A stretch of 63,222 nucleotides of DNA, filler included, from Sluysia triapertura (taxonomy: Eukaryota), in assembly GCA_046118255.1 (NCBI GenBank). It is 5 parts of 5 records of this genome, joined end to end, with 100 filler letters (N's around TTAATTAATTAA, not from the genome) between each part and the next. Parts side by side here need not be neighbours in the genome. Positions count along the whole stretch, not along the records: positions 48,875 to 63,222 come from JBJNIA010262617.1; 4 more parts are not named here. The stretch is one strand, 5' to 3'. The first letter of the stretch is position 1, and every line of letters starts with the position of its first letter. Under the pieces are notes generated by a model. That model searched no databases. It saw only the letters and a list, made by a program, of their open reading frames with translations, and had not been told where the DNA came from. The position numbers and the translations under genes were made by a program. Shown in pieces: positions 1-63,222 of the stretch.

Positions 1-360
1 AATTACAACGAAATATTGCTTTAAAAATAATTTATTTTTAGTGCTACCAATAATATTTTATTGACGAGATTTCATTAATATTGATTGTTTGTCTTTCTGT
101 TATTAGTATCAGTTAATTTATGTATATAAAAAATTATTTTTGAAAGATTTTAAAAAATATTAATAAATTTCTGTGATATATTTTTCTGAGTTTACTATAA
201 CAAATAGATTAAATTAAATTATATTTTTTTATATTTATTATTTTATAATCATAATATAGATTAACATTTAAATGTGTCTAAAACTAAATTCTAAACTAAA
301 TCATTTTTTAAAATAATCAAGAAATTTATAGATAAAACTCTGATATTTAATTTAGACACG

Positions 361-426
<66 letters not shown>
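361..426. repeat. (ATT)n microsatellite
   Basis: Perfect ATT run. Similar runs at ~19617-19662, ~30917-30977 and 36552-36621 ((TCA)n then (TTA)n). Confidence 0.97.
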
Positions 427-1260
427 TTGTCAATTCGCATTTTCGATATTCTGGATTTTCTGGTTTTCATTTATCATTTTTTAAATACATGTTTTTCGTT
501 TGGTTTTAATTACTCTATAATAATTAGAAAATCGGAGTATAACGTGCCTTTATACACGTTATTATTATTGATATTATTGATATTATTAATTGACATTATT
601 GATATCATTAATTTTGATATCATTAAATTGATATTATTAATTTTTTAATATTTTACTTTTAAAATTATAATATTTGTAAAAAAATATTTTAAATATTTAA
701 AATTTAATTTTAAATTACTTATAAAAGTCAGTAATTGGTAATATTGAAAAAAGAAAATGTAATTAAAATTTTATAATTCAAATTACACCAGTCAATTCTG
801 TTCAATTTATTTTAAAAAGACGCCATATTATTTTTCGAGACATAATAGTAAGTTGGTCATTGTGAACATGAAAATAAACTCAAAATCTTTAATTTTGGTT
901 TTTGCACGATTTGCTCTAAAATCTTACTTAAAAGGTTAAAGTATTTTAGACTTTAATCATATTTTTACATTTCTTTTTGTTCACACTCTTACACTTTAAA
1001 ATGCTTTGTGATTTTTGGGAATAACTTGATACAAGTTTTACATACGTGTATAAAATTTTGACAATCGATAACTAGATATATGCAATTGGTTCTAAGTTTT
1101 TTGAATAAAATAGTAATATGTAGTGATAGATAAATATTATCTAATCATTAAAGTGAGTAGATAGTAAAATAAATTTTTAATTTTTAGAATTTTGAACATT
1201 TTTATTTACTTATTGTTAGTTACTAATGTAAGTACTTAATTTGCCATTTTTTAAATCAAA

Positions 1261-1313
1261 AAATCCAACGGTTGGCCATGAAGTTGGTAAGTCCAATACG
1301 TTGGTGGACTCAC
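1261..1313 (+). repeat. Dispersed ~50-nt structured motif, copy 1 of 4
   Basis: AAATCCAACG...GTAAGT...CGTTGGTG(G/A)ACTCAC. Other copies at 2738-2788(-), 9591-9640(+), 42929-42979(+). Confidence 0.85.
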
Positions 1314-2058
1314 TTCTTATATTGTTAAGTCGCTTTATTCGCACACACAGTTTTTGCAATAATAATGATGTTACAAATAATGATAATATGAACAACAGTA
1401 ATAATAATAATAAAAGTAACAATAATAATAAACATGTAATAATGTTACTAATAATGACAAAAAGAAAAGGTGTAAAAATTTACACTATGTTGATGGAGTT
1501 GGAAAAGGTGGTCACGGCGAATTAAAAGTAACATTAATAATAAATTATTGTAATTTTAGTATATTATAATTTATTTACGTTAACGTATAATATGTATTAT
1601 TTAAGTTACTAAAAGAAATGTTATATTTTATTTAGATTATTATATATTGGTGTAATATGTGATGAAAGTTCGTGATTGTCTGTGTTGGGAGTTTATGAAT
1701 GAGCTGAACACTACAAGTACGTATATAAATAACGTACACAATTTCATAAATCATAAAACTTCAACTTCTTTCTTTGATAATTATTAAATTGATAGTGATT
1801 GTTGTGGTAAATTTGGTTGAAGTAATGCTATATAAAATAAATTATCAAAATAATCAATACAAAATTAAATAACCCTTTAAACATGTTCATTTTTTTATTT
1901 GAAAGACATATTTAAAAGAACTACGATCTTTACATGTGAAATTAGCTACAGTGACAAAAGTTAAAACTATTTATTAAATACAGATATCTAAAGTTTGAAA
2001 TTTAAAGTTTAAACTTTTCTCTGATTATACCTCGTAATCCTAAAAAGTATGAATCATA

Positions 2059-2701
2059 TTAATATATAATTGATTTTAAATAAAAACAAATTAGATTAAA
2101 ACTTGGTATTACATTAAGATGCTGCAAACTCTTGAATTGTACTGTCAATGATCTAATGTCCAACAACAAGACGCTAATTCTGAAAATATGATCATTCAGG
2201 TCGAATGGTGAACCAAAGAGATTGTTAGTTTCAAAAATATCATGACTGTAGGTACAGTCCCGCCGTATCTGGAACACTTTTCTCTGTGTTTTTGCATATA
2301 AACACAAGCCGCATTTATAATATCTAGATCGACGAAGATAAATTTGAGAGTTACTATATGATAATTCCTTGTCAACGTAATTGTGTTTTGAGTTAACGGA
2401 ATTTAAACTGAATTTAGACATATTTTTTGTTATTGGAGCAATTTTACTTGTGAAAAAAACTGAATCACAAAAGATTATATTTTATGATTAATAAAATTTT
2501 CAACGAAATATGATCCAAGATTTGATGTTTAAATAATATAGTTTCAATGATGGTTGCATTATGCATAAATAGTTTTAAAATTTGATTAAAATTCACCTTT
2601 GTAGAATTAACTGTTAAGTATCCACCTCCTGAAGCCATACGAATCATAAGTGCGTCTAACATAAGTTTTAATACAAATTGTTCTAAAATTGTAGCATACA
2701 T
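2059..2701 (-). other. Two tandem orphan ORFs (78 and 120 aa), possibly one disrupted gene
   Basis: ORF track. The second ORF has CxxC...CxxxH. They start 37 nt downstream of motif copy 2. No family recognised. Confidence 0.3.
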
Positions 2702-2737
2702 ATTGTGGGAATAAGTAGAATTAAGTAAGATTTTAAG

Positions 2738-2788
2738 GTGAGTCCACCAATGTACTACACTTACTAGTTAGAGCTAGCCGTTGGATTT
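2738..2788 (-). repeat. Dispersed structured motif, copy 2
   Basis: Reverse complement AAATCCAACGGCTAGCTCTAACTAGTAAGTGTAGTACATTGGTGGACTCAC. Confidence 0.8.
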
Positions 2789-4978
2789 ATAGATAAAAGA
2801 TTTTTGAAGTGAGGTTAGAATAATTTTTTCTAAAGCGTGTATGGTTTTACTAAAATATGTTTTCTTAATCGCTTTGCTGTTAATTTGGTAATTTAGTAAT
2901 TTAGGCTAAGTTCTGAAGGTATGAAAATCAATATAAGTTATCTCTAATATTAAGTTTCTGAATAATTAAGGCAATTATTTAATTGTGGAAATAGAAATAA
3001 TTTATAAAGTATTTTACGAAGATCCTAAGAAAAGGATCTATAAAAATGATTTTACGTGCTAAAAGTTAAATTCTAATCGTTGAAATCTTTAATCTACTGA
3101 ATATTTCATAAGTGAAACTATGAAATTTAACAAAGAATAATTACTTAAAAGAAAGATTTATTAAATAATGGGTAAACAGAGTTACAAATGAGATATAAAA
3201 GTAATAAAATAACTAATTTACAAGGAATTAATTTAATCAATTTAATTCCTAAAACGACAATATTTTAATGAGGATTTTGCGAAAGATCTATTATAAGATC
3301 TTTTGAAAATAGTTACAAAATAAACTCACGTAAATTTTACGTGGATATATGTTGTATATCCGTGACTAACATATTATTATTAAACCAAGATTTATCTAGG
3401 AGGTTCAGCAGGAATTTGAATACCACTTCGTAAAAATTTATAAAAATTTGTTCTTTCAAAAAACTATATTGAAAACTGTGTTATAACTGTGTCATAAAAC
3501 TGTGTGATGCTTGGTAAATCTTGCGACTACTTATAGTCGACTTATCTGGCCTTGGCCAGATTAAAACAAATTATTTTGATTTTAAAATTAAAACAAATTA
3601 TTTCATTAAAATTAATTTTAAAATTTATATTTAATTAATAATTGAAAATCCCTTACGTTGGTTTTTTCCAATTCAATTAATGTAATCCAAAATAAAATTA
3701 ATATTAACGATATTAATATATATCAATAATTTATCAGTTCATTACAATTCATAAATCAATCAATCAATAATTTATAATATTGAATCAGTTTATAATGTAT
3801 GTATAACAATATGAAGATCGTTGATGGTTACTCCAAACCAATAAATTGTGGCGAATGTCGATAAGGATTACTTTGTAAAAAGTATTTTCTATTAATTGAT
3901 AACATTACTTCAACAGCTTTATCAGATTTCATATATTTTGAGTCTTTCATCTGCTTGACCGGTTGTTGCATATAAAAATTTAATTTGATTTAGTTAATAG
4001 TAAAAATAATTTTGAAACAAATTCAAATTCTTTAATGTCTGTTTTTTAACACTAAATCGTTTTACTAATATTTTTAATTATTTACAAGTCGTAATTATTT
4101 TGTTTTCGCAATATCAATTTTATACTGTGTTTTTTAACCAGTACTGTAATCACTTTTTAAATCCTACAATTAACATAACTAAAAATTGAAAATAATGGGC
4201 AAATCAAAATTATTTCACTTAGAACTCTAGCCTATAAAAATGATTCAAACATTACAATTTTTATTATATTTTCTATGCCATTTACTTGCTGTATATCAAT
4301 TAAATTTTTACTCATAAAATTTCATTATAATATTGTCTTTGTGAATTTAAATACATGGCAACTGAAGGCAGGTCAAGTGATAAGAAAAGCAAGAATAGGT
4401 AAGGGTAGTGACTAAAATTTCACATGTAATACATCTATATTTGCGTAACGTAATATTTATGTTACAGATTAAACAAACATTATTATTATTAATATTATTA
4501 TCATTATTATTATTATCATTATTATTAATGTTAATCTATTTTTTGATTAAATTAATTTATGCAACAAAATAATGTTTATTATTTTGATTTCAGTTTCGAC
4601 CAATAACTATTGAATTGTTTAAACATACATCAAGACATAATTAATATATTATTAACATAACTACAAAGTGTATATTTATGGACACATTATCAAGTATAAA
4701 ATATTTTTATAGTTTTATTAAGAATTGTGGTGTTTATTTATTCTTTATTTGTATTTTCAAAGTTTAACTATGCAAGAATTATCATCATTTATGTCTAAAT
4801 TAGGACTTTTTCATTTTCTAATTATTATTCATAAACATGTACTTTGTTTTATATCAAAAAGTATTTAATGTTGAAATTTTGAATAATATTCACAATAAAT
4901 ATAATTTCGAAGTTTAAAAATTATTGATTTAGTGACATTAACAGTATATTTATAGCTAGATAAAAGAAAATTATTTCT

Positions 4979-5653
4979 TTAGAAATGTGAGGAGGACAAT
5001 GTATATTTTAATTTATAGAAATTAAAATTAATCTTATTTTTATTAAAAATTATTCTAACTAAATAAATTTCGATTATATTATAACAATTCAAAAGTATTA
5101 TTTTTATCTTTATCAACATAGGCTTAAGGCCTAAAACAATTAAAAAGAACAACACAATTAATAGATTTAATAAACTATCAAAATTTGTTATTATGTAAAA
5201 AATAACATTTAAACAATAATATAATAAACATATAATTATAACTTGGATTAAAACATTGGTTTCAAAAGCCTTCAAATATTGTATGCCACCATAATCATTA
5301 TACGAGTAGGTTAAGTTTGGTCTGTCTTCTTTATTAATAACATGAAAAAAGTAATCATGAGCAATAGCTTGTGGTAGAACACTATACAATTGTTTGTGGT
5401 CTGATAAAAAGGTTGTTTGATGATCAAAACTTGTTGACATAAATTTGTTAAAACGCCTCCAAATTACAATATCAACAACGAAAAAATATTCCTTTTCTGC
5501 GTTGAATTTACAAGTATAACCGCCTTGTCTTGGCATAACGTGATAAATCTCCGAATCAGCATTGTAATAAGAAAAATGCGTATATTCTCGTTTATTAAGT
5601 ACGAGTTCGTCAGCATTAGTAATACAAATAACAACCATCAATGTTATATACAT
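4979..5653 (-). CDS. Orphan protein with N-terminal signal-like segment; the 3-prime part is probably AT-rich read-through
   Basis: 224-aa ORF with hydrophobic start MYITLMVVICITNA. The first ~130 aa look protein-like. Confidence 0.3.
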   Translation of the reverse strand: MYITLMVVICITNADELVLNKREYTHFSYYNADSEIYHVMPRQGGYTCKFNAEKEYFFVVDIVIWRRFNKFMSTSFDHQTTFLSDHKQLYSVLPQAIAHDYFFHVINKEDRPNLTYSYNDYGGIQYLKAFETNVLIQVIIICLLYYCLNVIFYIITNFDSLLNLLIVLFFLIVLGLKPMLIKIKIILLNCYNIIEIYLVRIIFNKNKINFNFYKLKYTLSSSHF

Positions 5654-5698
5654 TATTATTGATTATTTTTTATTTTATAATTTTTGTTATTTAAGTAT

Positions 5699-6743
5699 TT
5701 AAAAAATTTCATTTTTATGAGATCCAGTGAGGCTTTTAGCTTTGCGTTTTAAACAGAGGCAATGCGATAGTTTCTCTTTTATAAGCTTTTGCTTGGCATT
5801 TATTTCTTTTTTGTGACGTATACAATATATGGTACACATAAGTATAACTACTAAAAATACAAAAATTGCCACTAATATCAGAAATCCAAATAATCCAAAG
5901 AATGCATACTGAAATTCAGAAGATGCTTGTTTAGAAAAAGAGATTGTTTTTATGAATGATGCATTTATGCCTTTTAAATTAACAAAAGCAACTTCAACGC
6001 GCATGGTAGGTTTTAGCTTCATTTCTGTTTTCATTGTTAAGTTGAACATATCACCTTGTGAAAAATAAATTTGACCGAAAATGAAATGATTGTTACATTT
6101 ATTATCCCGAAACACTGGTGATAAATGATCATAGTTTTTGTATTGTTGACAATCTTTAAAAATACTGTTATGTAATGATAAACACTTGTTATTCTCGCAA
6201 ATACGCGAAATGATCAAAAAAACTGCACCTATATAATCTTCATCTAACAATAATATTAAATATGTAACATAGTCATTAATTGCAATTGGTCCCAAGTAAA
6301 ACTTCAATGTTGGATTTTAATAATAACATCGAGTAATGAGTAATTATAATAATATTAATTAAATTTGCACTAATAAAAATAGCGCGATATTTTACGATAA
6401 ATAGCTGGAAAATCGCTGTATTCACACAATGTTAGAAATTTTGTAAAATTAATCAATCAACAGATGCGAATTGTTTTATTTTATTTTTGAAAATTGAAAC
6501 CATTGAAATTGGAACTCCTCCAGTATAAAAATCCCTAGAAACAGATCTAGCAATAATATAAGATAGTCCAGTTATACGAGAATTATATATATACTCGGCA
6601 TATATGAAATATAATGTGTTCTTTGTTAAATTTGTTAATAAAACACTGGTTTTAGATAATTCTGTTCTGTAAGTAACAACATTTCGAGAAATATAATTGG
6701 AAACATGTATAAGATAAAAATTGGTTTGACCAATCAGATGCAC
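5699..6743 (-). CDS. Pieces of a type I membrane protein with FN3-like ectodomain
   Basis: SVLLTNLTKNTLYFIYAEY resembles the FN3 L-x-x-L-x-P-x-T-x-Y motif. ORF 5699-6307 has a TM helix (YAFFGLFGFLILVAIFVFLVVILMCTIYCI) followed by a basic stop-transfer segment. Exon structure unresolved. Confidence 0.45.
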
Positions 6744-7019
6744 AATTTTCCAATCACTTAACTCGCTTGGAATTTCTGCAATTTTTAAGCTTGCATTTAC
6801 TAAATAAAATAAAATTAGTTAAATTTAATGGCATTAATATTAATTTTTTATAAATATTTTGTATTCTTTGATTGACTTGAATTAAAAATGTGTAGTAATA
6901 ATGTATCAAAGTATTAATAATGCATTCTTAATCTAATTTTATGATTTTTTAAAATTTAAACAAAAACAATATATAAATATTTTTATATACAGAGTAAAAT
7001 ACATAGCATAAACGTATTG

Positions 7020-7660
7020 CATGTGGTAATACCGTAGAATTCTACATGGATTCAAAAATGAACACGAAAAATATTGTAATTACGAATTAAAGAAAATATT
7101 CATTATTTGAAAATTTATTAATAAAGATACGGCTAAACTAATTGTTTCTTCATTGATATTTAATAATATAGACTTTAATAATGCTCAAAAATCAAAATTA
7201 CTATTCAATCATTCAGCACAACGAATTTTCCACACAAGAAGTTCTCATATAATACTGTTAGACTTCGTAAAATGGACTGACCAGGTATCGACCACTGAGC
7301 TATCAGCCCCGTCTAACAATTTTTAGATTACTCTATTCAATTATACCAAATGGCACCTTAGGTCTATATCCTAACAATACCTTATTTTAAAGAATTCAAA
7401 AATCATGACAATAATTTATAAGTGCTTACGTTATGGAAGTCCTGAATAATTTCAAAAATTCAGAAAGCAATAAGAATAACTCTTTAAGATATAACAATTA
7501 ATACATAATTCACAATGATAGATAACAACCGTTTGTTTCAAAAATTATCAAACACATTACTGCAAGATTATGAAATATTTAAGAAAAAAGCAAAGTTCTT
7601 TCTATTTCAGAAATAGTATAATGAAGGATTTATTTTAATCGCTATTGAGTACTTATTTTA
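7020..7660 (+). mobile_element. Decayed CR1/L2-type LINE 3-prime fragment, interrupted by a small TG...CA element
   Basis: Nucleotide similarity to the copies at 14780-15320 and 22370-22740. Confidence 0.7.
7256..7376. mobile_element. 121-bp element with TGTTAG...CTAACA ends, 4-bp TSD (ATAC) and an internally deleted tRNA-like unit
   Basis: Terminal inverted hexamers, ATAC on both flanks, and the LINE sequence resumes across the insertion. Confidence 0.75.
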
Positions 7661-9590
7661 TAATAGATATTAAAGCAATATAAATTGCTATATTAGCACA
7701 TAGACTCATTCGAATTCGGAATTTTGAGCGCACTTTGATTAACTTTTCTTTAATGACTTCTATCCATGATTATCTACTCTTTCATGAACTTCTACTCTTT
7801 CTCAAAAGATATACAACCTGCTAATCATTAAGCTTTTGTGTGCGGCTCAAAAATCTTCGTTATGATTATTGATTTTAAAATCCTTAAATCAACGAGAATT
7901 TGACTATATAACATTAATCACGTATATTTATTTACACATCTAAGTGACTGTTTTGTTAGTGGTTACTTTTATATTTATAATTACTTAGATTACATTTCAT
8001 GGTTAAACAGTTATGATACAGCTTAACTAGGCTGAACAAAAATATTTACTTCATTACTATTGCAACACTTTATCGACGTCTTTTAATTTTAAGATACTAT
8101 GAATAATTTTTATTTCGTTTAAATTCTATCAGTTAAATGCATTTATAATTAGTTTATGTATCGTTTGTGTATCGTGAAAATTCCTTTAATCGTTCCTGTG
8201 TTGCTGGAAATGAACGTGCAAACTTATTAAATTAGTTATTTAAATTTTAAATCTTTAAATATCTATACTCAAAAGTAAATAACACATTAAAGCACATTCA
8301 ATGAAGAATAAAACAAATGTATAATACAAATGTGGTGGCTCAATTCATAAAATATAATTTTACCAAATCATCATTAGCACTCATAAAAGATTCAACATAA
8401 TCTTTAATCGTAATTACACATTCTTAGATAACCAAATAGTTCTTTGTAGATTCTATTTTTCAAACATTTTAAATTAATTAATTCACAACGTTATTCATCA
8501 AAGCATTTCAACTTTAAGCCATTCAATTATAAGGTCATATTAAGCAATTTTATACTACATATTAAACATTTCATATTTCATATAAACTTTTATTATAAAT
8601 TATTCAAATAGATTAATAGCATTAATAATATTGTAAATACTTTATACCTTGTACTTTATTCCTTTGAATTATGAACAAAATATTGATTATTTATTGATTA
8701 TTGATTATTATTACTATTTCGAATTGGTATTAATTATTTATTATTATTTGAATTATTATTATTATTTTGAATTGGTTATTATTATTGAAACTTTGGAAAA
8801 TTATTTTTGAATTTTAAAGGTATGATTTTAAAATTTTAAAATTATTTAAATTAATTCATGATTATTTAAAGATTTTAATTATTAAAATTATTTTTAAACT
8901 TGTGTGAACCTAAATCAATGAATTTTAATTATTTTAAATATTATTTTCTTTGTTTTAATCTGACTAATGTCAGATTAAAACAAACTATAAATACATTAAT
9001 GAAAATGTAACAAAGACACAACAAATTTCTTGTTTATAAATCTTAATTTTGTTCGAGAGTTGATTTTGTTTCCAGTTATTATTCAAAACATTGAACGGAC
9101 CATTCACTTTGTTTAGGATCACGTTAGATTAATTTTTATAAGGCAAGATATTCACTGAATATCGTAAGCAAAATACACTAAAAATCATTGCTAATAATTG
9201 GGATCTTATAAAGATCCAGAGAAAAATATTTTATAAAATCTTATTACGATTGTGAACTAACTAATTATATTTAGTTGTACGTAAATTTTATACTTACTAT
9301 TATATTAATTATTCTTTAATCTATTATATACATTAATTTTGCTAATAAAGTGTTCAAATTTGTTCAATTTTTATTATTATAGCTTCAAAATCTTAAAATT
9401 AATTGTCCAGAAGTTAATTCTAGTAAGTAAAATCTAATTTTTCTGATTCCATATAACGGAATCAACGTAACCTTATAATTTAAATTTGTTAAGTTTGACA
9501 TATAATTAAAATTTCAAGAATTTACCTCCAGAATTAAGGAGTTAGGTAAAATATCCATAGTTTAAAGTTAAGTATCTTTTTCTTACGTTA

Positions 9591-9640
9591 AAATCCAACG
9601 GCTGGCCCTTGCTGGTAAGTCCAGTACGTGGTGAACTCAC
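9591..9640 (+). repeat. Dispersed structured motif, copy 3
   Basis: AAATCCAACGGCTGGCCCTTGCTGGTAAGTCCAGTACGTGGTGAACTCAC. Confidence 0.85.
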
Positions 9641-10997
9641 GATAATTTTAATTAATTCGTTTTATTCTCAATCGAACTCTTTTCTTGCATTATTTATGGC
9701 TAGAGACATTTTTATCTTTTAAAAAAATAGATTTTAATTTAAAACATTCAACCTATGTAATGATATAGTTCTATTGTCAAATATCTACGATTTTGGAAAC
9801 GCGTCATCCGAATAACTACACGGTGTGACTTGTACCTGCCACCAACTTTTTTAATTGTTGTAAGTATGATTATATATGTTTTTAAAACATTTTATTGTTT
9901 TGTTGATAAACTTTTAAACTTTGTTATTTTTTTAAAATTGTTATCTTTAGAAGGCCTTAAGCCTAGTTTATTAATTAAGAAATTTATTATTGTCTTAATT
10001 TTTTGTAGTTAAATTTTAATTGTTTTTTGTCAGGGAAATTTTTAACCTTTTTTAATATAAATTTAAAAATAAGTAAAATAAAGTTGAATGTTTATGATAA
10101 GTTTCTAATGTTTAAATACAAAAAGCCATCCCCACAGGAAGTATTAAATTTATTGTACTATTGTAAAAATAAAAAATGAATGTAATAATTTTTTTAGATT
10201 TTGTGATTAAAAAATTCAGTAAGACTTCGAATTAAATTAACTTAATTATTGTTATTAATTTAAATTGAAAGACGCAACAAATTAATATTGTTGAAAAATC
10301 ATTGAAACAATTTTTCTAAATTCAATATAAAACATTTCCACCGAGTATAAATTAAATATTTCATATTGTTGTCAAACCGTGGATTAGGAGATTAGTAAGA
10401 GACATATAGAATCACAAATTGAAAGAAGAGTTAATAGAAAGTGATAGATTGAAATTATAAACATTGTTGGAAAAGAATCATGAAAGTGGAAGCATCTATA
10501 ATAATGTTAACAGTTGAAGAGTACCTTGGAGTTCCAAAGACCTATATAAGGTATCGAGACCTCGTGGAGGAATGAAGAGAACTTAAAAACCTTTGAAGTT
10601 ATTAGAACACATTTGAACTTGTTAATTTTGAGATCATCTAAGAATCTATTAACCTATAAGTATTCTGGATAAGCATCAAAGATCTTGGAGTAATACTATA
10701 AAGTTTATAAAATCTTTAAAATATTTCAGAAATGAAATCATTTTTCAAAATAATAATGATAAGTTTAATATGGCAATAATAAACATTAAGAACAAGAAAA
10801 AAGAATGAGAGAGGTGAAGGTGAAAACATCTAGAGCCTCCTAAATGCCTTACAAACTATTACATAACTTTAGAACCTCAATAAAACCTTTAGACATAGAA
10901 TAAGATTAAGTCTAAAAATAAATTAATTAAAAATCTTAATTAACTTAATTAAGAAAAAGTACGTTTTTGTGAATAACTTTTGAATGCGGAATGCTAT

Positions 10998-11097
10998 NNN
11001 NNNNNNNNNNNNNNNNNNNNNNNNNNNNNNNNNNNNNNNNNTTAATTAATTAANNNNNNNNNNNNNNNNNNNNNNNNNNNNNNNNNNNNNNNNNNNN
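10998..11097. other. Artificial contig spacer N44-TTAATTAATTAA-N44
   Basis: Stop codons in all six frames, flanked by N. Repeated at 24200-24299, 35636-35735 and 48775-48874. Confidence 0.98.
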
Positions 11098-12452
11098 TTG
11101 TCGCTATTTTTATTACTGAAGATTATAAATTCTGACTTTTCTTCATTGATTTTCAAGTATTTATTTCCAAACCAATCAACTACAATCAGAAATAACTAAA
11201 ACGAAATCCTAAACTCCATGCAACGGACATCAGACTATTTGTAACAGTTTTGTAAGTTTAAAGCAGGACTAAAGTACTAAACAATTTCGATTTTTGCAGT
11301 TTATAACTACCATATACAGTTATGCACCATGTTTTTTTCAAGTTGAATGTTGATAAATTTTTTATAAAAATTTTTTCATTTTTAAAATTAAAATTATTTA
11401 CATTTGTGTTCGTCGTCATTACCACCAAAAATTTCACTTTTAACCAATTTGGGGATAATTTTTACTCGTGTTCCCCAACAATGGATCAGATGATTTAATC
11501 TTTTATTTTAATTATTTTTTATCTATTTTGTTTTTAGACAATGACACTGAAAGAGATCAATAAATAACTTTCACTTGATAAAAATTAACTATTGGTACGC
11601 AAAATGAATAAGTGCAATTTTTAAATGAATATCATTGGTTAATAAATGAGTGTTATAAATTTATTAATATAGCAGTGTCATGTGTACGTTTATTAATATT
11701 ATTAATGTTAATGTTAATGATTATAATAATAATAATTTATTCAACAAAATGTTATATTTTCTATTATTTTTGTGTTTTTGTGATCGTGTTTAAAAATGAA
11801 AAATTTCTTAAATAAACACTAACTTCAACATTCAAATATGCGGCATAGATAAAGCCAATCAAAATAAATCTACATTTTATTTGTATAATCATATTCTACC
11901 CATTAAGGTTACATTATCAAGATATAACTTAAGGAATTATGTATTAAATAATATAAATAGAATTTGAAATTATTTTTAGTTAGATGATTATTAGACTATG
12001 AAAAGAGATAAAATGAATAAAATTACTATAACTATAATATGAAATACAAACATTCCTAAAAATAAGTGTTTCCAATGAAAATAAAAAATATAAATTGTCC
12101 AACTTGAAACAAATTGTAATTTTTCTCAAATAATAAACGGCCACTAAATCATTACTTTTATGTTCAGAATCGGATAAGTATTTTTCCTTAAACAACATGC
12201 CAAAAATTTTCCACATAATCACTAGTTTAAAATGCGTTATTAAGAAGCCTTAAAATTAACACATTCTTTGCGGGAGACGAGTTAGATTACTAATTAATTA
12301 CTAAAATAACTTGCATAGAATGTGTTAACAGTTTAAAAAATGACATTGTACATCAAAGAAAGCCATTTGAAAAATTTTAACATTATTATCATAGTTTGTT
12401 TAAAAAAGGTAGATATATTAACTTAATCGGTTCATACTTAAAAAATCAAACG

Positions 12453-12683
12453 TCAAAAAAAATTTAAAATTATTTCTATTGTGTAATGCGTGTGGTCAAC
12501 TTGAGTCTCTCTTACTAACGTGTTTCCATCGGTAATTAAACAGACTTTGATTTTGAATGATTGATAATGTTTGCATCTCCATGAAGTTGTTCCATTTTGA
12601 TTATGTTTTTCTTTAATGTATTTAAAATTGCGATGTATCACTGTATGTTTACCTTTTGAACTAGTTCCAAATAACAGATTCAT
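12453..12683 (-). mobile_element. FLYWCH zinc-finger remnant, probably a MULE transposase N-terminus
   Basis: SSKGKHTVIHRNFKY...SWRCKHY...DHTH fits the FLYWCH pattern, with the second Cys degenerate. Confidence 0.6.
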
Positions 12684-13939
12684 ATTTAGGCGTAAAAAAT
12701 AACTAACAAATAAAATTTTATTTAAAAAATGATAAATATTTAATCTTTTGAAAAAAGTATCAGATTTTATAAGCCGAGATTTTTTTAATAAATATTACTC
12801 AAATAATGAGTAAAAATTATTAAATACGGTTAAATGTGAACCGATTAATTGTGATCCGATTAAGTGTCACCAAATCTTCTTAGTGAGGTTTTGATTATTT
12901 GTGAGATTCAGGATTGATTGGACGATGAAAAAGTATAAAATGAAAAACCTAAAAGTTTTACAACACAGTCACACGATGAGGTAATAAACAATATTATGAA
13001 AATCCATGATTATGGTAAGGTTTTAATTTTTGTAATTATTTCAATTTTATTATTTTAATTATTATTAAAAGTAACTTTTGGGGGAATTTTTAGTTGACTT
13101 TTGTTATTATTAGTACAACTGTTTTTAGATATTTATAAGTTAATTGTTGGGAGGATCCCCGCTCAGATTGTTTTATGATATTAACTGTTATTAAGTTAAA
13201 TAAAATTATTCTAAAATATGCAAGTATTATTATTAATACGATAATTTGAATTTCGTTGCCTCTTTGGATAGATTATTTTGATCCTAATATTGTCATAAAT
13301 ATTATTGTTAATTTTGAAATTTAGTCATTTTTATTTAATTCACTTATATTGCTGTTAAAACAGAAACTTATAATAACGACTTGTATTGGATTTTGTAATT
13401 ATTATATTATTAAGTTTTGTTATTAATTTGAATTGAAGAACGTAATTTTTAGGTTTAATAAATATCATTGTTAAGATAAGAAAATTTGTGGCTGATTTAT
13501 CGATCTATTAGGTAAATTGATTTGATATTGATTTATTGTTACTTGAACTTCAAATATTTCAAAATAATATTAGATAATATCTTGTGTTTTATGCTGTTGT
13601 CAGTGTTACGATTATTACTATTTTTATATCATTGACCTTGAAATATCTTGTTATCATTGATTTAAAGTACTTCGTATTTTAATATTCTAACAGTAAATTA
13701 AGGCTTCAAGCATTCTAAAATTATTATTATTATTATTACCTTATACAAAATTATTATTGTCTTATAATAATAATTATTATTATATAATTATTATTGTCTT
13801 ATACAAATAAAATAATAAAAAATCAAAGATGTGTCTTATACCCCAGTTGTTGAAAAAAATAGGAAATAAAACTTTATTCAAAACCTTCAAATCCTGATTT
13901 TTCGAAGTTCTACATTTTCAATTTTTTCCTCATATGATC

Positions 13940-14752
13940 GACTTGATTCGATATCTTCTTCATAATAATGAATTCCTGACTTTCGAAACACTTTCTTATG
14001 GATTTCACTGAAACGTCATTCCAAGAATCTATTTTCCAATTGATAACTTCTTCATATGATGCTTTTTTCATTTTCCCACGTTTGGTATAAGTATGATGTC
14101 TCTCAATCATCCTTCTTTCCAGCGATTTGAATGATCTATTCTTAGTTAATCCTCCATCACGAATGTTTTCTTTTAAAAATAACCATAGATGGAAGTTTTC
14201 CACTATCTGCAGTTACAAAAAGAACAACATGTTGTGGCAATTTTGATATCCTCTGCTCCTTTGACATCGTATGTAAATTTCTCAGAAAGGTCCCACCCAT
14301 ATTACATAAATGTTGTAAAAGAATTTCTTCATTCTTTTCATACAAAAATGCCTCAAATGCTTCAATTTCCTCTACCAAATCCTCAGGTAACCTTTGCCCT
14401 ATTGATGTTACAGTTCTTAATGATAGTTGATTATGGACCCAAAAATCACTTCTCTTAAATTCACTATTTCTCATCTTTTTGCAATTTTTTTAAAATTTAA
14501 GATATATAACAGAAACCTTTATACTTTCTCTTCGTTGATTTAAAACACAATTTTTTAATTCAATCTCAAGTTCGGCCAATATGGATTTTTCTTTCTCTTT
14601 CCCCTTTTTGTTGTCTTCATAACACTCAAAACCGATTTATTTGCTCTCCATCTTCTCGCATTGTCTTCATTTATCCCATAATGTTTATCTGCTTCTCTAT
14701 TTCCATTAATCTCTGCATATTCTATTATTTCCGATTTTTCTTAGTTGTACAT
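13940..14752 (-). mobile_element. Decayed pogo/Tigger-like transposase
   Basis: HTH IIEYAEINGNREADKHYGINEDNARRWR; DDE_1 motif FVTADSGKLPSMVIFKRK; C-terminal TKRGKMKKASYEEVINW...SWNDVS...IRKCF. Frameshifted and internally deleted. Confidence 0.85.
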
Positions 14753-14779
14753 AAGTTTCATTTAGTCATCTTGGTTTCC

Positions 14780-15320
14780 AAATATTTTATTATTTCTAAG
14801 AGATATTCTGGACTTCCGTAATGTAAGCATTTATAAATTTATTGCATGATTTTGAATTCTATTCTTGCTTTTATTGGCAGCCAATGTAATTCCTTAAGCT
14901 AAGGTGTTACATGAGATCTTCTTCCAATTTGGAGAATTTGTCTTCCTGTTTGATTAATTATTAATTGTAATTTTTTCACTCTTCTATATGAAATTGAGTA
15001 CAACAAACCATTGAATGAATGAACAATAAGTTTAGCTGTTTTTTTATTAATAAATTTTCGAATATTTGATATTTTATTTAATTGATATTTACACTTTTTG
15101 ACAATACAATTAATATTTTCTTCCATGCTCATTTTTGAATCCATATAACAACCTATATTTCGTATTTTTTGCATCGCATCTAGTGTGTGTCTTGCCACCT
15201 ACAATTAACTTTGTTTCATTTATTTTGGTATTGTCTCTATTTTTATTACCGAAGATTATAAATTTTGACTTTTCTTCATTGATTATTTTCAAATATTTAT
15301 TTCCAAACTATTTTATCAAT
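14780..15320 (-). mobile_element. CR1/L2-type LINE ORF2 C-terminal remnant
   Basis: KLQLIINQTGRQIL...RSHVTP*LKELHWLPIKARIEFKI. Related pieces at 11098-11230 and 18320-18480. Confidence 0.85.
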
Positions 15321-15756
15321 TCAGATATTATTATTATTATTATTATTATTATTTTATTATTATTATTTTTATATTATTATTTTCAGCAACCTCAAAGACA
15401 AAGTATAAAACTAAGTCACAAAAATGACGAAATAAATCCATATATTAGAAAGAATATAACTAATGAGTCAAATTGTTGTACAAAAAGTTAATTTTTTCCT
15501 AAAGTATATTTTACTTTAATTGGTTTATTTTATTAACACTATTCAGATTTTGTCTTTCACAAACTTCACAATGAAATTTATTATTAGTGTTAATTAAAAA
15601 TGGTGCTTTTTGGTTTGCTTCTTCAATAATTATTTAATATTAAAAATGAAAATAATTTGTAAATGTATTATTTTATATTTATTATTTACTTACAATAATA
15701 AGTAAGTAATTTAAAATTAATAAACAAGTTGTTGATAATGGATATTAATTAGATGA

Positions 15757-16384
15757 AAGATGCGCAATCTAGGGGGCGAATCCCTGACGGGGCACGTGAT
15801 AATTTTGAGGGGGTGCTAAAATTTTAAAATTGTTAGATTTTACAAACAAAGTTTTGTTCTTTCTTTGAATATTTTTTATTGTTTTTTACGAATTTAAGTA
15901 ATATTCCATCATCTAATTCCATAATTTACGTTCTTGATGTAGAACAATCATCAGTAATAAAATTTCAAAGAAAATCTACTTACAAATTCATAAATCAATT
16001 ATACATGTGCACTAGAGATGTTATGATATTTGGTATTCTGTTATTTTTTAGCTGTTAATTAAAAATAACGTTAGCAGACACTGCTATCACAATCGCGAAA
16101 TAGCAGCAATTAAATAACAGCGACGTGAAATATAAACAGACATAATATTGCATTTTTGATGTAAATAATTAAAATTTAATTTTTGCTAAAGAATTAAAAC
16201 TGTTGCTTTCATAATATTTAATTTATTTAATTTATAAGAAACAGAAAAATCCATTTTGTTATTAAAAGGTGTTTATTTTATTTATGAAGTTTTTCTAGTG
16301 GCGTTATGATTTTTTATTACGTCGGGGGGCGCCAAAAATAAATATGTTGAAATGGGGGCGCAACTTAAAAGTTTGTGCATGTCT
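15757..16384. mobile_element. Possible hAT-type MITE
   Basis: GGGGCG-rich subterminal blocks at both ends and degenerate inverted ends (GATGCGCAA...TTGTGCATG). Confidence 0.35.
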
Positions 16385-17485
16385 GCTTTAACTACCATAT
16401 TTAGAAAATCAGCAAATTTACTATCTCTAATTTAATAATTAAAATCTTTATCAAAAATATCTCCATGTTTTTATACCTTCCGGAAATTTAACCACTATGA
16501 AGAACAAGAAATATAAACAACAATTGACATTGTACAAAAAATTTTGAATTTTATAACTGGTAAAAGAAAAATTATGCAATCAGTTTTAGGAGCTTTGATG
16601 TTATCATTTTGATATTAGCGATACTAAAATTGCTTCAAATCTATCTGATTTATTACTAATTTTATCAACCAAAATTATTACATGGTAATATTACATCGGC
16701 TGCAATTTCAAAAGTACTTCACTCGCAAAATTGACACCTTACTGTAATTCTATCGAATTTGTCTAAAATGACACTATGAAATCCTGAATTGGACAAATTT
16801 TATTTTTATCAGGATATTAAAATAATGCTCTTCATACTGTTCGACGATTTGAATCGTACCATTCATTTAACTCATTCATTCATGTTGTTAGTCACAACTT
16901 ACCTTTTGAAGAGATGGTCGATCGTAGCTGGTATTTTGATTGCGGATCCTATATGTTTACCCTAAGGACATTTCTAAAATCTTAAATAGCCAGTTGTCCA
17001 AAATCCTCAATAGCTTATGATAAATCAAGTAAACCTACTTGTCCAACATTTGATTATTCTTCTTACTTTAGCTATGTCACAAGATATAAATTGCAGAACC
17101 TAAATTATTTTTTTGTAAATCTTTGTGTTCTCTTACGCAAACGAAACAGTTTTCTTAAAAAAATTAATTAATTAATTTTATCTTAAAATAAATTTATTAT
17201 AATTTAATGTCTACTTTAAATAGTAGTACATTATTCTTGACATAATCAGATAGTTTTGTTTGTTCAAAACATTATTTCTATATTGCAAATAGTATGTTTG
17301 ATAGTTATTTATATTCGATATATATATATATTAATATTAATATTAATATTAAGTAGTCAGATCTAATTATTCTAGTTCACTCGCGATATATATATAACAC
17401 ATTTTATGTAACATTTATCAACGAATTTTATCATTAAATTATAAACTGTTATAATATTATTAATGTCCTCATTTAAAGATAATGA

Positions 17486-18137
17486 AGGGTGACCAGATTT
17501 TCTCAATCCCATTCTGGGACGTCAAACAAATTTAAAAATTAAAAGTACATTTTTTAACGTCAGTACAGTATTTAAATGTAATAAATATACATAGATAATA
17601 AAGGATAAAAGAATAACATTTAGATTCAAAATATAATTTCTAATGATTTTGTTACATTTTTTTACTTGTAATATAATGTAAAGAAAATTTTAAATTTAAA
17701 TTTGAAACAAAAATTTTTCAAATTAATATCTTTCTACAGCATGTACTTTTCTTAAAAGTTCATCATTGTCCTTAACTACAGTTTGTAAATTCTTCGCACG
17801 ATTTTGAAATATTGTACTTTATAATAGCTATTATTTTCAGCTGTCCACATATTATTATTAATTGCAACATCCTAAAAAATACGGGGCACGTCGGAGCAAT
17901 GAATGACTATAAGTGACAAATTTAAAATTGGTCTGGAGTCAATCGATTATGTTCATTCGCGTAGTTTTCGATGAGTCATCATTCTTAATTTGGACGGAAA
18001 TGAAATTTGTTGTCTTTCATAATTTAAAAGACATTTTGAAATACATAGGTAACGATAATAATATTTTTAAAATATAATAACACAAAAATGAAAGGGAATT
18101 CGGGTACATGTATCGAGAGCTGCAGTTTGGCCACCCG
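17486..18137. mobile_element. Possible hAT-Blackjack-type MITE
   Basis: Ends AGGGTGACCA ... TGGCCACCC with GGGAC subterminal motifs. No TSD confirmed. Confidence 0.45.
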
Positions 18138-19615
18138 AGCATTATGTATAATTACGTATAAATTTAGCAGGAAATTCGAATAATTATATAACTTGTAAAT
18201 TGTGACTTATGTAATGATTAAGTGTTAAGTCTCTACTGATGGAAGATGTCTAATTTTAATTAGACTGCAACAAAAGAAGTGATAACTAATAATAATAATA
18301 ATAATATATTAATTTATATTGCCCTTATATCTACTGCGAAGTAAGTCCTCAAAAGCACTTAAAATAAATCATTCATTTTAATATTTCTGAAACAGAAAGT
18401 ACTGGCCTTTTTCTTAAATATTTCATAATCTTTCAGTAATTTGACATTCTCTGGTAGTACTGGTTGTATATTTTTGAAACACAAACACTATACCACCTAT
18501 CACCGACCTCAGTGTTCTTCGAAAGGGAGGTGAGTTATAGTAAAGTATTCATAAGAAAATATTCTTTAAATATGACAAGTCTAATTTGAAATAATTTTTA
18601 ATACAATTAGTATTTTATTTTATTGATATTATTATTAGACGACGAAAGAAGTAAATTTTTTCTTAATGCAAGAAACAGTTTCAACAAGAATATTTAAAAA
18701 AATTTACTGTATTATTTTATTTTAGTCCTAGGGTTGGCGAAAAAAATTGGTCACAACACAAACCCCTGACCTAGATATAAAAATTTAACTAAACTTATTC
18801 AAACAGGAATTTATTATAGTCAGAAATTAGTAAGAAAAAGTGTCTAAAAAGATTACATAAAAGTAATTTTAGAAAGGAATAATAATGTGGTCACAATGAA
18901 GAAGATTTTTAATGTAGAAAGCCTCTATTAAAGAAGACGCGTAACTATTAGTTAGAGTAAAATTATATTATATAGAAAACGAGAACAGTTTATCGTAACC
19001 TCTGCTGGCCATAATAAAATAGAGCGGCTCATATAGTTCCACAACACAATTATAAACTCAGGTTTACAATTTATTTGAAGGCATTTGAGATAAATATTGA
19101 AATTTATTAGATTTATTAAATTTGAATTAATGATATTATTAATAATAAATATTATTATTATTATTATTATCATTATTATTATTATATTAGACTAATTATA
19201 AAATAATACTAAAATATCTTAGTAATTCAGTTAAAAAAGAATCTTATGGCATCTTCGCGTAAAAAATTACAATTAATAATAGCACTTAGAAGAAAAGAAT
19301 AAACTTCTTTCTAATTTTGAATTATTCTGATAAACAATTTTTAGTATTTGATTAGAGATATTAATTTTTGTAATTTAATTTATTAATTTTAAATAGATTT
19401 TATTTTTGTTAAATGTAAAGTGAAATTGAAATCTCTAGAAGTTGTAAGACTATGATTGTTAGAATTTTATTGTGGATATATAGAAGTATATGTGATGTTG
19501 AAATATGTTTAAGATGTAAAATGAAAAGTTGTGAGATTCATGGTATATTTGAGACTGAAAATAATTTGTTTACTGATTCCGGCTTTTTATCTTTTCGTGA
19601 GCCAACACCAGCTAG

Positions 19616-19664
<49 letters not shown>

Positions 19665-19786
19665 CATGATAATATTTGTTTGATGGTATGTTATGACTTC
19701 ATTAAATTAATGCGGCGATTTAATTTTAGTAAGACATAATATGTACTATTATAAAATTATTAAGAATTTAAACATTTATTTAGTCA

Positions 19787-20614
19787 ATGCCTAAGCCATT
19801 ACCGACACTTCCATTATACAATGGTTCTACACAATATAAAGCTATTCCTGCACCTCAGCCCCCACTATCGAAGCCTCTTTCACTTAGCACAGTAGCACCA
19901 CCTGCAATCTCTTATAATAAGCCGTCAATTACCAATAATAACCCTAACACGAATGTTGGATTTATTTCGACCAATGCATCAATACCATTAGGTAATAATA
20001 ACACCAACAACACAAATTTTAATAATAATTTTAAACCAATACCATCGAACCAGATGCTTAATAATGTTTCTGTGATTAGAAAAAAAGCAGACCCTCCACA
20101 ACCTATTCCATCAAGCAATTTGAGAAATAATCGAGTAGCACCTCCAATTCCAACAACAGCGTCATATTCACAGCCAAGCCAACAACAAGCAACAACAACA
20201 ACATCATCAGTGAAAAATGTTTCTCAAACTCGCCTTTCCATTCCAAATATTTCGACAAATAAATCTTTTTCACCTGATTCACTAGATACTGGAATTCCAC
20301 CACCTGTTCCAATGCGAGCTCCATTACAGAATTATAACAGAGGGCATAATTCCGATTATTCTACTGTAGGATTGCCATCAAGACCATCTCTAATGGATCG
20401 AAAACCGCCACCTCCACCACCACCACCATTTCAACAACCGCAATCTATGTCATCTAATTTATATCAGACATCTCAAATAAAGCATCAAAGTTACCAATCA
20501 TCATTCGATCAAAAATTCCACTTTCCTCCAAATTCCTTGTTCCCACCACCAAGTCAAGTGCTTAATATGCTGCAGAATCAAAAAGATCATTTGTCGAACT
20601 CAGCGGTTTACTAA
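19787..20614 (+). CDS. Proline-rich WIP/verprolin-like protein, probably the last exon
   Basis: 275-aa Pro-rich ORF with a polyproline run. C-terminal SFDQKFHFPPNSLFPPP resembles the WIP WASP-binding motif (ESRFYFHPISDLPPP). An AG acceptor lies just upstream and no WH2 domain is visible. Confidence 0.65.
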   Translation: MPKPLPTLPLYNGSTQYKAIPAPQPPLSKPLSLSTVAPPAISYNKPSITNNNPNTNVGFISTNASIPLGNNNTNNTNFNNNFKPIPSNQMLNNVSVIRKKADPPQPIPSSNLRNNRVAPPIPTTASYSQPSQQQATTTTSSVKNVSQTRLSIPNISTNKSFSPDSLDTGIPPPVPMRAPLQNYNRGHNSDYSTVGLPSRPSLMDRKPPPPPPPPFQQPQSMSSNLYQTSQIKHQSYQSSFDQKFHFPPNSLFPPPSQVLNMLQNQKDHLSNSAVY

Positions 20615-20865
20615 TAAGAAAATAGACCAATGATAATACACAGTACTCTTGCACACGCAAATATTGTCCATCTTACGATTTAAGCTTATAGAATTACTTA
20701 TTTTTTTTCCTTCATATTAGTGTTTGACTTGAATTTATGTTTTGATTTAATGAATATTGTATTGCTTTTTTGGAATTTTGGATTTCGACTTCATAAAATG
20801 GACTGACCGGACTCGCTTCACAGTTGTGCAGTTCGATGCTCTGACCACTGAGCTATAGTCAACTG

Positions 20866-21200
20866 TACAGGGTGATCGCTAGAAAAGTGGAAAAAACTAC
20901 TTATTTTTACAATGAATAACTTTTACAAAGTTTTTTAAAGGTATATGTTATATTACACTCATAGATATTTAAAATGCCTTCCGTGCACTTCAAAGATGTG
21001 TCTTAACCTAGAAATCCAAGCTCATGAAAGGTAACTTATGAAATATAGTTCCAAGCTCTTCAAATCATCAGTAGAGTTTCTGAAGCTCTGTAATGCAGTA
21101 ATCCATGAAATTTATCTGGACTTTTGGAGGGCCAATCTTGCGGTTCAATGAAAATCGCTAGAAAATATGCGGCTCAGATGGGAGCATGAATAAAATGCGC
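20866..21200 (-). mobile_element. Tc1/mariner remnant
   Basis: TACAGGGTG terminus at 20866. Minus-strand DWPSKSPD at ~21115-21138. Confidence 0.55.
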
Positions 21201-21598
21201 TCTTACTCATTTCTATTTTGATTTGTTTAGATAATAAAATGTTCGAATTTAATAATACCTTTCTCTTAACATAAAGAAGAGGCAAATACTATTCATTCAC
21301 ATATTGTAATACTTGTTTATTATTATTTTTTACTGCTTCTAATTCTGAAAGAACATCCATATTCAAGTATGAAACTCTGTCGAATTTGATATTTCTACCA
21401 TTAATTGATTGCTTCATATTTTCTTAATTCATCAAATTTGATTTCACAATCTCGAATAAGGTTTTCAATTTCTTTATTTAAATTTGTGTGCTTAGTAGAT
21501 TAATTTATGTTTTGATGCCATTTCAATACTGCGTTCGTTTAATTCACACTCTGCGAACAATTAAATATTATCACCCACTTTAAATCTTCAATATTTTA

Positions 21599-21738
21599 TG
21601 TTGGACTGACCGGGGATCGAACCCGGGACTTCTGTCTGCGCAGTCGTTGCTCTACCACTGAGCTATCGGCCCGTCTAACAATTTTAGATTATTATAGTCC
21701 ATTATACCAAATGGCACTCTAGACCTTTTGCCCCAACA
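21599..21738 (-). mobile_element. 140-bp TGTTGG...CCAACA element containing a full tRNA-like unit (21602-21672)
   Basis: Minus strand has A box TAGCTCAGTGG and B box GGTTCGATCCC. The anticodon stem does not pair. Partial copies at 20788-20860, 24115-24199 and 7256-7376. Confidence 0.75.
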
Positions 21739-22369
21739 TATATAAATTTATTTTCAGTAACAAAATCATACTTCAAATTAATAAATTCAGATTGTCGTTT
21801 AAAAATAAATTGAGTTAAAGTAATTAGCATTCAGTCTTTAAGCTCATTATCGGACTAATGGTGTCGATGGTGAAAATAATAGTAATGACAACACTCACAA
21901 GAATTATAATGTTTACAGTGGTAATAAGTGAAAAGAAAACATTTTAATTTATTTTAAAAATTCTATATATTTATTATTTTATATTGGGAATGAAAGTATA
22001 GGAATTGATGCAGTGTTGTGCAATGGATATATATGTCGATTATATTACGTTTAAATGTGGAGTGATAATTTAGATCAATCATGGTCGAGGGTTTGAGTCA
22101 ACGCAGTACAAATAATTAATTTTTCACATTATTCTTTAAATTATCGTGATTTAATTTAATCTAATTTAAGACTATAAATATTTATTTTAAGATTTAAAGA
22201 ATCCTATGTATCTGGAAATTTAATATTGCGAAAATAATATATTTTGACAATTCTTTATTCTTTTTTAGATATTAATGGAAAGTAGGTATAGTATTTTTAT
22301 AATATACTTTAAATACTTTGCTTTATAAATATCATTAATAAATTAATAATATATTAATTTATATTGCGC

Positions 22370-22740
22370 TCAAAATAAGTACTACAAAATAAGTACTCAA
22401 AAGCGCTTAAAGTATATCATTTACCATAATATTTCTGAAACAGAAAGAACTTTGCCTTTTCTTAAATATTTCATAATTTTCCAGTAATTTGACATTCTCT
22501 GGTAACTGGTTGTATATTTTTGAGACATATATTTTGAGACCTAGCTTGTTATCACTGTGGATTCTATATAGATTATCATACCTCAATGAAATATTCATCT
22601 TGGTTTCCAATTTTAGTATTATTTCTAAAAGATATCCATAATGTAAGCACTTGTAAATTATTATCATGATTTTAAATTCTATTCTTGATTTTATTGGCAA
22701 CCAATGTAATTCTTTAAGATAAGATGTTACGTGAGATCTT
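22370..22740 (-). mobile_element. CR1/L2-type LINE 3-prime end
   Basis: RSHVTSYLKELHWLPIKSRIEFKI...IYNQLPENVK. Confidence 0.85.
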
Positions 22741-23769
22741 AAAGAATTAAAGAATTTTACAATTGATAATTTATAATTTTTTGGAAGCATATCTTTAGAA
22801 AATATCATAATTTTGAAATTCATCATTCTTGGAGATTATAAAATTAATGTCGTTAGTTAAAATTTTAATAAGAAATAAAATTTTACGAAAAATAATTTTA
22901 TAATATATTTTGTAATTTTAAGTTACATTTTTAAAAAATTATTTATGAAATCATCTTGACAATTATTATTTGAATAATAATAATACGATTAAAAAACTTG
23001 TTGTGGTGTTCATGCCGTCCCTACGATTATATCATGTACTCACACATAAAATTAAACTGCAATACATAACCACCAGATATCAACAAAAAGGTTCATTGTA
23101 AACTTCATATATCTTTTTAATAAAAGTCACACTTACGGACTATTAAATATTTTAAGACTCTTAATCTAATTTAAAACTCTACCTTTATCTAATATCAGGA
23201 GGCAATTCTATCTATATGCGTTTATACTCAAAAACATACGTTCAGCATTGTTCATTTTCAAATATTGAATCTTATTACTAATAATATCTTTAAATAAATC
23301 GGCATAAAAGGAATATAAACTTTCAAATTTAAAATCGTGCTCATGAACAACTCCACCACTCTCAGTCAGTACACAAAATCTAGATGAACTACTATGATCA
23401 GTGAAAAAAGAAAAACTAAAATTTAACCAGAGTCCAAAAACATCAATACAAAAATAATTAAAAATTTACGTGCATAGTCTAAATTTTCTGTATAACGACC
23501 CGAACAAATATGTTGAAAAGGATCTTCTTTAGACTTTTCAGATTTATTGGTAACCATACTATCATCAACTTCTTTCAAAATACATTTTCTAGGTGCATAC
23601 ATTTAAGTCTGTCATCTAAATTTTATGGATTGAATGAAATGTGGTGAAGTTATGAGGTGGATGAAATGTGTATAAGTGAGGTTGATGTGAGTAATGCTTG
23701 TACTTGCGTTTGTGTTTATGTTTGGGTTATGTTTAGTAAAAAATGAGGTGTACAGCTGTGACAATACAA

Positions 23770-24080
23770 GAACATAAATGAATTTGAATTAAAGAAAATT
23801 ATTGATGATTTAGTGAAGATTATGTCGGATATGTCAAAAGCAAGTCCTATAACCAACCAAACTTATCAAAAATAATTCAATTTTGACTAAAGTTATTCCG
23901 GTTTTATTGAAAATTATTAATAATTCATTTAATAAATTATTAATAAAATTTCTATCAAGTGAAAAAGTATCCGTTGTGTTACCTCATCTGAAACATGATG
24001 ATCAATTACTTTCAAATAGTTACAGACCCGCATCAGATATAACATTCTTATCAAAATTGATTGTAAAAGCAGTTCGTCAA
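23770..24080 (+). mobile_element. LINE reverse-transcriptase N-terminal remnant
   Basis: KVSVVLPHLK...SYRPASDITFLSKLIVKAV matches the K-x-A-x-V-x-P...YRPIS...SK motif. Confidence 0.75.
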
Positions 24081-26044
24081 AGTTATGGACGAAAATAAAC
24101 TTCGTACAATGTATTGTTGGGTTAAAAGGCCTAAAAGTGCCATTTGGTAAAATTGAATTTAATAAAAATGAAATTGTTAGACGGGACTGATAGCTCAGTN
24201 NNNNNNNNNNNNNNNNNNNNNNNNNNNNNNNNNNNNNNNNNNNTTAATTAATTAANNNNNNNNNNNNNNNNNNNNNNNNNNNNNNNNNNNNNNNNNNNNG
24301 AGGTGTTATGATTGTGAATTATTATTTTATGAGATCTGTAGTGTTGTGATTATGAATTAAGGAGTATGGCTGTTGAAAAGGTTGTTTTTATTAAGATTTA
24401 TTTTAATTTAAGTTATTAAAGTTGACCACTACAAATATTTTTGTATGATCACTTCGATAACAAAAACTTGTTGATAATTGTCATAATTTATTAATAGAAA
24501 ACTTTTATACAATAGAGATTACTAGAGTAATAAATATTGTACAATTAGTTCAATAAAGCTCAATAGTAAACAATTTTCATATAATGTTTATAATAATAAT
24601 AATATTATTATTATTAAGATTAATGTTACTTAACAATGATTTTAGAATTATCAATCTATCTGTAAATTAAATGGTTAAGAAAAATGATTTACACAATGAC
24701 TTTTATTATAGTTTGTCTACACTATTATTTATTTCGTGTGAAAATCTTAATGTAATAAAATTAACGATAGTATATATATAGAACCAAATACTAAACATAA
24801 TTTTTATGTATTTTTTAATTTAAAAACAAAGTACTATTTTTTAGTTTAAGAAAGTATTTAAAACAATATATTAATTTTGTGATTTAATATATAATAAAAT
24901 AGAGCATTTAATATTATTAATAAAACAAAATTCATATAATATATATAGAATTTTCAGATTGCATGAACTAAAATTTTGCAAAATTATTTTCACCATAAAT
25001 AATAAACGTATTCATGTTTGAGGTCAAATGTAATTGAATTGTGGTGCATCTTAAAAATATCATGTTAGATATGAATGATAGATCGTTTAATTTAATTCCA
25101 AAAATATTTATTATTATTCTAATTATCATTATTATTATTGCATAGTTATTATTGCACTTGTAAGCGTGTGAACTAATAATTAAGTGTGTATGTAGGGAAA
25201 ATATAAAATTCATCACACTTCATCACATTAAAACTTCTCATGGACACATAGAACATTAAAACATTGAGTCATTCAAAAAACATAATCATCGTACATAATT
25301 ATCACGAACAATAGGTATTGTTATTACAAATCCAATCGTACTTAAATATATAATAATTATTATGATTATTGTCATATAATAACTTCTATAAAAACATCAT
25401 AATATCATCAAATCATCATGTTAAAATATAATAATGACATCGTTATTATTAATTATCTTATCTTTATCATCAACTTTTCTTCTTATTCTTATGTTCGTCT
25501 GAACTTGTATATATTTATGTATATTTATGCATGTGTGTATCTAAAAGGTATATGTCAGAAAAACAGTTGTAGTACTAACATTTCCTAAGATACAGCAGAA
25601 TCAAGTATCACTTAAAACACAACTCAAAGAAGTAATATATGAAGAAGAAGAAGGACCGAAACGATTACCGTGTGTTAAGCCTTAAATATCAGAAGATCAA
25701 TCACCGTGTGAAATTTATAAAAAATTAGAAGCAAATGCAGTACAAAGACGTAAAACAAGTCAAATAATGTCTGTATTACTAATCTTGGAAGTAGTTGGGC
25801 GAATAGTTTAGAATTTGGTGCTTTAATACATCATCAGAATCATCATCCTCAAAAAATTCAACATTATCTCTACCACGATTTTTTGTATTTACCTATTTTT
25901 ACCCAAAAGTTGTATATTTAGATCTAGTATGAGCTAAAAGAAAATTATACCATTAAATAAATTTAACAATTACACGTATACTGAGAAAAAATGGTTTAAA
26001 AAAATATTTTTCAAACAAAAATTTTAATACATTCAATAATTATG

Positions 26045-27290
26045 ATGCATCGTTTTTTTCATTATTTCTGCATTGTTATTTATGTTAATCAGAAAGATAA
26101 ATTAATGATAAACAAAATTATAGACCCAGATTGTTTATTGTACTTTTATATGTAATGGCTCTTAACTAGAGAGCTATATATTAATGAAACACAAATACTA
26201 ATGATAAACGCGTTTAAATTATCAAAACTAGTAATGCGTTTTGAAATTTATTACAAACTGTCGGTAGAGATGAAGTTATATTACGATATGTACATATTGG
26301 TGAAATAAAAATAATTCAACAAAATGCGGTAAGACTTGATATAATTAAACGTTATGATGTAAAATAATTGTTTAAAGCACATGAAAACTTCATAATGAGC
26401 AATATTAATATTGATAATTGTTGAGATTATTGGAAATCAGCTAAGAGACTTAATTTATCAATTATGTTAAAAGTTTATTTATATATGTTTGATAATTTTT
26501 CTGAAATATCTAAAATCATTAAATTTTTAATGGTTGATTATGAAGAATTAAAAAAATTAGCTGGATGATGAAAAATTAACATTAAAAATGAAATTATTTT
26601 ATTTCAAGCTATTATTAAATGGATTGAAAATGACTTGAAAAATTGTGAAATATATTTAATTTCTTTACTTAACTGTTTAAGATTAGCTAGATTAATTTTA
26701 AGTGAAATAAATTCAATTAAAAAAATTAATATGGTTAAAAATTACTTTGGTATTAGCTAAGCGTCAAGTTTTACGCAGAAGGCGTGGTATGTGTGTTTCA
26801 TCTGAAGCACATAATTTAAGTAGACCACGGTTACCCCATCAATGTATTTTAGTTTTGGATGGAGATATGTTTTGTTCACCCTTTCGTAAAATCAAAGTAT
26901 ATAATAATCGTGATGAGACTAGGTAAATTTTGCCGCGTTACTCTAATATACCAACCAGACGAGTTTTTTGAAAGAGTCGTAGTGGACTTTGTGGAAAGTG
27001 TTTACCTACACCATCAGCATTTTAGTTTTCACTGTATAATCTTCAATGGTCACCATCAGCACCAATGCAAGAATGTCGTTTCTTTTTTATATCTATCGTT
27101 TTAAACAATCAAACATGTGCTGTTGGAGGACATCGTGAAGGTTGGAAACTTGATTCAGCGTGGAAAGATATAATAATAAAACAAATCGTTGGGAATATGT
27201 AGTACCATTATTATTCAAACGCAATCGCTCATCTGCAGCTACTCTTGATTATAAGATATATGTATTTAGTGAAAATCCAATACTCAAAAA
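26045..27290 (+). pseudogene. BTB-BACK-Kelch (KLHL10-like) pseudogene
   Basis: Hand translation gives BACK LDDEKLNIKNEIILFQAIIKWIEND...LLNCLRL, linker RPRLPHQCILV, and kelch AVGGH... and NRWEYVVPL...SAATLDYKIYVF. Several stops and frameshifts. Confidence 0.8.
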
Positions 27291-42928: not shown

Positions 42929-42979
42929 AAATCCAACGGCTGGCCCTCGCTGGTAAGTCCAGTACGTTGGTGAACTCAC
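42929..42979 (+). repeat. Dispersed structured motif, copy 4
   Basis: AAATCCAACGGCTGGCCCTCGCTGGTAAGTCCAGTACGTTGGTGAACTCAC. Confidence 0.85.
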
Positions 42980-44189
42980 GAATAAGTTAAGTTTGTAGCA
43001 AATGAATAATTCAAATCTTTAACTGTATTAAATATAAGCTTCACTTAACTGTGACAGGCAATGCGATATAGACAGTAACATCAATAAAAATAATTTTCAA
43101 ACATTGTATATGGAACAATGAACTGTATCATATTCTTCCTTACCTCTACATCATTATCGCATCACAACCGTTCAGCTTTGCTTGACTAATAACATTTTTT
43201 ATTCTTAGACCGTACAAAATAATGTTATTCAAACCATAATTGTATAAACGTGTGCAAGTTGCATTACTATCAACACAATTGTTTCTTTCATATTCACCAA
43301 GTAAATCATTTCTGAATAATGTAATTTTATCTTATCTGTTATTACAATAGTTATGTAATATATTCTTCTGTCTTTATTATTAAATTCAAATTGAACAAAG
43401 TTTATCATCGTGTAGACGTCATTACTACTGTGACATACTAGAAATTAATAGAATTATGATACTTAAGTTAAATAAAATAGACATTATTCATTTGGCGATA
43501 TTATTACCTAATAATATACTTTAGCCAATGTTTTATTTTATTAAATCCAAAAATTATTTATTCATCTTTAGATCAATAACAACAACAATTATAATAATCA
43601 ATTAATAAAAATAATACATACAGAATAAATTATAAAATAATTGATGAGTTATATATATAACAAGATACCAGAAAATATCAAATATGTAAAAAAGATGTTC
43701 TTTTTACTTAAGACAGTATAACAAACGAATTCTAAACGCATTAGCGCTGTATAAGTTAATATGTTTTTTGCAATAAATTTAAATATGTAGAACCTAAATT
43801 AAACAAAACTTGGAAATAATGTGAATATTTAAAAGTCAAATCAATTTTAAAATAAATTACAAACACTGAATTAAGTGAGCAGATACTATTTTATTAATGT
43901 GAATGTGTTATTGTTATCATAAATAAAATTATTAAATAGAAACTTATAATTAAAATATTTATATAAAACTATGTAAATGTTATTCACCAAGTTTAAATTA
44001 AAATTCATCCACATTGAATTAATAATAAAATAATTGAATTCTAATATATTTATAATTGTTCCACTATAAATTTTACAAACCACAAAACATATTGGGACAT
44101 CAGAGTTGATAAACACCAAAAGAAAAACATACATATCTTTTAGTTTATCATGAACACAAAAAACAGTGTTGGTACATTAAACAGACTGA

Positions 44190-45723
44190 TCATAATACAT
44201 AGTTTAGCCCATTTGTACAATAGTTGAGAAATTCGGTTATTAGTGCACCACGATGTAGTATAATTTGAATAGCGACATATATCTTCCGATCAGTTTCAAC
44301 CTTGATGTTGTAACTTCTTGATTCAAGTAAATGAACAGGTGTTATATGACCTCTTAGGACAACGAAATACGTTGATTGCCGTAATCTATCTAAAACTAAA
44401 TTGGCGTCAGCGTTATTGTTTATCAACCACTTTACAAGATCTCGATATGTACTAAATTCGGCATTTGAATGATAGCATTGATTCTGTGCTTAAATTCATC
44501 GTAATATATTTATTCAAAATTCCTGGATTGTTCTTCAATAACGTACTTACATTTTTTATATTTCCTTTTTGAATTGCTTTAATATATAAATCACGATTTT
44601 CTATTTATAAATTTGACGAATCACTACTGATTTTTTTAGAATGCCTCGTTAGTTATAAATTTTGTCTATTTGTGGCACTACTAATTTAGTATTAGCTAAA
44701 TATATTTTATTGGATAGGCAACATTCCACATTGCGTTCTTTATTTTCATATTTTATTATTATACATTATTATTTCCATTTATATCTTCTTGGATTTTATT
44801 CGAATTTTGTGGTATAATTTCAAATTCAACTTGTAAATCACTTTCTGCATCATTTACAAAGTACAATTTTAAATTAATTTCAGATTTTGAATTAATAGCA
44901 TCGGTATTTTCAATATCACTATCATGGTCATCCTGTCCAATCCATGAATTGTTACTGTTACAGACTGATCGACTAGTTGCCATGCCAACAAGTTCGGATT
45001 TGAAATAAGCAATTGCCTGTTATCAGGATTTAAATATAACATATGTTTTACAGTTGCACTTGGTCTTTTATTTCAAATGAATTAGAACTGTAAAGAAATT
45101 GATTTACAGAAGCTAATAATTTGACTTCCAATGAATATTTTATCTTCGAATTTAAAACTGTCTTTTTCATGAGCATGGCCTGGATTGTGTAAAAATACAG
45201 CATTTCTTTTGATTGTATTTTATACCATTGAATTGGCATTATTAAAGTTGCATTTTTCATTCATTTCAAACTAAATATCGGCATATTATCATTTTGGTCG
45301 AGTATTCTTGACTATATATCCCAATGGATACTTTAATTCGAAGATTTTATTTAGATTTTTTATGTATCAAATCGATTTCTGTTTTGATATGACTACCACA
45401 TAGTATATTGCTACCAGTACTTCAACTAGAACTTCTTTTAGTATTATTCGTATTCGAAGGCTGTCCTTAAAAGGTGATTGAATTACGTAATGATTATGAA
45501 TTAATACACTTACGAGGACAAAAATAGTGATACATAAAAATGTGGTATCAATAATTGGTATTGTAATTTCAATTAGTTTTTGAATATCATTGCGTATTAC
45601 ACTGCTGATGATATTGAGAAATACACGCATGGATTCCTTTTCTATTTCGGAAGATGGCTGTATAAAAATCATGTAAGCTTCTTTTATTTGTGATATAGAT
45701 GGAGTTTTCTTTTGACCTGACAA
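44190..45723 (-). pseudogene. Fragmented coding region of unknown family
   Basis: Four consecutive short minus-strand ORFs with protein-like stretches in shifting frames. Confidence 0.3.
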
Positions 45724-45807
45724 CTATATGGATCTTCTGTTATGTTGGCCAGAGATTGAATACATTTGGCAACTTCTTTAATGTAATACAAATTGTTGTT
45801 AAAGAAA

Positions 45808-47265
45808 GACAGTTAGAAAGTGAGTAAAAGAAAGAGTTATAAGAGAAAGTTAATGAAATTGAAGACGTTTAATGGAAATTTCATTTAATTTTACTTTTTG
45901 GATTTTAAAATGCAAATTTAGTAAATTTTGATGCGATGAATGCTTTATATGTCGTGTGGCTTTCAAAATTGGTGTGTTGTAGAGTGTTAAAATGTTGTGT
46001 AAAGGTGCCGGTCACCACAACTATACGGTACTTTTTTTGAAAAGGCTTAAATGTTAAAATTGAAACTCAAAATTATTTAGTAATAGAAATATTTCCAAAA
46101 CGTAGTAACAATAATTGCAAAAAACAGGTCGCTACACTAGTTAAAACAAGACTTAGGAAACGTAAGATAAAAAGTTCACAAATGAGAACAATAATGTTGA
46201 AACAATAATTTTAATAATGTTGAATAACAATGTTAAATTTTGATTGTAAAACTGTGTACGATAAAATTGTGTAATGTTATAAAAGTTTTTTTGAACATAT
46301 ATTAAGTTTGCGTTGTAGTTTAATATTACAATCTATTTGTTGTACGTTAATGCGTTATTTAATGATTTGACAAATGTGTTAAACGGCATTTAAGTTCGTT
46401 TTAATTCTATAATCTATAACTTTTAATTACTCAAACTGTCTCAATACTTTGTTTAGTATAAGCAGTTTTAATTTGTCTCTGACGTAATAGATGGAAGTGC
46501 AAATAAAATTTAAATTTTCTTTCAGTCTTAAATAGAAACAATAACTGTAAATTTTCATATTTTCTATTAAAAAAGACAAATGATGACACAATAAAAATAT
46601 CATAATTAATTACTTATTTTTTAAATTAATTTATAGTTATTTACCTATTAAATAACTTATTATTAAAAAGTTCCAACTTATTAATTTAACGAGCAAGTTT
46701 CAAATTATCAAAGTGAATTTTACATTAACCAAATGAATTCCAAATGACAAGTTTTAAGTTCCCAAATACCTCCTTATAAAGTATTTTTGCGGGTATCTCA
46801 TTACAGTCAAAAGTTTATTTGGTTATCTTCTATAATTTCTTCGCAATCAATTTTTTCCTATACTTAACTTTGTCATAAAGCCAGTTTTACTTTATAATAA
46901 ATGCACGATTTTAATATTTTCCATATAATAATTAATTGCATTCAATAATATAGTTCTGGCTATATTTTCATCCGTTTTATTCATTTGGTATTTTCTACTT
47001 TGTAATTATATATGCTATAGTAAATTTATATTATTCTATAATATAACTACATACTATAGTAAATTTTCATCGTTGCACAAGATTTTAAAACGCCACAACT
47101 CACCAAAAATTAGATTTACACAACATCTAAATTAAAATTACTCATTACATTAATACTTACTAAATTTATGTTTTAAAATCCAAAAATAAAATAAAATGAA
47201 AATTCCATTAAACATCTTCAATTTCACTAACTTTATTTTATAACTCTTTCTTTTACTCATTTTCA
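45808..47265. repeat. Inverted repeat pair, arms ~45808-45925 and ~47157-47265
   Basis: TTACTAAATTT...TTTTAAAATCCAAAAA...TTCCATTAAAC.TCTTCAATTTCA.TAACTTT...TATAACTCTTTCTTTTACTCA occurs on opposite strands. Confidence 0.85.
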
Positions 47266-47414
47266 CTTTTCCTCCACCTCCTATCTAACTGTTTCCTAAA
47301 CTCACTTTTTCTGTTATCTGTTTCTAAATACCTCACAATATACCTCGCTTTCATTCTACAATTAATAAAGCAGTCCAATGTCACTTAGAAGGTATAAATG
47401 ATACTAATATGTAA

Positions 47415-47775
47415 ATATTACGTCAATTGCCAAATGCTAATCGCGAAATGGCGATAATTATGTTTCGTATTTTATTTCGAATGGTTAGTCATGCTGTCGA
47501 TTCTCATAATTTATCGGCTAATGCCATTAGTGCGGCGGAAAGTGATGATAATAAAACTACAAAAACTACTAATAGCTCAAGATTATTAAAGCTGATACTG
47601 AACAAATGTTAGCAGAATCAGTTGCAAAATCAGTTGCCGGTTCAATGTTTCATTTATGTACAACTAGTCCAGAAAATGTAGAAAAAGCTGCTGTTGTTCT
47701 TAAAGGACTAATATTAGATTTTCCAAGTTTTGAAGAATCTTACGTTGATTTCTACTACAGATCTACAATGCTGTA
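47415..47775 (+). pseudogene. RhoGAP domain C-terminal fragment with a frameshift
   Basis: LRQLPNANREMAIIMFRILFRMV, then in another frame LAESVAKSVAGSMF...AAVVLKGLILDF. Confidence 0.55.
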
Positions 47776-48874
47776 GTATAGAAATGATTATCCAAATTAT
47801 TTTTATTCAATTATCGACAAAGGAAAATATCTTACGAGTGAATTTGAAGATATGTTAAGCTTCTCGGAATTTTTATGAATTATAAATGTATAATAATGGA
47901 TCAAAATAAACAACGGCAACGTAAGATGTTTCATATTTAATTACTGAGATTAGAAATGGCCAACAAAATTTTTAAAATGATTGAAATTAAAGATAATGCC
48001 AATTAAGTTAAGCAAATTCATGAAAATGTATCATTTTTAACTGATAAAGAGATTGAACATAAGGTTAACTAGATGATTGAAATTAAAGATTATGTCAATA
48101 AAATTAAACAGATCCATGAATAAATACTGATTATAATTGATACAGAGATCGAACATGACTTTAACAAAATAAACGAGTTCGAAGACAAACCTAAAATAAA
48201 GAAAGCCATCCAAGAGAGTAATCAATATAGAAAATAGAAACAAGTTAAGAAATCGATGTTTAGTTCCGTTGGTTTATTGAAACAAATGCTTATGAAATTG
48301 AAGTTAAAGAATGAAGTATGTCCTTTTAATTCTGTCTGTTTTATTTTATCTGTCTTATTCATCATAACTATGGTTTCTCAATAAGTTTTGTATTATCTAA
48401 AATATATTTAAAGTTTATGGAAAATATATTAGACTTTGTTTATTATGTTAATTTTATATTTTTTGAAAGTTTTACTATAATCCATTCTTATAGAATTACC
48501 ATTACTAAATATAATTTTTTAACAATAATTTTATTAAATAATTTTATAATAAGTATAAATAAGACAAATATATATCCTTTCTTGGCTAATTAAGTATAGC
48601 AAACTAAATTCTTACTTCTTTTTCTTTTATTATTGTGGAATGTATTTATCAGTTGTTTCGTTTCCTTTTTCAAAATTTCAAGTTCTTATTGCGTTTGTTG
48701 AAGATAAAAAGTTATTTATTTTATTAAATAATTATTTATTATTAAAGTTATTTCCTTACAATATTATTATAGATNNNNNNNNNNNNNNNNNNNNNNNNNN
48801 NNNNNNNNNNNNNNNNNNTTAATTAATTAANNNNNNNNNNNNNNNNNNNNNNNNNNNNNNNNNNNNNNNNNNNN

Positions 48875-49513
48875 CTTCATTTTCTTGACACCCCCTCCTT
48901 GGAGAGAGAACGTGTCGGAGATCCCACCGACTAATCCTAGTCTCTTAGGCTCCTCTGTAGATGCATGGAACGCCCTCAACGGACTGTAGTACCGGCGCAC
49001 CTGCCACCCTTTTGCTCCTGACACATGGATGAGTGTCCCCTCCATGAATTTATCCTCACAGGAGGGACAGTACCTTAGAAGGGTTCCATCCCATGTACAG
49101 GCGCAGTTGTGGGGCTTCACTCCTTGTTTGTCCCACTGGGTGATCATTGCCACTCTTGGCAGCATTTCAACACGGCACCTTCCACACACATAAGCATCCA
49201 TAACTTTCACCGGTTTGTGGACCAAACCTTTGAATTCTGTTCTTGGGTTCTCCTGGCTCTTAGGCCTAATTCGTCCGGGGCCTTCCCAGCGAACCACCAA
49301 TTCTGCCTCTCTTAGGCAGATCACGCAGTTATTTTTTATCTCTCTCCATTCTACTGTTTCTCTCTCGGATGACAGGTATCCTTTTCTGGCATAAGCCAGA
49401 GTAATGAGGGCCCTTCCTGCCAAAAGACCACTCGTGGTTCTCCGAAGTGTGACCAGCCCATACACCGTGGCCAAGCGGAGGTAGGCTGGCTGGTCGCTGA
49501 GTTCGTTGGCCAT
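48875..49513 (-). CDS. orf3, Cys-rich protein after pol (213 aa visible, runs off the contig end)
   Basis: ATG 4 nt after the pol stop. Motifs CVIC, CGRC, HNCAC, CPSC. Confidence 0.7.
48883..48926 (-). promoter_or_regulatory. Second copy of the PPT/att box (AAGGAGGGGG then TGTCAAGA)
   Basis: 44 of 44 nt identical to 58332-58375. Confidence 0.9.
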
Positions 49514-49517
49514 TCTT

Positions 49518-52500
49518 TTAATCCTGGTTCTCCTTAGTCGGAATTGGTTTAAGCTGTTCCACTCCTTGGATTCCTCTCTTCTCTAGTAGGACAGTGTTTC
49601 TGTCGAGTATTTCAACCACTGTGTCTACTTCTTCGTACTTAGGCTTAACTGCTGATGACCCAGGCTGCTCTCGTGCCTTTATCCATACCTGTTGTCCGAC
49701 ATGGAATGAGGTCGGGGAGGGAGATCGCTCCTCCTTATCCTTCCGGCCCCTCCCACTCTCTTCCGTCACAAAGGGGCGTTGATTGAGCTCCTCTGAGGGG
49801 GAGGGTCTACCGGCTCGAGGCCTATCATTCAGGGCTTGTGCAATCTCCAAGGCCTTAGTGCTCCAATCCTTACTGTTAGCATTTTTTGCTATCCAGTTTT
49901 TGATAAGGCCTATTGCACGTTCAACTACCCCGTTGGCTTGAGGTGTATAAGGTGGCGAATAAACCCTCATTACCCCATTTTTCTCGCACCAGCGATTTAC
50001 CTGAGCATTTTTGAAATGTGTCCCATTGTCTGTTCGTAGCTCTTTTGGGAGGCCCAGGCTACTGCATACCTGGTCCAGCATGGACACAACGCTGCTCCCA
50101 TTAGCTTTCCTTACTGGTTTGACAATAACATAACCAGACTTGGAGTCCACTAGCACTAGGAGGTATTTTTCTCCCCTCTTACCAGTGACTCCCATCGGGC
50201 CGGCCACATCCATACACACTGATCCCCACGGTATGGTGCTCTTTATGGTCAGCCCTTCTGTCCGTTTTCCTCTTCTCCCTGCGTTATGTTTCCCGCAGGT
50301 TTCACATGTCTGTAGCTCTTGACAGACTCTTTTCACCGGAATCCAGAGGTCCAGCTTTTCCAATTCCTTACGTGTGGGTAGTACTCCGGCATGTCCTAAG
50401 GCCTCATGCACAGACTGTACTACCTTACTCACGTATTCTTCTGGGACCCCTCTTCCCTTGGGGGTTCTGTCCCACTTCTCTCCTCCTATAAGGACAATTT
50501 TTCTTTGTTGTACAAAGAGGTCTATTTCATTATTACCTTTCCAGTAGGCGCCCTGCTTTGTGTGCGCCTTTTGGTGCTGTATTTCCAGGTCTAAATTCAT
50601 TCTCATTTCGGCGATTTTCTTCCATAGGTCATGATGTGCGATTAATTTCCCTCGTGCTGATTCAAATCCATTTTCTTCCCAAATGGACAAATCTTCTTTC
50701 AGAGCTTGGGCGCAGTAGTAGCTGTCTGTAACAATTTTAGCTGCCTTGATTTTTCTTTTCGTGAGCTCGAGCAGACCTTCTAATATTGCAGTTACTTCAC
50801 CGGCTTGTGCGCTCCCTTGAACGCGCCCTTTTTGCCGGTGACATTCTTTGTCGTTTAACTTCAGGATGAACCCCCAATAGGCCGTTTGATCCGGTCCTTT
50901 TCGGGATCCATCTGTGTACAGAGTCCATTCATATTTCTTTTCCTTGACTTCTTTGGTTGTTACCTTCTTTTCGGCAGGTTGTGTTGGGCCAATTTCGAGA
51001 TCAGGGTCTAACAGGATATCTTCCCATCGCCCCCATCTTGTGTTGGTGGCTTTAGTGCTCTCTATGGTGCCTTTTCTCAGGTACTTATGTACCTGACTCT
51101 GGGTTATCACCTTTATCGGCTGTCCTTGGGCTAGGTCCTTCAAGGTGCCCCAATATTTAGCTAAGACAGCCAATTCTTTTTCTTCTTGGGGAAATTTCTT
51201 TTCCACGGGTGTTAGTGTGGTACTCCACAAGGTTACTAATCCACCTTGGTCGTTGCTGACTTTGACCATGGCGTCTTCACCTTCACATACAATTTCAGCC
51301 ACTAATTTGGAGGTTAGGCTCCTTGGTTCGAGCCTAACTGCATCTTGGATTACCTCTTTTAGTTTTTCCAGGTCTTGCTGGTTAGTTGTCGTCCAGCTCC
51401 AGGCTTTCTTGGGATTTACACCTAATTCTGTTTCCCTTTTCTTTAGACAAGCATATAGAGGTTTTGCATACTTCTGGTATCCTGGTACATGGTCACGTAC
51501 ATAATTGCAGAGCCCTAATATTTTTTGAAGGTCATTCTCATTCTTCGGTGGCTGGATTTGATGTATTTTTTCTCTGAAGCCTTCTGAGAGTCCCAAGTCT
51601 GTTGTTACTTGGAATCCCAGATAGTTGACTTTGAATTGACCGAATTGACATTTTGCTAGATTGAGCTTCAATCCTGCAGCTGAAATCCGCTCCACCACCT
51701 TCCTCAGCTTCTGTAGGTGTTCTTCTTCGGTGTCATCTGCTATGAAGACATCGTCAATGTACACAGAGGCTCCTATGTCTCCCAGAACCTCTAGTACAGC
51801 TGATTGAAAGACATTTGGGGAGTTTTTGTAGCCTTGTGGCAGTCTTTGCCAAACATAGCTTTTACCTTTGTGAGTAAAAGCCGTTTTGCCTTGGGACTGC
51901 CTCGCGAGCCTCAGGGAGAAGAAGCCATTTGCTAGATCAATGCAGGATTTATACTTTTTAACTTTTAACGTTTTCAGGGCTCCTTGGGGGTTGATTAGGC
52001 TGGCCCTGTTGGCAACTGTTCTTCTGTTCAGCGCCTTAAAATTAATGACAGGTCGCCAACCCCCTCCTGCGGACTCTGGCTTCTTCACCGCTTGAATAGG
52101 GCTGTTAGTTATAGGGTTTGTCTCTTCTCTGATGATCCCGAGTGCACTCAATTCTCTCACGATTTTATCCATCTCTTCTACAGCACCTGGATTTAGCGGG
52201 TACTGTCTCACTGGTGGGTGCACTCCTCCTTCTATGTGATGGATGAATCTGGGACCCAAATCTCCACAATCATTTTTAAATCTTGCAATTTTCGCAGCTT
52301 CAATTATATGTCGGAGCTCCTCTTTTCCAGCCGGGGAGAAGTCGCTGTCCTTCAACTTTTGTTCCGTTACTTCTGGTATATTTACAGTTTTGTACCATTC
52401 TTCTTTGAGTTTTTCTGTGTTGGTGGGGCCCAGTTTAACAAGTCTTGATTTAAGGATCGTTAGCCTCTTTACTTTTGTCCCTTTGGTTTTTCCTGGTTTG

Positions 52501-52763
52501 TTTAAGACTTCTAAGTCGCTTACTGTTATTAAGTTATATGGGCCTTTTATCCAAATTATCCCTTTCCAAAATCCGTATGGCATTTCTTCAATTGAACCAT
52601 TCGCTAGCTGAACGGTTAGGTGTCCTTCGGTTCTTAGGCTTTTCCGGGTCATTGACACCTCTGCTCCTGTGTCCACCTGGTAAGGGACTCCACTTACTTT
52701 AGTGTAAATTTCGTCCCCCTCCCAGTAGGCATTCTCCAGTGTGACCCGGGGCCTTCGAGCCAT
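49518..52763 (-). CDS. pol: Pol polyprotein: protease, RT, tether, RNase H, integrase
   Basis: DTGA; IDLANGF (DLANGF as in foamy RT); LPQGYKNSP; YIDD; RNase H YTDGS/AGE/TDSYY/GNNEID; integrase H-x4-H...CxxC and D, D(35)E (MDVAG, TDNG, VER). Confidence 0.98.
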   Translation of the reverse strand: MARRPRVTLENAYWEGDEIYTKVSGVPYQVDTGAEVSMTRKSLRTEGHLTVQLANGSIEEMPYGFWKGIIWIKGPYNLITVSDLEVLNKPGKTKGTKVKRLTILKSRLVKLGPTNTEKLKEEWYKTVNIPEVTEQKLKDSDFSPAGKEELRHIIEAAKIARFKNDCGDLGPRFIHHIEGGVHPPVRQYPLNPGAVEEMDKIVRELSALGIIREETNPITNSPIQAVKKPESAGGGWRPVINFKALNRRTVANRASLINPQGALKTLKVKKYKSCIDLANGFFSLRLARQSQGKTAFTHKGKSYVWQRLPQGYKNSPNVFQSAVLEVLGDIGASVYIDDVFIADDTEEEHLQKLRKVVERISAAGLKLNLAKCQFGQFKVNYLGFQVTTDLGLSEGFREKIHQIQPPKNENDLQKILGLCNYVRDHVPGYQKYAKPLYACLKKRETELGVNPKKAWSWTTTNQQDLEKLKEVIQDAVRLEPRSLTSKLVAEIVCEGEDAMVKVSNDQGGLVTLWSTTLTPVEKKFPQEEKELAVLAKYWGTLKDLAQGQPIKVITQSQVHKYLRKGTIESTKATNTRWGRWEDILLDPDLEIGPTQPAEKKVTTKEVKEKKYEWTLYTDGSRKGPDQTAYWGFILKLNDKECHRQKGRVQGSAQAGEVTAILEGLLELTKRKIKAAKIVTDSYYCAQALKEDLSIWEENGFESARGKLIAHHDLWKKIAEMRMNLDLEIQHQKAHTKQGAYWKGNNEIDLFVQQRKIVLIGGEKWDRTPKGRGVPEEYVSKVVQSVHEALGHAGVLPTRKELEKLDLWIPVKRVCQELQTCETCGKHNAGRRGKRTEGLTIKSTIPWGSVCMDVAGPMGVTGKRGEKYLLVLVDSKSGYVIVKPVRKANGSSVVSMLDQVCSSLGLPKELRTDNGTHFKNAQVNRWCEKNGVMRVYSPPYTPQANGVVERAIGLIKNWIAKNANSKDWSTKALEIAQALNDRPRAGRPSPSEELNQRPFVTEESGRGRKDKEERSPSPTSFHVGQQVWIKAREQPGSSAVKPKYEEVDTVVEILDRNTVLLEKRGIQGVEQLKPIPTKENQD

Positions 52764-55700
52764 TACTCAGCCGCTCCCCTGGTTCCCTGTTGACGGGAAT
52801 CTCTCAGGGCAGTCTTTTGTTCTGGAGTCAATTTTTCCCACTCTTCTCTTGGCAAGAATGTACTTTTCTTTTGTTGATTCTGCGGGGCATTAGGAGCTGA
52901 GAATCTCCTTGGTGTGGGTTGGGATCTCTGAGGCTGTTGTCTAGGTGCTGGCCCAGATATAGGTGCCCTACTTTGGGGCGTGGCGGGCTGCTTTACAGCC
53001 GCCTTAGTTTGTGGTCTTTGGTTCTGGGCTGACCCTTGCTCCCTTCTTTGTTCAAAATACTGGTGTTCCAGATCATAGGATGTGACTGCCGCATCTATCT
53101 GGGAGAGCTTGGTGCCATGTATGGGCATTTTTACAAAGGTGAGTTCTCCTCTCCGCCCCTTGGTCACCATCCTTAGGGCTTTGACATACCGGGACGGGGG
53201 AATGCTCTGTTGCAGTTGATGCCACACCGAGCGTAGGCGTAACCCCTTGTCCAGTCGTTTTCTGGCCCTTTGGATTTGGGCGTCTTCTTCGTCCTCATCC
53301 TCCAGGACCAGCCTTTCATAATGCTCCTGGGCCGTTTCGTTTTTGTTTATTGGCACTGCAGAAATGTGAGAGAGCCATAATCTTTTAGCCCCCTCACTTT
53401 CTGTGGAGCTGCTCACCAGGGGCCACACATCTTTGATGTAGCTTTCTTCCCCCTCCTCTGGTCTCCTTTCTCTTATCAAGATTTTGATCTTTTTGTACTC
53501 TCTGAAGTCATCCGCCTGTGAGCTGGCCATTTTGATGTTTTTATCTGGTTCTGGTTCAGGTTTAACAGAGACATTAGATGGGGGGTTGTATTCATCCTCC
53601 TCTTCCAGGAGAATGTCCTCATTTACCTTTCTTTCTGTTTCCTTGGCATAGCCATAAGCGGCCTTCTTCATTTTCCTTAACAGGACGTCGTGTGCGATGC
53701 CCATATAAGCCAGTCTGAAGTTCGCCGTTATGGGCTGACAGGCTGCGAGGGTAGGAAAAGAGGGCATCATGAGGATGTTAGCCCATTCCCCTACAGTGGC
53801 TTTAACTTTCAATTCCACCTGTTCTTCTACTCTCCCCTGCCACACAGGTGGAATGTCATAGTCTCTTTGCCCTGCTTCGGGGACATAGGCTTTCCGCTCG
53901 TCGATGGTTTGCAGAGGTCCCCATACTAGCTCTCTGGCCAGTCTTTCGGAGGCCCGGAGGACATCAAACACTTCCACCTGCTTTTTCGTCCCTTTCCGTT
54001 GAGCCATCCGAAGCTGCTTTCGGACAATCCCAGTCTGGGCCGCTACCGACCCCATGCTCATGTCATCATCGGAGTCATTGTCACAGGTGTTTTCCTGTGC
54101 TCCCTCCGGATTTCGGTCCTCCACACTCTCTAGGTCCTCACGTTCCAGTCGTTCACACTCATTCAGGGGTTTCATTTTCACTGGGGCGCTTAGCATCAGT
54201 CCTTGCCCTTGTTGTTGATTTACCTCACTCATTTCTTCAACTCCGGGGCCGCAGTCCTGTTGGTGCCACGCCGTGGACTGGGACGGCTGAGGGGATTGAT
54301 AGTCGCGGGGTCCCCACTGTCGTTCTTGGTCACCCTCAGGACTGTCGGGCTTGGCTGGCTGGCTGAGTTCTTTTGGTCTAGGTTCTTGCCTGTTTAGTGG
54401 CGGTAGGGCCCGATTTAATCGGTCCTGATACAAGTTTGTGGCTGTCACCACCACAATTTCCTTCAAGGATCCTGCCACATGCATGATCTTTGCGGTGTAA
54501 TTCATGGACTGCACAGCCACTTTTTCCGCTACTTCCCAGGGTAGATCATTGGAGCGCAGGCCACACACGCAGAGCACCACTCTCCTGAAGCCTCTGCTCA
54601 TGGCCTCATTCAAACCCCTTTCAATGACTTGCAGCATGAGTTTTTGATACTTGCTTAGATCATATTCATTTTGGTAGGGGATTATCGGCGCATGGATGAC
54701 AGCATAATATGGGAGGTTGGCCCCACTTGTGAGTTTTACTTCATCATCCTCTTCACTCTTTTTCTCTTGTCTCAGCTCTTTAATTTCTTTTTGGTATTCT
54801 TTGCCAGCCACTTTGGACAATTTTTTCCTGAAATTGGTGTTGAGGATCTTGTAATTGGGGTTGGTGAAAACCAACAGTCCGTCTCCTTCAATTTCCCAAG
54901 GGTCACCTATGAACTGACACAGGCGCATCCCGTTTTGCATCTTTATTATCTTGGCTTTCACCGGTATTGGGGCTAGCATGGCCTGCATCCCCAAATCCAG
55001 TGTCGCCAGATTCCTCTTTTTGTCCAGGGGCTTCACATAATCGGTTAGGGGCCTTGGGGATTTTTTGTAGCTTGGCCCGGCTTGGTGGTAATCAGCCAGT
55101 ACCACTTTGTCTTCCTCTTGGGGGTCTTCCAAGCTGGTACTTTGGAACTGATAAGTTAGTTGCTTTACTGCCGTAGGGGTTTTTCTTGTATATTCTTTCT
55201 GTTGTTCTTTCATCATGCTTTTCAGTCTCTCCATTCCTGTACGTGAAAAGGGGTCCTGGGGCTCTTGCGGGGTTGACTTATGTCTATGAGGGGCCTTTTT
55301 CCCTTCATTTACCATTTCAAAGGAGTCTGACACCGGGGGGCCCCGGATGGGTCTTGGGGCCCTCTCCCGGGACTCCTCCATCTGCCGTTGAAAGGCCTCC
55401 TCTTTTTGGGGATCAGCCTCGGCGTCATCAGTCCTAAAGGGATTGAGGGGACCCTCTTCTGAGTCACTTATCTCAATCACGACTGATTCCACCGGCTCCC
55501 CGATGCCCCCATACCTCTTGTGGTCACTTTCTCTGTTTCCCTCATCGTGCCGCTGCTCTTCACTCTGCGTCGGCAACTCACATTGGCTGATTTGGTCTGC
55601 GTCCAGTGGAACGTCCTCTATTTTTTCCCTTTGATACTCAGCCAGCTGGTCCCAGAACTCTTGAAACTCTGCATACCGGGGGGCTGCTTTGGTCTTGGAG

Positions 55701-56161
55701 TTTACAAGGACATACTGGAGACCCGTAGCCTTAGCAGTCATTTTTACGACCGCGTCGTATTTTTCTGCTGGGCTTATTAGGGTCCTTATCCTTCTGTCCT
55801 TCCAGGCCATTAGCAGGCCTGTCCACCATTCCAGCCACTCCCTGATGCCGTCCCTTTTGTTCAGTTTGAGGGGATGCTTGACCACGGCCAGCCTCGCTCC
55901 AGCATAGGCTTTTGGACCTACATACGCCTGGTGGTCTCGCATGTAATCCTCCAGCTGCCGTTGGGCCTCAGAGGGGTCAAGTCGCACGTGGTAGATGACC
56001 AGTGTTCCTTTTGCTTGGGGGTTCCATTCATGGCTCCCCTCGCCGTAGAGCATTACCTGGTAGGGGAGATTGACCTCAGCCTCCGCGTTCCCGCGGGATC
56101 TTGATAGCTGGGTCTCATCCCCTACTCCTTTCCATTCCTCATCCGATAGCGCTTCTGCCAT
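52763..56161 (-). CDS. gag: Gag-position polyprotein (1132 aa from the first ATG) with an internal macrodomain
   Basis: Lies between the PBS and pol. First ATG at 56161 in ACGATGG context (the ORF track starts at an upstream TTG). No CCHC knuckle; Q/P/R-rich tail. Macro-like segment at ~54435-54930. Confidence 0.85.
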   Translation of the reverse strand: MAEALSDEEWKGVGDETQLSRSRGNAEAEVNLPYQVMLYGEGSHEWNPQAKGTLVIYHVRLDPSEAQRQLEDYMRDHQAYVGPKAYAGARLAVVKHPLKLNKRDGIREWLEWWTGLLMAWKDRRIRTLISPAEKYDAVVKMTAKATGLQYVLVNSKTKAAPRYAEFQEFWDQLAEYQREKIEDVPLDADQISQCELPTQSEEQRHDEGNRESDHKRYGGIGEPVESVVIEISDSEEGPLNPFRTDDAEADPQKEEAFQRQMEESRERAPRPIRGPPVSDSFEMVNEGKKAPHRHKSTPQEPQDPFSRTGMERLKSMMKEQQKEYTRKTPTAVKQLTYQFQSTSLEDPQEEDKVVLADYHQAGPSYKKSPRPLTDYVKPLDKKRNLATLDLGMQAMLAPIPVKAKIIKMQNGMRLCQFIGDPWEIEGDGLLVFTNPNYKILNTNFRKKLSKVAGKEYQKEIKELRQEKKSEEDDEVKLTSGANLPYYAVIHAPIIPYQNEYDLSKYQKLMLQVIERGLNEAMSRGFRRVVLCVCGLRSNDLPWEVAEKVAVQSMNYTAKIMHVAGSLKEIVVVTATNLYQDRLNRALPPLNRQEPRPKELSQPAKPDSPEGDQERQWGPRDYQSPQPSQSTAWHQQDCGPGVEEMSEVNQQQGQGLMLSAPVKMKPLNECERLEREDLESVEDRNPEGAQENTCDNDSDDDMSMGSVAAQTGIVRKQLRMAQRKGTKKQVEVFDVLRASERLARELVWGPLQTIDERKAYVPEAGQRDYDIPPVWQGRVEEQVELKVKATVGEWANILMMPSFPTLAACQPITANFRLAYMGIAHDVLLRKMKKAAYGYAKETERKVNEDILLEEEDEYNPPSNVSVKPEPEPDKNIKMASSQADDFREYKKIKILIRERRPEEGEESYIKDVWPLVSSSTESEGAKRLWLSHISAVPINKNETAQEHYERLVLEDEDEEDAQIQRARKRLDKGLRLRSVWHQLQQSIPPSRYVKALRMVTKGRRGELTFVKMPIHGTKLSQIDAAVTSYDLEHQYFEQRREQGSAQNQRPQTKAAVKQPATPQSRAPISGPAPRQQPQRSQPTPRRFSAPNAPQNQQKKSTFLPREEWEKLTPEQKTALRDSRQQGTRGAAE

Positions 56162-56336
56162 CGTGTTCCTGTCCTTATAGAAGTCGTTGGTCTCCAAAAG
56201 TCTCCTGGCCGCGGTTCCAGGTCAGAGATGGGAGCCAACTGTTGTTTGGCTACTTATCCCACTCTTTGGGGGCGTATGCCACGCCCAGTGGGATCCTCCT
56301 TCCCCTCCTGCGTGCCACGCAGTTCCTGTAGGGGTC

Positions 56337-56362
56337 GGTGACCAGCGGCCTAGCTAGTCACC
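56337..56362 (-). promoter_or_regulatory. Candidate dimerisation/packaging hairpin
   Basis: GGUGACUAGC-UAGGCC-GCUGGUCACC: 10-bp stem with a GGCC palindrome in the loop, located between the PBS and gag. Confidence 0.55.
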
Positions 56363-56479
56363 TTGCGATCCGCTTCCTTTGCTTGCTGATCGCCGCAGTC
56401 GATTCCAATCGACCGTTTCCTTTCCTGGAGGGTTTCCACCTGTCAGAAAAGACACTGAGGGTCCCCTAAAACCTTTGGG

Positions 56480-56497
56480 GTCCCTGTTCGGGCGCCA
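56480..56497 (-). promoter_or_regulatory. Primer-binding site, tRNA-Lys3
   Basis: TGGCGCCCGAACAGGGAC, the same 18-mer as the HIV-1 PBS. Confidence 0.96.
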
Positions 56498-58339
56498 TAA
56501 GACTATCCTCGTGTTAGCACAGTCTTCAGTTTACCTGTAAAACACACAAGTCTAAAAACTGTACAAAATGTTGTCACTCCTCCGTCTCTGGGGTTAGGAT
56601 GTTCTTCAAACGCGGACAGGAGGTTCCTGATCCACTGATGAGAGCACCTGCTCGAGTGACCTGGGGAGAGGGGCTTATCCTAGCAATGGCTGCATTCATC
56701 TGTAGGATATATCCCTGTTTCATTCAGATTAAATACCTCTTACTGAGTAGCCTGGCCGAGAGGATTCAATCCAAAGATCCTACATTCACTGCAGTCCCCC
56801 TCAGTGATAGCTGCACTTGTTACCGGCTAGGAAGTATTTAGTAACTTGGATTTAAGTTACTGGGATATTATTTTAAATTCCTTAATCTACTAAGGCAACC
56901 GATAAGATTAACAATTCTTTTGATGTTGTGAACTCAGTTTTACCATTTACCACATTTATTTAGGGATCATTACTCCCATAGACATTACTTCAATCATTGA
57001 ATGTCCACACATGATAATTTAGAATTTTAAAATGCTTTGCTTTTATTAGCTTTGCTTTTAGCAGGGGGTTATATGGTTACAAATTGTCATTGCAATACAT
57101 AAAAATGTTAACAATCTTGATTAATAAATTCACTCTTTCCCTAAGCTGAATAACCATAAAATAAATCAAATGAAAATTCGTTCGAATGAGCTCAGAGCTA
57201 GGGAGTGATCAACCATTACCTCAAGTAGTTGACTCATCCTAGAAGCAACTTCAAGCTTAGAAGCCCTCCAATCTTTAGATCAGCAGGATGGACGATGGGT
57301 TCTTCCTCCTTAAAGTGCTACAGCCTGTTGCTGCTGATCATGAGCTTCTGTCTTGAAATCCGTTGCTGTAATTCAAACTCTGTGCCTCTGCAAGCACCAG
57401 TTTTTCCAGCTTCTGAGTTCTCCAATCCTTTCGAACTCAGATCCTCTTCAGTTGGTGTCCTGATGGCTGCATCTGTTGCTGAGCACTGGAGTGAAGTTCG
57501 GGGTAGAGCCGATGAAGCACCCCGATGAAGAACCGGGCTCTTAAGCCATACAGTCCTTTTTATACTATTAAATTACATGAGTGTGTATGTGCTGTACTTC
57601 ATGCACCAATCATTTAGTTTTTGCATTACCTCAGTTTGCATCAGCCTCAACTTGTAACAATTTGGTTGGTCAAGGTCTCTCAATCTCCTCCCAAATGAGC
57701 TCATCCGACACTTACAACATTTCATACTTTCCCATTATCTCATTGTCATCCTTTTAACTGATAAAACACATTTAGCAATCATCTTTGTCCTTCTATGGTC
57801 AAAACTAATTACTTCGTTTTAAAGTTTACCAAAATCAAAACTGATTACATTGTGTAAAATCATTCTTTCATAACTCCTTATAATCATCTTCACACAGTGA
57901 TCAAAACATTCTTAAAACATTCTGTCTAAGAGTAATACAATGATTTACTACAGTGATAAGTTCATTAATCAATCAGTTACCCCTTTTTAAGAGTAATACA
58001 ACCATTCATAAAAATCATAGATCATAAATCAGTTACTTTATCTTCTAATGTTTTATTATAAGAAAAGGAATATAGTTTTGTCAAGTTCTGCTAAGTTCTG
58101 CGTTGCCTGCTGCTCAGCTCCTGCTTACTTTCAGTTCCTCAATTTGGCCGCGCAGAGGTCTGACTCACCCTGCATCTGGAATGTCCCTATCTTCTCCTAC
58201 TCATGATCTCATGCGTGTGGCAATATCACAACCGTTATATTCTCCAACATGCATTTTATTCTTATATACAACTTTTAGTCTCTTTTTTCCCTCCGACACG
58301 GAAATCTCCAACCTTCTCATGTTCTCCACTATCTTGACA
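56498..58339 (-). repeat. LTR (~1.84 kb), single copy in the window
   Basis: Starts TGTCAAGA right after the PPT and ends at the PBS. TATAAAAA at 57557-57564; AATAAA at 57042-57047 and 56955-56960. No second copy is present to confirm the boundaries. Confidence 0.82.
57557..57564 (-). promoter_or_regulatory. LTR TATA box
   Basis: TATAAAAA with an inverted CCAAT ~45 nt upstream (57606-57610). Confidence 0.7.
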
Positions 58340-59710
58340 CCCCCTCCTTGGAGAGAGAACGTGTCGGAGATCCCATCGACCAAACCGAGATGGTCGTCGT
58401 TGGTGTGGAGAGCGGCTTCTAGGAGATTTCTCGGAAAGATCACCTGCATCCATGCGGGACGAGACTGTAGGTGGAGAACGGGATGAAGAGCGGGGCAGAG
58501 ACCCGCGGTCTTGTCCAAGTACCGACTGAGAAGGCCAATCCCAGCCGTTCCTGCGGTACCAGGAAGCCGGGGCTGTAGGGGAGGTAGGGCGTTGCAGAAA
58601 GCGACGGTCAAACCAGGTAGAGTTGGACGAGCGTCGTTTTGATTTCTTTCTTGAACGAGTACCTGGGGCTCGGGAACTTGCTGTGGCATGGGGTTGAGCT
58701 GGTGTAGGGGGGGCCGTGATGTCGGATGGCGCAGGAGAAAACACAAAGGCATCCGCCTGTAGTTCCCCATCCTCACGCTGTTCCTCACCCTTCGTTGGAG
58801 TGCTAGGGGGAGTTACAGGGCCGCTGTTGTCTATCAGGGTCGCCTGTTGCAGCGCTGCCACAGCTGCTCTGGTTTCGTCGTCAGACGGAGCGGGTACTGG
58901 GTCAGGCGAGGCGACCGAGGACTTATCACCAGCGCAGGGGATTGACTCCGGAGAGCTGACAGGACTTAAGTGTTGGGTTGATAGAAACACTTGCCTATTA
59001 GAATCAGTGGCCGGTTGACAATGGCTGTGGACAGGGTCAGGTCCCAACGGGTGAGTGTTAGGGCCATCCAGAGAGTCCTGCTGTGGGCGGTCGGTGCATA
59101 CCAGTGGTGTGAAGACTGGATCGTCGAACATGTCCAGCCAGTTAGAGGGAAGGGGTTGGAAGTCTTCCGCTTTGATGGTGGGCTGAGGCTGTAACATGGA
59201 AGCCAGAGCGCCAGGTTGCTCAGGTGAATGCGTTGAGCCGGCTTCGGAAGTTAGAGCCGGGGACGAACCTGAGATGCTGCGGATGGCCACCATTGTGTCA
59301 GACAAGGTGTGAAGACTGACATAGACCTCCTCCGTGTTGTGGGCCCTCCACACTTTCTGCGTCAAGGGGACGAGCAGGCCGTTGCTCCCCATAGATGGAA
59401 TACTGGGGCAGCTAACTGGATCATCCCAGGAGGAACACCACAGCAGACCACAATTGCGTTGCACCGCTCCACAGGTTTCAGCCGGGACTGTCGGGCCATC
59501 GTACAGCGCTCCACGACACAGGATGGAACTGGCCAGGGGATAGGCAAAAGCGCTGTTGTAGCATTGGTCACACCAGTATGCATGTCGATAACCCCACATG
59601 AATGGGTGCTTGCCAGCAGCAGAGCGACAGAGTCGACATGAAACGCTGAGAGCCTGTAACATAACAGAACTTGAACAGAAAATGCCACACAAAATCAAAA
59701 AGAAAGTCAT
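58262..59710 (-). CDS. Accessory protein: Cys-rich N-terminus, S/P-rich middle, basic NLS and RS-rich tail; overlaps U3
   Basis: 482-aa ORF with CRLC, HAYWCDQC, RSRKKSKRR and KSPRSRSP. Candidate splice acceptor TTACAG|G at 59654. Confidence 0.75.
   Translation of the reverse strand: MTFFLILCGIFCSSSVMLQALSVSCRLCRSAAGKHPFMWGYRHAYWCDQCYNSAFAYPLASSILCRGALYDGPTVPAETCGAVQRNCGLLWCSSWDDPVSCPSIPSMGSNGLLVPLTQKVWRAHNTEEVYVSLHTLSDTMVAIRSISGSSPALTSEAGSTHSPEQPGALASMLQPQPTIKAEDFQPLPSNWLDMFDDPVFTPLVCTDRPQQDSLDGPNTHPLGPDPVHSHCQPATDSNRQVFLSTQHLSPVSSPESIPCAGDKSSVASPDPVPAPSDDETRAAVAALQQATLIDNSGPVTPPSTPTKGEEQREDGELQADAFVFSPAPSDITAPPTPAQPHATASSRAPGTRSRKKSKRRSSNSTWFDRRFLQRPTSPTAPASWYRRNGWDWPSQSVLGQDRGSLPRSSSRSPPTVSSRMDAGDLSEKSPRSRSPHQRRPSRFGRWDLRHVLSPRRGCQDSGEHEKVGDFRVGGKKETKSCI
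58340..58349 (-). promoter_or_regulatory. 3-prime polypurine tract
   Basis: AAGGAGGGGG immediately before the TG that starts the LTR. Confidence 0.88.
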
Positions 59711-59779
59711 AAAAGCAGACTGTCCCTATATATATATATATATGAATCAAAAATGCACATGCAGCGAGAGCCTATATAA

Positions 59780-61255
59780 TTAAGAATCATTATTCTGTCT
59801 GCGTTGGCGGATGGATCTGAGCCACACAGAGTCAAGAGGAGGCGAGGACTCAGGCGGAGGTGGTTCATGTAGGGCCGCTGCATCAGTGAAGAAGGTGGCG
59901 TAGGTCATGAACCAGGCAAGGATAGGCATTTCACTGATCAAACCTAACCAGTACAGGACTGCATAGATTCCCCAGACTGAGCCCCAACAAAGCAGGGCTA
60001 TGAATTTCAGCAACCACTTGTGCTTCAAGTGGCCTTTCAGGGCGCAGATTTGTCTGCCGATGTAGAAGACCACCCCTGCTGCCAACAGAGCTTCCCAAAG
60101 GGCCAGGAAGATGCGTTCAGGGGTGTAACGGCCATGGGGCTGTAGGGCATGAGGGAGTCTGACCAGCTCAATGATCATGATCAGGCTGTCAATCAGAACC
60201 CAGGACCCCAGCATTCCCATCTGGATCATGTTGAGTTTCACCCGGCCCTGCATGTAGGTTATGAAGAGGGGTAAGGCCAGCTCTTGCTTTTTGGCCAAAC
60301 CATAGAGGATCAACTTCAGGTAGCTTTGTCCAGCTGTGAAGAACCGCATGGGTTGATAGTAGGTCCAGATCCCGGAGTGGCAGTAACAGAACCAAGCGAA
60401 CAGCAGAGTGTAATACTCAGCTGTGGTAACTTCAAATGGGGTCGGCCCGGTCTGATCTTTGTCGGGGAGGGTTTGGTTGATTACAATGGTTCTTCTGCTG
60501 CAAACTTCTGAGTCTGGCAGCTCCGTTGAGTTATTAGAATCGTCACCCTCCCCTGCAGACCGTCGTTCAGGCACTGACCCGTCTTCATCGCTGGTCTGAT
60601 TCCCAGGGATAGGGGCTGCAGGACTCGGGTCCGCCGGTGGCTGGGTCGGTGCGGCAGATAAATCTAAGTCTGCTTCCGACGAGCCGACCTGTCCAGACCC
60701 TTCCATTTCAGGACTCGGGTCCGCAGGTGGCTGGGTCGGTGCGGCCGATGAATCTGAGTCCGCTTCCGACAAGCCAAACTGTGCAGACCCATCCTCGTCC
60801 CCGATGTCAATCCTTGGAGGGATGAGGTTGGTCCTGTCCGCCGCTGAGGGAGAATGTCCGTGTGAAGAGTCAGGCGTGCCGGACTCATTCAGCTCGGCTT
60901 GGCCAACCTCAGGGGCTTGGTGCCCAGGGACCGGGTACAACCGGGTCGACTCTTCTTGTGGAGAGTCAAGACCATGGGACCCAGTCCGGTTGGGAAAGCC
61001 GTCCTCAGCAGCTGAGCGATCATGTCCTTGGTGCACAACTGCGGGAGCAGGGGTTGCTGGAGGCGGGGTTGTTGCCTCGTCGTAGTCATCGTAGTCATCC
61101 GCCGCAGCTGCGTCCAAGGCCAGACGCAAGAGCGCGTCTGAGTCTGAGGAGTTGGGATCAATTGCGGTTCCCGAGGGTCCGGTATGTTGCTCCAGGTCCC
61201 CTAGGGTGAAAACAGAGATCATGGCAGCGATGATACTCACAGCCCGTAGGTCCAT
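59780..61255 (-). CDS. Accessory membrane protein: signal peptide, acidic mucin-like stalk, about 5-6 TM segments
   Basis: 491-aa ORF starting MDLRAVSIIAAMISVFTLG; ~250 aa rich in D/E/S/P/T; several hydrophobic segments in the last ~210 aa. Confidence 0.8.
   Translation of the reverse strand: MDLRAVSIIAAMISVFTLGDLEQHTGPSGTAIDPNSSDSDALLRLALDAAAADDYDDYDEATTPPPATPAPAVVHQGHDRSAAEDGFPNRTGSHGLDSPQEESTRLYPVPGHQAPEVGQAELNESGTPDSSHGHSPSAADRTNLIPPRIDIGDEDGSAQFGLSEADSDSSAAPTQPPADPSPEMEGSGQVGSSEADLDLSAAPTQPPADPSPAAPIPGNQTSDEDGSVPERRSAGEGDDSNNSTELPDSEVCSRRTIVINQTLPDKDQTGPTPFEVTTAEYYTLLFAWFCYCHSGIWTYYQPMRFFTAGQSYLKLILYGLAKKQELALPLFITYMQGRVKLNMIQMGMLGSWVLIDSLIMIIELVRLPHALQPHGRYTPERIFLALWEALLAAGVVFYIGRQICALKGHLKHKWLLKFIALLCWGSVWGIYAVLYWLGLISEMPILAWFMTYATFFTDAAALHEPPPPESSPPLDSVWLRSIRQRRQNNDS
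60621..60800. repeat. In-frame 90-nt tandem duplication
   Basis: Two GGACTCGGGTCCGC... units at 60621 and 60711, encoding GS.Q.G.SEAD.D.SAAPTQPPADPS. Confidence 0.92.
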
Positions 61256-61371
61256 GGCTTTGGGTAGGTATTGATGAAAAGTGGTTTGGGGATTTCAAGC
61301 GAGAAGTTTCTTCGTCCTGTGCCTTCCTTGTCCTCAGCCCGAATGCCTCTCCGTCCTCCTAGACTGTGCTT

Positions 61372-63222
61372 TTATGTGCGGCCAGCGCCCTGCTCTGGGA
61401 GGAGGGGCTCCTGGCTCCTCCCCCCTGGGCGTGACATTGTCTGGAGTCCCACCTTCAGGGCTATCTTTACAGTTAGCACAGCTGCAAAGATGCCTGCGAC
61501 CGCTAGGCAGTACGGCCACAGTTTTTCAATCAAAGTAATGGCCCAACTTTCCACCGCATTTGCTGCTTCACCCAAGACTTCAACAGTGTCATGGGCCAGG
61601 TTCTTGACATTGCGATAAGTGGAATGGGTCAAGGTTTCATACCACGCACATGTGTGGCGGTCGGTGTCAGGTCCGCATTTCTTCCAAACTTCTTCTGGGT
61701 ACTTACAGGTCAGATTTGAGTAGAGCAGGTTGGGGCCTACCCATTCAAATCCTGTGGTCTCTTTCCCCAGACAGAGGCCGCGTCGGAAGGCATGGCCCTC
61801 CGCTAGAGCTATCATGGAGTCTTGTACACCGGGTAGGATGACCTGCACAAGGCGTTTCCGATGTCTCAGGCGATGCCCAAGAATTCCATTAATACAGAGG
61901 TGGAACATCGGGAAGGAACGTCTCCAAGTGACATTGTCCGCAGTGCGGTCCCATACAACCTCAGCTACATGGGTGTCATACTCATTGTTGTAGAAACTGT
62001 TGCAGTAGCTTTCCCAGCCGGGCAACTCAGAGCACGGTCGTCGTGCCAAACTGACAGTGCAGGAGTGTTCATTTTCACATTCCATTCTCCAAGGTCGTGG
62101 GTGAACATACCTCTCAGGGCGATATATCGCTGTAGACCAGATGTCGTGTTCTTTTGAATACACAGTTGCAATGTACTGATATTTTACCCAATAGTTGTTG
62201 GAGAGGGATAGGCAGGGGAACACCCAATGTTCCATCTCTTCACGTTGGAATCCCCACCAAGTCCTAGTGACATCCCGCTTGTGACCTTCAATCCAGCCCT
62301 GGAGCAGTTCTTTGGTGGTATTAGATGATAGGATGCCACTGCAATCGTACCTCCATGTTGAAACAAAGGAGATATCGACTTGCCACAGGCGGCATCGAGG
62401 AGAAGCTCCATTAGCTATCCATTCTGTGTCATTAAGGCTGTTAAAGATGCGGTTTGCTACGCATTTGTCGATCTTCTGGAAGTCGCCTTGAGGCACGTGT
62501 CTTAGGTCGTCTGGTGTGGGAATTTTCTGGATGTACATGTCAGAGTGGTAGGGGCCTTGGAAGCCATGATGGGTACGTGAGTATCCCTCTGCGAAGTCCC
62601 CTTCATAATGGAGCACCTGGTGCTCAATCCACACCCAGGGAAAACTCGCATTGAGCCAATCTTCATGCATTGCATTGGTAGGGCCAAAGGTGGCCCTCCA
62701 GGTAAAATAATAATAACTCTGAAACCACAAAGGGGTAATTACCATGTAGTTCGTTTTCTTGCATGTAACCCAGAGGTTCCACAGGCATGGTGATAGGGGC
62801 TTAACTTTAGCTGCGCAGGCTTGGTCGTCCGGGTTTGTGAACGAGTTAGACCGATGAATCACCCGCGGTTTTTGCTGCTTGGGGACTGGCCGGTGCTTGG
62901 AATGGTTCGCGCTTCTGTTAGCCAGTAGAATATTAATGTGTTGAAAGTGAGCATCCACAGCCAGAATAGTGTCATTATGGGGCAGGCGATTTGGTTTCTT
63001 GACTGTATGATGGATGACACTAGGCTTGGTTCTACTCACGTTTTTTGGAGGTATTTTATCGCACGTCAGGTTGTAGTAGCCCCAAAAATCCCATCTTGGA
63101 AGAATGGTAGTGCAAACAATGTGTTTATGGGGAGCACCATACACAACCTCTCGTTGCCAGTAGCCTTGATGATTAAGGCCCGGGAGGGGTGTACATCCCC
63201 AGTCACAGTGCCACTCAGGAGA
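61372..63222 (-). CDS. Env-like type I membrane glycoprotein, 5-prime truncated (at least 616 aa)
   Basis: The frame stays open to the window edge. About ten N-x-S/T sequons, Cys/Trp-rich, basic cluster RLRHRKR, C-terminal TM (YCLAVAGIFAAVLTV) and a short tail. Confidence 0.75.
   Translation of the reverse strand, partial: SPEWHCDWGCTPLPGLNHQGYWQREVVYGAPHKHIVCTTILPRWDFWGYYNLTCDKIPPKNVSRTKPSVIHHTVKKPNRLPHNDTILAVDAHFQHINILLANRSANHSKHRPVPKQQKPRVIHRSNSFTNPDDQACAAKVKPLSPCLWNLWVTCKKTNYMVITPLWFQSYYYFTWRATFGPTNAMHEDWLNASFPWVWIEHQVLHYEGDFAEGYSRTHHGFQGPYHSDMYIQKIPTPDDLRHVPQGDFQKIDKCVANRIFNSLNDTEWIANGASPRCRLWQVDISFVSTWRYDCSGILSSNTTKELLQGWIEGHKRDVTRTWWGFQREEMEHWVFPCLSLSNNYWVKYQYIATVYSKEHDIWSTAIYRPERYVHPRPWRMECENEHSCTVSLARRPCSELPGWESYCNSFYNNEYDTHVAEVVWDRTADNVTWRRSFPMFHLCINGILGHRLRHRKRLVQVILPGVQDSMIALAEGHAFRRGLCLGKETTGFEWVGPNLLYSNLTCKYPEEVWKKCGPDTDRHTCAWYETLTHSTYRNVKNLAHDTVEVLGEAANAVESWAITLIEKLWPYCLAVAGIFAAVLTVKIALKVGLQTMSRPGGRSQEPLLPEQGAGRT

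Follow-up and report, generated by a model that had tools for sequence, protein, structure and literature searches.

The 63,222-nt stretch of DNA analysed here (the window) carries a percomorph foamy-like endogenous retrovirus in which gag and pol meet in a TAATG stop-start overlap. Because the overlap is kept in related fish viruses, ribosomes likely restart on pol after gag, and we give about an even chance to the reading that Pol is made by coupled termination-reinitiation at TAATG, independently of a TURBS. Reviews (PMC9143442, PMC8278194) give three retroviral routes to Pol: frameshifting, read-through and the spliced mRNA of foamy viruses. Stop-start coupling, if true, would be a fourth. 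It would also be an example, from a vertebrate, of ribosomes reinitiating without a TURBS once they have translated a very long ORF (1132 codons). The wider proposal, which we hold slightly more tentatively, is that in percomorph foamy-like retroviruses Pol arises by coupled reinitiation on genomic RNA, with switching between UAAUG and AUGA and a structure at the pol start; this could be an intermediate between a fused Gag-Pol and the free Pol seen in mammalian foamy viruses. The origin of Gag-independent Pol expression in foamy viruses would thereby become testable with a short reporter fragment. The lineage is deep-branching, and its spread among fish may be continuing (PMC12642411). Our literature search found no proposal of coupled reinitiation for fish foamy-like viruses, and the available parts of the main text of PMC5210030 and PMC5512871 do not discuss the mode of Pol expression; the supplements of PMC5210030 and PMC12642411, outside this search, may annotate the junction or its transcripts.

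The element is assigned to the AcERV/AciFLERV type on the basis of its sequence. Gag residues 700–1132 are 43–47% identical to fish proteins, and Pol is 56–77% identical to 16 of 25 database matches. In a PDB search, the best solved relatives of Pol were foamy PR-RT structures, Peptidase A9/Pr125Pol chains (E = 1.6e-80), and a DTG protease motif can be read off the translation. In a Pol tree built without an orthoretrovirus outgroup, the element falls in a ten-row clade with percomorph ERV Pols (support 97/99). The PBS, which we take to be of tRNA-Lys identity, diverges from that of AciFLERV after the first eight bases. LTR mapping placed the PPT at 58349-58340 and a TATA box at 57564. The piece bearing the element is 50% GC, is joined to AT-rich DNA by an N gap, and is probably stray fish DNA; a tRNA gene search found none.

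Downstream of pol, orf3 (its match to P0008, E = 0.005, is too weak to establish homology to acc3) runs for about 200 codons before it enters a second purine tract (48900-48891) and the start of an LTR, followed by the N gap. The AcERV type has accessory ORFs between pol and env, then env and 3' ORFs. In this window, orf3 follows pol yet enters the PPT, and the env-like ORF and two further ORFs sit upstream and belong to another copy. These three ORFs gave zero Pfam matches, and the env-like label is a tentative one, suggested by position, cysteines and a C-terminal hydrophobic stretch. A Lokiretrovirus identity was considered and set aside, since Pol matches foamy viruses best and Pfam recognises nothing in the env-like ORF. 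The initial annotation was right about the short gap between the pol stop and orf3; as a second coupling site, however, this gap was rejected, because the corresponding gap in AciFLERV is 21 nt and the arrangement is not conserved.

Table 1. Features of the element and of the neighbouring copy (positions in the window).
Feature	Position	Strand	Remarks
orf3	48875..49513	minus	start 4 nt past pol stop
pol ORF	52763-49518	minus	1081 aa, PR-RT-RNase H-IN, own ATG
Predicted stable RNA structure, pol start	52640..52763	minus	-47.5 kcal/mol, z -3.12
TAATG stop-start	52761..52765	minus	gag TAA 52765-52763, pol ATG 52763-52761, common base 52763
Pol-frame TGA	52767..52769	minus	two codons upstream of pol ATG
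Closest AUG above the pol ATG, at a distance of 127 nt	52828..52890	minus	opens 20-codon out-of-frame ORF
GUGGGA, TURBS motif-1 look-alike	52836..52841	minus	encodes Trp-Glu; not conserved
Splice-acceptor-like site	52880..52902	minus	11/16 pyrimidines, CAG; just below last upstream AUG
Macro domain in Gag (aa 447-549)	54515..54823	minus	Pfam PF01661, E 3.3e-09, above cut-off
gag ORF	56161-52763	minus	3399 nt, 1132 aa, includes Macro domain
PBS, presumed tRNA-Lys type	56480..56497	minus	
LTR, ~1.8 kb	56498..58339	minus	begins TG after purine tract; 3' end approximate
Upstream copy, 3' half	58262..63222	minus	
482-aa ORF, upstream copy	59710-58262	minus	
491-aa hydrophobic ORF, upstream copy	61255-59780	minus	
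Putative env-like ORF, upstream copy	61372 to window end	minus	

The one-base overlap of the gag TAA and the pol ATG lies exactly where the initial annotation had placed it. The pol ATG is in a good context (G at -3 and +4), and a single sense codon separates it from the TGA in its own frame, which closes the frame to -1 frameshifting. With this stop only two codons ahead of the pol ATG, neither frameshifting nor read-through fits. The two slippery-type heptamers in 52900-52680 (at 52839 and 52711) are out of gag phase, and read-through of the TAA would add 22 gag-frame codons and miss Pol, in agreement with the earlier claim that no such signal is present. Fused Gag-Pol gene models do occur in databases (P0112-P0114, P0010, P0115), but the three Siganus models omit ~14 residues from the Pol N-terminus together with the conserved tail of Gag, as predicted introns would. 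Given this omission, the pol-frame stop at 52769 and the lack of an in-phase slip site, a Gag-Pol fusion, whether through frameshifting, read-through or the splicing-out of a small intron, is highly improbable. (P0115 is a distant relative among the fused models.) There is no AUG between 52879 and 52764, and the last 600 nt before the pol ATG hold nine AUGs, with 7.4 expected. The stop-start overlap is backed by its recurrence in relatives, and not by a computed chance figure.

It had also been proposed that reinitiation may depend on a TURBS built around GUGGGA, ~70 nt upstream. The sequence is indeed there, with UGGGA (52840-52836) beginning 75 nt before the gag stop, inside the 40–90 nt TURBS zone (PMC3542737), and the stop and start lie within ~20 nt of each other, as in TURBS-dependent systems. 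Among the aligned contigs UGGGA also shows no substitution, although a single nucleotide is inserted into it in one of them. Its presence alone is weak evidence: gag contains five copies and pol eleven, and 9.7% of gag-pol positions have a UGGGA 40–80 nt upstream (16.6% for 30–100 nt), a chance occurrence of ~10–17%. Trp-Glu, which forces UGGGA, occurs in one of 17 Gag ends, bearing out the caveat that the motif may be no more than a by-product of these codons. Ten of the 12 relatives with a full Gag tail cannot encode UGGGA 30–100 nt upstream (it is codon-possible in the other two), and Xenoophorus copies carry the Val-Met signature described below without UGGGA. The first two bases were predicted to be paired in all three folding windows (at most 0.05 unpaired), and a helix enclosing UGGGA, of motif 2/2* type, was predicted in one of the three. 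The TURBS part of the earlier claim thus fell away, and we consider reinitiation through a calicivirus/influenza B-type TURBS at this UGGGA improbable.

The overlap itself fared better: conservation of TAATG in homologues, a check suggested at the outset, extends to diverged contigs and published relatives. No substitution in TAATG is listed among 47 aligned contigs. In these near copies 11 of the 46 positions in 52745-52790 vary, and invariance among them, taken alone, is weak evidence. Four diverged contig ends (runs X2 and X6), read by eye, keep TAATG in register while their flanks differ, and the AG immediately 5' of TAATG is absent in 54–100% of the depth in three of four runs. Read in the pol frame, G-TAA-TG gives Val-Met; the gene models P0043 and P0054 pass through Val-Met as they enter Pol, and a Val occupies the corresponding position of P0010. 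The starting Met of six other Pol proteins falls at the aligned position, and P0004 begins one residue earlier. Published coordinates place the end of gag and the start of pol of AciFLERV both at nt 5,220, a 1-nt overlap; for AliFLERV they give 5,191 as the gag end and 5,188 as the pol start, a 4-nt overlap that by arithmetic would be AUGA. (Both sets of coordinates come from reconstructed sequences, and the motif letters were deduced, not seen.) Overlaps of 1 and 4 nt are the two standard forms of coupled termination-reinitiation (PMC5972666). None of the other six AciFLERV junctions is a stop-start, with gaps of 21, 63, 29, 238 and 171 nt and one overlap of 25 nt.

The fish overlaps are not independent observations, because the lineages share ancestry. 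Furthermore, protein ends are generally conserved, so that coupling does not follow from a junction being fixed: the Gag tail is 25–26 residues long in 13 of 15 unfused Gag ends, and the Pol tail is three residues in 9 of 12, so that Pol C-tail length, taken as a control, does not set the constancy of the Gag tail apart. (The survey covered 92 proteins, of which 75 without the Gag end motif were unscored; of the 17 with the motif, two were fused models and two ended early.) The viral, metagenome and genome contigs searched yielded no fish-relative DNA for comparison of the junction or its fold.

The main rival is a spliced subgenomic pol mRNA in the style of mammalian foamy viruses, since the virus is foamy-like, a point that the initial annotation had missed, and belongs to a group in which Pol is known to have its own start. 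Here, an acceptor would lie in the last ~120 nt of gag, and TAATG would reflect inherited tight gene packing. In every foamy virus characterised to date, Pol is translated from a spliced mRNA (PMC9143442, PMC7828637). The acceptor-like site at 52880 is among the 13 top-scoring of the element's 869 AGs and would leave a 117-nt AUG-free leader, the LTR contains donor-like sites at 58168, 57629 and 57219, and the good context of the pol start would suit such an mRNA. However, the AUG-poor stretch upstream of pol, a criterion taken from two mammalian foamy control records (where the AUG closest above the pol start lies at -260 and -466, with three and four AUGs in 600 nt), is missing here (-127; nine AUGs). 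In three of the 12 full-tail relatives, an in-frame Met lies 8, 10 or 23 codons before the Gag stop, and on a pol mRNA with its splice site above them these AUGs would stop scanning ribosomes short. One diverged contig lacks the 52880 AG, though a pyrimidine run and another AG adjoin. Splicing also offers no explanation for an overlap that is either 1 nt or 4 nt and nothing else, and we regard it as possible but rather unlikely. None of the joints in the DNA contigs skips to the pol start, and DNA contigs are uninformative on splicing.

The start of pol is predicted to form a stable RNA structure. Only two of 200 shuffles, and none of 500 synonymous shuffles, were as stable, and the z-score is the lowest of 53 pol windows. 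Among 109 gag-pol windows it ranks third, with two others folding better, and the window is GC-rich (56% vs. 46%). Such a structure beside the AUG could help if pol were started without regard to where gag terminates, through internal entry, shunting or a promoter of its own, and foamy viruses do shunt for gag and have an internal promoter (PMC3542737, PMC9143442). Upstream of the pol AUG, however, no strong fold was found (z -1.53), an Rfam scan of 48000-63222 gave no match at E up to 1, and the lock between stop and start would be left unexplained; a start of this kind is likewise improbable.

Of the original proposal that Pol arises by reinitiation, a separate Pol is supported (own ATG, closed upstream frame, conserved start), and the coupling, minus the TURBS, is strengthened by the comparison with relatives. 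In coupled reinitiation as we propose it, the full-length RNA would serve as the mRNA for both proteins, and Pol would come free of Gag from ribosomes that terminate on gag and immediately begin again at the pol AUG. After termination, a small share of the 40S subunits would remain on the RNA and then reinitiate, and the rarity of this event could provide the low Pol:Gag ratio that frameshifting gives other retroviruses. The predicted pol-start fold may act as a helper element, by analogy with SART1. Free Pol would need packaging of the foamy type, mediated by RNA, which is known in mammalian foamy viruses (PMC7828637).

Compared to the teleost ERVs of the AcERV/AciFLERV type (PMC5210030, PMC5512871), the element has the same Pol clade, long LTR, Lys-type PBS, gggtg PPT-LTR boundary and ORF after pol, shares the 1-nt gag-pol overlap of AciFLERV, and has a gag of similar size (3399 nt, within their range of 3342–3411 nt). 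Among the differences, orf3 is not followed by env in this copy, and at 491 and 482 aa the accessory ORFs upstream are longer than theirs (234–253 aa). With the mammalian foamy viruses it shares a Pol apart from Gag with its own AUG, and they provide the closest solved Pol structures. Their genes, however, overlap by 50 nt in the +1 frame (both scored records; locus L003, with no assignable pol ATG, was left out of the count), and those of newt foamy virus by 125 nt, whereas the stop-start here is a 1-nt overlap in the -1 frame.

The closest likenesses of the junction itself lie elsewhere. In the victorivirus HvV190S, which reinitiates from capsid to polymerase, and in the hypovirus CHV1, structural and replicase ORFs are coupled through AUGA or UAAUG on one RNA without TURBS motif 1 (PMC3542737, PMC5972666), but these are fungal RNA viruses, and victoriviruses need an upstream 32-nt element, whereas no comparable upstream fold is seen here. 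Caliciviruses and influenza B share the UAAUG/AUGA geometry and, in this copy, a UGGGA at a fitting distance; unlike theirs, this UGGGA is neither conserved nor predicted to be exposed, and there is no steady motif 2/2* helix. SART1, a silkworm non-LTR retrotransposon, has UAAUG between ORF1 and the RT-bearing ORF2 and a downstream structure, as reviews citing Kojima 2005 describe; SART1 is a non-LTR element and its structure was shown by experiment, whereas the one at the pol start here is predicted.

The gag and pol genes of the foamy-like endogenous retrovirus meet in a TAATG in which the gag stop and the pol start share one base, and orf3 starts 4 nt past the pol stop; these features, and the position of the upstream UGGGA, are as the initial annotation had described them. 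Its view that slippery heptamers and read-through were lacking was also borne out, as the two slippery-type heptamers in 52900-52680 are both out of gag phase and read-through of the gag stop leads into only 22 gag-frame codons. Fused Gag-Pol gene models do exist in databases, but three Siganus models drop the Gag tail and the first strand of Pol and look like predicted introns, and a Gag-Pol fusion is very improbable. (The fused model of P0115, a related database protein, was left out of this judgement.) We give an even chance to the production of Pol by coupled termination-reinitiation independent of a TURBS, the UGGGA-based reinitiation element.

Features at the gag/pol junction, in window positions
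Feature	Position	Strand	Remarks
gag	56161-52763	minus	1132 aa; stop TAA at 52765-52763
pol	52763-49518	minus	1081 aa; start ATG at 52763-52761
GUGGGA	52841-52836	minus	UGGGA begins 75 nt ahead of the gag stop
TGA in pol frame	52769-52767	minus	closes the pol frame

The initial annotation had proposed TAATG conservation in homologues as a check; the stop-start arrangement proves to be conserved, on the evidence of diverged contig ends, Pol starts and published fish coordinates. Among 47 aligned contigs, 52761-52765 is invariant and 30 positions vary across 52700-52900; because 11 of 46 nearby positions vary, this invariance is weak by itself. Stronger evidence is the agreement of four loose contig ends of diverged copies (three single contigs and one majority of four), which, on reading by eye, carry the same five letters in register between differing flanks. 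Met occupies the same aligned start in six other Pol proteins and lies one residue earlier in the related protein P0004; in two further relatives, P0001 and P0005, the annotated start is a later Met. Two Xenoophorus gene models show Val-Met on entering Pol, the pol-frame translation of G-TAA-TG, and Val stands in the same position in the related P0010. According to the supplementary note of PMC5512871, gag spans 1,879-5,220 and pol 5,220-8,432 in the reconstructed fish virus AciFLERV, while in AliFLERV gag spans 1,955-5,191 and pol 5,188-8,403. By arithmetic on these reconstructed sequences, with the stop included and an ATG start, the overlaps are deduced to be UAAUG or UGAUG in AciFLERV and AUGA in AliFLERV. 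Coupled termination-reinitiation is described as having two forms of overlap, UAAUG and AUGA (PMC5972666, PMC3542737), and P0004, which is longer by one residue and begins Met-Lys, would also be compatible with AUGA. None of the remaining six AciFLERV junctions in the PMC5512871 coordinates is a stop-start. Fixed protein ends could also hold the junction in place, one length being common to 9 of 12 Pol C-tails.

The proposal that a TURBS drives the reinitiation did not hold up, and we consider it improbable; the UGGGA is not conserved in relatives. Among the 17 of 92 proteins examined that have the Gag end helix, the window's Gag alone has Trp followed by Glu or Asp, forcing UGGGA. A UGGGA 30-100 nt upstream cannot be encoded in any frame in ten of the 12 relatives with full tails and is possible in two, and chance occurrence in such a band is 10-17% of positions. 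Its first two bases are predicted to be paired (unpaired probability at most 0.05 in each of three folding windows), and one of the three windows predicts a helix that encloses the motif. Internal entry, as a source of Pol, we rate similarly low.

Synthesis of Pol from a spliced mRNA, described as the route in mammalian foamy viruses (PMC9143442, PMC7828637), is possible but on balance doubtful. An acceptor-like site at 52880, directly below the last upstream AUG, would give a clean 117-nt leader; its AG is missing in one diverged contig, which does have a pyrimidine run and another AG next to that place. Against splicing, an in-frame Met lies 8, 10 or 23 codons ahead of the Gag stop in 3 of 12 relatives (one in a Lys-Met-Val context, with purines at positions -3 and +4), and three of four runs lose the AG immediately 5' of TAATG in 54-100% of the depth. 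Two control foamy records have 3 and 4 AUGs in the 600 nt above pol (8.2 and 6.6 expected), the nearest at -260 and -466; the window has nine (7.4 expected), the nearest at -127, and this density, unlike that of the controls, makes a deep acceptor unlikely. Spliced leaders are suggested by acceptor-like sites at 56440, 56326, 57146 and 57486 (LTR and leader, minus strand) and by donor-like sites at 57629 and 57219 (minus strand).

RT, RNase H and integrase domains are recognised in Pol. Its best solved relatives are foamy PR-RT chains (E 1.6e-80, versus ~1e-27 for RT p80 entries), 16 of 25 database matches show 56-77% identity, the named ones among these being teleost proteins, and the window's RT lies within a 10-row clade with these matches (support 97/99, in a tree without an orthoretrovirus outgroup). 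At 3399 nt, gag is inside the 3342-3411 nt range listed in PMC5210030 for AcERV-type elements, for which the same source lists no conserved-domain matches. The Macro domain of Gag (ADP-ribose-binding fold; 54515-54823, minus strand; E 3.3e-09), matched more weakly in the relatives P0027 and P0115, is possibly, at a guess, an anti-PARP defence module. The order is env-like ORF, two ORFs, PPT, LTR, PBS, gag, pol, orf3, PPT, LTR start and gap; with 89% similarity between its two PPT regions, the arrangement has the appearance of one copy's 3' half and, after it, a copy with an internal deletion. In this tandem (58262-63222 and 48875-49513, minus strand), the first copy's 3' half has the LTR in common with the second copy, in which env is missing and orf3 passes directly into the purine tract, and a contig of sequencing run X2 links 48899 to 58332, as expected from the LTR-start similarity. 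A 491-aa accessory ORF (59780-61255, minus strand), for which a Pfam search gave no match, has a hydrophobic N-terminus, several hydrophobic C-terminal stretches and an acidic Pro/Ser-rich part that contains a duplication of 90 nt (repeat D8); accessory genes gave no membrane motifs in PMC5210030, and one is noted in PMC12642411.

The viral piece has ~50% GC and the remaining window 17-35%, and they are in contact only across an assembly gap of N's with a TTAATTAATTAA linker (48775-48874), beyond which the DNA is AT-rich; three further linker gaps of that type lie at about 11000, 24200 and 35700. As no host-virus junction exists in the window, the virus probably does not belong to this genome, and we infer that the piece probably consists of fish DNA wrongly joined to a scaffold of an invertebrate. 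Parts of it occur in 24 runs, each with a different organism code, nine of them containing at least half the words; four of those runs, examined in detail, hold many variant copies. Its origin has no bearing on the gag/pol junction. In the AT-rich part, a proline-rich 276-codon frame (19784-20614, plus strand), without a match in a Pfam search, resembles a host-gene exon of WIP/verprolin-like type.

The GC-rich first 120-124 nt of pol have a predicted fold of -47.5 kcal/mol (z -3.12; 2 of 200 shuffles), with the lowest z among 53 pol windows, none of 500 synonymous shuffles as good, and third place among 109 gag-pol windows under dinucleotide shuffling. As a possible lead, this fold may serve as a helper element for reinitiation in place of UGGGA. 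Strong predicted folds at 55981-55322 (5' gag) and 50483-50124 (integrase region), both on the minus strand, are candidate packaging or Pol-encapsidation signals.

The virus family is already known, as is the mechanism in other systems; their pairing appears to be undescribed. Our searches of the open-licence literature turned up no proposal that a retroviral pol is translated by reinitiation and nothing on reinitiation in teleost endogenous foamy viruses, and "splice" and "overlap" have zero uses in the main texts of PMC5210030 and PMC5512871 or the supplements of the latter. Newt elements differ in having a gag/pol overlap of 125 nt, as reported in PMC5512871, and mammalian foamy viruses in having one of 50 nt (two of two scored records). 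The foamy virus record L003 was left out of this count because no pol ATG could be assigned: within 2698-3372, ATG is absent at the expected pol start and throughout 2701-3371, possibly through an error in the record. Coupled reinitiation with UAAUG and downstream structure is known from SART1 (Kojima 2005, as cited in the reviews PMC5972666 and PMC3542737), and the same reviews describe capsid-polymerase coupling without motif 1 in victoriviruses.

What the first reader, a model, noticed from the sequence alone, without database searches (positions are those of the whole stretch)
54435..54930. Macrodomain embedded in a retroviral Gag
Seen: FIGDPWEIEGDGLLVFTN...LSKVAG...VKLTSGANLPYYAVIHAP...LNEAMSRGFRRVVL...LKEIVVV follows the macro-fold pattern (GD, D-x-x-V-x-x-N, AG, T-x-x-x-x-LP-x-x-x-VIHA) over ~165 aa. 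Known: macrodomains of coronaviruses, alphaviruses and HEV counter PARP-mediated ADP-ribosylation, and textbook Gag proteins lack them. The NAAN, GGG and GIF loops appear here as VFTN, LNTN and GLRS. Inference: a captured domain, probably not a hydrolase, that would be packaged at Gag stoichiometry as a decoy, binder or structural module.
Basis: partly seen in the sequence, partly recalled or inferred. Interest (0 to 1): 0.82.

Follow-up and report, generated by a model that had tools for sequence, protein, structure and literature searches.

The report
Disarmed macrodomain inside fish retrovirus Gag
A group of foamy-like retroviruses of bony fish carries, in the middle of its main structural protein Gag, a captured macrodomain (a fold that normally binds or removes the ADP-ribose marks used in antiviral defence) whose binding pocket has been rebuilt, so it probably now serves as a non-enzymatic docking module.

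The parts
54407..54964 (-). Macrodomain, Gag residues ~400-585; complete 7-strand/5-helix macro fold with a re-lined ADP-ribose cleft
   Evidence: Pfam, PDB phmmer, AF2, Foldseek and VIA, site table
52763..56161 (-). gag ORF, 1132 aa, intact, no CCHC zinc knuckle and no PTAP/PPxY/YPxL motif
   Evidence: lies between PBS and pol; homologous to ORFs annotated gag in AciFLERV/AliFLERV
55616..56074 (-). N-terminal alpha/beta domain of Gag (residues ~30-182); same order of ten secondary-structure elements as the macro fold from strand 3 onward; fold not identified
   Evidence: AF2 secondary structure; no profile match to the macro domain, to Pfam or to PDB sequences
53027..53974 (-). Helical capsid-like region (residues ~730-1045)
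49518..52763 (-). pol (PR-RT-RNase H-IN), intact, with its own ATG overlapping the gag stop (TAATG)
   Evidence: best solved relatives are foamy PR-RT, E ~1e-80 against 2e-32 for the next family
56480..56497 (-). Primer-binding site (lysine-tRNA type; the assignment is recalled)
56498..58339 (-). LTR (~1840 nt, between PPT and PBS)
   Evidence: begins with the same 8 nt as the AliFLERV LTR
58340..58349 (-). Polypurine tract preceding the LTR
48875..49513 (-). Cys-rich accessory ORF after pol, running into a second PPT and LTR start at the contig end
58262..63222 (-). 3' part of env (61372-63222) and two accessory ORFs (59780-61294, 58262-59725) upstream of the LTR
   Evidence: named by position and hydrophobic segments only, no Pfam match

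Best explanation
An ancestor of the large-genome percomorph foamy-like retroviruses captured a cellular macrodomain of the macroH2A/PARP14-like kind into gag, in frame, between the N-terminal domain and the capsid region, with disordered linkers on both sides (fold, position and linkers shown; donor class inferred from structural ranking). The domain has since been inherited with the capsid region (shown). It is not a hydrolase and probably does not bind ADP-ribose in the canonical way. The Ile whose backbone NH reads adenine N1 is Pro, the phosphate-facing Ala of NAAN is Phe/Val/Leu, the glycine loop is N-x-K/N, the pyrophosphate-loop Gly is Arg, and the distal-ribose aromatic is absent (substitutions shown by alignment; loss of binding inferred). 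The re-lined cleft (W422, N441, F444, R536, W542) is conserved, so the most likely job is a new, non-enzymatic binding site for a host protein or a phosphate-bearing ligand. Pol is a separate ORF and foamy-type Gag is largely uncleaved, so the domain would be present once per Gag in particles and stay with the incoming core, where it could steer trafficking or chromatin tethering, or mask the core from PARP-type sensors (inferred; no ligand identified).
For: Fold. Linkers: pLDDT <50 at most of 185-384 and 589-722. Co-inheritance: macro identity correlates with capsid-region identity, rho 0.69 (35 pairs) and 0.73 (15 pairs); mean macro identity 31-38%, against 39-45% for capsid and 27% for the N-domain. 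Present in 14 of 21 N-domain proteins with >=120 further residues and in 9 of 10 capsid proteins with >=120 preceding residues; two exceptions are deletion junctions and the rest may end too early. Pocket: P421 24/28, W422 26/28, F/V/L432 30/33, N441 29/33, F444 33/33, R536 32/36, W542 32/35; >=2 Gly at the GGG site 0/33, Gly536 0/36, aromatic 538 0/36, Ala433 1/33. The roles of these sites come from passages of PMC7729036. Cleft positions are more conserved than the rest (0.66 against 0.50, 23 against 153 sites). Separate pol ATG. Low cleavage of foamy Gag: PMC5210030 section 3.4.
Confidence: 0.55

Rival explanations
1. Non-catalytic ADP-ribose or poly(ADP-ribose) reader or decoy, like macroH2A1.1 or PARP14 macro 2/3 (their properties are recalled). 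The domain caps or sequesters ADP-ribosylated host or viral targets, with Arg536 and Trp422 replacing the backbone and stacking contacts.
For: Closest folds are macroH2A and PARP14; the T-N ending of the NAAN-site motif matches macroH2A; GD, N/D434, H440 and G534 are partly kept and the cleft is conserved; ligand-bound forms rank first.
Against: Pro at the adenine-N1 backbone site, a bulky residue facing the phosphates, and no glycine in either loop. PMC7729036 expects even Ala-to-Val at the phosphate-facing site to destabilise binding.
Confidence: 0.22
2. Purely structural module: a stable globular spacer or lattice element in an uncleaved Gag, with the cleft plugged by its own side chains.
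For: The invariant replacements are large residues that could fill the pocket; surface charge is not conserved; macro folds without ligand roles occur in aminopeptidase N-domains and mitoribosomes, which appear among the fold matches.
Against: The domain lies between long disordered linkers with no confident inter-domain packing (pTM 0.43). Conservation close to that of capsid, including polar N441 and R536, is more than a spacer should need.
Confidence: 0.17
3. Active ADP-ribosyl-hydrolase countering PARPs, as in coronavirus, alphavirus and HEV macrodomains.
For: Same fold; weak NCBIfam similarity to protein-ADP-ribose hydrolase, 19.6 bits against a cut-off of 272; the last NAAN position is N or D in 26 of 33.
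Confidence: 0.04
4. Artefact or passenger: a chance motif match, a recent host insertion in one copy, or an ORF that is not Gag.
Against: 51 of 152 proteins carry the domain at 26-70% identity; codon and base composition are like the rest of gag; the Zoarces homolog has the locus tag next to a related pol; the same motifs occur in two published Gags.
Confidence: 0.02

Closest known systems
Teleost foamy-like ERVs of the large-genome type (AcERV/AciFLERV, AliFLERV, LcERV; PMC5210030, PMC5512871)
   Same: gag length (3399 nt against 3342-3411 nt reported), Lys-type PBS, ORF between pol and env, accessory ORFs after env, TAATG gag/pol junction as in AciFLERV, no Cys-His box; their Gags contain the same macro motifs
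   Different: [quoted passage not shown] This contig is permuted or deleted, not a full provirus.
macroH2A macrodomain; PARP14/PARP9 macrodomains; GDAP2
   Different: Cleft re-lined (GDPW, VFTN/D, NxxF, GLRS); no histone fold or PARP domain; sits in a viral polyprotein
Viral MacroD hydrolases (coronavirus Mac1, alphavirus nsP3, rubella, HEV, megalocytivirus)
   Different: Those are active non-structural enzymes with NAAN and GGG; this one is in the structural protein and lacks them
Macro-domain ORFs of epsilon-like teleost ERVs (Basta et al. 2009, seen only as cited in PMC4977317)
   Same: Macrodomain capture by fish retroviruses
   Different: Described there as additional ORFs in epsilon-like elements; here it is an in-frame Gag domain in the spuma-like lineage. 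The original paper was not held, so the exact position in those elements is unchecked.
Gag of Rhinella marina ERV (UniProt A0A2U9K508, 873 aa)
   Same: Best viral structural match to the whole model, E 6.5e-10, TMq 0.15, the value that macro-only matches reach
   Different: Epsilon-like. Whether its match is a macro domain or capsid was not resolved.

Membership tests
Macrodomain superfamily (PF01661) | Profile score above the curated cut-off | tested here: met
   37.1 and 41.3 bits against 22; 12 of 98 family members match at E<=0.01
Macrodomain superfamily (PF01661) | Seven-stranded mixed sheet with five flanking helices | tested here: met
MacroD-type hydrolase | NAAN motif with invariant second Ala | tested here: not met
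   VFTN; Ala433 in 1 of 33
MacroD-type hydrolase | Triple-glycine catalytic loop | tested here: not met
   0 of 33 rows with two or more Gly
MacroD-type hydrolase | Pyrophosphate loop with Gly and distal-ribose aromatic | tested here: not met
   Gly536 0 of 36, aromatic 538 0 of 36
MacroD-type hydrolase | Hydrolase activity | not testable with these tools
   needs an enzyme assay
ADP-ribose-binding reader (macroH2A1.1 type) | Adenine-binding Asp followed by a residue with a free backbone NH | tested here: not met
   Asp 13 of 28, next residue Pro 24 of 28; role from PMC7729036
ADP-ribose-binding reader (macroH2A1.1 type) | Binding of ADP-ribose | not testable with these tools
   needs ITC or a structure
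macroH2A-derived | Phylogenetic nesting within macroH2A | not tested
Teleost foamy-like ERV (percomorph clade) | Pol closest to spumaviruses and to fish FLERV Pols | tested here: met
   foamy PR-RT E 1.6e-80 against 2e-32 for the next family; 56-77% identity to 16 of 22 hits, every named one of these 16 from a percomorph fish; sister to the Poecilia Pol in a quick, unfinished tree without foamy reference rows
Teleost foamy-like ERV (percomorph clade) | Very long gag without Cys-His box, separate pol ORF, Lys PBS, GGGTG PPT/LTR border | tested here: met
   the tRNA assignment of the PBS is recalled
Teleost foamy-like ERV (percomorph clade) | Paired LTRs, target-site duplication, complete gag-pol-env order | tested here: inconclusive
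   one full LTR and a second LTR start; the contig ends at a linker and at the window end
Retroviral Gag | Capsid fold | tested here: inconclusive

The most novel reading that the evidence does not exclude
The N-terminal half of this Gag is built from two macro folds: a highly diverged one in place of matrix (residues 30-182 show the same ten-element order) and the recognisable one. The re-lined cleft is a specific site that lets the incoming core mimic macroH2A or engage PARP-pathway components, for chromatin tethering or for evading ADP-ribosylation-based restriction. With the cane-toad ERV Gag match, macrodomain capture into Gag would then have happened more than once in retroviruses.
Probability: 0.2. 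Interest if true: 0.85.

Novelty: new variant of a known kind. Interest (0 to 1): 0.65.

Why it matters
It gives the first recognisable domain I could find for the unusually long Gag of the largest known retroviral genomes, and accounts for about 190 of its extra residues. It puts a macro fold in a structural protein rather than a replicase or accessory ORF. It also shows a whole viral lineage keeping a catalytically dead macrodomain under near-capsid conservation. If the domain has a partner, it points to ADP-ribosylation or macroH2A-linked chromatin biology as a pressure on fish retroviruses, and the question can be tested on a single 190-residue domain.

Tried and rejected
Single-sequence AF2 of the domain was poor (pLDDT 42) and was not used. 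The word-index search with full Gag found 0 of 7878 candidates, a sensitivity failure, since one search found 157 relatives. A second macro fold in the N-domain got no support from hhalign (probability 3% or less), cross-HMM, Pfam, PDB sequences or the Atlas. The capsid-region profile against PDB gave no match. No late-domain or zinc-knuckle motifs were found. Macro-less Gag candidates P0070 and P0113 turned out to be deletion junctions to an accessory ORF and to pol. No close cellular donor appeared among the 150 listed of 157 hits. Atlas look-alikes were archaeal macro proteins at 0.92, not taken as evidence of transfer. Basta et al. 2009 was not held, and the supplement of PMC5210030 could not be searched. 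Two amphibian/anamniote papers said nothing on a macro domain in RMERV.

Full report
Context. The window is a concatenation of contigs joined by N44-TTAATTAATTAA-N44 linkers. The last piece, 48875-63222, is 49% GC against 24% for everything before it. It holds, on the minus strand: the 3' part of env, two accessory ORFs, a PPT, an LTR (58339-56498), a PBS (56497-56480), gag (56161-52763), pol (52763-49518), one more ORF, and a second PPT with an LTR start at the contig end. No host flank or target-site duplication is visible. Pol is closest to foamy virus PR-RT among solved structures (E 1.6e-80; next family 2e-32). It is 56-77% identical to 16 of 22 listed relatives, and those of the 16 that carry a name come from Poecilia, Syngnathus, Zoarces, Knipowitschia, Scophthalmus, Larimichthys, Anarrhichthys, Scortum and Xyrichtys. 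A quick, unfinished tree of 17 rows, without foamy references, puts it next to the Poecilia Pol. It belongs to the large-genome teleost foamy-like ERVs.

It is a lineage-wide Gag domain. A full HMMER search found 157 relatives and listed 150. With the query and the Zoarces protein added, 51 of 152 carry the macro domain, comparable to 41, 54 and 55 for the other three domains. It is present in 14 of 21 proteins that have the N-domain plus at least 120 further residues, and in 9 of 10 that have the capsid region plus at least 120 preceding residues. Of the 8 without it, two are deletion junctions to an accessory ORF or to pol. The other six have only 129-150 residues on the relevant side, within the spacing seen elsewhere, so they are inconclusive. 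Pairwise macro identity tracks capsid identity (rho 0.69 over 35 pairs, 0.73 over 15; pairs not independent) and lies between capsid and N-domain in level. A full-length homolog from Zoarces viviparus (VZT92_022920, 32% over 823 columns) has the locus tag adjacent to a related pol (VZT92_022919), and carries the automatic UniRef name 'Macro domain-containing protein'. Only 12 of 98 members reach Pfam E<=0.01, which may explain why earlier domain searches missed it.

The pocket. I mapped sites by sequence alignment to Capsaspora macroH2A and to a designed protein with a GD/NAAN/GAG macro scaffold, and took their roles from passages of PMC7729036. Across 27-37 rows per site: the adenine Asp is kept in 13 of 28, and the next residue, which donates a backbone NH to adenine N1, is Pro in 24 of 28. 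The phosphate-facing NAAN position is Phe/Val/Leu in 30 of 33, and the invariant Ala is Ala in 1 of 33. No row of 33 has two glycines in the catalytic loop. The pyrophosphate-loop Gly is Arg in 32 of 36 and Gly in none, and the distal-ribose aromatic is absent in all 36. The replacements are not decay: W422 26/28, N441 29/33, F444 33/33, R536 32/36, W542 32/35, and the 23 cleft sites are more conserved than the other 153 (0.66 against 0.50). Against a complete loss of binding: G419, N/D434, H440 (17/33) and G534 partly survive, ligand-bound macroH2A structures rank slightly above apo ones, and no coordinates were inspected. Whole-domain charge is not conserved (-9 to +7 in 13 domains), while helix 1 is usually basic.

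A lead. The N-terminal domain (30-182) is confidently predicted as alpha/beta, with the same order of ten elements as the macro fold from strand 3 onward. Five sequence-level tests gave no support, and it could not be folded and searched alone. The best viral structural match to the whole model was the Gag of the epsilon-like Rhinella marina ERV (E 6.5e-10), which may hold a macro domain too; this is unverified.

What is known. PMC5210030 (passages and sections 3.3-3.4 read; supplement not searchable) reports gag genes of 3342-3411 nt and no conserved-domain matches, with no use of 'macro' for a domain. The review PMC4977317 (passages) says epsilon-like fish ERVs occasionally have additional ORFs encoding macro domain proteins, citing Basta et al. 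2009, which I could not see. PMC12690878 and bioRxiv 2021.11.23.469661 (passages) say nothing of it. Ten full-text searches, nine of them on this question (one search was on pocket residues), returned no report of a macrodomain within a retroviral Gag. The library lacks most subscription papers and Repbase-type records, and unseen supplements could bear on this.

Verdict. Real, lineage-wide and apparently undescribed as a Gag domain, but macrodomain capture by viruses, including fish retroviruses, is known. New variant of a known kind; interest 0.65.

Noticed in passing
window 55616-56074 (-): The Gag N-terminal domain has the same order of strands and helices as a macro fold lacking its first two strands; it may be a second, far-diverged macro-like domain in the matrix position. 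No sequence support.
   Followed up: partly
window 48875-48940 and 58324-58389: Two PPT plus LTR-start sites, 89% alike over 66 nt. The downstream unit reads LTR-PBS-gag-pol-ORF-PPT with no env, and env and accessory genes lie upstream of the LTR: tandem related proviruses with an internal deletion, or a permuted assembly.
   Followed up: partly
window 52762-52766 (-): The gag stop overlaps the pol start (TAATG), also seen in the published AciFLERV; it could allow termination-reinitiation instead of, or besides, a spliced pol mRNA.
   Followed up: no
window 59728-59742 (-): TATA-like run about 65-80 nt before the first ATG of the last accessory ORF; possible internal promoter as in foamy viruses.
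   Followed up: no
window 59780-61294 (-): Accessory ORF with a signal-peptide-like start, a Pro/Ser/Thr-rich stretch with a 90-nt repeat, and several hydrophobic helices; PMC5210030 reported no TM motifs in accessory genes.
   Followed up: no
window 52784-52864 (-): Conserved short helical motif at the Gag C-terminus (residues ~1100-1126) after a Q/R/P-rich linker, in place of a zinc knuckle.
   Followed up: no
window 56498-56510 (-): The LTR ends in TA, not the usual CA, directly before the PBS.
   Followed up: no
window 10998-11097, 24200-24299, 35636-35735, 48775-48874: N-run linkers (the last one read as N44-TTAATTAATTAA-N44) join separate contigs. The ERV contig (49% GC) is unrelated in composition to the 24%-GC contigs before it, probably fish-derived DNA in an assembly of another organism.
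   Followed up: partly
P0078, P0082, P0107, P0140, P0147: A divergent subgroup of the macro family with a coiled-coil-like N-terminal part and no hit to the N-domain.
   Followed up: no
BFVD hit A0A2U9K508: The cane-toad ERV Gag outranks all stand-alone viral macrodomains as a structural match; it may be an independent macro-in-Gag case.
   Followed up: partly
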